Shown: one piece after another, positions 1-64,000 of the stretch
Layout of the letters: every line of letters begins with the position of its first letter
Numbering within the stretch: the stretch's first letter is position 1
DNA from: Mizuhopecten yessoensis
Taxonomy: Eukaryota
NCBI RefSeq assembly: GCF_002113885.1
Contig: NW_018407093.1
Location: forward strand, 515,296 to 579,295
Reading direction: 5' to 3'
Length of the DNA: 64,000 nucleotides
Made by a program: the position numbers and the translations under genes
The notes under the pieces: model-generated
Told to the model about the DNA's origin: nothing
Seen by the model: the letters and a program-made list of their open reading frames with translations, nothing else
Database searches by the model: none

Positions 1-1690
1 CTTGGAGTAAATTCACTTGGTGATCAGGTAGTGGTGTAACTGGTGTATCCACTGGGGGATTGGGTAGTGGTGTAACTGATATATCCACTGGGTGATTGGG
101 TAGTGGTGTACCTGGTATCTCGGGTAAATTCACTGGGTGATCGGATAGGGGTGTAACTGGTATATCGGGTAAAATCATTTGGTGATCGGGTAGTGGTGTA
201 ACTGGGATATCGGGTAAAATCAGACTGGGCGATCGGTAGAGGTGTAACTGGTATATCGGGTAAATTCACTGGGGGATTGGGGAGTGGTGTAACTGGTATA
301 TCCACTGGGAGATTGGGTAGTGGTGTAACTGGTATATCGTGTAAATTCACTGGGTGATCGGATAGTAGCGTAACTGGTATATCGGGTAAAATCACTGGGG
401 GATCGGGTAGTGGTGTAACTGGTATATCGGGCAGCATTTGGTTTTTAGGGGGCCAGTGCTTTCTTTCAATGTTAAATGATATGCTTTCGACCATTTTTGA
501 GGGAAATGTTACTCTTTGTTTATCGGGTGGTAATTGACAATCTACAATTTAGCCACAATATAGCCCAAATAACAGCTCTGTACCTACTGGGTGATCGGGT
601 AGTGGTGTAACTGATATATCGGGTAAATTCACTGGGTGATTGGGTAGTGGTGTAAATGGTATATCCAATGGGTGATTGGGTAGTGGTGTAACTGGTATAT
701 CGGGAAAAATCAGACTGGGTGATCGGGTAGTGGGGTAACTGGGATATCGGGTAAAATCAGATTGGGTGAGCGGTAGTGGTGTAACTGGTATATCGGGTAA
801 AATCAGATTGGGGGATCGGTAGTGGGGTAACTGGTATATCGGGTAAAATCAGACTAATTGCTGTTGGTGATGATTTATGACTTGGAGTAAATTCACTTGG
901 TGATCAGGTAGTGGTGTAACTGGTGTATCCACTGGGTGATTGGGTAGTGGCGTAACTGGTATATCGGGTAAAATCAGATTGGGGGATCGGTAGTGGTGTA
1001 ACTGGTATATCGGGAAAATTCACTGGGTGATCGGATAGTAGTGTAACTGGGATATCGGGTAAAATCAGATTGGGTGGTCGGTAGTGGTGTAACTGGTATA
1101 TCCACTGGGTGATTCGGTAGTGGTGTAACTGGTATATCGGGTAAAATCAGACTAATTGCTGTTGGTGATGATTTATGACTTGGAGTAAATTCACTTGGTG
1201 ATCAGGTAGTGGTGTAACTGGTGTATCCACTGGGTGATTGGGTAGTGGTGTACCTGGTATCTCGGGTAAATTCACTGGGTGATCGGGGAGTGGTGTAACT
1301 GGTATATCGGGTAACTTCAGTGGGTGAGTGGGTAGTGATGTAACTGGTATATCGGGTAAATTCAATGGGTGATCGGGTAGTGGTGTAACTGGGATATCGG
1401 GTAAAATCAGACTGGGCGATCGGTAGAGGTGTAACTGGTATATCGGGTAAATTCACGGGGTGATCGGATAGTAGTGTAACTGGTATATCGGGGAAAATCA
1501 GACTGGGTGATCGGGTAGGGGTGTAACTGGTATATCGGGTAAAATCAGATTGGGGGATCGGTAGTGGTGTAACTGGTATATCGGGTAAAATCAGACTGGT
1601 TGATCGGGTAGTGGTGTACGTTCCTGGTATATCGGGTAAAATCAGACTGGGTGATCGGGTAGTGGTGTAACTGGTATATCGGGCAGCATT
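1..1690. repeat. Degenerate 36-47 bp minisatellite (GGTAGTGGTGTAACTGGTATATCGGGTAAA...) with higher-order duplications; minus strand reads PDIPVTPLP
   Basis: Visible tandem units. Unique block ~430-586 recurs at ~1682-1836, and another spacer recurs at ~1, ~855 and ~1150. Confidence 0.92.
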
Positions 1691-3604
1691 TGATTTTTAG
1701 GGGACCAGTGCTTTCTTTCAATGTTAAATGATATGCTTTCGACCATTTTGGAGGGAAATGTTACTCTTTGTTTATCGGGTGGTAATTGACAAGCTACAAT
1801 TTAGCCACAATATAGCCCAAATAACAGCTCTGTACCTCGCTAATGGGGCAAGCTCGGGCCAGTGGTCAGCGTTCCACGGTGTGGAGAACATGCCAGGGAT
1901 CATCTGCATTCTAAAGAAATCAAGTCATTAGATAATAATTATATCAATGCTCCTTTGCCACTGTGAACATTCTAAGGAAATGGCAATAGTTGTATATTTA
2001 ATGCAATGTATATTTTACTCATCAATCTTTGCCAGTTCAATACCAAGTTTATCAGACAGGTATGGAGACGTTGATTTGTTTATAAGCTTGACCGCTATCA
2101 GGCCTACAAAGTCTCCCAGACCGGTATGAAGTTGTTGATTTGTTTATCATTCAGCTCTGACCATATCAGGCCTTCGGGCAAGAACTTAATCCTGTATTAC
2201 ATTACTCTTGTGTATTTAGACAAGATTCCTTGTGAATCGGAGTTTATATCTGAGTCTGGTCAATGTTTGTATTGATACTATCTTTGTACACCCATCAACA
2301 GCTTGTCTGTGAGCAGGATCACACCCCAGGAGTTGAGACTGGACATGTGGTTCAGGGCAGAGTAGTAATATAAGTGTTACAAAGGAAAGCAGGATCACAA
2401 TACCAGCCTGTCAAAGAGATAAACAAAGATAAATAATTCTATACACCTTTCCTGGTGACAGGGTTGTACATTGTGAAATAGGAAAAGAAAGCTGAACTTC
2501 ATCATAAAAGTCCTGTGACATATGTAACTTAAACTTTAGAAGAAGAAAAGATATTTATATATACCATAATTGTTCTGAACTTTGTCAATATATATTTTAT
2601 CTTAAAAAAATTGGTTGCATATTTGTTGATTTTGCAATGTCATTGTCACTTTTTATCAATATGCCGGGTAAGAAAATAGAGTAAGGTATCGGGTATCGTA
2701 TGTGGAAGTTCTCCCTTCAAGTGTACAACATACTTGTCAACTTTTTGAAATTTCCATGGGGGATTACGCATGCTCAAAATTAAAACATAAATAAAATGTA
2801 TGAATGTAACAACTCAGGGAAAATTTCCATTTTTAAACAGCATCTTTTGAGCTGTTCTTTCAGATGAAATCATCAGATCTTAGAAAATAGTGATAGTACA
2901 GCACTGGTTGGAAATGCTCAACTTTAGGGTCCAAAATCGGGAGTCTCCTCCAAAAAATGGAGAGTTCGCAAGTTTGAGTGTGGAGGTTAGGGTAGAATCC
3001 TGTACAATGTTATTTTAAAATAAAAATCATTTGATTGTTATATAAATTTCATATAAAATGGAAACTATTAAAGATCATTTAAGTTAAATTGAACAATTTT
3101 CATATATTTTGATAACATTCTACACAATTTATAAAGTCACATGATATGGACACGTAAGTTATAAGCGAGCAGAATCACTCATCAGTTTTAAAGCCTCAAG
3201 GACAATTGATTAAATCTTTCTATATTTATAGATATTCAGGATAATGGGACAAGCTTCCATCTCTCCCACCATTGTATATACAATCACTACCTGTAACTGG
3301 GTCATCCATCAGACACCTGTATTACCTGGATGGTGGGGATTCAATTAAGGTTTGATTGATGGTCAGTTTACAGCCCCAGCCAGGTGTCCTGGCACTGACA
3401 AATGACCAGTGCATTGATAAAATCTATTGTCAAACAATCAGCACATATTTGGCAAGTAGAGATGAGGTTTGATCAATATCATTTCCAAGTTCCACGAACA
3501 AAAGCAGTGCTAAATATAAACATGTTTAACAATGAATCAATTGTTTTAAAACATCTATATCAAAACATGTGTGTGCATGTGGACGGACTTGATTTACACT
3601 AATA

Positions 3605-4920
3605 GACAGACTGTGTCAATATATACTAGCAGACAGACTGTGTCAATACTAGCAGACAGACTGTGTCAATACTAGCAGACAGACTTGGTCAATACTAGCA
3701 GACAGACTGTCAATGCTAGCAGACAGACTGTGTCAATACTAGCAGACAGACTGTGTCTATACTAGCAGACAGACTGTGTCAATACTAGCAGACAGACTGT
3801 GTCAATACTAGCGGACAGACTGTGTCTATACTAGCAGACAAACTGTGTCAATACTAGCGGACAGACTGTGTCTATACTAGCAGACAGAATGTGTCAATAC
3901 TAGCAGACAGACTTGGTCAATACTAGCAGACAGACTGTGTCAATATTAGCAGACAGACTGTGTCAATACTAGCAGACAGACTGTGTCAATACTAGCAGAC
4001 AAACTTGGTCAATGCTAGCAGACAGACTGTGTCAATACTAGCAGACAGACTGTGTCAATACTAGCAAACAGACTGTGTCAATACTAGCAGACCAACTTGA
4101 TTAATACTAGCAAACCAACTTGATCAATACTAGCAAACAAACTTGATCAATGCTAGCAGACCAACTTGATCAATGCTAGCAGACAAACTTGATCAATACT
4201 AGCAAACAAACTTGATCAATACTAGCAGACAAACTTGGTCAATGCTATCAGCCCAACTTGGTCAGTACTAGCAGACAGACTTGATCAATGCTAGCAGACC
4301 AATTTGATCAATGCTATCAGCCCAACTTGATCAATACTAGCAGACAAACTTGATCAATACTAGCAGACAAACTTGGTAAATGCTATCAGCCCAACTTGGT
4401 CAGTACTAGCACACAGACTTGATCACTGCTAGCAGACCAACTTGATCAATACTAGCAAACAAACTTGATCAATGCTTGCAGACCAACTTGATCAATGCTA
4501 GCAGACCAACTTGATCAATACTAGCAAACAAACTTGATCAATGCTTGCAGACCAACTTGATCAATGCTAGCAGACCAACTTGATCAATACTAGCAGACAA
4601 ACTTGATCAATGCTAGCAGACAAACTTGGTCAATGCTTTCAGACCAATAGACCAACTTTATCAATGCTAGCAGACCAATAGACCAACTTCATCAAGCTAG
4701 CAGACCAACTTAATCAATCCTAGCAGACAAACTTGGTCAATGCTATCAGACCAACTTGGTCAGTACTAGCAGACATACTTGGTCAATGTTAGCAGACCAA
4801 TTTGGTCAATACATTACTAGCAGACAATCGTGGTCAATACTAGCAGACCAACTTGGTCAATGATTGCAGACACACTTGGTCAATATTAGTTGACAAACTT
4901 TATCAACACTACAGGACAAT
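3605..4920. repeat. 23-bp minisatellite (TACTAGCAGACAGACTGTGTCAA grading to ...AGACCAACTTGATCAA)
   Basis: Period measured directly; two variant domains. Confidence 0.95.
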
Positions 4921-5261
4921 TTTGGTAAATATTAGACAGATACTTTTTACATGAGTTTGTCCATAAGGTAAGAGATATATTTATATTTAACAAACCAGGC
5001 TATAGGTGTGAAGTGTTACGTGACCAGTCTCCCCTCCAGTAAAACATGTCAGGTATGATTACTGTCCCGTCAGTGGACACACCTGTTACAGGTGTAAATG
5101 TCCCTACCTGTCACATACATATCTATTACCTGGATCAGTGACCACCAGGATACAGACATCATCATAATTCTAGTCCGAATGTCCTGTGTACACCAGAGCT
5201 AAATATCCTAATTCACTCGTATGTGATAACATATTTATACCTTCGATGCTAGTTTGGACAC

Positions 5262-5665
5262 TGGTTTGTGTGTACAGTGGAACCTTGTTAGCCAGGACCT
5301 TTGGTTTGTGTGTACAGTGGAACCTTGTTAGCCAGGACCTTTGGTTTGTGTGTACAGTGGAACCTTGTTAGCCAGGACCTTTGGTTTGTGTGTACAGTGG
5401 AACCTTGTTAGCCAGGACCTTTGGTTTGTGTGTACAGTGGAACCTTGTTAGCCAGGACCTTTGGTTTGTGTGTACAGTGGAACCTTGTTAGCCAGGACCT
5501 TTGGTTTGTGTGTACAGTGGAACCTTGTTAGCCAGGACCTTTGGTTTGTGTGTACAGTGGAACCTTGTTAGCCAGGAACTTTGGTTTTTGTGTACAGTGG
5601 AACTTCAATAGTCTGGACATTTTTTGTGTATATTGGAACCTTCATATTCTGGACACTTTGTACAT
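5262..5665. repeat. 40-bp minisatellite (TGGTTTGTGTGTACAGTGGAACCTTGTTAGCCAGGACCTT)
   Basis: About eight near-perfect copies plus degenerate edges. Confidence 0.95.
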
Positions 5666-5833
5666 CATATGTACTGTAGAACCTTGTTAATTAGTCCATA
5701 TTCCGTCACTGCATGGATATACACGCAGGATGTCGGTCCAACATTGCGGGCGTTGAATGAGTCCAATATTGATACCCTAGCTATCCAAGTCCGGACATCA
5801 TAGTGGATTTTTAAAGCTTGGGGATCAAGACAG

Positions 5834-5885
5834 ATGTCGGTAACGCCTAGAGAAGATGAATCAAAAGAAGTGGACACACGTTTAG
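5834..5885 (+). CDS. Candidate alternative first coding exon (MSVTPREDESKEVDTRL-D)
   Basis: ATG with an upstream in-frame stop, 17 codons + G, then gtttgt. Phase 1 restores GAC at the 7839 acceptor. Confidence 0.45.
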
Positions 5886-7838
5886 GTTTGTGATGACCTG
5901 TCTATTGGCTCCTGTTGTGTGTGTGTAGATATTCGGGAATGTGTCATAATCGTAGAGGAGAAATAAGCCCTGTGTTGTATGACTTTCTTTGATTAAAGTC
6001 CAGAATGAATCTGATTGTGTTTACAGAGTCTGTTCTTCACTGTCCTGTGTGATAGACTGTGGCTTACAAATAAAGGAGGTTTCTAGGTCGGAGACCCCAG
6101 TGTTGACAGATACAATATTAATATTCTCCTCACAGTTATATATGGGTTTTCTGACCATGTTTTTCTGGCTCAATTAAAGGTCAAAAGTGGAATTCATAAT
6201 TATAAATATTTTGTAGGTGAAACTTTGAGGCCAAAATAATTGAATAAGGAATGCTGTGAGCAGGTTATTATAGAGAATTTCTACCAAAATAGTCAAATAT
6301 ATATATATATATATTGATTTGGAATGCACTTTCAGTATATTTGGAATTGTTTTGTTAAAAACTCAGAAATGGTACTTAAGGTGTATCTTTGACATGCACA
6401 TGAAAGAATGGGAAATGTTCCAAACAAATATGTCTCGATAATATTTGAAATTGAAAAAATATGAAAAGCTTAGGATATAATAATAATAGCTTGCTAATTT
6501 GATATTTGGACATTTTATGCCTCTTAGATTCATAGAGTTCTACATTTGATGCATTTTCGTTATTTTAATTTCAACTGTCTATAGTGTAATTACAAACTTA
6601 CATTATGAAATCATATTTCAAATTAACACATTTCTGAATTCTGTGTATTAATAAGAAGGCAGTGGTGTAATGTGACTACATATGACTTCATTGCTAATGG
6701 CTTGTCGAGGAGCCAGACGGGTTTCTATGACGATCGAGAGGTTTATCTGATATTGAAGTCCCATTATAACCAGACACCATTATGTAACATCAATATTCAC
6801 CAAACCTGTCCGTCCACATTTCTCCTACACTTAACTTATAGTGAAATGGGACCGGTCACATTGTACGATTTCATCTCAAATATTCAAATTTTGATGTGAG
6901 AGGAGGCGGATTTGACATATTGTATGTTTACAAAACACATATATTCCTGCTCTGGTGATTTGGATAACCATGTTGTTGGAACAATTCCTGAAGCGCTTTG
7001 GTAATGTTGTTTAATATAAGAGCATTGTTTGTTATTGAGAAATATTACGTGTCTGACAATATATAGGTTCATTTTGTCATGGTAACTTTGTTTCTGTTTT
7101 AATTGTTTTGAGTTTGAAAGATAATCATAATTGAATTGTGAAAAAAAGTCAAACAAAATAACTATCTCAATGGTTATAGTGTTTTTGTCTGTGATATTTG
7201 GAAAGATGATGATATTTTTATTGGTAAAAAACAATTTATATTAGAAACCAGCTGACTGGTACTGACAGCCTGTGTAAATTGTAATAAGAAAAACTAGAAA
7301 TTAGTACTGTCAACCATATATGTCCATTTCAGTGTTTGAAATACAAATTGTAAGACATTCATTTATATTTCACCACTTGATATCAATTCCATCAGTTTTG
7401 AAGGGGAAATGTATATTTCATGAAGTTTGACATCATTTCATTATCAACTGATGACATCACAACTGGTCGTATCACAGGAATTCATACCCAGAAATACGAG
7501 GTAGTATGTGATAGATATATAGTGTATTTATCTCAACACTCCTGTTATGTGAGATAATTGGTTACAGTATAATTTTGCTGTAAGGTAAAATCACAAATTC
7601 AATAAAACTGCACACTTCTATGGTCAGGTAATACTACATAGGTTATTTTCTCTAAACTTCAAACTTGTTATAAATTAAAATGTGAAAATACAACACTGCA
7701 CAAAATCACAGGTGACTTTTACAGCGCTGTCTGCAGTATAGGTGAATAATATATGTTTCCTGAATGAGCTTGATCTATTGAGGTTGTTTTTGTCTGTTGT
7801 TAGTGTTGCTGTAACTGATTGTGTTTTGTCTGTTTCAG

Positions 7839-10800
7839 ACCTGGAGGACAATCCGGAATACATGCAGATGATGTCCAATGCGGCCAGCAATCTCCAGCGC
7901 CGGTCATCATCAGGCTCTGACCGGTCCTATCCTATCGGACCTACGGAAAGGGGTCAGTCTCTTCGGTCGGTCAGTCGGTCACCCAAAGACTCCATTTCTG
8001 AAAGTAATGAGCAGGATGATTTTATGAACAAAGTCTGCAAATTTGAATTAATATCGCGTGGGAAGAACTCCCCCACTGCCAAGTCACCCACCAATAAATT
8101 TTTCTCGCCAGAACACGAACGATACGATCCGTCTCTTTATTCTCAACAGAGTATTTCGTCATCCACGACCAGATCTCCACTGGCTAGGCAGTATATACCA
8201 GAACCGGGAAAGACGGCGAATACGCCTACTTATCCTGCAAAGTCAATGGAACGTCAGAAATCTCGACCAGGACAGAGTCCAGGGACATACTCCGGAGAGA
8301 AGGTGTTTAGTAAAGAGACCGCTACAACACGTGTGTCACTCAGTGTCTTACGGGGAAATACAGGAACAGGAAACAACGAACGTGTTGTCAGTACAGGAAG
8401 TAACAGTTCCGGCTCACTGACCAGCGTCAGTAGTGTTAGTGGTGGTGCTACTTTAAGTTGGAACTCAAATTCTGACTCGTCAAAATCTGACGAATCTTTG
8501 TCCAGTAGCAAGACACTACACACTTCATCATCCGGTAGTACAACTCCCCGAACTGACCAATCAGTGACCAGGATGCGAACACCTGATTTAGCTAGCACTA
8601 AGGTTGTCATGGCGACAACTGCAGAGTCTCTAGCAGAAAGCATTATGAATGGTGATCTCCTTTCATCTATTAGTCCAACGAAGAAGCCAGAGTTTGACCC
8701 TGGCAGTGAAAGTAATCGGAACACATTTGATGGAATGGACTTTGATTTTAATGAACTGACTTCAAGTCAACAAGACTTGTCCATCAAACACCAGGAAATG
8801 GTCTCCGAGCGGAAAAAGGAACAGGAAATGGAACGTCTGGAAAAACAACGATTAGAGGAAATATTAAATATGTGTGCAGAGTATGAGAAACAAATTGAAG
8901 ATGAAAAAGGTAGTGAAAAAAGTTCTGTTTCTAGTGTGCTTGGTCAAACGAAACCTCCCCTGCTGAAACCCTGGTCCATGCAGGAGTTTTTGGAAAACAA
9001 CAACAAATCAGTGGAATCTGTTGAGGATAGGGATGGAAGCTTGACGCCCACCTCACCGTCAAACCTACCAGGGCAGACCACTCCAACAGCAAATGGAACA
9101 TTCAGCTACAAATCGCCTCCAAATTTCCTGGGGTCAAACAACAGCCCCTCTGTCTATCAGGGACAGATATCTCAATCACCAGGACTAAACGTAGAATATG
9201 GGTCGTATGAGAATATGGTAGTTAGCTCTCCTGACAACCGTAGGGATGGATCGCCAGCCATGCAGAGTCCATCCTACTTACAAAGACCAAGTCTACCGCC
9301 CATGGCAGAATATGAAGGTCAAAAAATCAGAGGTCAGGGTTCACCAAGGCAACAGGAAGTAAGAGTCAATGGGTTCTCACAAAATCAAAATATGCAAAAT
9401 TTACATCCTGATGTTAGAGAATTTATCACTTCTTCGCCCAAAACTATCTTGGACGAAACAAAACCTTCTTCATCAAGTCCAAAATATGTTGCAGAGGAAA
9501 ACAAAATAATTTCACCTTCCCACAAGTTAATGGTAGACAAACAACAGGGGGTAATCAGGTCTCCTAAATCAAGTGAAAACAGTGGGGAGTTTATATACTC
9601 TTTAGCCAAGTCCGTCTCCGTAACTGATCACATGGGCGCCAACATGGCGGGCGGTGGACAGCAGTCTAAATCTACCAAAAACTCACAGAACAATACCACA
9701 CAGGAGATGAACTGGCAGTATTCTAACTCACCTGCTAATTCTCAACGCCAAATTATAGAACCACCGGCGGGATTTGAGGATGCCCTACCGGCTGGTTCCA
9801 GGGAGGGTAAGCAAAAAGACTCCACCCCTGAAATCCACCAGTTAATTTCTGAATCAGCTGCAACCTTAAATCGCAAGGAGAGAGAACAACAGATAGTTCA
9901 AGCTTCTCAGAAACCCGGACTGTTACAACAAAATCAGGATGACGTTGAACGTAGACCTGTACAGCGACCAAACCAATTATTGAACTTGAACGACCAGGAT
10001 GGAACTAGTTCACTTGACAGAAAAGACAAGTCTGAGTTCCGTAGCTCAATGTCAAAGATCAAAACCAATGGTTCACTCACAATGTTGTCATCGCCAAACA
10101 ATCCCCACAAGGACATGGTGGGATTTCAAGTCCGGCGATGTAACTCCAATTCTTCAAACTCTGAGGAAGAATCGTCCGGTGGGAACTCTGAGGACACGGG
10201 AACGATAAAACGCCGCCCCATCATAGGTGGGGAGCCACTGAGAAGGAGTTTCATTGAAGAGAGAAATCGCAATAAAATTTCTCCTGAGGAGCCTCTCAAA
10301 AGTCCACATTTCTCTCCGATCATGGGCAGCAGGAGCCCGAAGATTGGACGCAGGATGATGCGGTATGAAGATCTACAAAATCAAAGTGTGAAAGTGTCGA
10401 GCAGTGAAAGTCTGTCTTCCTCTAGTAAAAAATCAGACGACAACTCCAGTGTTAAAAGTCGTAAATCAAACAGCAAAGAAAACGTGTCTTCCAAGTTGGA
10501 TGTTGTTCACACACAAAAGTCTGGCCAAGAGGATGTGTCTGTTAACAGCCTAAATAACCATGTGTCTCTCAACCAATCTATAGATTCGGCAGAAGTAGAA
10601 AAATCTGTCCGAATGGAACGGTGTGAAATGTATCTTCGCACTTCAGGAGGTCAAGGTCATTTGTCGGATCATTCTAATGAATACACTAGTAATATCCCTG
10701 GGCCTGGCCCGTTCCCTAGGGATATAGGGGAGGGGGTTTACGAAAATGTGCCATTTTATCGTAACAAGGAGTCTGGGATTATAACCCCGGATTATACTTC

Positions 10801-11038
10801 ATCTGTGTCTTCCAAAAGGATTAATACTACTAGTGATACTTATCACTCTAAAGTGAGTTCCATTGATTCTAATGTCGTGTCTTCCATTCGGAACTCCTCG
10901 GGATCTAATAGCAGCAGTAAAAAATCGGATGAAACTCCCGTAAACAGTGATACGGAGCATATACTAACGCAGGCCCACGACCGGGCATCCTCCAGTGGGG
11001 TGGAGTCATCTAGTGAATGTAGCTTCAACTTTACAGAG
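7839..11038 (+). CDS. PHLDB: PHLDB-like giant exon (3200 nt): Ser/Pro-rich low-complexity region with a short conserved coiled coil
   Basis: Acceptor ttttgtctgtttcAG at 7837-7838 (phase 1, [G]AC CTG GAG). Donor GAG|gtaagc at 11039 (phase 0). Lies within the 1119-aa ORF and contains RKKEQEMERLEKQRLEEILNMCAEYEKQ. Confidence 0.9.
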
Positions 11039-11285
11039 GTAAGCTGGCACATCTTTTATGTCACTACACCAAATCATCGAAATTTATCTACTTTACAATA
11101 ATTTCAAAATATTGAATATCAAGTTGTATTAATTACAATTGTTGGCCTTACCCAATACACAGTGTGTTGGTGGATGGTGTTGGAGGGAACAGGATTGATC
11201 TTGAGAAAACTTGATGGTTGAGCAGCGGAGGTGTTCTATTCATGTCCAATCGATCAGAGAGTCAAATGCTGGTCATCTTATTGAA

Positions 11286-11376
11286 TTAACTCATTCACCC
11301 CTGAAATTTCATAGTGGACTATTCCAACCATTGAATTGGAAGAGTTAAAATGTGTATTCAGGTGTCAATGAGTTAA
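11286..11376. mobile_element. ~83-bp TTAA-flanked MITE (piggyBac-like), copy 1
   Basis: TTAA-CTCATTCACCCCTGAA...TTCAGGtGTcAATGAG-TTAA terminal inverted repeats; four copies in window. Confidence 0.75.
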
Positions 11377-11454
11377 AATCAATAAACAATAGTTTAGATT
11401 TTAGGGCTAATTCATGATACTTATATTCAATGGTTAAGGTCACTTCAGTAAAAG

Positions 11455-11582
11455 TAACTGGTGGATTTCAGGGGTGGAGTCTTTTTGCTTACCCTCCCTG
11501 GAACCAGCCGGTAGGGCATCCTCAAATCCCGCCGGTGGTTCTATAATTTGGCGTTGAGAATTAGCAGGTGAATTAGAATACT
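11455..11582 (-). repeat. Inverted duplicate of coding segment 9717-9844
   Basis: Reverse complement matches at 127 of 128 positions by manual alignment. Confidence 0.95.
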
Positions 11583-11841
11583 AATTCTAATTCACAAAAT
11601 GTAGTTAAATGGACTTCCTTGACACATATTTCCAACCACTACAGGGTGGTCTGCTTTAGGTCAAAGTTCAGTGACAAACATTGGGACGAAAGGTTTTGAT
11701 TGAAAACATTTTCATGTTACAATTATCTTTGTAAGGTGGTTTGCAAGGTCAAGGTCACAAAGTCTGGTACAAAAGTTAAATGTAGGGGATTTTTATAAAT
11801 AAGATCTAAACACATTTTTTCATTGTTTTTCCTTTCATTGG

Positions 11842-11932
11842 TTAACTCATTCACCCCTGAAGACACGTTTGAACTCTTCCAATTCAAATGTTGGAATAGT
11901 TCATTTTTAAATTTCAGGGGTGAATGAGTTAA
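11842..11932. mobile_element. TTAA-flanked MITE, copy 2 (opposite orientation to copy 1)
   Basis: Perfect TIR CTCATTCACCCCTGAA with TTAA on both sides; interior is the reverse complement of copy 1. Confidence 0.8.
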
Positions 11933-12585
11933 TAGCATATAACATAATCAGGTGTGGAGATTTTTTCCCCGATTTCTGAAAAAAACGTTGATCTGGTTAC
12001 ATTTTCTATTGTAAGATATAGTTTCTATCATTGATCAAGAGTCCCTAATAACTGTTCATCAATTTATATATCTTAGAACAAATATGCAGAATATTACATT
12101 GAAATCAGAGGAAGTAAATAATTAATTCTTTAGAATTTGATTATTTAGAGTAATAAGATAAAAAATACATCTTTTCAATTTCTTTTTTTTTTTATGTATA
12201 AATTTAAGTGTATTTCAAAATTTTCGGAGAAATTTTCCCCATGAAATAAAATACCAATTAGTTATGACCCTAGACCAGTATCATAGACCACTGTTATAAA
12301 AGTCTGTGAAAGATATCAAGGATGTGATCAACTTTCTCAACTGTTCATTTTTGGGGATGTTTTGACATTTATCTGCGAAAATGGAATGTTTCTGTCAAAA
12401 AAGTCATCAAAACTTGAAGAAGGTCATATGAAAACTGTTGCATGCAGTTCAAGGGAGACAACTCTGATAGCCTTAACCCAACACTGTGCTTAGCAGTCAC
12501 AAGGCGTTGTTGTAGGAAGGCCTTCCAGATAGTGTTTATGGTGCCGAGCAGCTGTAGTGTACATTAACGTTATTATTGGGCGCCA

Positions 12586-14839
12586 CCTTGTCTTCAAATA
12601 AAATGGACTTAATTCCCTTATTACATAACACAGAATAATTCATATCTGGTGAATTATTTTTTCGAATTTTGACAATATTTACAAATTTTATATGAAAACC
12701 CAATGATGAGGCAGTATAAAACCCTCTATGATAATTTTCCATTTATACCTCAATATATCTAATGTCACCATGACAACCAAATTATAACCCAATTTATAAT
12801 TATCTCTCATGTGACTGTAAGATACTGTTTTTAAACTTTGAGTCAAACTTGTTAAGCATAATCTGATGTGCGATATGATGTTTACTGTATGACAAGAGAC
12901 ACTTGTAGCCTGTCACCATTATGAGATGTACATACACAATGGTATAATCACATTTTATTTTATTCCTAAAACCAAATTTGTACTTTGCAGCTAACTGTTT
13001 CGTGGACCAATCCAAAAACAGCCAAGCATTCAGTCTGCACTGTATTGAGTTAAATGAGGTATAATGAAGCCAAAAACAGTTTAAACTGATTTGCCGAAAA
13101 ATGAAAAAGCAAAACACCAGACATCTCTGTTCCATCAGTGATCTCCGAGGTTCGAGTTAAGTACAAGCCGTACGTTGTTCCATCAGTGATCTCTGAGGTT
13201 CGAGTAAGTACAGACCGTACGTTGTTCCATCAGTGCTCTCTGAGGTTCGAGTAAGTACGGGCCGTACGTTGTTCCATCAGTGATCTCGGAGGTTCGAGTA
13301 AGTACAGGCCATTCGTTGTTCCATCAGTGATCTCTGTGGTTCGAGTAAGTACAGGCCGTACGTAGTTCCATCAGTGATCTCTGAGTTTCGAGTAAGTACA
13401 GGCCATACGTTGTTCCATCAGTGACCGCTGAGGTTCGAGTAAGTACAGACCGTACGTTGTTCCATCAGTGCTCTCTGAGGTTCGAGTAAGTACAGGCCAT
13501 ACGTTGTTCCATCAGTGATCTCCGAGGTTCGAGCTAGTACAGGCCATACGTTGTTCCATCAGTGATCTCTGAGGTTCGAGTAAGGAAAGGCCGTACGTTG
13601 TTCCATCAGGGATCTCCGAGGTTCGAGTTAGTACAGGCCATACGTTGTTACATCAGTGATCTCTGAGGTTCAATTGAAGAAATAAATTGTGGGCTGGGAC
13701 TAATGGAACCTTCAGAAGTTCAGGGAGAAATGTTAATACATAGATATAAAGAAATCTCTATCTTCAGTAAAATACGTTGTTCCATCAGTGCTCTCCGAGG
13801 TTCGAGCTAGTACGGGCCATTCGTTGTTCCATCAGTGATCCCTGAGGTTCGAGTAAGTACAGGTCATACGTTGTTCCATCAGTGATCACCGAGGTTCGAG
13901 TAAGCACAGGCCGTACGTTGTTCCATCAGTGATCTCCGAGGTTCGAGTTAAGTACAAGCCGTACGTTGTTCCATCAGTGATCTCTGAGGTTCGATTGAAG
14001 AAATAAATTGTGGGCTGGGACTAATGGAACCTTCAGAAGTTCAGGGAGAAATGTTAATACATAGATATAAAGAAATCTCTATCTTCAGTAAACGATTGAA
14101 GTTGGCAATTAAGTTTCCGTTAACTGGAGGACACAATGACTTTCCTAATGTATCTTAGTTGCAAAAACTTGCTGAACAGAATAATCAGACGTCATTGTAG
14201 TAAGTTGTCACAGCTAGTAGTAAATAGCTGGCTAGAATTTGATCTAGTAGTGTAAAAGTGATAAATAAGTGATTTTCTTTCATCAGAAAAAAAATTATAA
14301 TGACTAAACATTTATTTTTTATTTTTCGGCAAATCAGTTTAAACTGTTTATGGCTTCATTATACCTCATTTAACTCAAAACAGTGCAGACTGAATGCTTG
14401 GCTGTTTTTGGATTGGTCCACGAAATAATTAGCTGCAAAATACAAATTTGGTTTTAGATATAAAACAAACCGTGACTATACCATTGTATATATGTACATC
14501 TCATAATGGTGACAGGCTACAAGTGTCTCTTGTCATACAGTAAACATCATATCGCACATCAGATTATGCTTAACAAGTTTGACTCAAAGTTTAAAAACAG
14601 TATCTTACAGTCACATGAGAGATAATTATAAATTGGGTTATAATTTGGTTGTCATGGTGACATTAGAAATATTGAGGTATAAATGGAAAATTATCATAGA
14701 GGGTTTTATACTGCCTCATCTTTGGGTTTTCATATAAAATTTGTAAATATTGTCAAAATTCGAAAAAATAATTCACCAGATATGAATTATTCTGGGTTAT
14801 GTAATAAAGGAATTAAGTCCATTTTATTTGAAGACAAGG
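12586..14839. repeat. ~525-bp inverted repeat (arms 12586-13108 and ~14315-14839)
   Basis: Near-identical ORF MENYHRGFY... appears on both strands; arms align by eye with scattered substitutions. Confidence 0.93.
13128..13995. repeat. 47-bp minisatellite (CGTACGTTGTTCCATCAGTGATCTCTGAGGTTCGAGTAAGTACAGGC), interrupted by a ~100-bp block
   Basis: Period measured directly; interruption at ~13674-13771. Confidence 0.93.
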
Positions 14840-14993
14840 CCAAGATGTTAGGCTATACAATACAACAAAAGTTAATGGCTATCCAAGGACAGTTGTTTAA
14901 GTAGTAATTACATCCATTAAATACACAGAGTTAATTCTCAATCGTTAACAAACTTCAGTGATATTATTTCACAAGTCTGTGAAATAATAAGTT

Positions 14994-15310
14994 ATTGAAG
15001 AAATAAATTGTGGGCTGGGACTAATGGAACCTTCAGAAGTTCAGGGAGAAATGTTAATACATAAATATAAAGAAATCTCTATCTTCAGTAAACGATTGAA
15101 GTTGGCAAGTTACCGTTAACTGGAGGACACAATGACTTTCCTAATGTATCTTAGTTGCAAAAACTTGCTGAACAGAATAATCAGACGTCATTGTAGTAAG
15201 TTGTCACAGCTAGTAGTAAATAGCTGGCTAGAATTTGATCTAGTAGTGTAAAAGTGATAAATAGGTGATTTTCTTTCATCAGAAAAAAATTTATAATGAC
15301 TAAACATTTT
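14994..15310 (+). repeat. ~320-bp direct duplicate of 13994-14313 (partial third copy at 13674-13771)
   Basis: ATTGAAGAAATAAATTGTGGGCTGGGAC...GACTAAACATTT recurs. Confidence 0.9.
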
Positions 15311-15574
15311 TGTGTTTCTCAATCCATTTCCTAGGGCCACAACATTGTGAAGATTTCACTCATACCTGTGACAAATACCATATAAACGCTTTTCTCTTTT
15401 ATCTTGACCTGATGAAGATAAATTAGTCAACACAATATTTAAATTTACATCCAGCCAAGCCTGAAAACAACACAGGCTCATGTAAATAAGTACATTTTAC
15501 AACACAACACAGCAAATATCAACGCAATCTTAAATGGCTCTGCTGAATAAAGAATTATTAGAATGCTACACATG

Positions 15575-15795
15575 CAGGCACATGTGAATCAAAGATTTAC
15601 AATACAACACAGGCACATGTGAATCAAAGATTTACAATACAACACGGGCACATGTGAATCAAAGATTTACAATAAAACACAGGCATACAACATATATCTG
15701 ACCTAGATCTAACATTATTAGGATACAACACAGGTAATACAACATATACCTGACCTAGATCTAACATTATTAGGATACAACACAGGTAATACAAT
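15575..15795. repeat. Short tandem duplications (35-bp x3, ~52-bp x2)
   Basis: CAGGCACATGTGAATCAAAGATTTACAATACAACA x3; TGACCTAGATCTAACATTATTAGGATACAACACAGG x2. Confidence 0.8.
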
Positions 15796-16505
15796 CCACA
15801 ATATTTTCTCTCCTGTAGAACTGGCTCAATTACCCAATGGCATCTACTCCTGAATCAATGTTGAGATCATCCAACTTTCTGTAAAATATAAGGAAATATA
15901 ATCTAAACATATTTTTGAAATGACCTAAGCCACCACCACTCCCGCTATCTATATAGATATATAGGTAGTGTGTCACTACAGGTGTCTTCCCACACAGCTA
16001 CACACCTGATCTAATGTCTAACTCCTAAATTCCTAAAATCAGTCCAACCATACCTTGATCCTGACTAGTCTATTGTGAGAGAAGGGGCTCCAGGGTAAGA
16101 AAACAAACCATATCTGTTATGAGTATCTTTATCAGAATTTCTGCGGTCTTTAGCTTAAATTAAAGTCTAGTCCTTTACAACTGATTCGATAGCTCATCTG
16201 TTTGACACGGAGACTATCAGCGATTGTCTTGGTTTTAACAGACAGGTTCTATTACCGAGGAAGAGAATAATACAAATTCCCATTTTAGTCGAAAGTTTAT
16301 ATCAGTGTCCTGTTCGCAGTGACAGGAAATACCAACTTAAGCTTAACTTGACGAGGAACACTTGACGTTTTTACGTTACAAAGATACTCTAGGATTAATA
16401 CAACAGTGTGGCGTTGTGTCGTATGATCTGGTCATACTTGAGACGTTCGATGGATTAAGCCACCAAGGGATAGTCGTAAGACAGACCATCGGACCCTGAT
16501 AAAAC

Positions 16506-16535
16506 ATGAACAATCATCCTATAGTGCCTGTCCAG
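16506..16535 (+). CDS. Candidate alternative first coding exon (MNNHPIVPVQ)
   Basis: aaaacATG context, CAG|gtttgt donor, phase 0 matching the 24196 acceptor. Confidence 0.4.
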
Positions 16536-16764
16536 GTTTGTGTCCATTACTCCTAACTTATACTGTCAGTATATATTTACCTGTCCCATTAGTGGGTCAT
16601 TTGTGCAAGCATACTTCAGTGTACCGAGACATTTTTGCTGCAGATACATTTTTTAACTTTTTCGTCTTACTTTTATCATAACAGCAAATATTAATAAACA
16701 TATAAGTAAATGTAGTAATCAGATGTAAAGGCCGAAGTTTACACTATAGTTGTCATGGATTTTA

Positions 16765-17533
16765 TCATTGTAGATGTAGGGAGTTTACCATTGTAGATGT
16801 AGAGAGTTTACCATTGTAAATGTAGGGAGTTTATACCATTATAGATGTAGGGAGTTTACCATTATAGATGTAGTGATTTTACCATTGTAGATGTAGGGAG
16901 TTACCATTATAGATGTAGGGAGTTTACCATTGTGGATGTAGGGAGTTTACCATTATAGATGTTGGGAGTTTACCATTGTAGATGTAGGGAGTTTACCGTT
17001 GTAGATGTAGAGAGTTTACCGCTGTAGATGTAGGGAGTTTACCATTGTAGATGTAGGGAGTTTACCGTTGTAGATGTAGGGAGTTTACCATTGTAGATGT
17101 AGAGAGTTTACCACTGTAAATGTAGGGAGTTTACCATTGGAGTTAACCATTGTAGATGTAGGGAGTTTACCGTTGTAGATATAGGGAGTTTACCGTTGTA
17201 GATGTAGGGAGTTTACCGCTGTAGATGTAGGGAGTTTACCGCTGTAGATGTAGGGAGTTTACCATTGTAGATGTAGAGAGTTTACCGTTGTAAATGTAGG
17301 GAGTTTACCATTGGAGATGTAGGGAGTTTACCATTATAGATGTAGGGAGTTTACCATTGTAGATGTAGGGAGTTTACCATTATAGATGTAGGGAGTTTAC
17401 CATTGTAGATGTAGAGAGTTTACCATTGGAGATAACCATTGTAGATGTAGGGAGTTTACCGTTGTAGATGTAGGGAGTTTACCGCTGTAGATGTAGGAAG
17501 TTTACCATTTTAGATGTAGGGAGTTTACCATTG
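16765..17533. repeat. 23-bp minisatellite (TTACCATTGTAGATGTAGGGAGT)
   Basis: Period measured directly. Confidence 0.95.
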
Positions 17534-18084
17534 AAGGGTAAAAGTTTGACTGGGCTGATACAGTATAGTAAGATAATCATGATCCAAACCAAAGTGTAAG
17601 GTAACCTTTGTTTGTACTCACTTCTTTTACCCTTCAGGATCATGTCCTTAAGTAAAACACAGTAATTAGTGTCACTATCAGTTAAAATTTACACAATCTG
17701 CATTACAACTGGTGTATGATTTCTGCAGTGAAACCTGTACATAAAGACCAGCAAAAAACCCAATGATGACAGTTATCACTCTGTGGTTAGGGGTTGTGTG
17801 TAATTACAGCACATCTAGATTCCTATCTAAGCCGACCCGTGTCTAATAGAGATCCCTTTCTATCAGCTTTATTTGGTTTCAATAATTCCTTTTACTTCAA
17901 CCCTGCCAGTATGGACACTGTCTAGTCTGGAGACTGTCTAGTCTGGACACTCTCTACTCTGGACACTCTCTACCCTGGACACTTTCTACTCTGAAGACTG
18001 ACAATGTTATCTAAAACAACCTGTTCTTAAAGAAAACTACAGTGGAAATCTTAGTGTTTTGCCTGCAGTGGGACCGGGATCCGT

Positions 18085-18174
18085 AACCCTTTCACCACCA
18101 TAGACCATAATGGACTCATCCAAATATATGTATGGTAGGGTCTACTAAAGTTAATTAGGGATGAAAGGGTTAAG
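18085..18174. mobile_element. Related short MITE with AACCCTTTCA...TGAAAGGGTTAA ends
   Basis: Inverted termini and similar length to the family above; CCCT termini are piggyBac-like. Confidence 0.55.
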
Positions 18175-18311
18175 ACTGCAGATTTTTTTGGAAGACTTTG
18201 GACTCAACTGTTGTTATTTGTATCATTATCTGAAAGTCAGGAATTTTCCAAATTTCTAGTGAATTATGATTATCAATAAACGTGTATTCATGTATAACAA
18301 AAATGACCTAT

Positions 18312-18699
18312 TTAAGGAAGAGAGTTCCACCACCTTTCTGCTGCATACTGCGTTAGATTTAATGCTTCGCTATTGAATACAAAGATAATTAAATATAGGT
18401 TGTGGATATTTTAAGGCAGGTTGAAATTATGAGCAGTAATGTTGTAGAAATGATGGCTCAATGCTTTATATAATCAAGAGGTCCTAGCTAAAGGATCGAA
18501 TCCTCATAATGGATATCGAGCCCAGATGTTTTTTGCGAAAAAGAAATATAAAAAAAAGAAACAAACTTTCATATATATATTATTTACTCTTTCCCATTAT
18601 AATTGGTCAAGCCAATTTAAGTCAGAAAAATGTCAAATAATTGGAACTCTTTTTAATTGGAGATACAGAGACACAAAGCAATGGGACGCTCTACCTTAA
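18312..18699. mobile_element. Possible Kolobok-like MITE (TTAA|GG termini)
   Basis: TTAAGGAAGAGAGTTCC ... GGGACGCTCTACCTTAA form imperfect inverted ends (14/17 including TTAA). Confidence 0.4.
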
Positions 18700-20439
18700 T
18701 GCCTTATTACACATGTACACACTATAGGGTGGCACGTACAACTCCAGTAAATTGACACGAACTAAACAGGTGGTTAGATTATAAGTACAAACCCAACAGA
18801 ATACTAGACAGTATCAATTTCAAACCAGCTACAGAATTATAGCTGAAGATTAATGTCGTTACACACCTTTGATTTGTTTACCTGTGATCATTATGACAGA
18901 AGCTAAAAAAGTTCAATAAGATAGATCTTGTTACATATTGCTCAGATTGCACAGAAATTACAGAGATTGGCGTTTTTACAGTATATATATGAATGAAAGC
19001 TTTTATAATCTCCGATCAATGGCACGTGAAGATCTTTGGGGAAATAAATGTTACTTGTAGCATTGAAAATAATTTAAGGTTTGAGCATAGTAATTAAAAT
19101 ATCATAATATCTACGTATACCCCCTGTGCTGGAGATATATGTCTTGATCACCCTGTTCCCAATTTCATCCAGGTGGCAATATCCCAAATATGACCAGGAA
19201 AAAACTTCACTTATCTTCAGATTTTCTGACAATTGATCAAGTAATAGCAAGAAAAGAAAAAAAGTATAGCTTTTATGTTGTTCATGATAGTGACTTAAAA
19301 TAATTGGAAAAAGTGAAATGTTTTGACTACCGTCCAACGTATACCTGCGCTCAGAATCTGATGGAATAGCAAACACACATAATTTTATTAAGCTTTTATG
19401 ATTTCTGTGAAACAGAAAAGATTTATTTCTGTAATATACATAAAGTATCATTTCTGTGGGACAGTGTAGATATCAGTTTGTATCAGTAATATCTATTTGT
19501 TGTGAAATAGTGTAGTTTATTTTCTGTAATATACGTAAAGTATCATTTCTGTGGGACAGTGTAGATTTCAGTTTGTAATATCTATTTTTTGTGAAGTAGT
19601 GTTGATTTCTGTCTATAATAAACGTCTAGTATCATTTGATTTCCTCTGAGGACATTTTAACACCACATGTGTATAATATATTGGAAGGAATTTGTAAGGT
19701 GCTTGACCTAGTACCATTGTGTATATATAGGCTATTTCTACCTTAATACCTGGCTGGTATACCTGTCACAGGTAAACATATATATATTAATACAGGTATG
19801 TGACCACCAAATTAAAGCAGGGATATATTTACATGAACTCGGTGGTGTTTTTATTTTTATAACAATTTATGGAGTGTATTTGCCTGTTTATGTGGAGTAT
19901 GAATTAGTCTGAATGCCACTCTCATATACATACAACACACTAGACATGTTTATGAATATCAAGTCAGTCTTTACTTTTAGTTTCGTGGCAAAATGAACCT
20001 AAGTTTAAAAAAGTCACTTAAAGTGTTTGAGTAAAAATATTGAGAGGTGCACCCTACCCAAACGTTCAAGGAAACTGTTTACCTGGAATTACTGGAGCAT
20101 TCACTGTGAGGTGTTGAGTGGAATTTTTACCTGTGTTTGATTGCGAGGACGTCGATGAGGACAGTCTATTGTTTGTGTGACATAATATGTGCATCCCTGG
20201 ATTAAATTGACCTTTGGGGTCATCAGATAAGTCTTTACACCTGTGTCAGGTAGTCAGCATGGTGAGTAAGGCAGTGTACATACCACACCTGTAGCGTCAC
20301 AGGTGTGACATTTAGTGTTGTGATGTTAAGTATACATGTATATATCCTCTTTCTCCTTCTCTGTAACTCTTATGTCTTCCTTTTCAACATTCTCTCTGCC
20401 ACCAACTTATCTTCAGCTGAACATCACTTAGTGATTATA

Positions 20440-20660
20440 AAACGGTCCCTGGTGGTTGGATGGTGTCGAGGATAGCTCATTTGCCTTTCCGCAAGACAGG
20501 AAGGGTCACCTGCCTGACCATGTGGGTTTTCTCCAGGTATTGTGTGGTCAGTTTTCCCCCATATAAAGAACCCCTGTACAGTACCACTTGGGATATCAAG
20601 AGTGATTAATATCAGCCGATAGGACTTGCTTATCATAATTGCTGTTAAATTATAAAGTTT
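20440..20660 (+). mobile_element. Degenerate tRNA-headed SINE (V-domain-like core GTGGGTTTTCTCCAGGTA)
   Basis: Core resembles the GGTTTTCTCCGGGTACTCCGGTTTCC motif of V-SINEs (recalled, not searched). Confidence 0.45.
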
Positions 20661-20769
20661 AAGTTGAAAATATAAATTTTATTTATTTTACAACAATTAT
20701 GAATTAAGTTTTTTCAACTTATATTAATCACTCTTGTTGGCCCGGATGTTAGTGTAGATGCTAGCGCAT

Positions 20770-20916
20770 GGGGTGGGGGGGTTCTGGGAGGAAACCGGAG
20801 AACCCAGAGAAAACCCACGTGGTAGGGCAGGTGACCCCAAATTTTTCACATCTGATCAGGGAATCAAACCCTGACAGCCTTGTCGAACGGTAAGTGCACT
20901 ATCCCCTGCACCACCC
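20770..20916 (-). mobile_element. SINE of the same family in inverted orientation
   Basis: GGAGGAAACCGGAGAACCCAGAGAAAACCCAC core and B-box-like GGGAATCAAACCC read on the minus strand. Confidence 0.6.
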
Positions 20917-20938
20917 AAACTAATAAATGTTAAGTTAG

Positions 20939-21250
20939 TGTAACAGAGCGCATGATTAATTAAATATGAATCACTACCTCCGCATGGGATCGAACCCGGG
21001 ACCTCTGGCTTACTAGTCTAACGCTCAACCGATCGAGCTAAAGAGAAGTTCTCTATAGCCGAGCGATATATTGCGGCTAGTATTTACCAGGGTTACATAC
21101 TCCCCTTCCAGGAAAGAACTCGTCCTCGAGTTTTCCAGGGGTAACTGCGATGCTTGTGGAGCAAGGCCGAGTATTTTTCCCGGGTCCCTACGTGGGCGCC
21201 AATGTAACAGAGGTTATTATTTTTTCAATGCCGTATTTACCAGGGTTACA
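20939..21250 (-). mobile_element. Miniature non-autonomous LTR retroelement (TRIM) with tRNA-derived LTR
   Basis: Two LTRs share the ends TGTAACAGAG...GTATTTACCAGGGTTACA (20939-21097; internally deleted copy 21203-21250). PBS TGGCGCCCACGTAGGG and PPT GGAAGGGGAG on the minus strand. 4-bp TSD TTAG at 20935-20938 and 21251-21254. Confidence 0.85.
20976..21046 (-). pseudogene. tRNA-like sequence (Thr-AGT-like loop) inside the TRIM LTR; not a functional tRNA
   Basis: A box TAGCTCGATCGG, loop CTAGTAA, B box GGTTCGATCCC; acceptor and anticodon stems poorly paired. Confidence 0.65.
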
Positions 21251-21582
21251 TTAGGATCCACTATAACCTATCTACCTGTATCCGTCTGCCTAACAATCTA
21301 ACCTATTTGAATGTCCCTCGATCTACAAACTTACTAAAACAAGTTTACAATTTGTGACTGATCTGATTGACAGGATCCACTCAGAGTGAATCAAAGCTGT
21401 TCTCAGAAGTATATCCTGGTTCACTATATCTGGCAAAATGTAAAATAAGAATTTGTCGGTCCTTTTCATTACTTATATTGATTCAACATGGAGTTAAAAT
21501 TGTATACAATCTATGTAAATCAGCTACTTGCAGGACACTTATTAAGAGAATTATATTAAGATGGATCGCAAGTTTGTAAATA

Positions 21583-21880
21583 TTTTTGTGTCGCCTGCGA
21601 AAAGCTGGTGGCACATAGGTATTGCGATAACTTGAGTTTCCTTGGGCCGATCAAACTCAAACTTCATGCAGTGCTTCCTTACCAAAAGTGCTTGCTTGGG
21701 ATTGCTTTTCAGGTCCGCAGGTCAAAGGTCAAGGTCACTGTTACTATAAATAGAAAATATGTTTTCGTGCGATAACTTGAGTTTCCTTGGGCCGATCAAA
21801 CTCAAACTTCATTCAGTGCTGAGCACAATCTCCCAGCTTCCTGTGCAGGCGACACATCCACTTCCGTGGAATTCTCGTGT
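21583..21880 (+). mobile_element. Helentron-associated (HINE/pearl-like) non-autonomous element
   Basis: T-run plus subterminal IR TGTGTCGCCTGC ... GCAGGCGACACA, then 3' hairpin TCCAC-TTCC-GTGGA; internal duplicated core with GGTCAAAGGTCAAGGTCA. Confidence 0.65.
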
Positions 21881-23539
21881 TTACATGCATGGATCAGCTT
21901 GTTCAACGACCAACACCTTGCTGGTCAGACCCCTGAAATAAATTGACATGCCATGTTTATTTCATGACCCCAGGATTCACTACAATCTCTTGAATTACAC
22001 GCTATAAATATGACAAGCCGTCAGCTCTTCTTGCACTGCTATAAGTAATAAATAATTCAGATCCAGAAAATAATCTCTATCTGTGTAAATCGGCAGTTTA
22101 CGCTTTAGGACCAGTTTTCACAATTATGCATCCCTTCATTTTGGGAAACTTATTAAATGCCTGCAAAGTTGAGCACCCCTTTTACTAAACTGTATTTTAA
22201 ATCTCAATTTCAAGAATATCATTTCAATTTAACAGTATATGGCTTTTTGCCAGAGGAAACAATTATTGTCTGTAAAATATATAAGTAAAATAAGTATACA
22301 ACTTCTTTATAGAAAAGCAATTACGACCATATTCCTGTAATGGGCCTATTTGCTGATAATTACCTAATAATAATTTTGTAAACTATAAACCAGCCTCTGT
22401 AAATTAAAGTCGCTGTGGTGCGTGCAGATATGATGTTATCAGAAATGGGTTAAATGATTGTAAGCCTAAAATAGTTTGATTATAAAATGAATCTACTGTC
22501 TGCCATTTTCGCTGTTTGTCGCCATGTATACGTAGTGTCAAGGTCGACCTCGTTGCAATGTGCAGCCTTTTTTTAAACAGCTGGTCAATATTTATCAGGA
22601 ATCACATGACACAATTCCAGCCAATCAGGAGGGGTATCATTTTTGTTTCTAACAAATAAAAATGTGATGTACTTAAAACTGAGATTTCAGTCATTCTTCA
22701 GCATTTAGACTTCATTATGGTATATACATGATGTATTACATATGTATAACAGAATTGGGCAAGATTTTTAATAGTTTTAGAAAATCCTCCTGAGCTGAAG
22801 TTATCTCCCTTTGTAGTAAATTGTTCTGGACTATAATAGGAAATACTTTGTACAGTGTGTGTGGTGTGTTCTGAGGGGTTAGGTAATGATTTTGTAACTG
22901 TTAAAAGACAGAATACGGGATATACTGAGAAAACTGGAGCTACAACTTCAATGGTGGAGATAAACGGGTAAATTACCTGTGTCAATAAAAGATTGATACG
23001 ATGAATCATATAGGTCAGTTTATGATCTAACCGGACACAATATATATGATAACAACAACAGACATACTTTTTTGAACTGGTTTTGTTTAAATTCAAACTA
23101 CAAGAATTAAGCTCTTGCGTGTGACTGGTTTAGTCGTACACAGGATCAAGGTCGCCTTTGAGGGAAGCTCCCTGTAGCTCAATGGGTAGAGCGGACTGAG
23201 AAGCTGGTTCACTACTTAGATCCCAGTTAGAAGCACACTACTTACTTTCCTGTTATAAATGGTGTTCGGGGCCCTCTCTGTGGTGACAGGGAGGTAGAAC
23301 CTCATGGTCGGTGTGGTGTTCAGGGGCAAACACATTTAAAACCGTTGTTTACACCTGCCCTACCCTACTTGTCTATATGTAAGCATTTTTGAACACCTCT
23401 ACACTGTTTCCCTGGCAATACCTTTTGATGTTTTGACATTTTTTTCATGTTGATGTAAGTGTACAAGTTTGTTATTCCTGGCTGGTGGTTTGATTTAGTG
23501 AATGAGAATTGAACATGACCATTAATTATTCACATTGGA

Positions 23540-24175
23540 TATAGTGACCCTATAGTCTAGCATCAAGATGACATTGAAGGCACTACTGTCTATATGGACA
23601 ATTGTCTATTGTGACCACTATATATACTGACTACTTTTATGTTGATGTTTGTAGTGACCACTGTCTATTATAGTGACAACTGCCTATACTGATCACTTAT
23701 CCATCGATTAATGGTAGTGACCACCGTCTTTACTGACCTCTTCTACATTGTGTTTATAGTGATCACTGTCTAAACTGACCAGCCTAATGTGACCACTGTA
23801 TATACTGACCACTTCTTCAAATTGATGTTCGTAGCGTGTGAACACTGCTTACAGTGACCACTGTATAAAGCAACCACTCCTACACTGAGGTTTATAGTAT
23901 ACTGTCTATTGTGACCACTGTCTAAAGCAACCACTCATAAAATAAGGTGTATAGTCTACTGTATATAGTGACCACTGTCTAAAGCAACCACTCCTACAAT
24001 GAGGTGTAGATCCTACTGTATATTGTGACCACTGTCTAAAGCAACCACTCCTACAATGAGGTGTATAGTCTACTGTCTATTGTGACCACCGTCTCAAGCA
24101 ACCACTCCAATGATATATAAAGTCTACTGTATATTGCGACCACTGTTTATATCGACCACTATCAATAGTGATGTT
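23540..24175. repeat. Degenerate GTGACCACTGTCTA repeat, 57-bp period in its 3' part, ending just before the 24196 acceptor
   Basis: Units at 23911, 23968, 24025, 24082. Confidence 0.8.
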
Positions 24176-24195
24176 TACATGTTGATATTTTACAG

Positions 24196-24321
24196 GATGG
24201 TGATGCTCACCAACAACTAGAAAACCTTAAGAAGACAAAATCAGAGCTGCTCAAGAAAATCACCGACCTCAAACAGCAGATAGTGGAGATAGAGAACCAG
24301 GAGAATGAGGCCATCAGAGAG
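24196..24321 (+). CDS. PHLDB: PHLDB-like coiled-coil exon (DGDAHQQLENLKKTKSELLKKITDLKQQIVEIENQENEAIRE); not in the ORF track
   Basis: ttttacAG acceptor, GAG|gtagag donor, 126 nt, phase 0-0. Joins directly to LEMERALL as in PHLDB proteins. Confidence 0.9.
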
Positions 24322-25329
24322 GTAGAGTATAGACAGAAACAGATTTACATTGTCACAGTAACAAATGATAGAACTCCAGCATGACAGTGACACTCCTGTA
24401 GAACTGGACTACACAGTATCAACACCATGTAAACAGATCAGAAACTTTGGCTGACATCCGATTGCCTTGATCTATCATCACTATATACGGACAATCCAGC
24501 ACTATGATGAACTCAGCTTGTTATCAATTTTTTTTTATACAGAATAGAGAAATCAAACTACCAAAAGACAACATTATCCAATCAATGAGAAACATATTTT
24601 ACTCCACACTCTAAAGTTTGATTTATTTGAGAAAGAAATATTAAAATCATCTCAAATATATAGTATTTAATTTTTCGCTGCAATTTCATTTTCATCTTTT
24701 TCACCCGCCGTAATGAGGGCGAATATATCATTACAGGGAGGATAAGTACACAAGACAATATGCAAAGTAAATAAATGTGAAGGGAGAAATAACACTGGGC
24801 AAATATGGATGATTCTGGCAAAGGGTGAAAACTTGCCAGTATTCAGTATCCATTTGTGAATATATTCAACTGCAATTGAATCCTTAACTCAAGTTTTATA
24901 CTTTAAAACAATGATGTACCTCTCTGTATAGTTTTAAAGGGAAAGATATTGATTTAAATTTCTTATTCATATCATGTAATATTCCATATCTCAAAGACCA
25001 TAAGGACTTACCCAGTCTTTAACCAAGAACAGACAACAGTCATACACCATTTCTGGATAAGACATGTGTAACTAAGTCAGGTTAACATGTCTATGATATA
25101 AATATAATTGTGTATAACTAGTCAGTGTAATCAACCCAAAAAACATTGGTAATATTACAATTAATGAGAATATTTTGCCATCATTCCTTAAATATGTAGT
25201 TGACCAATACAGGTCATCTGGGCCTCTTTTTCATTGTGGTTTTATTGGTGTGGTTGTTATTGTTTTATTGTTGTGTGATGTCATGTTTTTCTGCCATGAT
25301 TTTATTTATCGTGGTTGCTATGGTTACAG

Positions 25330-25467
25330 TTGGAGATGGAGCGGGCCTTGTTGGAAGGGGAACACCAGACAGAGATGGATGAGTTACAATCCGACCAGGA
25401 CAGAATCAATCTCCTCAAACAACGACAGGCCGACCTCATTGAGCGCGCCACACAGGAACGAGAAAAG
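25330..25467 (+). CDS. PHLDB: PHLDB-like coiled-coil exon (LEMERALLEGEHQTEMDE...QEREK)
   Basis: ttacAG acceptor, AAG|gtaaac donor, 138 nt, phase 0-0; LEMERALLxGE motif. Confidence 0.92.
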
Positions 25468-26416
25468 GTAAACAGTAATCCCCTCTACCATCATGTCCCC
25501 CTAATGTAACGGCTCTTGGTGTTTAACAGACAGAAATATAGAACAGTTATCTCCCTTTGATAGTGAAGTTCCTAAACTATGCAAACTAATAATGTACTTC
25601 TTTTTAGATATTATACGGTTAAGACTTAAATTCTTTGGACTTTATCATCTCTGTCTACCAAAAAAATAAAAATAAATAAAGATATTCAGAATAAAAAAAT
25701 GTCCAGGCAGGAGTCTGTTATACACTCTAGATTAATTGTTTGATTTATTTTGAATTGCTTGCATTTTGAATAAAATAAGTGAGGCACAGTTGGTTGCACT
25801 TTGCTTGATTTGGAGGTTAGTGTGTTTGGAGCAGCACTGGACATTTATTGGCTACATTCCTAAGTTGATCACCATTACTAGTACCTAAAGATTCCTCATT
25901 TAAAACTAACGGAATGACTTCGACAGAACAGATATGCATGATAGTCAGTTTCTCCGGTTCAGATATTGGGATAGCCTTAGATTTGCTGCCATGTACATAC
26001 TAAGTTATCATTTGTTTATTTTGACAATATGTATACATGGCTCCATTTATATGATTTTATTTCTAACAGCTAGACTTTTCCTCGACTGCACATTTAGTAG
26101 ATAGTATGTTATCAGTATTCATACCATCGTGTTTACTTAGGTCCTATACAGCCTCTAACTTTACAGGAGCGGCTAGGATCTAACGATTGTTCTAAGCCCC
26201 CTTATTAATACCTCCATATGGGTGCATACCTGCACATGTCCTGGGCAGTGTTGATGTTTGGTTTTGAGATGGGATCTTGGTTTCGATCATATATTTTTTC
26301 TCTGTATATTGCCACCTCACCTGAATGCTACAGCACGGACTCTGTAGCATCCACACCAGACCACTTAGTCACTTACCGGGATTATTGGAGTTAATAACAT
26401 AAAGTGTTCCAAGTAT

Positions 26417-26640
26417 AGACTTGTACATCTCTGAAGATAATTATAGACTTGTACATCTCTGAAGATAATTAAGACTTGTACATCTCTGAAGATAATTAAG
26501 ACTTTTACATCTCTGAAGATAATTAAGACTTGTACATCTCTGCAGATAATTAAGACTTGTACATCTCTGAAGATAATTAAGACTTGTACATCTCTGAAGA
26601 TAATTAAGACTTGTACATCTCTGACGATAATTAAGAGATG
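26417..26640. repeat. 27-bp minisatellite (AGACTTGTACATCTCTGAAGATAATTA)
   Basis: About eight copies. Confidence 0.93.
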
Positions 26641-27819
26641 TACACCTGTACATTAAACACCTGTACTTTAGCCCCAGTTTACCTTTATTTCCTACAGATG
26701 AGAATACAGGTGGGTACACACACATCTTCATATAATCTATATGTAGACTTGCTCAAGTTCAGACACCTTCAGACAGTGTAACATCCTTTGTTAAAAAATC
26801 GGCTATTTTCTACACAGAATGTCACTTTAAATAAACCATTGATCCCAAGGAGTTTTTCCTGTATATCATACTTAAGTAATCAAATCATGTTTCTGTTACT
26901 TCATGTATTTTATCCTGTTTTTAGGAGAGAAAAAAATCAAAACACTTCCAGTGGAAAATGAACTTGTGCAAGTCTACGTAACCTGTGTGTAAACATGGTA
27001 GTTGTAGAATGTGACACTGGCCCCTTCACTTCAGAGTAGACTGTTCCATTACAGAGAATGGGGCATTCCACTTCTGGATCACTGGGGTCAGGGTGGAAAT
27101 GTGCATCTTCCAGCATCCTTTATAACCAACTGTATCCGCACATATTGTACTTCTTTTTTTAAGTTTGTTTGTATTTGTTTTTAATTGGACCTATTTTTTT
27201 TTTACTTTTTAGTGTAAATAGTTTAATTGGTGTGTTGTATTTTTTTAGACAAGTCAAAACCGATTTCAGATAAACCATGATTAAAGAGCACTTCATCACT
27301 TGTCTCCAAAACCTCCCAGACTACACATACAAACCTGTCAGCAAGTCACCGCAAACTTTCTAATATAAGCACAGCACACACAGGGGGGGGGGGCACCTGA
27401 GCATTATTACTGATGTGTGTGAGAGGGGGCGGGGTTATTGTCAAATATATCATTAATTCATTAAGGAGACAATTTCTTACAAAAACAAATGCTGAATTAC
27501 ATTGAACATGAAGAAAATATTGAAACTGATGAGAGTGTGATATGTTTCTGTTCTTGTGTTTGAGGGTATTTGGTCCCATTAGTAAAATCTCTGTGCACAG
27601 TAGCACTAGTATCGTACAGAACTCTCCCTGTTTCTGGTCTATACTAACTGGGTGTCTGGTTTCTGAACAACATGGACACAATAACATCAGGTTTTACCTC
27701 GCTATCTACTTGACTATTGGATCATTTGTGTCAATACATTTTGTAATTGAAAAATAATAAAACTATTAAAAAGACATGCATTTTACAACATAAACAACAC
27801 ATAAATTGTCAGAATATTG

Positions 27820-28566
27820 ATTGAACAGTACAGTGCACACAACATCCAACAGTACAGTGTACACAGCATTAAACAGTACAATGTACACAACATTGAACAG
27901 TACAGTATATACAACATTGAACAGTACAGTGTACATAACATTGAACAGTACAATGTACACAACATTGAACATTACAATGTACACAACATCCAACAGTACA
28001 GTGTATACAACATTGAACAGTACAGTGTACATAACATCCAACAGTACAGTGAACACAACCTCCAACAGTACAGTGTACACAACATCCAACAGTACAGTGT
28101 ACACAACATTGAACAGTAAATAGTATACAACATTGAACAGTACAGTATACACAACATTGAACAGTACAGTGTACATAACATCCAACAGTACAGTGTACAC
28201 AACATCCAACAGTACAGTGTATACAACATTGAACAGTACAGTGTACACAACATTGAACAGTACAGTGTACACAACATTGAACAGTACAGTGTACACAACA
28301 TTGAACAGTACAGTGTACATGACATCCAACAGTACAGTGTACACAACATTGAACAGTACAATGTACACGACATCCAACAGTAAATAGTACACAACATTGA
28401 ACAGTACAGTGTACACACCATTGAAATGTACAGTGTACACAACATTGAACAGTGCAGTGTACACAACATTGAACAGTACAGTGTACACAACATTGAACAG
28501 TACAGTGTATGCAACATTGAACAGTACAGTGTACACAACATTGAACAGTACAGTGTACACAACATT
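27820..28566. repeat. 24-bp minisatellite (ACAACATTGAACAGTACAGTGTAC)
   Basis: About 31 copies; explains the 8-aa periodic ORFs in several frames. Confidence 0.96.
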
Positions 28567-29591
28567 TATTTTATTGTTATGTATATACTGTTTAATGTAT
28601 GCATGTTTTTTAAAAAGTCAGAAATATATGTTTGTAAAACATATTCATACAAAACTTGATCATTGAAGTCATCGGACAGCTGTAATATTATCACTGAGCC
28701 AACCGGTGACCCACCTTGTTTGTAAGAGAATTTCCTGTAAAATCACAGGATATAGACTCAATTACATTCAATACCTTTTTAGAGTGAAACTTACTTTGGG
28801 TTTGATTTTATTTATGAACTGAAATGTGACACAAAGTGGACTTTTACTAGGAAAGAAGTCACAAATCAGATTGAGGTGTAGTGCTGTATCTGTCTTGTTT
28901 ATTTCTTTTAAATGGTTGTGTTTAATGCCACTATTTCTTCTTCTTTGAAATAATTGCAATACTTCATGAAATGTATGGATATGCATGGCCGAGTGAATGT
29001 TTGTGGAATGTTTGTGGAATGTTGAGCTGTTGACGGAATGTATAATAAACCATCTAATATATATGTGTCGATGTTGTAAATGGGTATTGTAGACACGCGT
29101 GGTCGTGTATATTCTATAAATAGGTCCCAGCATGGTCTGTAAATATATCAAAGTTTGTAGTGTGATTGAGGACAGTATTTAATAATGAGGTGTGTAAACA
29201 CTGACAGTTGGACAGACTTTCACTACATATACTATAAACATGTATATCTGATCAGAATTCAGAGTGAAGTACTGAACATACTTTATTCATACATACATAT
29301 AGTATAACAACGGGAGGAGATCCTCGGACCACAAAACTCCAGACGGATACCCTAGTTAATTGGGCTACATTGTACTGTGTCACCTGAACTAGTCACCTGG
29401 ACTAGTCACCTGGCCATGTCCCCCTCCCCCCAACCTCCGAAGACAACACTATTTACAACCCAGGTAGTTAAGGTGCCCTCTTATTAAGGGTTATGGGTTG
29501 GTCAAAGGGCACCACCATAACAGGAGGAAAGGAAAAATGTACTGCTAGATCAGAGTAACCTCTTAACTCTAGAGGGACACTCTAACCAATT

Positions 29592-30108
29592 AACTACATA
29601 CCTGGTCAACTACATACCTGGTCAGCTACATACCTGGTCAACTACATACCTGGTCAGCTACATACCTGGTCAACTACATACCTGGTCAACTACATACCCG
29701 GTCAGCTACATACCTGGTCAACTTCATACCTGGTCAACTACATACCTGGTCAGCTACATACCTGGTCAAGTTCATACCTGGTCAACTTCATCCCTGGTCA
29801 ACTACATTCCTGGTCAACTACATATACCTGCTCAGCTACATACCTGGTCTACTACATACCTGGTCGACTACATACCCGGTCAGATACATACCTGGTCAAC
29901 TCCATACCTGGTCAGCTACATCCCTGGTCAGCTACATACATGGTACCCTACATATACCTGCTCAGCTACATACCTGTTCAACTACATACATGGTCAGCTA
30001 CATACCTGGGCAACTACATACCTCGTCAACTTCATACCTGGTCAACTTCATCCCTGGTCAACTACATACCTGGTCAGCTACATACCTGGTCAACTACATA
30101 CCTGGTCA
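29592..30108. repeat. 16-bp minisatellite (CTACATACCTGGTCAR)
   Basis: Period measured directly. Confidence 0.93.
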
Positions 30109-31126
30109 AAGGCTCTCGACCCATTCCATTTCTGCTACACACCTCCATCCTTACCCTTAAACCATATATATACAACATAGGTGCTGCTATCCCCTTGCCA
30201 AGTGTACACACACTGATTGAGAAAAGGTTGGTTATAAAATCATTTGTTACGGTTGAGAGAAAGAAAAAAAAAGTACCAGAGTGGGATTCAAACCTTGAAC
30301 CTCCAATCTCTAGACAGAGTCTCTAACCAATAGTGCTGTCTTGTCACTGGTAGGCACATGGACCATTCTCATCAGAATAAACTAACAAATCACCAGCTCA
30401 AAGGACTTCTCAGTACTCTATCATTAGATACCAAACCAAGGTGCTAAAATTGACCTGGAGCTCCACAACAACCAGCCGTGTGTCGGTATTAAGTGGCCAG
30501 GCAAAACTTCACTAGACCGTTGTTCAGTAATATTTGTTTACAGATTTTGTAAATTTAATAATCATAATTCTAATAATTGGGTAAATTGATATTATGTTTT
30601 ATATTTTTTGCTACTAGGCAGGTACACACAAATATTTGGCTGCAGCACATTTAAGGTGCTTATGTGTATAACTTGATTTATTTATATTGCAAATGTTGAA
30701 AATTTCAACACTGTACTTATGTAAGCACTTACTGGTTTGTGTGAAAAACAACAAATGAAGATTACCACTATAATTTGTACTTGTATACAGTTTATTAAAT
30801 ACGTACATAAAAGATTGTTTAAAAGATTCTTAAATAACTTGTTTTACTAATTTAAAAGACGGTAACAGGAACTGTTATGATCATTTTATTTGATATGTAC
30901 GAGATTTTTTATTATTTAGTCATCTCCATAGCTAGATGCATAACATAATTAGTTGTGCTTGTGAATTAAGAAAGTCAAGATAAGTTCATTAACAGTAATC
31001 ACTTAGCAGAATTATTTACTTGTAAAATGCAGAATTACCTGCTGCGCTACTTTTTGTAGTAAGTATACAAAACGCGGAGTATGATTCTGAACAACAGTGA
31101 ATTAGCTCCCTTGTTACTATTTTTAG

Positions 31127-31318
31127 GAGGAGAATCGTATACAGAGTGAGCGCGAGAAGCTGATGGAACTAGAACGTCATCACTACGACACTGAACAGAT
31201 CCTAGAAAACTGTCGCAAGGAGGAGGAAGAGGTCTACCTCGAACGTTTCCAGCGCGAGCAGGAGGTCCTGGACAACCAGAGACGTCTCTTTGATGACCTT
31301 GAGTTTCAGCAGCTGGAG
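31127..31318 (+). CDS. PHLDB: PHLDB-like coiled-coil exon (EENRIQSEREKLMELE...FDDLEFQQLE)
   Basis: tttttAG acceptor, GAG|gtatca donor, 192 nt, phase 0-0; FxDLEFQQLE motif. Confidence 0.92.
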
Positions 31319-31702
31319 GTATCAATAAAGTCATCAGAAAATACAAGATCTATCATTAATAGAAACTGGTTTTGATAATACTATGTGTATAGATCTGTGT
31401 TATTATTAGTTATCACAGGTTATAGAGATGTCTGTCCGTTTCAGTTTATGTATCTTGTAATTAATTTCTAGGCAACACGATTTTGAATCGGTCGATAAAA
31501 AGAACAAACGTTATTGTAATAGTTAATCATTTTTACCATGTAGCAATGAATTGACTTGAAAATATTCCAATTTGAAATGACCTCTTCTGAAAATAATTTC
31601 GCAGAAAGAGTTGCAAGTGAATCATAAACTGATATAATATTTATATATGTTGAAATACTTCATTAATGGATTTTCGTAAAAGTAAGACTGTTGTGTTTTC
31701 AG

Positions 31703-31795
31703 TCCGAGGCAAAGTTTGAGGAGGAAAAGGAGCAAATACAACGTAAATTGATGAAAGGCCAGAATGAACTTCTGGAGAAGTACAGGTCAAGGGAG
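31703..31795 (+). CDS. PHLDB: PHLDB-like exon (SEAKFEEEKEQIQRKLMKGQNELLEKYRSRE); not in the ORF track
   Basis: gttttcAG acceptor, GAG|gtaagt donor, 93 nt, phase 0-0. Confidence 0.9.
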
Positions 31796-32577
31796 GTAAG
31801 TCTGAAAGCTTGATGAGGAAGGATTTCAAGTCAAGGGAGGTAAGTCTGAAAGCTAGATGAGGGAGAAGTTCAGGTCAAGGGAGGTAAGTCTGAAACCTTA
31901 AGGAGAAGTACGGGTCAAGGGAGGTAAGTCTGAAACATTAAAGAGAAGTACAGGTCAAGGGAGGTAAGTCTGAAACCTTAAGGAGAAGTACGGGTCAAGG
32001 GGGTAAGTCTGAAACCTTAAGGAGAAGTACGGGTCAAGGGAGGTAAGTCTGAAAGCTAGACGAGGGAGAAGTACAGGTCAAGGGAGGTTAAGTCTAAAAC
32101 CTGAAGGAGAAGTACACATAAATAAGATAAATCCATTTGGAGAAGTTCAGGTCAAGGGAGGTAAGTCTGAAACCTTAAGGAAAAGTACTGATAAATAAGA
32201 TAAATCCGATTGGAGAAGTACAGGTCAAGGGAGGTAAGTCTAAAACCTTAAGGAGAAGTACAGATAAATAAGATAAATCCATTTGGAGAAGTACAGGTCA
32301 AGGGAGGTAAGTCTGAAACCTTGCGGAGAAGTAACGGTCAAGGGAGGTAAGTCTAAAACCTTAAGGTTAAGTACAGATAAATAAGATAAATCCATTTGGA
32401 GAAGTACAGGTAAAAGGAGGTAAGTTTGAAACCTTAAGGAGAAGTACAGATAAATAAGATAAATCCTTTTTGAGAAGTACAGGTCAAGGGAGGTAAGTCT
32501 AAAACCTTAAGGAGAAGTACAGATAAATAAGATTAATCCTTTTTAGAAGTACAGGTCAAGGGAGGTAAGTCTGAAAC
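31774..32577 (+). repeat. Tandem array (40-73 bp units) of the exon 3' end plus splice donor GGAGAAGTACAGGTCAAGGGAG|GTAAGTC
   Basis: 15 copies counted, the first being the true exon junction. Confidence 0.93.
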
Positions 32578-32964
32578 GTTTTCACCACTACTGCATGATA
32601 TCACTGTGACACCAAATGTCTTAACTAAGTTTGTTAGACATCCGTTAATGAGATGTTCACTGATGAAATTAAGGAAAAGATTTAGAGCAGTAAAATAAGA
32701 AATACACTGGGCTCCCCTACAAAAGAGTTCTGAAGAAAATTTGTAATATATCTTCTTTTATAGGTAGTATTTTAATTAAAGTTAGTTTATTTTAATTGAT
32801 GATAATTTTGAAATGCAAAATATGTTATAATAATTAATTTTGTGAATTATTTGATAAATCTGATAAAAAGTTTACAAGGAGGGATAGTTCCAATATATAT
32901 ATATAACAGCTAGACTATGTGTAAGGTAGCATACCTCCTTAACAGTCTACACTTGTTTTTCCAG

Positions 32965-33075
32965 GGACGCCTCCAGCAAATAGACAACCAGCAGAAGGAG
33001 ATGCTAAACAACGTGAAGCAGGACATGGAGTCGATGGAACAGCGACGACAGCAGCTGGTCGAGGAGTTCAGAAAG
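32965..33075 (+). CDS. PHLDB: PHLDB-like exon (GRLQQIDNQQKEMLNNVKQDMESMEQRRQQLVEEFRK)
   Basis: tttttccAG acceptor, AAG|gtaacc donor, 111 nt, phase 0-0, heptad-like. Confidence 0.9.
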
Positions 33076-33691
33076 GTAACCATGGCAACCAAGATGGCTG
33101 TCATATTTGTAAACTTAAGTTCATTCAGAGAAATCGGAGCAGATTTGAAAAAAAGACGTTGGACTTCTTTAAATAGATTATCCCTTATCATTCTACTTCA
33201 ATCCTGCTGTTTACTTCAATCCTGCTGTTTACTTCAATCCTGCTGTTTCCTTTTTGATTAACAGGAGTTTGTTTACATATTTTATTTTCTATTATTTGTG
33301 TTTTATCTGTATGCCAGCCACAGCCTTACTTTCGGTCAAAACCTCATTCACAACTTATCCTGTTTAGTTCAATTGTTTTCCCACAACTGAAATTTTCCTG
33401 TTTATTTTCTGTGAAATGCCATTTGTAGACAACGAATATGTTGAGCTTACACATGAAAAATGGGTTAGAGCTTTTGAAACAAGGTCAGTTTAATTGATTA
33501 ATTTAGGAATTTATATCCAACTGAAAGATACAAATATTCTGTGTACACAGTTGAAACATGAGAAGGAGATAATTGTTACGTGAGATACAATTAGATATTA
33601 AACAGAATGGTTGAATAAAATTGTTTGTGAAAATCATAATATGAGACAAATTCCATGTTTGGGATTACTGACAGAAACATTTACTTTACAG

Positions 33692-33811
33692 CACAAGAAA
33701 CAGTTAGCTGGAGTGATGAAGAAAATTCAGGAAATATCACAATTCTTGTCTGTTCCCGTAAACGATGAAATATTAGATCAGCGAGGACGATCGTCGGATA
33801 ATGAGACGGAG
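33692..33811 (+). CDS. PHLDB: PHLDB-like exon (HKKQLAGVMKKIQEISQFLSVPVNDE...DNETE)
   Basis: tactttacAG acceptor, GAG|gtacat donor, 120 nt, phase 0-0. Confidence 0.8.
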
Positions 33812-33814
33812 GTA

Positions 33815-34742
33815 CATCACCACACAGGCCTTACACAAATAACCTCACCACACAGGCCTTACATACAAATAACCTCACCACACAGGCTTTACATACAAAT
33901 AATCTCAAATACAGGCCTTACATACAAATAATCTCACCACATAGGCCTTACATACAAATAACTTCACCACACAGGCCTTACATACAAATAACCTCACCAC
34001 ACAGGCTTTACATACAAATAACCTCACCTAACAGACTTTACATACAAATAACCTCACCACACAGGCTTTACATACAAATAACCTCACCACACAGGCCTTA
34101 CATACAAATAACCTCACCACACAGGCCTTACATACAAATAACCTCACCACACAGGCCTTACATACAAATAACCTCACCACACAGGCCTTACATACAAATA
34201 ACCTCACCACACAGGCCTTACATACAAATAACCTCACCACACAGGCCTTACATACAAATAACCTCACCACACAGGCCTTACATACAAATAACCTCACCAC
34301 ACAGGCCTTACATACAAATAACCTCACCACACAGGCCTTACATACAAATAACCTCACCACACAGGCCTTACATACAAATAACCTCACCACACAGGCCTTA
34401 CATACAAATAATCTCACCACACAGGCCTTACATACAAATAACCTCACCACACAGGCCTTACATACAAATAACCTCACCACACAGGCCTTACATACAAATA
34501 ATCTCACCACACAGGCCTTACATACAAATAACCTCACCACACAGGCCTTACATACAAATAATTTCACCACACAGGCCTTACATACAAATAACCTCACCAC
34601 ATAGGCCTTGCATACAAATAACCTCACCACATAGGCCTAACATACAAATAACCTCACCACACAGGCTTTACATACAAATAACCTCACCACACAGGCCTTA
34701 CATACAAATAACCTCACCACACAGGCCTTACATACAAATAAC
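33815..34742. repeat. 30-bp minisatellite (ACCTCACCACACAGGCCTTACATACAAATA)
   Basis: About 31 highly homogeneous copies starting a few nt after the donor at 33812. Confidence 0.97.
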
Positions 34743-35851
34743 TTTGATGACAATGGCATACTCAATTTTTATTGATTTAATTATAACAAGGAAATTGATT
34801 AACTTCCGCCTTTTGGTTTTGAGTTATTTCCCTTGTTATAAAATGGTATTTTTAGATTTTGTTTTAAATTATTTCATTTATTAATCTTTAATACTTCATA
34901 GATCTCTGTAAATAACTTTTACTCATTACTTGTTATTTCCATATGTTTTGATATTTTTAACATTTGAAAACAGATCTGTTGGTAATTAAATTTAAGGATT
35001 AAACTCTTTTCTAACCATGAACTACATGTACAGTAGTTCTCATATTGTGACAGTTTCCATTGCATTTTAAGTTTAGTAACAAAAGCAGCGTTTTCCGAAC
35101 AAACTGCTGTATACAACACTTCATTCTATGTACTTTACAAGGATTTTAGGACTGATAAATTGGGTTGGTTTCCTTTTAAATTAAGGTCATATTTTCCTCT
35201 ATTTTATAGAAAAATTAGCCTGAAATTTTTACAACAAATTCACATAACTACCAGTTTAATATTTTGTTTATCTGTTTGAGTTGTTTGGCATTGTATTATT
35301 GAGTTATAAATTAATAGAGGAAAAAGTGTAAAAAAACCCACCGCTATTCAATAATAGATTTGCTCATTTAAGCTGCAAATGTTTGTTACCCCTGATTTTC
35401 AAAAAGGCAGTTTTTGTTTCATTAAGCTAGATTTATCGGTTTTTACTTGAAATTTTCCCAAACAGAGTACAATTTCGAAAAACTTTCTAAATGAAAATAT
35501 CACTACTGCACAAAAATCTGGATCTTTGGAAAATTGAAGGGAGACAACTCTTCTAGGTTTAAATTTCAGTGGTAGTGCTGAGAAACCAAGATGAGTTGTA
35601 ATGTATGCATTGGATATTGGAATTGTTTATGTACTATATAATCGTCCCTGTATTTTGTACTTGCAGGAGGATGTTTTTTTATGTATTTTATAAAAATGAA
35701 AGAGTTTTTTTCTGTTTCTGTAAAATGTCTTATCACAATGAACTGTTGCTGAAGTATATAATTTAATAATTAATATTTTTATATGATAATACTTTTTTTG
35801 CTGATTTGTCAGAAAAAACATATCTGCAGCAACTTTTTGTTTATTTTTCAG

Positions 35852-36179
35852 GACAAACAAGATTTGAGGAGTTCCAGTCAGGGTTCACTACCAAAGACAC
35901 CCACTCATCACTCAGTTGACTTATCTCCCCTGTTGACATCAACACCTCACAGCTTATCTCCCTTTCCGAACTCTTTGTCACACTTACAAATCACGCCAAA
36001 TAATAATAATGTGACTAACTACAGCTCAGGGTCATCCCCTACGGGGCTCACACCTGGGTCCAACACGGGGTCCCCAAAGGGATTCCTGCTGTCTAATAGT
36101 GCGTACTCAGGTGAGCGGAAAAAATCTACCACACTTCTGGACATAGAGAAAAACCGCTGTCTATTTATGGAACAGCAAG
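35852..36179 (+). CDS. PHLDB: PHLDB-like exon (DKQDLRSSSQGSLPKTP...LLDIEKNRCLFMEQQ-G), ending at a GC donor
   Basis: tttttcAG acceptor. CAAG|gcaagt donor (phase 1) lies just before an in-frame stop and matches the phase-1 acceptor at 40200. Confidence 0.85.
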
Positions 36180-37907
36180 GCAAGTCACCTTAGCAACACA
36201 CAGCTTACATGTAACCTGCTCATTTTAACTCGAGAAACAGAAATTCTGAAATTCAAAGTTAACCAAAAAAAGAAGTCATTAAGTTATAATTCTAGCTAAA
36301 ATATTAATACATGCTTTGATTTCACAAAAACTCTTAAGCTAGGATTTTCCCTTAAATTTAGTGACCCTGAATATAAAGTATTACTTAAAATAAGGAAAAC
36401 TCCGTTATTCAGTTATACTTCAGACAAAATATTCTTCAAAATTACTTTGATGTCTGCAAATTCAATAGTAGAGGAAATGAGCAGGTTTCATGTTTTCTGT
36501 ACTCTGAAGATCAAACAAGATCTGTGCATGACTTAATGCTAATTTTGATAACTAGATATGTGATTTCAGAATTAAAGAAATATTTTACTCTTTGTAAAGG
36601 ATTGATTGTAAAAGAGTGCTGCAGAAATCCATTGGTACAATTTGGAACAAAATCCAGATGACCTTGTTTCTGTACATGGCGTTTATTTCAATCCCTAAAC
36701 TGTAACATAAAAATGATGTACTTTTAAAAATGGAGTACACATATTTTGCTGATGTCCTGATGTTAAATACTAATAGTGTTACAACAAAAGTCATGAACTG
36801 ACATGACAGATATTTTGAACGCTCGAGACGATTGAGCTGAACAGATCTTCAGAGTAAACCTAACATTAGCACACATCTCCTTTAGTCAACAGTCAATCCA
36901 AGTGTACTTTTTTTTTACTTGATATTTGTAGTCTGGCTAATTACAGAACTGTATTCCTTGAGAATTTTCACATATGCATCAGTTGACCTATTACAGGTCA
37001 AACAGGTATTGTTGTTGTGGAGTTCTATCATTTAATTGTGTTTGTTATAAATTCTCCAAGTTAAAAGTTCCAGAATATTCAGTCATCCTGACTCTTTCAC
37101 GTATAATTACAAGTTGATCAATTTGTATATTTTTTGGTTAAAAAATCTAAATTTGGGATTTTTTTATTTTTTCAAAATTCATATTAAAAACCAGACAAGT
37201 TTTTGCATTAAAAGAAAAGAAAGTTTAAGACTCTATAGGATTTTGATTTAATTTTGCTTTTGTTTTTTTGAAGAATCACTGTTTACTATAACATATATAT
37301 AACATATTACTTGACAAATTATTCAGTTTGTTTATACCGAAGCATTCCTTGGATTGATTGTTATATGTATATATATAGAACACACATATATATACCACTA
37401 ATATCACTGTCTACACACCTAATCATGTTTTACCAGTGATAAACAAGAAGTCATACTCCTTAAACAAGGGGAGGTAACTGTGTATAGAGCTAAATACGGA
37501 ATATGAGTTACATGTAAGATGTAGTGATATTCAGTATAACTTTCATATATAAAATCTGTTAAGTTGGTGGGCTCATCACCAGACGTGGATTTATCACCGG
37601 TTCAGCATGATACATCTATAAAATCTATCTACAAGTAGTGTTTTCTATATACTCCTATTCTTAGATAGGTATATAGAAGGTCTATTCTACATATATAATC
37701 TGAATTATAGATTTTAGTATAGTCCTGCTGATGTATAGTAATACATATATAGTCCGACGTGTATAAAAGGTCTATTTTATGTATAATCTTGACTATATAT
37801 TTTAGTATAGTCCTGCTGATGTATAGTAATATATATATAGTCTGAGGTGTTTATAATCCCATGCTGCCAGTTCTCCGTAGGCCAGGTGTGACCCCACTTG
37901 TCGGGCA

Positions 37908-38100
37908 GGTTTGGTTTAGTTTGTTTATCCACCTATCAACAGCTGTGGTCATTTAAGGACGGCCTCCCCTGTGTGCAAGTTGTATGCGTGTGTGTTTTGG
38001 AAGGCTGCAATATGTTAATGTTTGTCAATAGAGCGGAACTGATGCCGACTTTTAGTTTATAGTGCTACCTCACTGAAACATACTGCCGAAGACACCCATC
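37908..38100 (-). mobile_element. SINE-like 3' fragment; related copy at ~46550-46740
   Basis: Shared GTTT-type tail plus AACAGCT..GGTCATTTAAGGACG segment at both loci. Confidence 0.5.
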
Positions 38101-38410
38101 AGTGAGAGGCTTAGAAGTATATTGGGTTTGTCAAGCTTCTCAAGAATGAATATTTAGATTTTTGATGAAATTTTGCAAGGCAAGTTTTTTTCCCTGAAGA
38201 TGTTTTTTTGTGTCAATTCAAAACCTAAGATGGTCAATATCATGTGTAAGTCATTGACATTTTCTTTTACTTTTATTGAAAAAAAAAAATAAAAAAAAAA
38301 TAGCCAAACGATCATAACTGATTTAAATGATTCTCTAATGATGAAGAGGAATAAGGAAAAGAACAATTGTTTTGAGATTCATATGCATAATCCCAACACC
38401 AAATTGTGTC

Positions 38411-38586
38411 ATTTAACTGGTATGTGTAAGGCAGTGATAATCCTATATTCTGTACTCCCAGTAAAGGTCCAACGCACAAACACAAATGTCATATCGTCAG
38501 TGCATGAAACGAAACATGCCATTATACTTACGACCGGATATATTATTTCATGATTTATGAGGTGATGTTTCACAAATGCATCTCAA
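38411..38586 (+). repeat. ~180-bp direct repeat, second copy at 40786-40971
   Basis: ATTTAACTGGTATGTGTA...ACAAATGCATCTCAA near-identical apart from a small indel. Confidence 0.9.
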
Positions 38587-39623
38587 TCTTTCATAACGGA
38601 AAGAGTTATGGGTCCCTCGTGAGATGATGTGACGTGGATCTCTGGAGGGTTTAACCGACTAGAAAAAGTAACACCATGAGCTACAAAGGGAAGGCTGGAA
38701 ATGGTTCTGCCATTCTGTACAATTAGTAACGATCCTAAATTTAACTGCAGATCGAGTCAAAACTCAGCAGCCAGACAAGGATTCAAACCCAAGACCTTCA
38801 AACTCTAGACTGCCACTCTAAAAAAGTGAATTATGAATTTGAAATTTTTGTTTCATTTCTCGAAAGATGATTGATAACAGCTTTTCACAATTTATCAATT
38901 ATTAGCACAACAGGCCCAGTGAACCTCTTACTCTGGATTCCTCATTGCTTACTGTATGTGCTTGCACTTGATTTTTAATTTAGAGATAAAGAAAGTAGAT
39001 AGAAATAAAAAGGGAAAAAAATGTAAATTAAAACGTTTGTTTCCCGACATAATTTGTGTGGGAGTTGGCAGAAATGGCACTTGTCAGAGATGTGTGTGTG
39101 TGTGTTCAGGCAATGTGCCACGATTTAAGTCTAGGTGATTATAATTGTCTTTGTCAGCTAGGGAAAAATGAAATGAGATGTATTTTGGATTTAAGTAAAG
39201 CAGTAACATCATGAAATGCCTTACTCTGACATAACATGCTGTCGTAGAATCACTTTTTTACAAACATTTCCATTCCGTCCTTGTCCTACTTGAGGGCATT
39301 AGCCATTTTCTATGAAATATGAATATAGAATTATTTTTTTACAAATATATCCGTTCTGTCTTTATCGATACTTGTGGGCAAATTTTATGAAATCTAATGT
39401 GAAGTTTTTTGGGTGTCTGTAACATTCAGTAATATACATGTAATGATCAATAGATAGAATGATAGATCAGTGTTAAAGGATTTGCTTTAGAAATCATATT
39501 ATTTTTAAAAAAAAACTTGAGTTGTTTACTTTAAGAATACTTATCTGAGGGCTTTGAACCAGACAGATCCTAGAGCCCCGTAACTAACAGATCCTAGTGC
39601 TCTGCTCTTATAGATCCTAGGCC

Positions 39624-39803
39624 CTAACCCATACAGATCTTAGTCCCATCCATACAAGCCCTTTGGCCCAAACCTATACAGATCTTAGTCCCATCCATAC
39701 AAGCCCTTTGGCCCAAACCCATACAGATTCTAGTCCCATTCATACAAGCCCTTTGGCCCAAACCCAAACAGATTCTAGTCCCATCCATACAAGTCCTTAG
39801 GCC
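39624..39803. repeat. 45-bp minisatellite, about four copies
   Basis: AAACCCATACAGATCTTAGTCCCATCCATACAAGCCCTTTGGCCC. Confidence 0.9.
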
Positions 39804-40199
39804 CTGAATTGTACACAACCTGGGTCCGCTGTCCTGGGCTTTAGCTTCTTAATTCACATCTCAAATATCACTTTATATGTCCTTATATTTAAAAAAAAAA
39901 AAAAATGCAACAATTGTAATGTATATTATACAAGAGTTAATATTTCTAACAGATTGTTGTTTTTTATCTCATTTTTAGACTTTGATGCTTCTTTTTTGGA
40001 TGATGAGATAATTAAAATAGATATATGTATGGCTTTTTATAGTAAAAAATAACAAGAACAAAATCAACACATTTCAGTGGGTTGTCTTAAGCCAGAATAT
40101 GAAACTTGTGATTTTTCCATGAACAACAAAAACGTTTTCAACCTCCTATAAATATACTCATTTGAATAACCCCCCCTTTATGGTTATTCCTGTAAACAG

Positions 40200-40386
40200 G
40201 CAGCACTGTGATTGAGCAAGAGAAGAAGAGGATTGAGGAGCTGAAACGTCGGGCTGCTGATGAGGGAAGAGCTCAGTGGGAGGAGCGCAAACTCAGGGAG
40301 GCAAACTGTAAAAGTTTCAACTCATTGGAGTCTGAGGACTCCAGCATTGCCAGCAGCTGTGAAACACCCTCAGAGAAAGAAACAAG
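40200..40386 (+). CDS. PHLDB: PHLDB-like exon (STVIEQEKKRIEELKRRAADEGRAQWEERK...SIASSCETPSEKET)
   Basis: ttcctgtaaacAG acceptor (phase 1), AAG|gtaggt donor (phase 2), 187 nt, open frame. Confidence 0.88.
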
Positions 40387-40611
40387 GTAGGTAACTCTAT
40401 GTAGGAAGGGAGACAACTCCAATAAATCTAATGTTACATTGCCAGCAGCTGTGAAATAACCTCAGAGATAGAGACAAGGTAGGTAACTCTATGTAGGAAG
40501 GGAGACAACTCCAATAAATCTAATGTTACATTGCCAGCAGCTGTGAAATAATCTCAGAGATAGAGACATGGTAGGTAACTCTATGTAGGAAGGTAGACAA
40601 CTCCAATAAAT
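40345..40611 (+). repeat. 92-bp x3 tandem duplication spanning the exon end and donor
   Basis: Units start at 40345, 40437, 40529; GTAGGT donors at 40387, 40479, 40571. Confidence 0.92.
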
Positions 40612-41319
40612 ATTTTGTAAAAGATATATATACCACTGGAACTTTTTCTTGCTGCATGGTTGGTTTTATTTCAGCGGAGTTGAATAAGAGACGGAGAAGA
40701 GGGACAACTCAAATTGTTTTCAGATTTATAAACAATATATCCATATTCTGCCATATTTGTAAAGTATACAAACTTAGGTATAAGGATTTAACTGGTATGT
40801 GTACGGCAGTGATAATCCTTTATTCTGACAACTGATGTACTCCCAGTAAAGGTCCGACGCACAAACACAAATGTCATATCGTCAGTGCATGAAACGAAAC
40901 ATGCCATTATACTTACGACCGGATATATTATTTCATGATTTATGAGGTGATGTTTCACAAATGCATCTCAACCTGTCGCAATGCACCGCATATATGAATG
41001 CCTTGTAATAAAGTTATGTGAGGGTGATCTCTGGAGAGTGACACTGACTAGAGAAAGGAGGATACTGTGAGTTTCTGTACCCGGATGCATTTGGTGTAAA
41101 TTCTGGTCCAATTATGCATGAAAACAAAATTTCTGTTTATGCTATTTATACTTGTTTTGTATCCGGTACATATGGATGAGCTGGGTGTCAAAAAGGGTCA
41201 GACTATATTGCAAAAAATGAAAAATACCAGTTTTTGTGAATATATCAAGATTATCATTGTAATCATGCAGTTATGGAAATTTCTGCTAATTTCAAAATGC
41301 ACTCAAAGTTTTATTTTGA

Positions 41320-44026
41320 GGGAAGCAGGTCTAATAAACAGCTCCTTGTCAGTCTACAGGGAAGTCTAATAAACAGTTCCTTGTCAGTCTATAGGGAAGT
41401 CTAATAAACAGTTCCTTGTCAGTCTACAGGGAAGTCTCATAAACAGCTCCTTGCCAGTCTACAGGGAAGTCTAATAAACAGCTCCTTGTCAGTCTATAGG
41501 GAAGTCTAATAAACAGTTCCTTGTCAGTTTACAGGGAAGTCTAATAAACAGTTCCTTGTCAGTCTACAGGGAAGTCTAATAAACAGCTCCTTGTCAGTCT
41601 ACAGGGAAGTCTAATAACCAGCTCCTTGTCAGTCTACAGGGAAACGTGTCTAATAAACAGCTTGTCAGTCTACAGGGAAGTCTAATAAACAGCTCCTTGT
41701 CAGTCTACAGGGAAGTCTAATAAACAGCTCCTTGTTAGTCTACAGGGAAGTCTAATAACCAGCTCCTTGTCAGTCTATAGGGAAGTCTAATAAACAGCTT
41801 GTCAGTCTACAGAGAAGTCTAATAAACAGCTCCTTGTTAGTCTACAGGAAAGCAGGACTAATAAACAGCTCCTTGCCAGTCTACGGAGGCAGGTCTAATA
41901 AACAGCTCCTTCCCAGTCTACGGGGAAGTCTAATAAACAGTTCCTTGTCAGTCTATAGGGAAGTCTAATAAACAGTTCCTTGTCAGTCTACAGGGAAGTC
42001 TAATAAACAGCTCCTTGTCAGTCTACAGGAAAGCAGGTCTAATTATCAACTCATTGCCAGTCTAAAGGGAGGCAGGTCTAATAAACAGCTCCTTGCCAGT
42101 CTACGGGGAAGTCTAATAAACAGCTTGTCAGTCTACAGGGAAGTCTAATAAACAACTCCTTGTCAGTCTACAGGGAAGTCTCATAAACAGCTCCTTGCCA
42201 GTCTACAGGGAAGCAGGACTAATAAATAGTTCCTTGTCAGTCTACAGGGAAGTCTAATAAATAGTTCCTTGTCAGTCTACAGGGAAGTCTAATAAACAGC
42301 GCCTTGTCAGTCTACAGGGAAGTCTAATAACCAGCTCCTTGTCAGTCTACAGGGAAGTCTAACAAACAGCTCCTTGTCAGTCTACAGGGAAACGCGTCTA
42401 ATAAACAGCTCCTTGTCAGTCTACCGGGAAGTCTAATAAACAGTTCCTTGTCAGGCTACAGGGAAGTCTAATAAACAGCTCCTTATCAGTCTACAGGGAA
42501 GTCTCATAAACAGCTCCTTGCCAGTCTACAGAGAAGTCTAATAACCAGCTCCTTGTCAGTCTACAGGGAAGTCTAATAAACAGCTCCTTGTCAGTCTACA
42601 GGGAAGTCTCATAAACAGCTCCTTGCCAGTCTACAGGGAAGTCTAATAACCAGCTCCTTGTCAGTCTACAGGGAAGTCTAATAAACAGTTCCTTGTTAGT
42701 CTACAGGGAAGTCTAATAAACAGCTCCTTGCCAGTCTACAGGGAAGTCTAATAAATAGTTCCTTGTCAGTCTAAAGGGAAGTCTAATAAATAGTTCCTTG
42801 TCAGTCTACAGGGAAGGCTAATAAACAGCTCCTTGTCAGTCTACTGGAAAGCAGGTATAATTATCAACTCCTTGCCAGTCTACAGGGAAGCAGGACTAAT
42901 AACCAGCTCCTTGCCAGTCTACAGGGAAACGCGTCTAATAAACAGCTCCTTGCCAGTCTACAGGGAAGTCTAATAACCAGTTCCTTGTTAGTCTACAGGG
43001 AAGTCTAATAAACAGCTCCTTGTCAGTCTACAGGAAAGCAGGTATAATTATCAACTCCTTGCCAGTCTACAGGGAAGCAGGACTAATAAACAGCTCCTTG
43101 CCAGTCTACAGGGAAGCAGGACTAATAAACAGCTCCTTGCCAGTCTACAGGGAAACGCGTCTAATAAACAGCTCCTTGTCTGTCTACAGGGAAACGCGTC
43201 TAATAAACAGCTCCTTGTCAGTCTACAGGGAAGTCTAATAAACAGCTCCATGCCAGTCTATAGGGAAGCAGGTCTAATAAACAGCTTGTCAGTCTACAGG
43301 GAAGTCTAATAAACAGCTCCTTGCCAGTCTATAGGGAAGCAGGTCTAATAAATAGCTCCTTGTCAGTCTACAGGGAAGTCTAATAAACAGTTCCTTGTCA
43401 GTCTACAGGGAAGCAGGTCTAATAAACAGCTTGTCAGTCTACAGGGAAGTCTAATAACCAGCTCCTTGTCAGTCTACAGGGAAGTCTAATAACCAGCTCC
43501 TTGTCGGTCTACAGGGAAACGCGTCTAATAAACAGCTCCTTGTCAGTCTACAGGGAAGCAGGTCTAATAAACAGCTCCTTGCCAGTCTACAGGGAAGTCT
43601 AATAAACAGCTCCTTGTCAGTCTACAGGGAAACGCGTCTAATAAACAGCTCCTTGCCAGTCTATAGGGAAGTCTAATAAACAGCTCCTTGCCAGTCTATA
43701 GGGAAGCAGGTCTAATAAACAGTTCCTTGTCAGTCTACAGAGAAGTCTAATAAACAGCTCCTTGTCAGTCTACAGGGAAGTCTAATAAACAGCTTCTTGC
43801 CAGTCTACAGGGAAGTCTAATAAACAGCTCCTTGCCAGTCTACAGGGAAGCAGGTCTCATAAACAGCTCCTTGCCAGTCTACAGGGAAGTCTAAAAACCA
43901 GCTCCTTGTCAGTCTATAGGGAAGCAGGTCTAATAAACAGATTTTTGCCAGTCTACAGGGAAGTAGGTCTATTAAACAGCTCCTTGTCAGTCTACAGAGA
44001 AGCAAGTATTATAAACAGCTCCTTGA
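41320..44026. repeat. 2.7-kb minisatellite of 35/39-bp variants (GTCTAATAAACAGCTCCTTGTCAGTCTACAGGGAA +/- GCAG or ACGC)
   Basis: Period measured directly; interspersed length variants. Confidence 0.97.
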
Positions 44027-44584
44027 AACTGTGTGACTGATAAAATCAATCATTTTACTATGACAAGCCACTCATCTGTAAACCATTACTGTCAATCCTA
44101 TTATCTCCATTCCATTTGTGTTACTACGACTACCAGTCACTTAATTCCACCAGTCGCTTTTCTGTTTTATTATTTCCGCTATTTAAGCAAAAATTTGCGA
44201 GTGAGAGAAAGTTGATGTATAATTGATTTGTTTTTGGTTTGTTGGACTCAGCTGAACTTGGTCAGTTTACATGTGGTAAATATTCTACAGATTCCCAACT
44301 TGTAGATTTTTGCAAATACAAATAATAGTATTTATGTTTCTGGTGTACAAGTTAGAGATTCAGTTTTCTGATTATGGTTTATTAGAGGCAGCTCTGTTTT
44401 TGTAATGATTCTGTCCATAATTGGGAATGTTGTTATGATATGTTACTCGCCATCATATTGAGGGGGGTATGTATTTTTATCTGTAAATGAGTGGGTTTTG
44501 TGAGATGGATCTGTCACTCAGTATACTGTGTACGTTATCTACTTCACTTTTATATAATATTACATAAGGCTTTACACTTCTTCA

Positions 44585-44850
44585 TCTTCTCTGTATTCCT
44601 CCCTCTCCCCTTCGTCATCCCCCTCTTCTCTGTATCCCTCCCCTCCCCTTCGTCCCCATCTTCTCTTTATCCCTCCCCTCCCCCCTGTGTCTCCATCTTA
44701 TCTGTACCCTTGGATCACCCTCCCCTCCCCTTCGTCCCACCTTCTCTTTATCCCTTCCCTCCCCCCTGTGTCTCCATCTTATCTGTACCCTTGGATCACC
44801 CTCCCCTCCTTCATATCCCTTTTTCATGTATCCTTCCCCATCCCCTCCTT
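44585..44850. repeat. Polypyrimidine low-complexity tract with internal duplication
   Basis: CT-rich; CCCCCTGTGTCTCCATCTTATCTGTACCCTTGGATCACCCTCCCC occurs twice. Confidence 0.8.
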
Positions 44851-45214
44851 TGTCATCCTAACCAATCAATGAACCTCCGTCAGAAAAGTGTTTGAGTTTT
44901 TTTGCCCCTTAGTCTAATACCAACAGAGCTGGACATGCCAATCGGATTTCAGGTTGCTAATCGTCTGAAGTCGTTCATTTGTAATTAAGGCTAAGGCTGA
45001 TTAACGAGGCAGTGCAGACAGCTTAGTGGACAATGGCAAGAGTGCCTGTGTAGAGTTCAAGTAGCTTCTCACCACCAGCAGACTCATCACTCACTGTATC
45101 TCTGTCTCGTTAGAGTTCTTCTATTCAAGAAGTATTTGGTTAATATTCTGATAATATCCTTCAAATTGCGTTACTAAGATGAAGCATAGCATATTATGAC
45201 TATGATAATTATGA

Positions 45215-45790
45215 TACTGACCTTGGGGCAGGCTCTGATCATATTCACCCTGACTTTAGGCCGGGCTGTGATCATATTCACCCTGACTTTAGACTGGGCT
45301 GTGATCATATTCACCCTGACTTTAGGCTGGGCTCTGATCATATTCACCCTGACTTTAGGCCTGGCTCTGATCATATTCACCATGACTTAAGGCCGGGCTC
45401 TGATCATATTCACCTTGACTTTAGGCCGGGCTCTGATCATATTCACCCTGACTTTAGGCCTGGCTCTGATCATATTCATATTGACCTTGAGCCGGGGTCT
45501 TATCATATACACATTGACCTTGATCCAGGCTCTGATCATATTAATCTTTACCTTTGGTTAGGCTCTGATCATATTCACCTTGACCTTGAGCCATGCTCTG
45601 ATCATATTCACTTTGACCTTGAGCCAGGCTCTGGTCATATTCACATTGAACATGAGCCAGGCTCTGATCATATTCACCTTGACCTTGAGCCAGGCTCTCA
45701 TCATATTCACCTTGACCTTGGCTCTGATCATCTTCACCTTGACCTTGAGTCAGGCTCTGATCATATTCACCTTGACCTTGGTTTGACCTG
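45215..45790. repeat. 33-bp minisatellite (GGCTCTGATCATATTCACCYTGACYTTRRGCCR); decayed relatives at ~46280-46490
   Basis: 11-aa periodic ORFs; visible units. Confidence 0.9.
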
Positions 45791-46742
45791 AAGCTGACAA
45801 GTGTTTGATCACCTTTGACTGTAAGCTGACCGCTTTCGATGTAATTCTGTAGAGCAGATACTGGTCAATGCTGCCCTAATCCTGAACTGGGTTTGGTTAT
45901 AAACACTGCATGGCATTTTGAGGCTGAGATCTGAAAAATATCTAAATCCAGCTAGCAGTATTCTAAAACTGTTTTCACAGATATTGACATTTGTAAGAAA
46001 TGTTCTCAGCACAAAGTTTCAAAGAACATACATCAAATTTTGGTACTCGCTGTAGTCAGTACAATGTGATAAAACAGATTTTATTGGTGCTCATCAAATA
46101 GTGATAAATTAGACACATATCTGTCATCCCAATTTGTTGTGATAGCTACTCGCCATTAATGACGATACAACTCACTGGCTGCAGGCACTTAAATGTCATG
46201 TTGCTACATATGAAATACTGGCTGGGTATGACAGTGTACAGAGGATTGAGTACCCCTGCTCCAGGCATGACTGTTAACTTTGTCTTTGACCTTAGGACTG
46301 GTGTGATCATATTGACCTTGACCTTAGACCTAAGTAAGGGCATGACCATTAGGCTTTGCTGTAATCACATTGACCTAAACCTTAGGCCTGGCTGGGATCA
46401 TATTGACCTTGACTAGCTATGATCATGACCTTGATGATAAGGCTTCACTGTCATTAACCTTGACCTTGGTTATGACACTCTCACCTTGACTAAAAGACCG
46501 GGGTTACAGATTTACCTAATGCTAGTGAATTCCACTAAGTTAGGGTTCGGTTTTGGTTTGTTTATACCTAACGTCCTATTAACAGCTTTGGTCATTTAAG
46601 GACGAGCCAGATTTTGGCAGTGGAGGAAATTGGGAGTGCATGGAGAAAAAACCAACTGACCTGCGGCCAGTAAACCGGTTGACTGCCACATGTAGGCCTT
46701 GAACCTGTGACCCAATGGTGGATGGCTAGTGATCATAGATCG

Positions 46743-46833
46743 TTAACTCATTCACCTCTGAAATTTCATAATGAACTATTCCAACCTTTGAATTGGAAGA
46801 GTTTAAATGTGCTTTCAGGGGTGAATGAGTTAA
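46743..46833. mobile_element. TTAA-flanked MITE, copy 3
   Basis: Same TIRs and interior; sits at the end of a SINE-like fragment. Confidence 0.8.
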
Positions 46834-47921
46834 ACACCTTAACCACTTGGCCACTGTGTTTGTCGTTTCCTTTTACACATCAGTAGCCTCACTGTTTCCG
46901 ACTTCACAGTTGACTGGTTTCCTTCCTCGTCTCCTTCATCACCTAACCGTGATACAGCTGTACAATGTGTTACCAGTATACATACTAGGAATGACCAGTT
47001 TTCCTCCAGGGGAGATAATCTCACTGTTAAACCATAGTAAAAGGAACAAGTCAGTTTAACAAAATTTAAACCTGATTTAAATTAGTGAAGATAATCACTT
47101 AAATGTTTTGCGTCAAAACATTTATTTATATTTCTCTTGTTGACATGGACCACCCATGTCTCTCTGTCTTGCTCATAATTTACCCAAATTGATTACACCC
47201 CCTGGGATTACTTTATACTGATTGGGATCAATATGACTGGAAGAGTCCATGGTCATTACGTAGGGAAGACAAGTAAACAATAGGAAATGACCAATACATA
47301 CACACCTTGTTCTCAGCTCCATGTAACTTCTGTCAGAAATTCTATAAAAAAGAGGCCTCAGCCCGCCACATTGCTGGGACACCAGTTGAAGAGAATCAAT
47401 ATATCTTCACCTTATGCAAGACAGCATGCACCATTTCAGGTGTGAGGGAACGCTAACATACAAAAATCACTGACCTGGAGCTCTGATTTAATGCTTCAAT
47501 GACCTTTTTCTATCCTCCTGATGGTGAGTACAGTTGGTACATAGATTTCTTCACTCCAGTAGGATCGGCAGCACAATCACTGGGAACTACACATCAAGTT
47601 CTGTCGGTATACCGCACAGAAGATCCAGAATATAATGATGTAACCTTGCAAGATAAAAACTGCTATTCTCTATTGTGGTCATGGAGTCTCATTTAGCCAG
47701 AAACTACAATTCCAGCCGCCGAAACTGTAACTTTATAGATACAAACCTAAGTGTCTGCCTTATACAGTAATGTCAGCACCAAAGGAAATATCGAAGGTTA
47801 AACATGAAATAGCAAACTTTTTTAATATATAATGAACAAAATGGAAAAAAATTATTATAGAAATTATTTTTAGCCAAAGAAGAATATAGTCAATTAGAGG
47901 CACTCTTAGGCTCATGTAGAA

Positions 47922-48118
47922 GAGATTTACTGTCAATAAAGAATATTTACTGTCAGTTAAGAATATTTACTGTCAATTAAGGAGATTTACTATCAATATG
48001 TATATTTACTATCAATACAAGTAAGTTACTGTCAATAAAGAAGATTTACTGTCAATAGAGGATATATACAGTCAGTAGAGATATTTACTATCAATACTGG
48101 CGATTTACTGTCAATACA
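47922..48118. repeat. ~20-bp degenerate repeat (ATTTACTGTCAATA)
   Basis: About ten units. Confidence 0.8.
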
Positions 48119-48179
48119 TATTCTAATGCTATACATGTCTTTCCTTTTGTCCTGCCAAACCAGACAGGTAGATTGTAAG

Positions 48180-48460
48180 CTTGATACAGGTGAAGGGTGA
48201 GCTTATTGATACAGGTAATTGGTGAGCTTATTGTTACAGGTAAATGGGGAACTTGATACAGGTGAAGGGTGAGCTTATTGATACAGGTATAAATGGAGAA
48301 CTTGATACAGGTAGATGGGGAACTTATTGATACAGGTAAATGGGGAACTTGATACAGGTGAAGGGTGAGCCTATTGATACAGGTAAATGGGGAACTTGAT
48401 ACATGTGAAGGGTGAGCTTATTGGCATACCTGAGGTAAATTGTGAGCTTGGTACAGGTAA
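48180..48460. repeat. TTGATACAGGT-based alternating repeat
   Basis: Alternating GTGAAGGGTGAGCTTA and GTAAATGGGGAAC units. Confidence 0.8.
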
Positions 48461-49199
48461 ACTGTTTCTTACAGAACAAGTACAGGGCAGGATAATCTGT
48501 GAATAGTTTATGGCGTGCGGCGGAATGGCTTCTCAATGATGACATCATGCATGACTACATAGTTCATTGGCATACCTGCGGTTAATGATTCGTAAACCAG
48601 ACTGCCTTCATAAACATATTTTTAATTTGTCAGTAGGGTATATATAATTGATGGAGAAGTTGGGGATGTCTGAGGCTGTGATCAGCTCCTCTGGTACTGC
48701 TCTCCCAGTCCCTGGTGTGTATACAGCTTCAGCAGCTGATCGTCACCTCACCATCAACGAACTTATCAGACAGTGCTGTCAGAAGGGCATTCAAACTCAG
48801 TGTTAAATTGGTGTCTCATTCACATTCATGGGATGGAGTTTCCTTGTAAACTTAATTGACATTTTAATTATCTGAAAAGAGGAGAAGTCACTGGACCATG
48901 TGATACTTCTATGCATCTTTGACTGTTGTCATGGAAATTAGTGTATATTATTATAAAAACACAACTTTTCAGAAGACTTGGTGCAGAGAAGGGGAGTTGT
49001 ACAGCTGGAACCTTAAGGGCTGTGTGTATTGTCTGGATGTTGGCAGTGGCTTCTGTTAATTCTTACGTAATTCTTGGACAAATATTTCAGAGATTTGAGC
49101 ATACCTGAAACAAATCAGGGCTTTATAGTAAACAACCGGTTTATTTACAGTGGAGTTTTCTGGCGTCTCGCCCTGCAGTACGTAACCTGTCCGTCAGCT

Positions 49200-49384
49200 T
49201 GTGATTGGAGAAAACACTTCAGGATTGGTTAGGATCCGATTGGAATCGGTCCGGTATATTTGTTTTGTACAGTTATTAGTATATATCAGTACAGCTTCGG
49301 GGGTTTCTGTGAGGTTTATCAACAAGAGGCTCATATTTCCCTAGAGATGCCAGCAGGCGAAAATAATTGTTTACCTACAAATCG
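49200..49384 (+). promoter_or_regulatory. Candidate intronic promoter and first exon (MPAGENNCLPTN-R, ATG 49347)
   Basis: Three GATTGG (reverse CCAAT) boxes at about 49203-49243, Inr-like ATCAGT near 49286, then ATG and a CG|gtagag phase-2 donor. Confidence 0.35.
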
Positions 49385-50739
49385 GTAGAGTTCGATATTT
49401 ATGTTTCCAGGAAGGAAATTCATCCGATATTGATTGACACAGAAACCGAAATCATTTACACCTGCTAACGAGGTTTTAACACCCATGAATATTCATAAGG
49501 CAAGGCCGTTAAGATGATTGGGAGCAGTATAAATATTTGATTGTTTGTTGAGCAAGATTAATTTTCTGTTCATCAACATAATACTCATCTGATTTAGAAA
49601 TAATTGGTTTCTGCTGGGAGTTAACGAGACGTTATATGTAATAGTCACAGGTTGGTGTGCGCGTGTGTATTGGGGCTAATCTAACCAACAGGTGCTTTTC
49701 TTACCCACAGGGACCGGGCACATATAAATACTTCTAGTATGTTTCTGATAATGATACTAATAGGATAATTTGTCTCACCCCTGTGCTCATACTCTGCTTG
49801 TAAATATCCCTATCTACAGCCTAGCAATCACGGAAAAATAGAAATAAACTATGATAATTACTGTACTATATCATATTTACTGTAATAAAATGTATAAATA
49901 TCTGTATAATGTTATAACAAATTAGAGATATAATTATTTATTGTAAAATATAAATAGAATGTATAACCCTCAAGTGTTACATGTAAATTAATATGTAGAT
50001 AAACTGTAAAGTTCGACTCAGATATAGTTGGTTTATAAATTCAAACAACTATATCTGAAGTTCCAATACATTTTAATCATTAGATACATTTACAGCATTA
50101 TTCAGACAGGTATATATATCTATAGCATTTATGTGAAGAGATAACTTTTGGTATATAACGACCAATCAGAAGGACAATTTCTATTCACTGTATTAAAAAT
50201 TCATCACTGCAGAATTTCAGTCTCTGATACATGCAGATGATCAATGTACAGTATAATAGTGGTTGTTTGGGTACATCGTTGCTATAAACACTGTATTTTT
50301 TACATATAATACATAACTAATAACATTCTTGTTAGCAAATAAGGGAAATTTCACCGGATAACAGTAGAACACAACAGACCAATTAAAATGGCACACAGCC
50401 TTTTAGTCAAGTGTGACATATCATTTGAATATTGTGTAAAATATAACAGTACTAATTAAATCCCACACTTGTTTAGTATTTTCGTACTTGCACTTTAAAA
50501 CGATCACTAACAAGAAAATGTAATGTAAATGCGCTACTATTTTGCTTGTATAGCAGAATATACTGATATTTTTCATTTGTTGGGGGTTTATGAAGAATAC
50601 TGATATACTCTGCCTTAATTGTGAATAATTTTTAATGGGAAACAGTTGAATATCTTGTATATAGATTACGAGTGAAAGTCCACACAGTATACTTATCATG
50701 TATTGTTCAGGTTACATAACCCATATGTATATAACTGTG

Positions 50740-51024
50740 GGGGTATCATAGATTACAGGTGTATGAGGGGGTATCGTAGATTACAGGTGTATGAGGGGGT
50801 ATCATAGATTACAGGTGTATGAGGGGGTATCATAGATTACAGGTGTATGAGCGGGTATCGTAGATTACAGTTGTATGAGCGGGTATCGTAGATTATAGGT
50901 GTATGAGCGGGTATCATAGATTACAGGTGTATGAACGGGTATCGTAGATTACAGGCGTATGAGCGAGTATCGTAGATTACAGGTGTGTGAGCGGGTATCG
51001 TAGATTACAGGTGCATGAGCGGGT
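50740..51024. repeat. 28-bp minisatellite (GTATCGTAGATTACAGGTGTATGAGCGG)
   Basis: About ten copies. Confidence 0.93.
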
Positions 51025-51254
51025 TGTTTACAGGTGTACCTGTATATATACTGTAAGAGGTTTCATAGCCTTTATCTGGTATATATATCTTTTTCTTAAT
51101 GGGAATTTCAGTTTTTTTTACCACAGTTGAATTGGCCTTCCCACTGTTTGGCAGTGTGTCTGTATATACACAAAGTGATGAAATAAATACCAGTCTACCA
51201 TTTTGTTCCTACTTACCGCCCAGGTGTGGGTGTGACCCAGGTGTGGGTATGGAT

Positions 51255-51675
51255 GTGGTTCTGGTGTGGCCCTTGTGTGGTCCTGGTGTGGTCCTGGTGT
51301 GGCCCTGGTCTGGTCCTGGTCTGGCCCTGGTGTGGCCCTGGTCTGGTTCTGGTGTGGTCCTGTTCTGGTCCTGGTGTGGTCCTGGTGTGGCCCTGGTGGG
51401 GTCCTGGTCTTGTCCTGGTCTGGTCCTGGTGTGGTCCTGGTCTGGTCCTGGTGTGGCCCTGGTGTGGTCCTGGTCTTGTCCTGGTGTGGTCCTGGTGTGG
51501 CCCTGGTCTGGTTCTGGTCTGGTCCTGGTGTGGTCCTGGTTTGGTCCTGGTGTGGCCCTGGTGTGGTCCTGGTCTTGTCCTGGTCTGGTCCTGGTGTGGT
51601 CCTGGTGTTGTCCTGGTGTGGTCCTGGTGTGGCCCTGGTGGGGCCCTGGTCTGGTTCTGGTGGGGCCCTGGTGTG
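51255..51675. repeat. 11-bp GGTGTGGTCCT-type simple repeat
   Basis: Stop-free repeat producing spurious ORFs in five frames. Confidence 0.93.
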
Positions 51676-52743
51676 TCTGTGACATATACAGAGGATTAGC
51701 AGAGTTGGCACATGTTTGTCATTTCCACTTTAAATATCTGACCGCTTTTGATAGCATCAAAGACTTGCTTATGAACAAAATCAAATGTTTTAAATATGTC
51801 AATTTTGTTTAGAAATGTTGACAGTGGACATTTAAAATTGTCCTGGATGTTATTGAATCCAATATTTCGCCTCCATTAACAGTAGAAATATTCACTCTGA
51901 TGTACAAACTGAAGACGTGTGGACATTATTTCCATGATACCTACTATAGTTATAATAGATGTTTTACCTGGGGTGTTTACTGAGGTAAATATGGTAACCA
52001 TGCACATTGATGCTTTTCTCGTCTTGTATTCAACTGCTCATGATTCTCATCCGGTATCAATCAGCGAGTTTCTGTGGCGATAGAATCATTAGCAGAGGGA
52101 ATAAATCATAACCAAGGAAAATTGAAAATAAGAGTTTGTTTTATGAAAAGAAGACAGCAGCCTTTTCCGTCTCTATGATGTGTGTTAGGGGGGAGAGGTA
52201 TTTTAACACTAGACAAACAGGGGGTGGGTTTTGGCAGAGAAACACACATATCTATATCTGTGTACATGCTGGAGTGATCCAAAACGGCCTAGCATACTTT
52301 TCTGATCTTGATCAGTCTTTGATAACCACAAAAGATTCCAAGGTTTAGACTAATACCTGGGAAACTCCAACAATTCACTATGTTTTGATGATTAGTATGA
52401 ACAGTTAAGGCCTAAACATGTTGGCCTTTGGTTCTCCCGGCTTTTTGGTGGAATGAGTGTCCTGGATTGAAATTGTGCTTGGATTCGGAAAGTATATAGC
52501 TTCAGAAGACGTTTTACTGCCTTTCTTACATGAAAGTAGTCACAGTATGATTGTTGCCACTTTATGTACTCGGGGCGGCTAAATAGTGTTGCTGGAATGC
52601 ATTCCCTTTCATGTGTATTCAAAATGAAAGTTTCACTTTGAGAAATTTACTTCTCAATGATCACTTTTTTTGGCCAGCATTTTTTTGGAGCCCAATTCTT
52701 TGATCAGTGAGCAGATCATCGTGTTTACTTAGATAGTTCACAG

Positions 52744-52833
52744 ATTGAAGGCGATGAGTTTACGTGAGATTTTCATTACTCTCCGATCGGATTTACGGGG
52801 AACAAGGCTTCGACCAAGACCTGGACGAAACTG
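52744..52833 (+). CDS. Candidate 90-nt phase 2-2 cassette exon, or first exon from ATG 52754 (MSLREIFITLRSDLRGTRLRPRPGRN)
   Basis: ttcacAG (weak pyrimidine tract) to CTG|gtaaat; open in the frame required by the phase-2 intron; locally CpG-rich. Confidence 0.35.
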
Positions 52834-53004
52834 GTAAATATTTCATCTCTTGTCATACTGCATGTGACATAAGTTGGTTGTTACAATGTCAGTGATGCCA
52901 TGTGACAACTCTTAACGACCAACAGTTAAAAAAGTTAGTAGTCAATATGTTATAACTCGTATATGTAATGTTACTTTAAGTTGTAGACTGAGTAAATAGT
53001 GAGT

Positions 53005-53250
53005 AAATATGAGGCAAGAAATTAGTGAGTATATACGAGGCAAGAATAGAGGGTTTATATGAGGCAAGAATAGAGGGTTTATACAATGCAAGAATAGAGG
53101 GTTTATACGAGGCAAGAAATTAGTGAGTATATACGAGGCAAGAATAGAGGGTTTATACGAGGCAAGAATAGAGGGTTTATACGAGGCAAGAATAGAGGGT
53201 TTATACGAGGCAAGAATAGTGGGTTTATACGAAGCAAGAATAGTGGGTAT
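53005..53250. repeat. 24-bp minisatellite (GAGGCAAGAATAGAGGGTTTATAC)
   Basis: About ten copies. Confidence 0.9.
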
Positions 53251-54130
53251 ATAATGGGATTATTATCTGTGATTTTCCAGGCCAGTTACAATCATCTTTT
53301 CTAGTAATCACGAAAATTGTCATAGATAGTTACCAAACCACCACACACTACATCATTGCTTTCCTAGAAGATGTTAGCGTAGCAAAACAAAGTCAGTTTT
53401 GATAATGCTTTTTTTTACGAAAAATGAAAAGAAGTTTTTACCAACATTTTGAAAATGAATTAATTTTTTAACTCCTTACAACATTTGAGTTGGCTTCACC
53501 GTTTTTAAAAGTCTATAAAATGACATGATTGTTTTGTGATCTACAGAAGCATTTCTTATATGAGTAATGAATTATTTTTTAAATGATTTTCTATGATATG
53601 TGAAGCTGGTTATTGCTTCAGGCCATTAGTATTGATTCCGTCAACGTTATCAGATCGAGGCCCGCATGTGATAGTAAAAATATTGCTTACACAAGAAGAG
53701 ATGTTTATTAGTTGATTTCTTTGATGTTTAAACATCAGAAAATCTGACACAGATACTGGGCTATATTATTTTGTAGCGTAAAATGTTTATAAACGATGAC
53801 GTTGTTGCGTATTTCTGTTGAGTTTGTGAAAATGGTAACCTTGAGTGTCCATGGAATTCAAACAGAGCCCAACCTCTCTATTCCGAACATGTCATAGGTA
53901 CAGTTATAACAGTGGGTCAGATTACACAGGTTAAAATTTGAGTGAATTTGACTTACAGAACCATCCGCTACCTTGAGGGCGACAGACAAATCACTAACTG
54001 GTAAAACAGGAGATAACTCTGTGAATGGAGTTAGAAAATATTAATATTGTCTCAGAAATTCTCCGGAATCTGAAACTATTTGAGGTTTGTAGATAATTTA
54101 TTCTTGTAAAACTGATATTGTAATTGATAA

Positions 54131-57100
54131 CCCAGGCTAAAAAAAGGTACATTGAGGCATGCCTTTTTCATGCCTTTTTCATGCCTAAAATGTACCTTGG
54201 GCCCGAGGTACATTTTAGGCATGCCTAAAATGTACCTCTACTTCTGGGGTATTTTTAAAGTAGACCTCAAATGTGCCCCGTTTGGACTCTAATTTTGTCA
54301 ATGTGCCTCAAATGTGCCCCATTTGGACTCTAATTTTAAAAATGTGCCTCAAATGTGCCCCATTTGGACTTAGGTCTCTTCCACATGCCTCAAATGTGCC
54401 CTATTTGGACTCTTATTTTATCAATGTGCCTCAAATGTGCCCCATTTAGACTTTGATTTTTTTAATGTTCTCCATTAGGACTTAAAGACGTACTTCTTCC
54501 ACATGCCTTAAATGTGCCCCATTTGAACTCTATTTTTATCAATGTGCCTCAAATGTGCCCCATTTGGACTCTGATTTTTCACATGTTCCACTTTTAGACT
54601 TTGATTATTTTTAGCGTGCCTCAAATGTGCCCCATTTGGACTTGAACTTGTTCTCAATACTGCAAAATTGCCCACTTCAAATATGTTCTTTTCAATTATT
54701 TTTTTCAGATTTGACATACTTTTAATGATATTTTTTATATAAAATTAACCATCAAAATGTCTTTTTTGAATGCCATTTGCAAAATAAAAATTATATAACA
54801 AGCTAAACGAATGAATAAATAAACTTGAACTCTGTGAATTTACCTGGTCTAATTCAGAGACATGTAAAGCCACGTATCTGTCTTATATAAAACAGAAAAT
54901 TCATAAAACACATTTCTGTTTCAGTCATTGTTGCATTTAACTTTCAGTCCCAACAGCTAGAAAGACATAATTGAAAGATTTCAACGACATATTAGTGACA
55001 TATTTATTAAAATGTAAAACGAAAACAATTAAACTACACAATGGAAGTTTAAAAAAATCGGCCATGTCTTAGACGCTACGAAATACTCTGCAAACTGTTT
55101 AACTGTGAAGTAGTAACTACAAGCGTGTGTTTATACCTTGTATTTCTATTTCTTGAACTGATGTTTGAAAACGTGCCGGAAAGATCGTAGGAATGTTAAA
55201 ATCGTGTTTGGCTTCGTTGTGCAAGACTTCGTTTTTCTTTTCGACGTCGATGTATTTTCGTCGGCGAACAGCCAACATTTAGACGGCGCTTCAAACAATA
55301 TATAAGTGTTATATTGTTGATGTGATAGGAGACTCTTTTAATTTCCAAGTTAATTGCATTGTGAATGAGCCATTTATACCGAGTCCGCCGAAGCCATGTG
55401 AAGCCATAACCCGGAAGTATATTTGAGAATGGAGAAAACGCGCGGATTCATTGCGTACGACACAACGTGTCTATAGGCCCCCTATTTGTCATACTGTTTT
55501 TTTCTGTCACTTAATATAGTAATTATATCATTCACAAATACGATAAAATGGGGAGGGGACTGGAAAGTAACGCGAGGACGTGAAAAGTATAATCGTCATT
55601 CCTCGTATGTAAACAACTATTTTCCCATGATGCAATACCATTAAATAAGCCAATCACAACAAAGCGGGAAATTTATTCATCATTTGATTCAACTTTGACC
55701 CACGACCTATATGCTGCGAATGTAAACAACCTGGTCGATCTCAAAACGCTTCAATTTTACGGTAGTATTTTCATGTTATGCTGGAGTTTTCCGGTATCCA
55801 GTCTCTGAGAACAAGACATTGAATGGTGAAGTCGGAACAGAATGTGTTTTCTACACAAACGGCGACGAAATCGATTCACTTATCCCAGACCTCGCCGGCA
55901 AACATGGCGGCCATTACGTAAGTTTACATGTGAAAATTTCGTCAATGTAACTTTTAATTGTTTTGACAAAAATATAGATCAAATTCTTCGCCCCAATTGG
56001 TCATGTTCATGAAAGATTATTCTTCATTGTTTTTCAGCTCATCGGTGACAATCGAGCTATAGCTTCTGCACCCCCGGGCCGCGGCACCCAATTTTAGAAG
56101 TTTTGAGGCAAGTTTTCAATGTTTTTGACTACACAAGTCTCTATGAATCCGTTCGGAGTTTGGGGTGTGATACAACAAACAGTTTGACGTTTTAAATGTT
56201 TGTATTGTTTTCAAAATTTCAGCGTGCTGATAATCGTCAAAACTTTTTTAAGTGAATTTATTTAAACGTTTTAGGGGAGTTCAATATTTGAAATTAATTC
56301 TTACTACAAACAATGTGTGTGAAATAATGTTTCATTAAATGTTAAAATTACTTGTTTTCTTTCACATTTTGCTTTGGCTTATGGTTTATGATTTTTGATT
56401 TTTCTCAATTGACTCCATCGAAATATTATAATTATTATTACTTATATTTCAATGAAATTTTTTTTTCTTTTTATACACCAGTCAAACCCCTCTATATCTT
56501 CAAAATTGCAGGTTCAATTAATTGCAGGTCATCACAGTTTTTCTTCATGTATATTATTCCAATAATTACAGCAGACATGTACTTGCTTAGTTATTTTCAT
56601 CATGTTACATAATAATCTAATTATGTATATGTACATTTAAATTTTCAAGATATTCTTTTTATCATATATTTTCAATATTTTTATTTTATGATCATTATGG
56701 ACTGTCTGTATCAATCAGAAAAAAGGAAAGGAAAAAAAGCCTTCTTGAACATTTTAGCCTGATAAAAAAAAAGTTCAAAAATATTTTATTAGTATGATTG
56801 ATAAGTCAGTAAGTTTTTCAAACTTATAATAGATGACTTCTCCAAATAGGTCATGTGATGGCATGAAAGATGATATATAGGTACATTAAGAAACAAACAA
56901 ATTGATGAAACATATCACAGTGAAATCAAGGATTCGTGGAGGGGGAGAGAGAAGAGGGGTGAGGGTATAAATAGAGAACAGAGATTTAATTAAATCTTCC
57001 TGACTTACCTAAATAAAATATAGTGTAACTGTTGTTATATATGTCTATACACATTGAAAAATCTTAAAAGTTCAGACTGAAAGGATTTCCAAGAATGCGT

Positions 57101-59755
57101 GAGATTTCATCTAGGGTCTAGTAGAGTTCTTTTTTTCTCCCTCCTTTAATTTCCCTGGCGCATAACACCTCGGACGCTCGACCCCCTGTTATAGAATACA
57201 CTCCAAAAAAACAAACATTGATTTGCTTTGCCACAGTGTCTTCATTTTTTGAGTAGATATTTAATAACAAATAAAGAAATTATTTTGTTTTGGTTTACCA
57301 TATGGGAAATCTTGTTAACCTCTCTATTCATTATTGATATGAAATATTGTCATTCTTTCACTTTAAGTTCAAGATTTTTCTTGATTGTTTATCGTAGGAT
57401 GTAAATCAAACATAACATCTTGTACCGGATTCAGTGGTGTTGTTGCTCATCATTTCTACTTGCCGTTGCTCTGTTAATCAAACAGTTTGATTATGTGAAA
57501 CAGCAGGATATATACTTATTTCTTGATTTTCTTTCATTCAGACCCTTCAGATGCTGAAGGACCTTCATTAAACCAACAGAAAGATATGGACGTCACAGAT
57601 GGTAATTTTCATTTAACTTTTGGTCACCAGCTCATGCAAAGGGGATGTGGTCGTACATATTTTAGCAATATTATCTTAGCACATACAAACTAAATTCTGG
57701 GTCTGCAGCTGAACACTTTCAATGATATGAGCCCCAATCTTTTTTCTTTGCATTCTAAACATTATGGCTAATTACATTATCCTAGATTTAGGGTGTGTAG
57801 GCCTCTCATTGTTCCTAAACATATTTACATCATCAGACGCAGTCAAAATACTTTACTGATACTTGCATTTGTAACAAAGAGGGGATGGCAATAACATAAA
57901 CAAAGCGATGTTCCCTCCCTTCATTATAGAGTTATGTCCCCTCGTTTGACATGTTTACACTATTCCTCTCAAAGTACTGCACCAATATACTTAATAAGCA
58001 TTTCATTCTAACTGACCATTTGTGAATTATATATAAAGTCAACTCCCATATTAATAGAAATATTTTTCCTTTTGTTTAGAAAATAAATTCACTACTCCTT
58101 CCATATTACTTCACCAATTTAAGTGATACCTTTTAAACAATACAGTATATAAATCGGGGGTCCTCTCCCAATTATAGAGCTATGTCCCTTTGTTTAAAAA
58201 ACTGTTTGTATTACTCCCGAGGTACAATAAAAATGAGACTGGTGTTTCGCCATATATATATTTAGGCATGGCCTTTATTTCAATTTTCATACCAAAATAT
58301 ATTTAAGTGCTGTTGATCTGATTGCTTCAATTTTAAACCTTGTTGTATATATATATATGCCCCATATATATCTACATGTATGTATAATTACTTAATTTAT
58401 TCAAACCTGACAAGCAATTCATGAACTATTACATTTTCCTTTACTTTGTTATTGAGTTAATTTGATCATTATTTTTTTTCAGTATAATCCCTCCTGAATT
58501 CCCAGAAGATTGTGACCCTATCCGCCACCATCAGAAGCTTAATGAGGACAGTTACAGTACTTGCTGACTTAAGTTGGGCATATATGTCTCATAATAAAGT
58601 TTCATAGTTTTTTATAAGTTATTTAATATATGATATGATACTTATATATATTTGCCCGAATATTTTTGACACATGCACATCATCACATGTTCATATTCAA
58701 TTCTTTCTTCTTTACAAAAGTCCCAGAGACAACAAATGAAATGATTGAACTTCAATACTCCATCTAGTTTCGAATTTAAACATTATGTTTATTAAGCCCA
58801 AAAACCTCTTTTGATTTATGAACAGATGAAAATGTATAACTGTAAGGGATTATCCCATTTATATTATTTTATGATGCGTTTGTATATATATTATTCTATG
58901 AAGCAAATTTGAATAAATTTAAATTATCGAAAGTTTGTATCCCATTTAGTAATAGTTAACAAATTTTTAAATATTTTAATTTACATGCAAAAGACTTCAT
59001 CAGTAATAATTATCTTCAAGTTACTTCATTACTTTTTAGATTATCACTTTGTCAGTGTGTATATCTGTCTATATTATATAGGTTCTAATTTATTTAACTT
59101 ATGATTATTTGAATTTGTACTGTTTCAACTAGAAATCAGTAAATGTATCACAATAAAATATTGTTTGCAAAAATCTTGACTAGTTATTTTCTGAAAAAGT
59201 TAGCAGGGATAGTAGGAATTTAATCCCAGTAAGGATAGATATTTTTTAGGCATACCTTAAATGTACCTCGTATCAAGGCACATTTCAGGTATACCTCAGT
59301 CAGAGGTACGATTTAGGCACATATTAGGTATACCTCTGACTGAGGTATGATTTAGGCACATTTTAGGTATACATACCTCAGTCAGAGGTATGATTTAGGC
59401 ACACTTAAGGTATACCTCTGACTGAGGTACGATTTAGGCACATTTAAGGTATACCTCCGACTGAGGTATGATTTAGGCACATTTAAGGTATACGTACCTC
59501 AGTCAGAGGTACAAATTAGGCACATTTTAGGTATACCTCAGTCAGAGGTATAAAAAAGGCACATTTTAGGCATGCCTTAATTGTGCCTAAAATGTGCCTA
59601 AAATGTACCTATATTGAACAGGTTTTAACCCCTCCTATTCTGTCCTCTTTTTCTTCCCTACCCAAAATGTACCTAAGGCATGCCTTAGATATACCTAAAG
59701 CATGCCTTAGGTACCCCAAAAAGTGTACCTCAAATGTACCTTTTTTTCCCCTGGG
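54131..59755. mobile_element. 5.6-kb non-autonomous CACTA/EnSpm(CMC)-like DNA transposon
   Basis: TIRs CCCAGGctAAAAAAAGGTACATTGAGG / CCTCAAATGTACCTTTTTTTccCCTGGG. 2-bp TSD AA (54129-54130, 59756-59757). Subterminal arrays of TGCCTCAAATGTGCC (54180-54640) and inverted AGGCACATTTaAGGTA (59245-59740). No transposase ORF. Confidence 0.82.
55380..55923. promoter_or_regulatory. CpG-rich promoter-like core inside the transposon
   Basis: CCGGAAGT (55411), ACTATTTTCCCATGATGCA (55616), AGCCAATC (55648), GCGGGAAA (55664), AACATGGCGGC (55901), followed by donor GTAAGT (55918). Confidence 0.55.
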
Positions 59756-60427
59756 AAGGGTGAAATATTCTGGATTCAATAAATGTCAATCAAATTGTGT
59801 AAAGTATATACCGTAGCCTGTATAATGGCCATGTTTCTATACTTGTGACCAGGTCAGGTTGTACAGGGGAATTCTTATCGGGACATGAAAGCCACGGGAA
59901 ACATAGAGGGGTCAATCAAAAGATAAACAGGGTTCAGAGATGTAGCCTGTAGCCCCTCCGAGCCAGGTGTCCACTGATAGCTGGGAGCCTCCCCCTCCCG
60001 CAGTCTATAGTGTACCGTAGTTATCCTGCAACACTCCAAAGAGGAACAACACATATCATTATTTTAATCGATTTTGAGCTGACTCTGATTGGCTGAAACA
60101 ACACCATGTGACCACCTGTAAAAGTAGTTATAAACCTGAGTGGTTTGCAGGTGTTCAAAAAAGTTGGTAGAAAAAGTGTTATTGACCTGCAATAAATAGA
60201 TTCTGGAATTTTTGTGAAGTCATTTAGATGCTTGATTAACATCCCATGGGAGACAAACATAGTAATGATCAAGATTAACACTGAAGTCACTTATTGCAGA
60301 TATTAAATTAAAAAATGTTATTTTTCTGATATTTTTGATTAGTTAATTTTAAAATTTGTGACTAAAAAAAATGGAAATTACATTTTTTTCTTCAACTTTG
60401 AAAAAAATCAATTAAAATAATAAAACT

Positions 60428-60584
60428 ATTGTAACATGGTGATTTCGGTCGATACATGGTTTTATCGTCGATACATGGTTTTATCGACCTAGGTTAGCAA
60501 TATTGACCTCGGACTGCGTCCTTGGTCAATATTGCTAACTTAGGTCGATAAAACCATGTATCAACCTCATCACCATGCTATAAT
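60428..60584. mobile_element. Fold-back (near-palindromic) MITE
   Basis: Arms CATGGTGAT..GATACATGGTTTTATCGACCTAGGTTAGCAATATTGACC and their reverse complement around a short loop; small internal duplication in the left arm. Confidence 0.75.
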
Positions 60585-60620
60585 TGTATAATATCTTAAT
60601 ATCTGACTCAAATCAAAGAA

Positions 60621-60845
60621 TTGGGATGAGGAGCAATCATTTAAATTAACTCCAGTCGCATCGAAGGAGACCAAGGTATTCAGACAGCAAATGTGAAAAA
60701 TAGTATTGTGATTGTTTAATAACCTTATTTGCTTAACAAATTGTGTTTATGAAACTACCATTCAAAATCGTGTTTTTGAAAAAAAAAATATAACAAAAAA
60801 ATATAACAATTGTAATTTATAGTATTTGAACCCCTATATATGCAG
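60621..60845 (+). repeat. ~225-bp direct repeat, second copy at 62552-62771
   Basis: TTGGGATGAGGAGCAATCATTTAAATTAACTC...GAACCCCTATATATGCAG recurs. Confidence 0.9.
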
Positions 60846-61102
60846 GACAGTAAATAGCACTGGTAGCTTTTCTTCTTAATTATATTATAGGCATGGACTT
60901 ATTACTACCATGTATACCTTCATTTCAGTGTAATTTCCCTGCCAGCCCAATGTTAAAAAAGCAGTTCCCTGTTCCCTGAAGATATCTGTTTTATTATAAA
61001 GGTAGCTAGACACTTGTTAACATATCACCAATAACAGATGCTCTATAAGATGATAATTTATAGCTAATTTTAATCCAAGAATTGACTTCTTTTGAGACTG
61101 TA

Positions 61103-61193
61103 TTAACTCATTCACCCCTAAAATTTCATAATGGACTATTCCAACCTTTGCATTGAAAGAGTTCAAATGTGTCTTCGGGGGTGAATGAGTTTA
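61103..61193. mobile_element. TTAA-flanked MITE, copy 4
   Basis: Same family; right TTAA mutated. Confidence 0.75.
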
Positions 61194-62822
61194 GAGTTAA
61201 AGTATTCTTGAGATTTTCTTAGTTAATCTAAGTATGTATTAGGTATGACATAGGCAGTGATATGTCTGTATTGATGGTTGTGTGATATCTTGGCTATAGA
61301 GATAGGGGACGGTCATGTTACTGAAAACAATATAATAGCAGTCTTTGTAGTTTCTGGTAGAAACTGATACAGGCCTTTCATGAATCTTAATCCCAACAGA
61401 AACAAGTAAGTTTTTCGATGCCAATTTGGGCTTCATCATCTCATTTTAAATGTGTTTTCTATTCTCACTTCCGAAGTGTATCACTGTCAAAGGTAGCAAG
61501 GTTTTCATCATTTATACACATATTTTATGGTGAAATAATATAAGAGGAAAAAGATATTTGAAAACGATAATAAATGTCAAATCAAACATAATGTGTTTTG
61601 CTTGACAACTGAGGTGTTGTGCCCCTGATGAAGATAAATATATGTGTATTTATCCGTGTATGAATAGGGGATACTGATTGTGACTATATCTGTCAGTATG
61701 GCTGTCGACCAATGAAAAACCTTGTAACATAGCAGACGTGCTAGAATCATATTAACCGTCAGAACAGAATACCAATGGGACCGAAAATTAAGTCCGAAAT
61801 TCAGATTTCAGAGTGAGCAAAGTGACTTACAGAGAAACCATACAGACGGAACTTCAATGAAGTATTGCTTTAGACAGATTTTCAGATTAGACAGAGATTC
61901 TGATTATATAGTACTCCCTTGACAGACTAGACAGTGTTAATAAAGTAGAACTGTTGTAGATAATTATAGGTTTGTGATTCTCAGAAACATGAATTCACAT
62001 CACGAGTTCCGTGCCGAATACAGCGAATGTGTCCAGTATAAATGAGGCAATGTATTAATTGTCTCAACCGAGATCAAACAACACCAACAAAAATATCAAT
62101 TAAGAGAAAAGGCAAAAAGTGAAGTTCAAACAAATTAACAGAAAATGAAGCAGAAAAAGTGCAAAATGTCTATCAGATTCAAGCAGAAGACATCCAATCA
62201 GCTCTAAACGACATCGTACCAGCTCCAGTTAACATGGTTGATGAAGTGTCAATAACGAAAAGTACATCTCCAAAGAGAATGGGAACATGAATACTGTAAT
62301 ACAAAACTATTGTATAACCTATGTATAATAGCGTCCATGTCGGCCTGGAGTACAACTACCCATTAAGTAATCGACTTGTAAAAACATTAAAAGGACAGCA
62401 CCATCAATACGGAACGCCTACCACTGCCGTAGATTTATAGCCCCTCATGGAATGTAAGCCGAGGACGACAAATGCTTTAATGCTCCCAATTATGATGTAA
62501 CATGCCTTGTTTCATGGACCAATCAACTGAATGGAAATTGGTAAAAAGCATTTGGGATGAGGAGCAATCATTTAAATTAACTCTGGTCGCATCGAAGGAG
62601 ACTAAGGTATTCAGACAGCAAATGTGAAAAATAGTATTGTGATGGTTTAATAACCTTATTTGCTTAACAAGTTGTGTTTATGGAACTATTCAAAATCGTG
62701 TTTTTGGAGAGAGAAAAAATAAAAATGTATAACAATTATAATTTCTAGTATTTGAACCCCTATATATGCAGTTTATGTTTGAGAAACTTCATATTTTTAC
62801 AAAATGATGTAGAAGATTTACA

Positions 62823-63029
62823 TTAAACTCTTATTCTGTCTTTTTATATTGCAGAGTTATCTGCTCTTGTGAGCAGGTATTGATTGTTACATCATTAGTT
62901 TGTGTGAGAATATTACGTTGTTTTCTCAAAAAATGATGAAATTACTCTCACAAACAAATGACGTAACAATCAATACCTGCTATCAAGAGCAGATAACTCT
63001 GCAATACGAAAAGACGGAATAGAGGTTAA
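62823..63029. mobile_element. Fold-back MITE (~200 bp) bounded by TTAA
   Basis: Arms TATTGCAGAGTTATCTGCTCTTG..AGCAGGTATTGATTGTTAC and their reverse complement; AGTTATCT/AGATAACT fragments recur elsewhere in the window. Confidence 0.7.
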
Positions 63030-64000
63030 CAGACTTGGTATCCCAAATGTCACAGATTTTCGAATAGTTAGTAGCATGCTTTACAGTTTAATGAATGAAA
63101 TCTTAAAAATTATCTTAATTACATTAATTGTATTTTGTTCATAAATCTGAATCAGTAATTGCTCTGGTGTGGTCAGTAATTCCCATTAACATGGCTGATC
63201 ATCTTAACTGACCATTTGTCAGTGATAGAGTTAGTGGTCACTGCTACCGTAGGGCACACTGTTTACTTGTCTCGGAGAATCAATTACTGAATGGCAGGTA
63301 TTAACGGGGTATTTCATACCTGTATACACACCAGGGACAAAGTGGTATTGATCAGTGACGGAGATCAAGAGCACTTCGTTAAATGTGACCAGATGTATCA
63401 GGTCGGGTTGTACAGGTGCAGATACTAAAGACCCTTCAGGTGTCACACAGGGTCAGGGTTTTTTGAGTACTTTGGGTCAGATCGCAAGCTTGAGATATAC
63501 CCGGATCAGTATGTGGATCACCAAGGTCTTTAGAATGTTTGTCTTCCATTATAGGTGGTCTCCTAATACAGGTGGTCTGCAGTCACAAGTGGTTTTGATT
63601 TGACAAGTATGTGAACATCCAGAGCTATCCAAGTCGGTAAATCTATATTGTACTTGGCATTAGATACAGTGCGACGTACGTACTGCCTGAGTTTTTAAGT
63701 GCAACACTAAGTACACATAACGCTCTTGTCTAAAAACAATAATAAAAATTAAAATGACATCAGTATTGATTTGTTTAAAAAATCTATAGTACCTGGCCTG
63801 CTATACCTGTTGATGTATGATATAACACGTTGTTAATTGTTCTAGGTAACAGGTAACTGTCTGTCAAGAGCACCTGTAGATTACTGAACTCTATATTAGG
63901 ACTCCTCTCAATATTTAACAATTTTCTTAAGTGGAAACCTGTGTAGAAGAGATAAGTAGCTGCGGCTGCTATTTATTACGACTGTTTATTACGACTGTTT

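What the first reader, a model, noticed from the sequence alone, without database searches (positions are those of the whole stretch)
9717..11596. Near-perfect antisense copy of coding sequence in the downstream intron (exon-intron dsRNA, ECS-like)
Seen: intronic 11455-11582 is the reverse complement of exonic 9717-9844 at 127/128 nt (C9727 opposite A11572), starting about 420 nt after the donor. It is followed by ATTCTAATTCAC, a fold-back of its own end. Known: exon pairing with a downstream intronic complement is the geometry of ADAR editing-complementary sequences, and fold-back junctions mark template-switch repair. Inference: a recent templated insertion created a 128-bp pre-mRNA duplex that loops out the 5' splice site. 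It could cause A-to-I recoding of about 42 codons, altered splicing or endo-siRNA, i.e. a de novo editing substrate made without a transposon.
Basis: partly seen in the sequence, partly recalled or inferred. Interest (0 to 1): 0.8.

Follow-up and report, generated by a model that had tools for sequence, protein, structure and literature searches.

The report
Backwards exon copy in scallop intron
A Yesso scallop gene carries, about 400 bases into an intron, a backwards copy of 128 bases of the preceding exon, apparently left by a DNA-copying slip; several animals share it and it could make the RNA pair with itself, but nothing yet shows an effect.

Summary
Window 11455-11582 is the reverse complement of exon 9717-9844 at 127/128 bases, followed by a 12-base fold-back. 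The gene is the PHLDB1/2-like gene LOC110453881 of Mizuhopecten yessoensis. The exon spans 7839-11038 and the intron is about 13 kb.

The patch is not an assembly artefact. Contigs from two independent DNA samples cross both junctions, and two further runs hold the right junction. It is single-copy and has no transposon ends.

Its anatomy fits a three-step template switch: an inverted copy, a self-hairpin that re-copies the one mismatched base, and a return at a 4-base TCAC repeat. The patch varies at two sites with the same alleles as the exon. This implies at least one gene-conversion-like exchange between the arms.

The predicted pre-mRNA fold pairs the whole 128-132 bp duplex. The function is unsupported:
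- An RNA-derived contig shows no A>G change in the exon arm at consensus level.
- That contig ends at the normal donor, as splicing there predicts.
- Published work reports no endo-siRNA pathway in molluscs.
- Raw reads were not available, so low-level editing is untested.

The scan has noted similar antisense exon patches at other loci of this genome (for example CDC45). Verdict: a real, young templated insertion and a plausible but unproven dsRNA substrate.

The parts
7839..11038 (+). Large coding exon (3.2 kb) of the PHLDB1/2-like (LL5-like) gene LOC110453881. The acceptor cag ends at 7838 and the donor GTAAGC starts at 11039.
   Evidence: The ORF is. It is 99% identical to M. yessoensis protein P0001. 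tblastn and blastp maps are. The next exon of that isoform is at 24181, so the intron is about 13.1 kb.
9717..9844 (+). Source arm: 128 nt of coding sequence (residues QYSNSPANSQRQIIEPPAGFEDALPAGSREGKQKDSTPEIHQL). Weaker homology possibly extends to 9853.
   Evidence: The protein segment is conserved in Ylistrum, Pecten and Argopecten orthologues, so the exon is the original and the intron arm is the copy.
11444..11454 (+). Ragged left junction. A 5-nt match and a 3-nt match to exon 9853-9846 are interrupted by one extra base and a 2-for-1 replacement.
   Evidence: Gapped alignment, letters. Read as error-prone or abortive start of synthesis, or as later mutation. It could also be chance.
11455..11582 (+). 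Inverted (antisense) copy of exon 9717-9844, 127/128 identical. A11572 lies opposite C9727.
   Evidence: Contigs of runs X5 and X10 cross its left edge (11333-11510). Contigs of X5, X10, X12 and X15 cross its right edge (starting at 11542 and ending at 11857-11865).
11584..11595 (+). Second templated tract: a 12-nt fold-back of 11568-11579 around the loop ACTA (11580-11583). It re-copies the mismatched base (T11591 pairs with A11572).
   Evidence: It equals exon sense 9720-9731 except for the same T in place of C.
11592..11595 (+). TCAC, identical to the last four bases of the left flank (11440-11443). Candidate microhomology by which the nascent strand returned to its original template, giving a pure 152-nt insertion (11444-11595).
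   Evidence: This is inference, because no empty-site allele was seen.
11286..11376 (.). Context only: a 91-nt palindromic, TTAA-bounded MITE copy. A second copy lies at 11842-11932 and others at 46743-46833 and 61103-61193.
   Evidence: Summed word depth is 1e5-1e6 against about 10-20 for the flanks. Each copy is complete with its own flanks, so they do not delimit the patch.

Best explanation
The patch is a scar of template switching during DNA synthesis, either at a broken end or at a stalled fork. It is most likely neutral.

Inferred sequence of events:
1. A growing + strand left its template after ...GGTCAC (11443).
2. It snapped back onto + strand DNA 1.6 kb upstream, either its own strand or the parental one. 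There it copied about 128-137 nt of the exon backwards (9853/9844 down to 9717).
3. It dissociated 10 nt after a misincorporation, or after copying a now unseen synonymous donor allele.
4. It folded on its own end and copied 12 nt.
5. It re-annealed through the new 3' TCAC at the place it had left and carried on. The net result is a 152-nt insertion.

The insertion then spread in Mizuhopecten yessoensis. The two arms have since exchanged variants at least once, by gene conversion or arm homogenisation.

In the pre-mRNA the arms can form a 128-bp perfect duplex that loops out the 5' splice site. This duplex must persist while the 13-kb intron is transcribed, so some promiscuous ADAR editing is plausible. 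No effect on the mRNA is shown. The most likely status is a neutral or slightly deleterious scar.

Shown: the anatomy, presence in independent animals, single-copy status, shared polymorphism and the predicted fold. Inferred: the order of switches, the enzyme and neutrality.
For: Anatomy: the inverted copy, the 12-nt fold-back and the repeated TCAC are. The fold-back carries the complement of the mismatched base (A11572/T11591). The mismatch therefore existed when the fold-back was made.

The exon is the source: the arm encodes a segment conserved in three other scallop genera.

Real and widespread: X5 (study P2) and X10 (study P3) have contigs 11333-11510 and 11542-11865 across both junctions at single-copy depth. 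X12 and X15 have the right-junction contig. Contig ends at 9757, 9789, 11510 and 11542 are exactly those predicted for 31-mer graphs of a two-copy repeat.

No transposon: the flanks have depth of about 7-23, the MITEs are separate complete copies, and there is no Rfam match.

Arm exchange: the patch in X5 and X10 has 11480G and 11530T. These mirror the exon variants 9819C (X15) and 9769A (X12, X15, X5, X10). The window's patch and exon both have the other alleles. Orthologues show that 9819C (Ala) is ancestral.

Literature:
- Snap-back synthesis gives reverse-complement inserts, iterated priming and errors near the abort point. About 2-3% of templates lie more than 1 kb away (PMC5068794).
- Template switches create RNA hairpins de novo (PMC8794818, PMC5453318).

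No RNA effect seen: X15's exon contig 9728-11039 has no A>G change in the arm and ends at the donor.
Against: - At 152 nt with a template 1.6 kb away, this is far larger and more distant than typical polymerase-theta inserts (under 25 bp, mostly within 10-20 bp; PMC5068794) or short template-switch mutations.
- No empty-site allele or outgroup sequence was obtained. A pure insertion and the TCAC return are therefore inferred, and 4 nt of identity is weak evidence.
- Runs X12 and X15, which share a haplotype, have no contig over 11444-11541, so the left junction is unconfirmed in that haplotype.
- The conversion argument assumes that the window's own letters at 11480 and 11530 are correctly assembled.
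- Neutrality is not demonstrated. Contigs cannot reveal editing below roughly half of the molecules.
Confidence: 0.72

Rival explanations
1. The patch is a working ADAR substrate, a de novo editing-complementary sequence. The exon-intron duplex is edited in a substantial share of transcripts, recoding up to 27 of 38 adenosines in the arm or changing splicing, and this affects the PHLDB-like protein.
For: - The minimum-free-energy fold of 9500-11800 pairs all 132 positions, and the duplex energy is about -262 kcal/mol.
- The acceptor lies 13 kb downstream, so the duplex coexists with the unspliced intron for the whole transcription time.
- M. yessoensis has four ADAR-like gene models (PMC6651903).
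- The arm has 38 A, of which 27 would recode and 31 lack the disfavoured 5' G.
- The patch is at high frequency.
Against: - The RNA-like run X15 shows no A>G change in 9717-9848. Its only two A>G differences (11008 and 11082) are also in DNA runs, so they are SNPs.
- X15's exon contig ends at the normal donor, as splicing there predicts.
- No conservation could be shown.
- The same intron holds a far longer hairpin, with arms of about 525 nt at 12586-14839, so this duplex is not special as dsRNA.
Confidence: 0.15
2. A mobile element captured the exon piece and inserted it (transduplication by a MITE, Helitron or Pack-type element, or a composite of the two flanking MITEs).
For: Two copies of an extremely abundant TTAA-bounded 91-nt MITE lie 67 nt upstream and 246 nt downstream of the insert. 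This shows that cut-and-paste elements have been active here.
Against: - Each MITE copy is complete with its own TTAA ends, and unrelated copies elsewhere in the window have different flanks.
- The DNA between the MITEs is single-copy by depth.
- The patch has no terminal repeats and no poly-A. Its ends are a ragged junction and a self-hairpin, which transposition does not produce.
- The source lies only 1.6 kb away in the same gene.
Confidence: 0.04
3. The patch is an assembly or sequencing artefact (a chimeric fold-back read or a mis-joined de Bruijn path).
For: The published assembly of this species is highly fragmented (PMC12479628). Inverted repeats of this size tangle short-read graphs.
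Against: Independent samples from two other studies (X5 and X10) give contigs across both junctions at normal depth, with their own SNPs.
Confidence: 0.01

Closest known systems
Template-switch mutations that create hairpins (Loytynoja & Goldman 2017, PMC5453318; Monttinen & Loytynoja 2022, PMC8794818; de novo miRNAs, bioRxiv 10.1101/2023.04.19.537475)
   Same: A single event writes a reverse-complement copy of nearby sequence and instantly creates a perfect stem. The polymerase returns to the original template. The arms can later be homogenised.
   Different: Those events are short (tens of bases) with source and target very close together. Here the insert is 152 nt, copied from 1.6 kb away, with an extra self-hairpin step. 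One arm is protein-coding exon and the other is intron.
Polymerase-theta snap-back templated insertions at double-strand breaks (Kent et al. 2016, PMC4912351; van Schendel et al. 2016, PMC5068794)
   Same: Reverse-complement orientation, iterated priming and dissociation, an error close to the abort point, and minimal microhomology at the joins.
   Different: Typical inserts are under 25 bp and are templated within 10-20 bp of the break. Only 2-3% come from more than 1 kb away. The enzyme cannot be identified from sequence, and a replication-fork switch (FoSTeS/MMBIR type) fits equally well.
Intronic editing-complementary sequences of ADAR targets (for example GluA2 Q/R and R/G sites; Gabra-3 intronic inducer, PMC3479170)
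   Same: The geometry matches: a downstream intronic complement pairs with exon sequence and must act before splicing.
   Different: Known examples are imperfect, conserved duplexes that direct site-selective editing, and that editing has been demonstrated. This duplex is perfect, young and unconserved as far as can be told, and no editing was seen.
Inverted repeat pairs such as Alu-Alu in primate transcripts (promiscuous hyper-editing; from general knowledge)
   Same: A long, near-perfect intramolecular duplex with a loop of 1-2 kb is the classic substrate for non-selective A-to-I editing.
   Different: Those arms are transposon copies in non-coding RNA. Here one arm is coding, and no transposon supplied it.
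Other antisense exon patches noted by this scan in the same genome (s1-509071 CDC45; s1-529824; s1-519487; s1-545951)
   Same: These are unique patches copied backwards from a nearby exon into an intron of the same gene. The one that was followed up was also judged a young repair or replication scar.
   Different: They lie in different genes and have different sizes. They are AI notes that I could not re-check, and only one was followed up.

Membership tests
ADAR editing-complementary sequence (ECS) | An intronic sequence pairs with the exon to form dsRNA in the pre-mRNA. | tested here: met
   The minimum-free-energy structure of 9500-11800 contains all 132 arm pairs, and the duplex energy is about -262 kcal/mol. 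This is a prediction only.
ADAR editing-complementary sequence (ECS) | A-to-I editing (A>G in RNA but not in DNA) within the paired exon. | tested here: inconclusive
   The RNA-like contig of X15 has no A>G change in 9717-9848. Contigs hide anything below the majority allele, and raw reads were not available.
ADAR editing-complementary sequence (ECS) | Evolutionary conservation of the complement. | not testable with these tools
   Orthologous loci could not be fetched. Three proteins were not on record and one gene range was too long.
ADAR editing-complementary sequence (ECS) | The host has ADAR enzymes. | not tested
   From the literature only: four ADAR-like gene models are reported in M. 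yessoensis (PMC6651903).
Templated insertion / template-switch mutation | The insert is identical to a nearby sequence of the same molecule. | tested here: met
   127/128 identity to the exon 1.6 kb upstream.
Templated insertion / template-switch mutation | Reverse-complement orientation (snap-back or strand switch). | tested here: met
Templated insertion / template-switch mutation | Several consecutive switches, with microhomology and errors at the joins. | tested here: met
   There is a ragged left junction (11444-11454), a mismatch 10 nt before the switch, a 12-nt self-hairpin, and TCAC repeated at the departure point and at the insert end.
Templated insertion / template-switch mutation | Typical scale: insert under about 25-30 bp, with the template within tens of bp. 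| tested here: not met
   The insert is 152 nt and the template is 1.6 kb away. This makes it an outlier of the class, comparable to the 2-3% of long-range cases in PMC5068794.
Templated insertion / template-switch mutation | An ancestral empty site showing what was replaced. | not testable with these tools
   No empty allele appeared in the four runs laid.
Transposon-mediated gene-fragment capture | The captured piece lies inside an element with terminal repeats and target-site duplication, and is present in several copies. | tested here: not met
   The patch and flanks are single-copy by depth. The MITE copies are separate complete units.

The most novel reading that the evidence does not exclude
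The patch is a naturally occurring, newly born editing-complementary sequence. On this reading it gives detectable clustered A-to-I editing of the PHLDB-like mRNA, with levels that differ between patch haplotypes. It would also be one of a recurrent class of long-range snap-back patches in scallop genes, of which the scan has noted about five. That class would be a transposon-free route by which exon-intron editing duplexes arise and are then kept matched to the exon by arm-to-arm conversion.
Probability: 0.25. Interest if true: 0.7.

Novelty: new member of a known kind. Interest (0 to 1): 0.45.

Why it matters
How intronic editing-complementary sequences first arise is poorly documented. Known examples are old and conserved, so their birth cannot be observed. 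This locus offers a dated-by-anatomy birth event:
- It is a perfect 128-bp exon-intron duplex made in one step without a transposon.
- It segregates as at least two patch haplotypes in a farmed species with many public samples.
- Editing, splicing and expression can therefore be compared by genotype.

The locus also shows a template switch about ten times longer, and about a hundred times more distant, than those usually catalogued. In addition, a 128-bp intronic copy has exchanged alleles with a coding exon, including an Asp/Ala site. If the locus proves inert, it is simply a well-resolved example of a repair or replication scar.

Tried and rejected
- Fetching the RefSeq locus and the Pecten, Ylistrum and Argopecten orthologous loci, to look for an empty site, failed. 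Three proteins are not on record and one gene range is too long.
- Pfam found no domain in the exon product. Rfam found nothing in 9000-15500.
- The idea that the two flanking MITEs delimit a composite element was rejected. They are complete independent copies, and the DNA between them is single-copy.
- I considered hairpin-opening P-nucleotides (from hAT- or RAG-type excision) for the 12-nt palindrome and rejected it, because a 4-nt non-palindromic loop separates the arms.
- I considered parallel mutation as the cause of the mirrored polymorphisms and rejected it. Two sites with the same alleles in both arms has a probability of roughly 1e-5.
- I considered that X15's left-flank contig stopping at 11443 marks a heterozygous empty site. 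This does not hold, because its right-junction contig runs unbroken from 11542 to 11857. The point remains unexplained.
- All sequencing runs offered were Logan contigs, so starts, ends, strand and low-level editing could not be read.
Exons were used by reference only.
Full report
**Observation.** Reading the region and searching it for repeats confirm the inverted pair 9717-9848 / 11451-11582: 132 nt, 98% complementary, 1602 nt apart. Base-by-base checking gives 127/128 for 9717-9844 against 11455-11582. The single mismatch is C9727 opposite A11572. Immediately after the copy, 11584-11595 is the exact reverse complement of 11568-11579, around the 4-nt loop ACTA. A gapped self-BLAST of the window extends weaker homology to 9853/11444: matches of 5 nt and 3 nt interrupted by small changes. 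The same search shows this is the only unique inverted pair in 64 kb, apart from one element with about 525-nt terminal inverted repeats.

**Gene context.** The + strand ORF 7742-11101 is 99% identical to the Mizuhopecten yessoensis protein LOC110453881 (P0001). Its named relatives are pleckstrin homology-like domain family B members 1 and 2, the LL5 proteins.
- Mapping P0001 on the window places a 3.2-kb exon at 7839-11038, with a cag acceptor and a GTAAGC donor.
- The next exon of that isoform is at 24181, so the intron holding the patch is about 13.1 kb.
- The core copy begins 416 nt after the donor.
- The arm encodes a segment conserved in Ylistrum, Pecten and Argopecten orthologues. The exon is therefore the source and the intronic arm is the copy.
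- Pfam finds no domain in this disordered exon.

**Is it real, and how widespread?** All runs offered were Logan contigs. I laid three DNA-like runs from two studies that are not the likely source sample (X5, X12, X10) and one RNA-like run (X15) on 9300-12300.
- X5 and X10 each have a contig 11333-11510 across the left junction and a contig 11542-11865 across the right junction. Both are at ordinary single-copy depth, and each run has its own SNPs elsewhere.
- X12 and X15 have the right-junction contig.
- Contig ends at 9757, 9789, 11510 and 11542 are exactly where a 31-mer graph must break for a two-copy repeat that differs at 9727/11572 and 9819/11480.
- The breaks at 9757 and 11542 occur in all four runs, so the 9727/11572 mismatch is shared by all of them.

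An assembly artefact is excluded. The insertion is common, possibly fixed, and is not a private new mutation. One gap remains. X12 and X15 share a haplotype and have nothing laid on 11444-11541, so the left junction is unconfirmed there. The tool warns that a hole proves nothing.

**Transposon?** A 91-nt palindromic, TTAA-bounded MITE lies at 11286-11376 and again at 11842-11932, with further copies at 46743 and 61103.
- Its summed word depth is 1e5-1e6, against roughly 10-20 for the neighbouring DNA.
- Each copy is complete with its own flanks, and the DNA between the two copies, patch included, is single-copy.
- The patch has no terminal repeats and no poly-A.

**How it was made (inferred from the anatomy).**
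- The left flank ends in ...GGTCAC (11438-11443), and the insert also ends in ...TCAC (11592-11595), followed by AAAATG.
- The simplest history is a pure 152-nt insertion (11444-11595) made by three switches.
  1. The growing + strand leaves its template after 11443.
  2. It primes on + strand DNA 1.6 kb behind and copies the exon backwards, from about 9853/9844 down to 9717.
  3. It lets go, folds on its own end and copies 12 nt.
  4. It re-anneals through its new 3' TCAC where it had left.
- The fold-back carries T11591, the complement of the 'mismatched' A11572. That base was therefore already in the nascent strand. It is either a misincorporation 10 nt before the abort point or a copy of a synonymous AAT donor allele that none of the four runs laid shows.
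- These features match polymerase-theta scars in C. elegans: error-prone start, error near the abort and iterated re-priming. In those scars, snap-back synthesis gives reverse-complement inserts. However, inserts are mostly under 25 bp and only 2-3% are templated from more than 1 kb away (PMC5068794).
- They equally fit replication-fork template switching, which is known to create perfect hairpins de novo (PMC5453318 and PMC8794818).
- Sequence alone cannot choose between break repair and fork switching. At 152 nt and 1.6 kb, this is an outlier of either class.

**Arm-to-arm exchange (a new point).** In X5 and X10 the patch reads G at 11480 and T at 11530. These are the mirror images of exon variants 9819 A>C (seen in X15) and 9769 G>A (seen in X12 and X15). 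The collapsed 91-nt contig shows that X5 and X10 carry 9769A too.
- In the window, both the patch and the exon carry the other alleles.
- Two sites sharing the same two alleles in both arms cannot reasonably be parallel mutation (roughly 1e-5). They imply at least one conversion or homogenisation tract of 51 nt or more that did not reach 9727.
- 9769 and 9727 are synonymous. 9819 changes Asp to Ala.
- Three other scallop genera have Ala at this position. The X5/X10 patch therefore preserves the ancestral state, while most sampled exons carry the derived Asp.
- Caveat: this relies on the window's own letters at 11480 and 11530. The probable source runs hold 97-98% of the sampled words, but I did not lay them.

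**What it could do in RNA.** ViennaRNA folding of 9500-11800 puts all 132 arm positions into one helix, with a duplex energy of about -262 kcal/mol. The donor sits in the 1.6-kb loop.
- The acceptor is 13 kb downstream, so every pre-mRNA must carry both arms for the minutes needed to transcribe the intron. This is a kinetic argument from general knowledge of transcription rates.
- The 128-nt arm (9717-9844) has 38 adenosines. 27 would recode if edited, and 31 lack the disfavoured 5' G.
- M. yessoensis has four ADAR-like gene models (PMC6651903).

Some promiscuous editing is therefore plausible. Against an appreciable effect:
- The RNA-like run X15 has exon depth of about 100 against intron depth of 7-31.
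- X15's exon contig stops at 11039, as expected at a used splice site.
- It shows no A>G change in the arm. Its two A>G differences elsewhere are also present in DNA runs.
- Contigs only report the majority letter, so editing below about half of the molecules is untested.
- The endo-siRNA suggestion is weakened by a survey of 32 molluscs, using M. yessoensis data among others, which found no dedicated siRNA pathway (PMC12479628).
- The same intron contains a much longer hairpin at 12586-14839, so this duplex is not the only dsRNA the transcript offers.

**Comparison and novelty.** In mechanism the patch belongs with templated insertions and template-switch mutations, as an unusually long and long-range example. 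In geometry it resembles an intronic editing-complementary sequence. However, the defining feature of that family, demonstrated editing, was inconclusive here, and conservation could not be tested. I therefore do not file it as an ECS. The scan's notebook lists four other notes of antisense exon pieces in nearby introns of this genome: CDC45, followed up and also judged a scar, and three first-reader notes. These hint at a recurrent process. They are unverified leads and I could not check them.

**Verdict.** The origin by template switching is well supported. 'Recent' needs softening to young but widespread. The functional reading is unproven and, at consensus level, unsupported. Interest is moderate. 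The locus would be a good natural test case for the birth of an editing duplex, and it shows exon-intron allele exchange, but at present it is most likely a neutral scar.

Noticed in passing
window 11286-11376, 11842-11932, 46743-46833, 61103-61193: A 91-nt palindromic MITE bounded by TTAA, which suggests a piggyBac-type target. Its terminal repeat begins CTCATTCACCCCTGAA. Its summed word depth in four runs is 1e5-1e6 against about 10-20 for unique DNA, so it is among the most abundant repeats of this genome. Each copy folds as a hairpin inside introns.
   Followed up: partly
window 12586-14839 (and direct repeat 13994-14313 / 14994-15309): A 2.25-kb element in the same intron, with terminal inverted repeats of about 525 nt (96-99% identical) enclosing a 47-nt tandem array. 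In the pre-mRNA it would form a far longer hairpin than the exon patch. It is probably a foldback-type transposon.
   Followed up: no
window 11444-11541, runs X12 and X15: X12 and X15 share a haplotype (the same SNPs at 9769, 11060, 11082, 11113, 11762, 12061, 12235 and 12269). Neither has a contig over the left two thirds of the patch. X15's left-flank contig stops exactly at 11443, the inferred insertion boundary. This could be a structural variant of the left junction, a coverage gap or a filter effect. It remains unexplained.
   Followed up: partly
window 9818-9820: There is an Asp/Ala polymorphism (GAC/GCC) in the PHLDB-like exon. Ala is the state in three other scallop genera, so the reference Asp is derived. 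The ancestral base survives in the intronic patch of some animals.
   Followed up: partly
window 11333-12300, run X15: In the RNA-like run, intron word depth is 26-31 before the patch, about 8 over 11542-11857 and about 20 after 11951. The DNA runs are flat across the same stretch. This could reflect heterozygosity, RNA processing or editing-diversified words. Contig means are too coarse to tell.
   Followed up: no
window, many places (for example 3549-4700, 16734-17570, 27704-28675, 33791-34870, 41214-44076, 45098-45823, 51177-51750): The introns of this gene are packed with minisatellites of 11-47-nt units, each several hundred to more than a thousand bases long.
   Followed up: no
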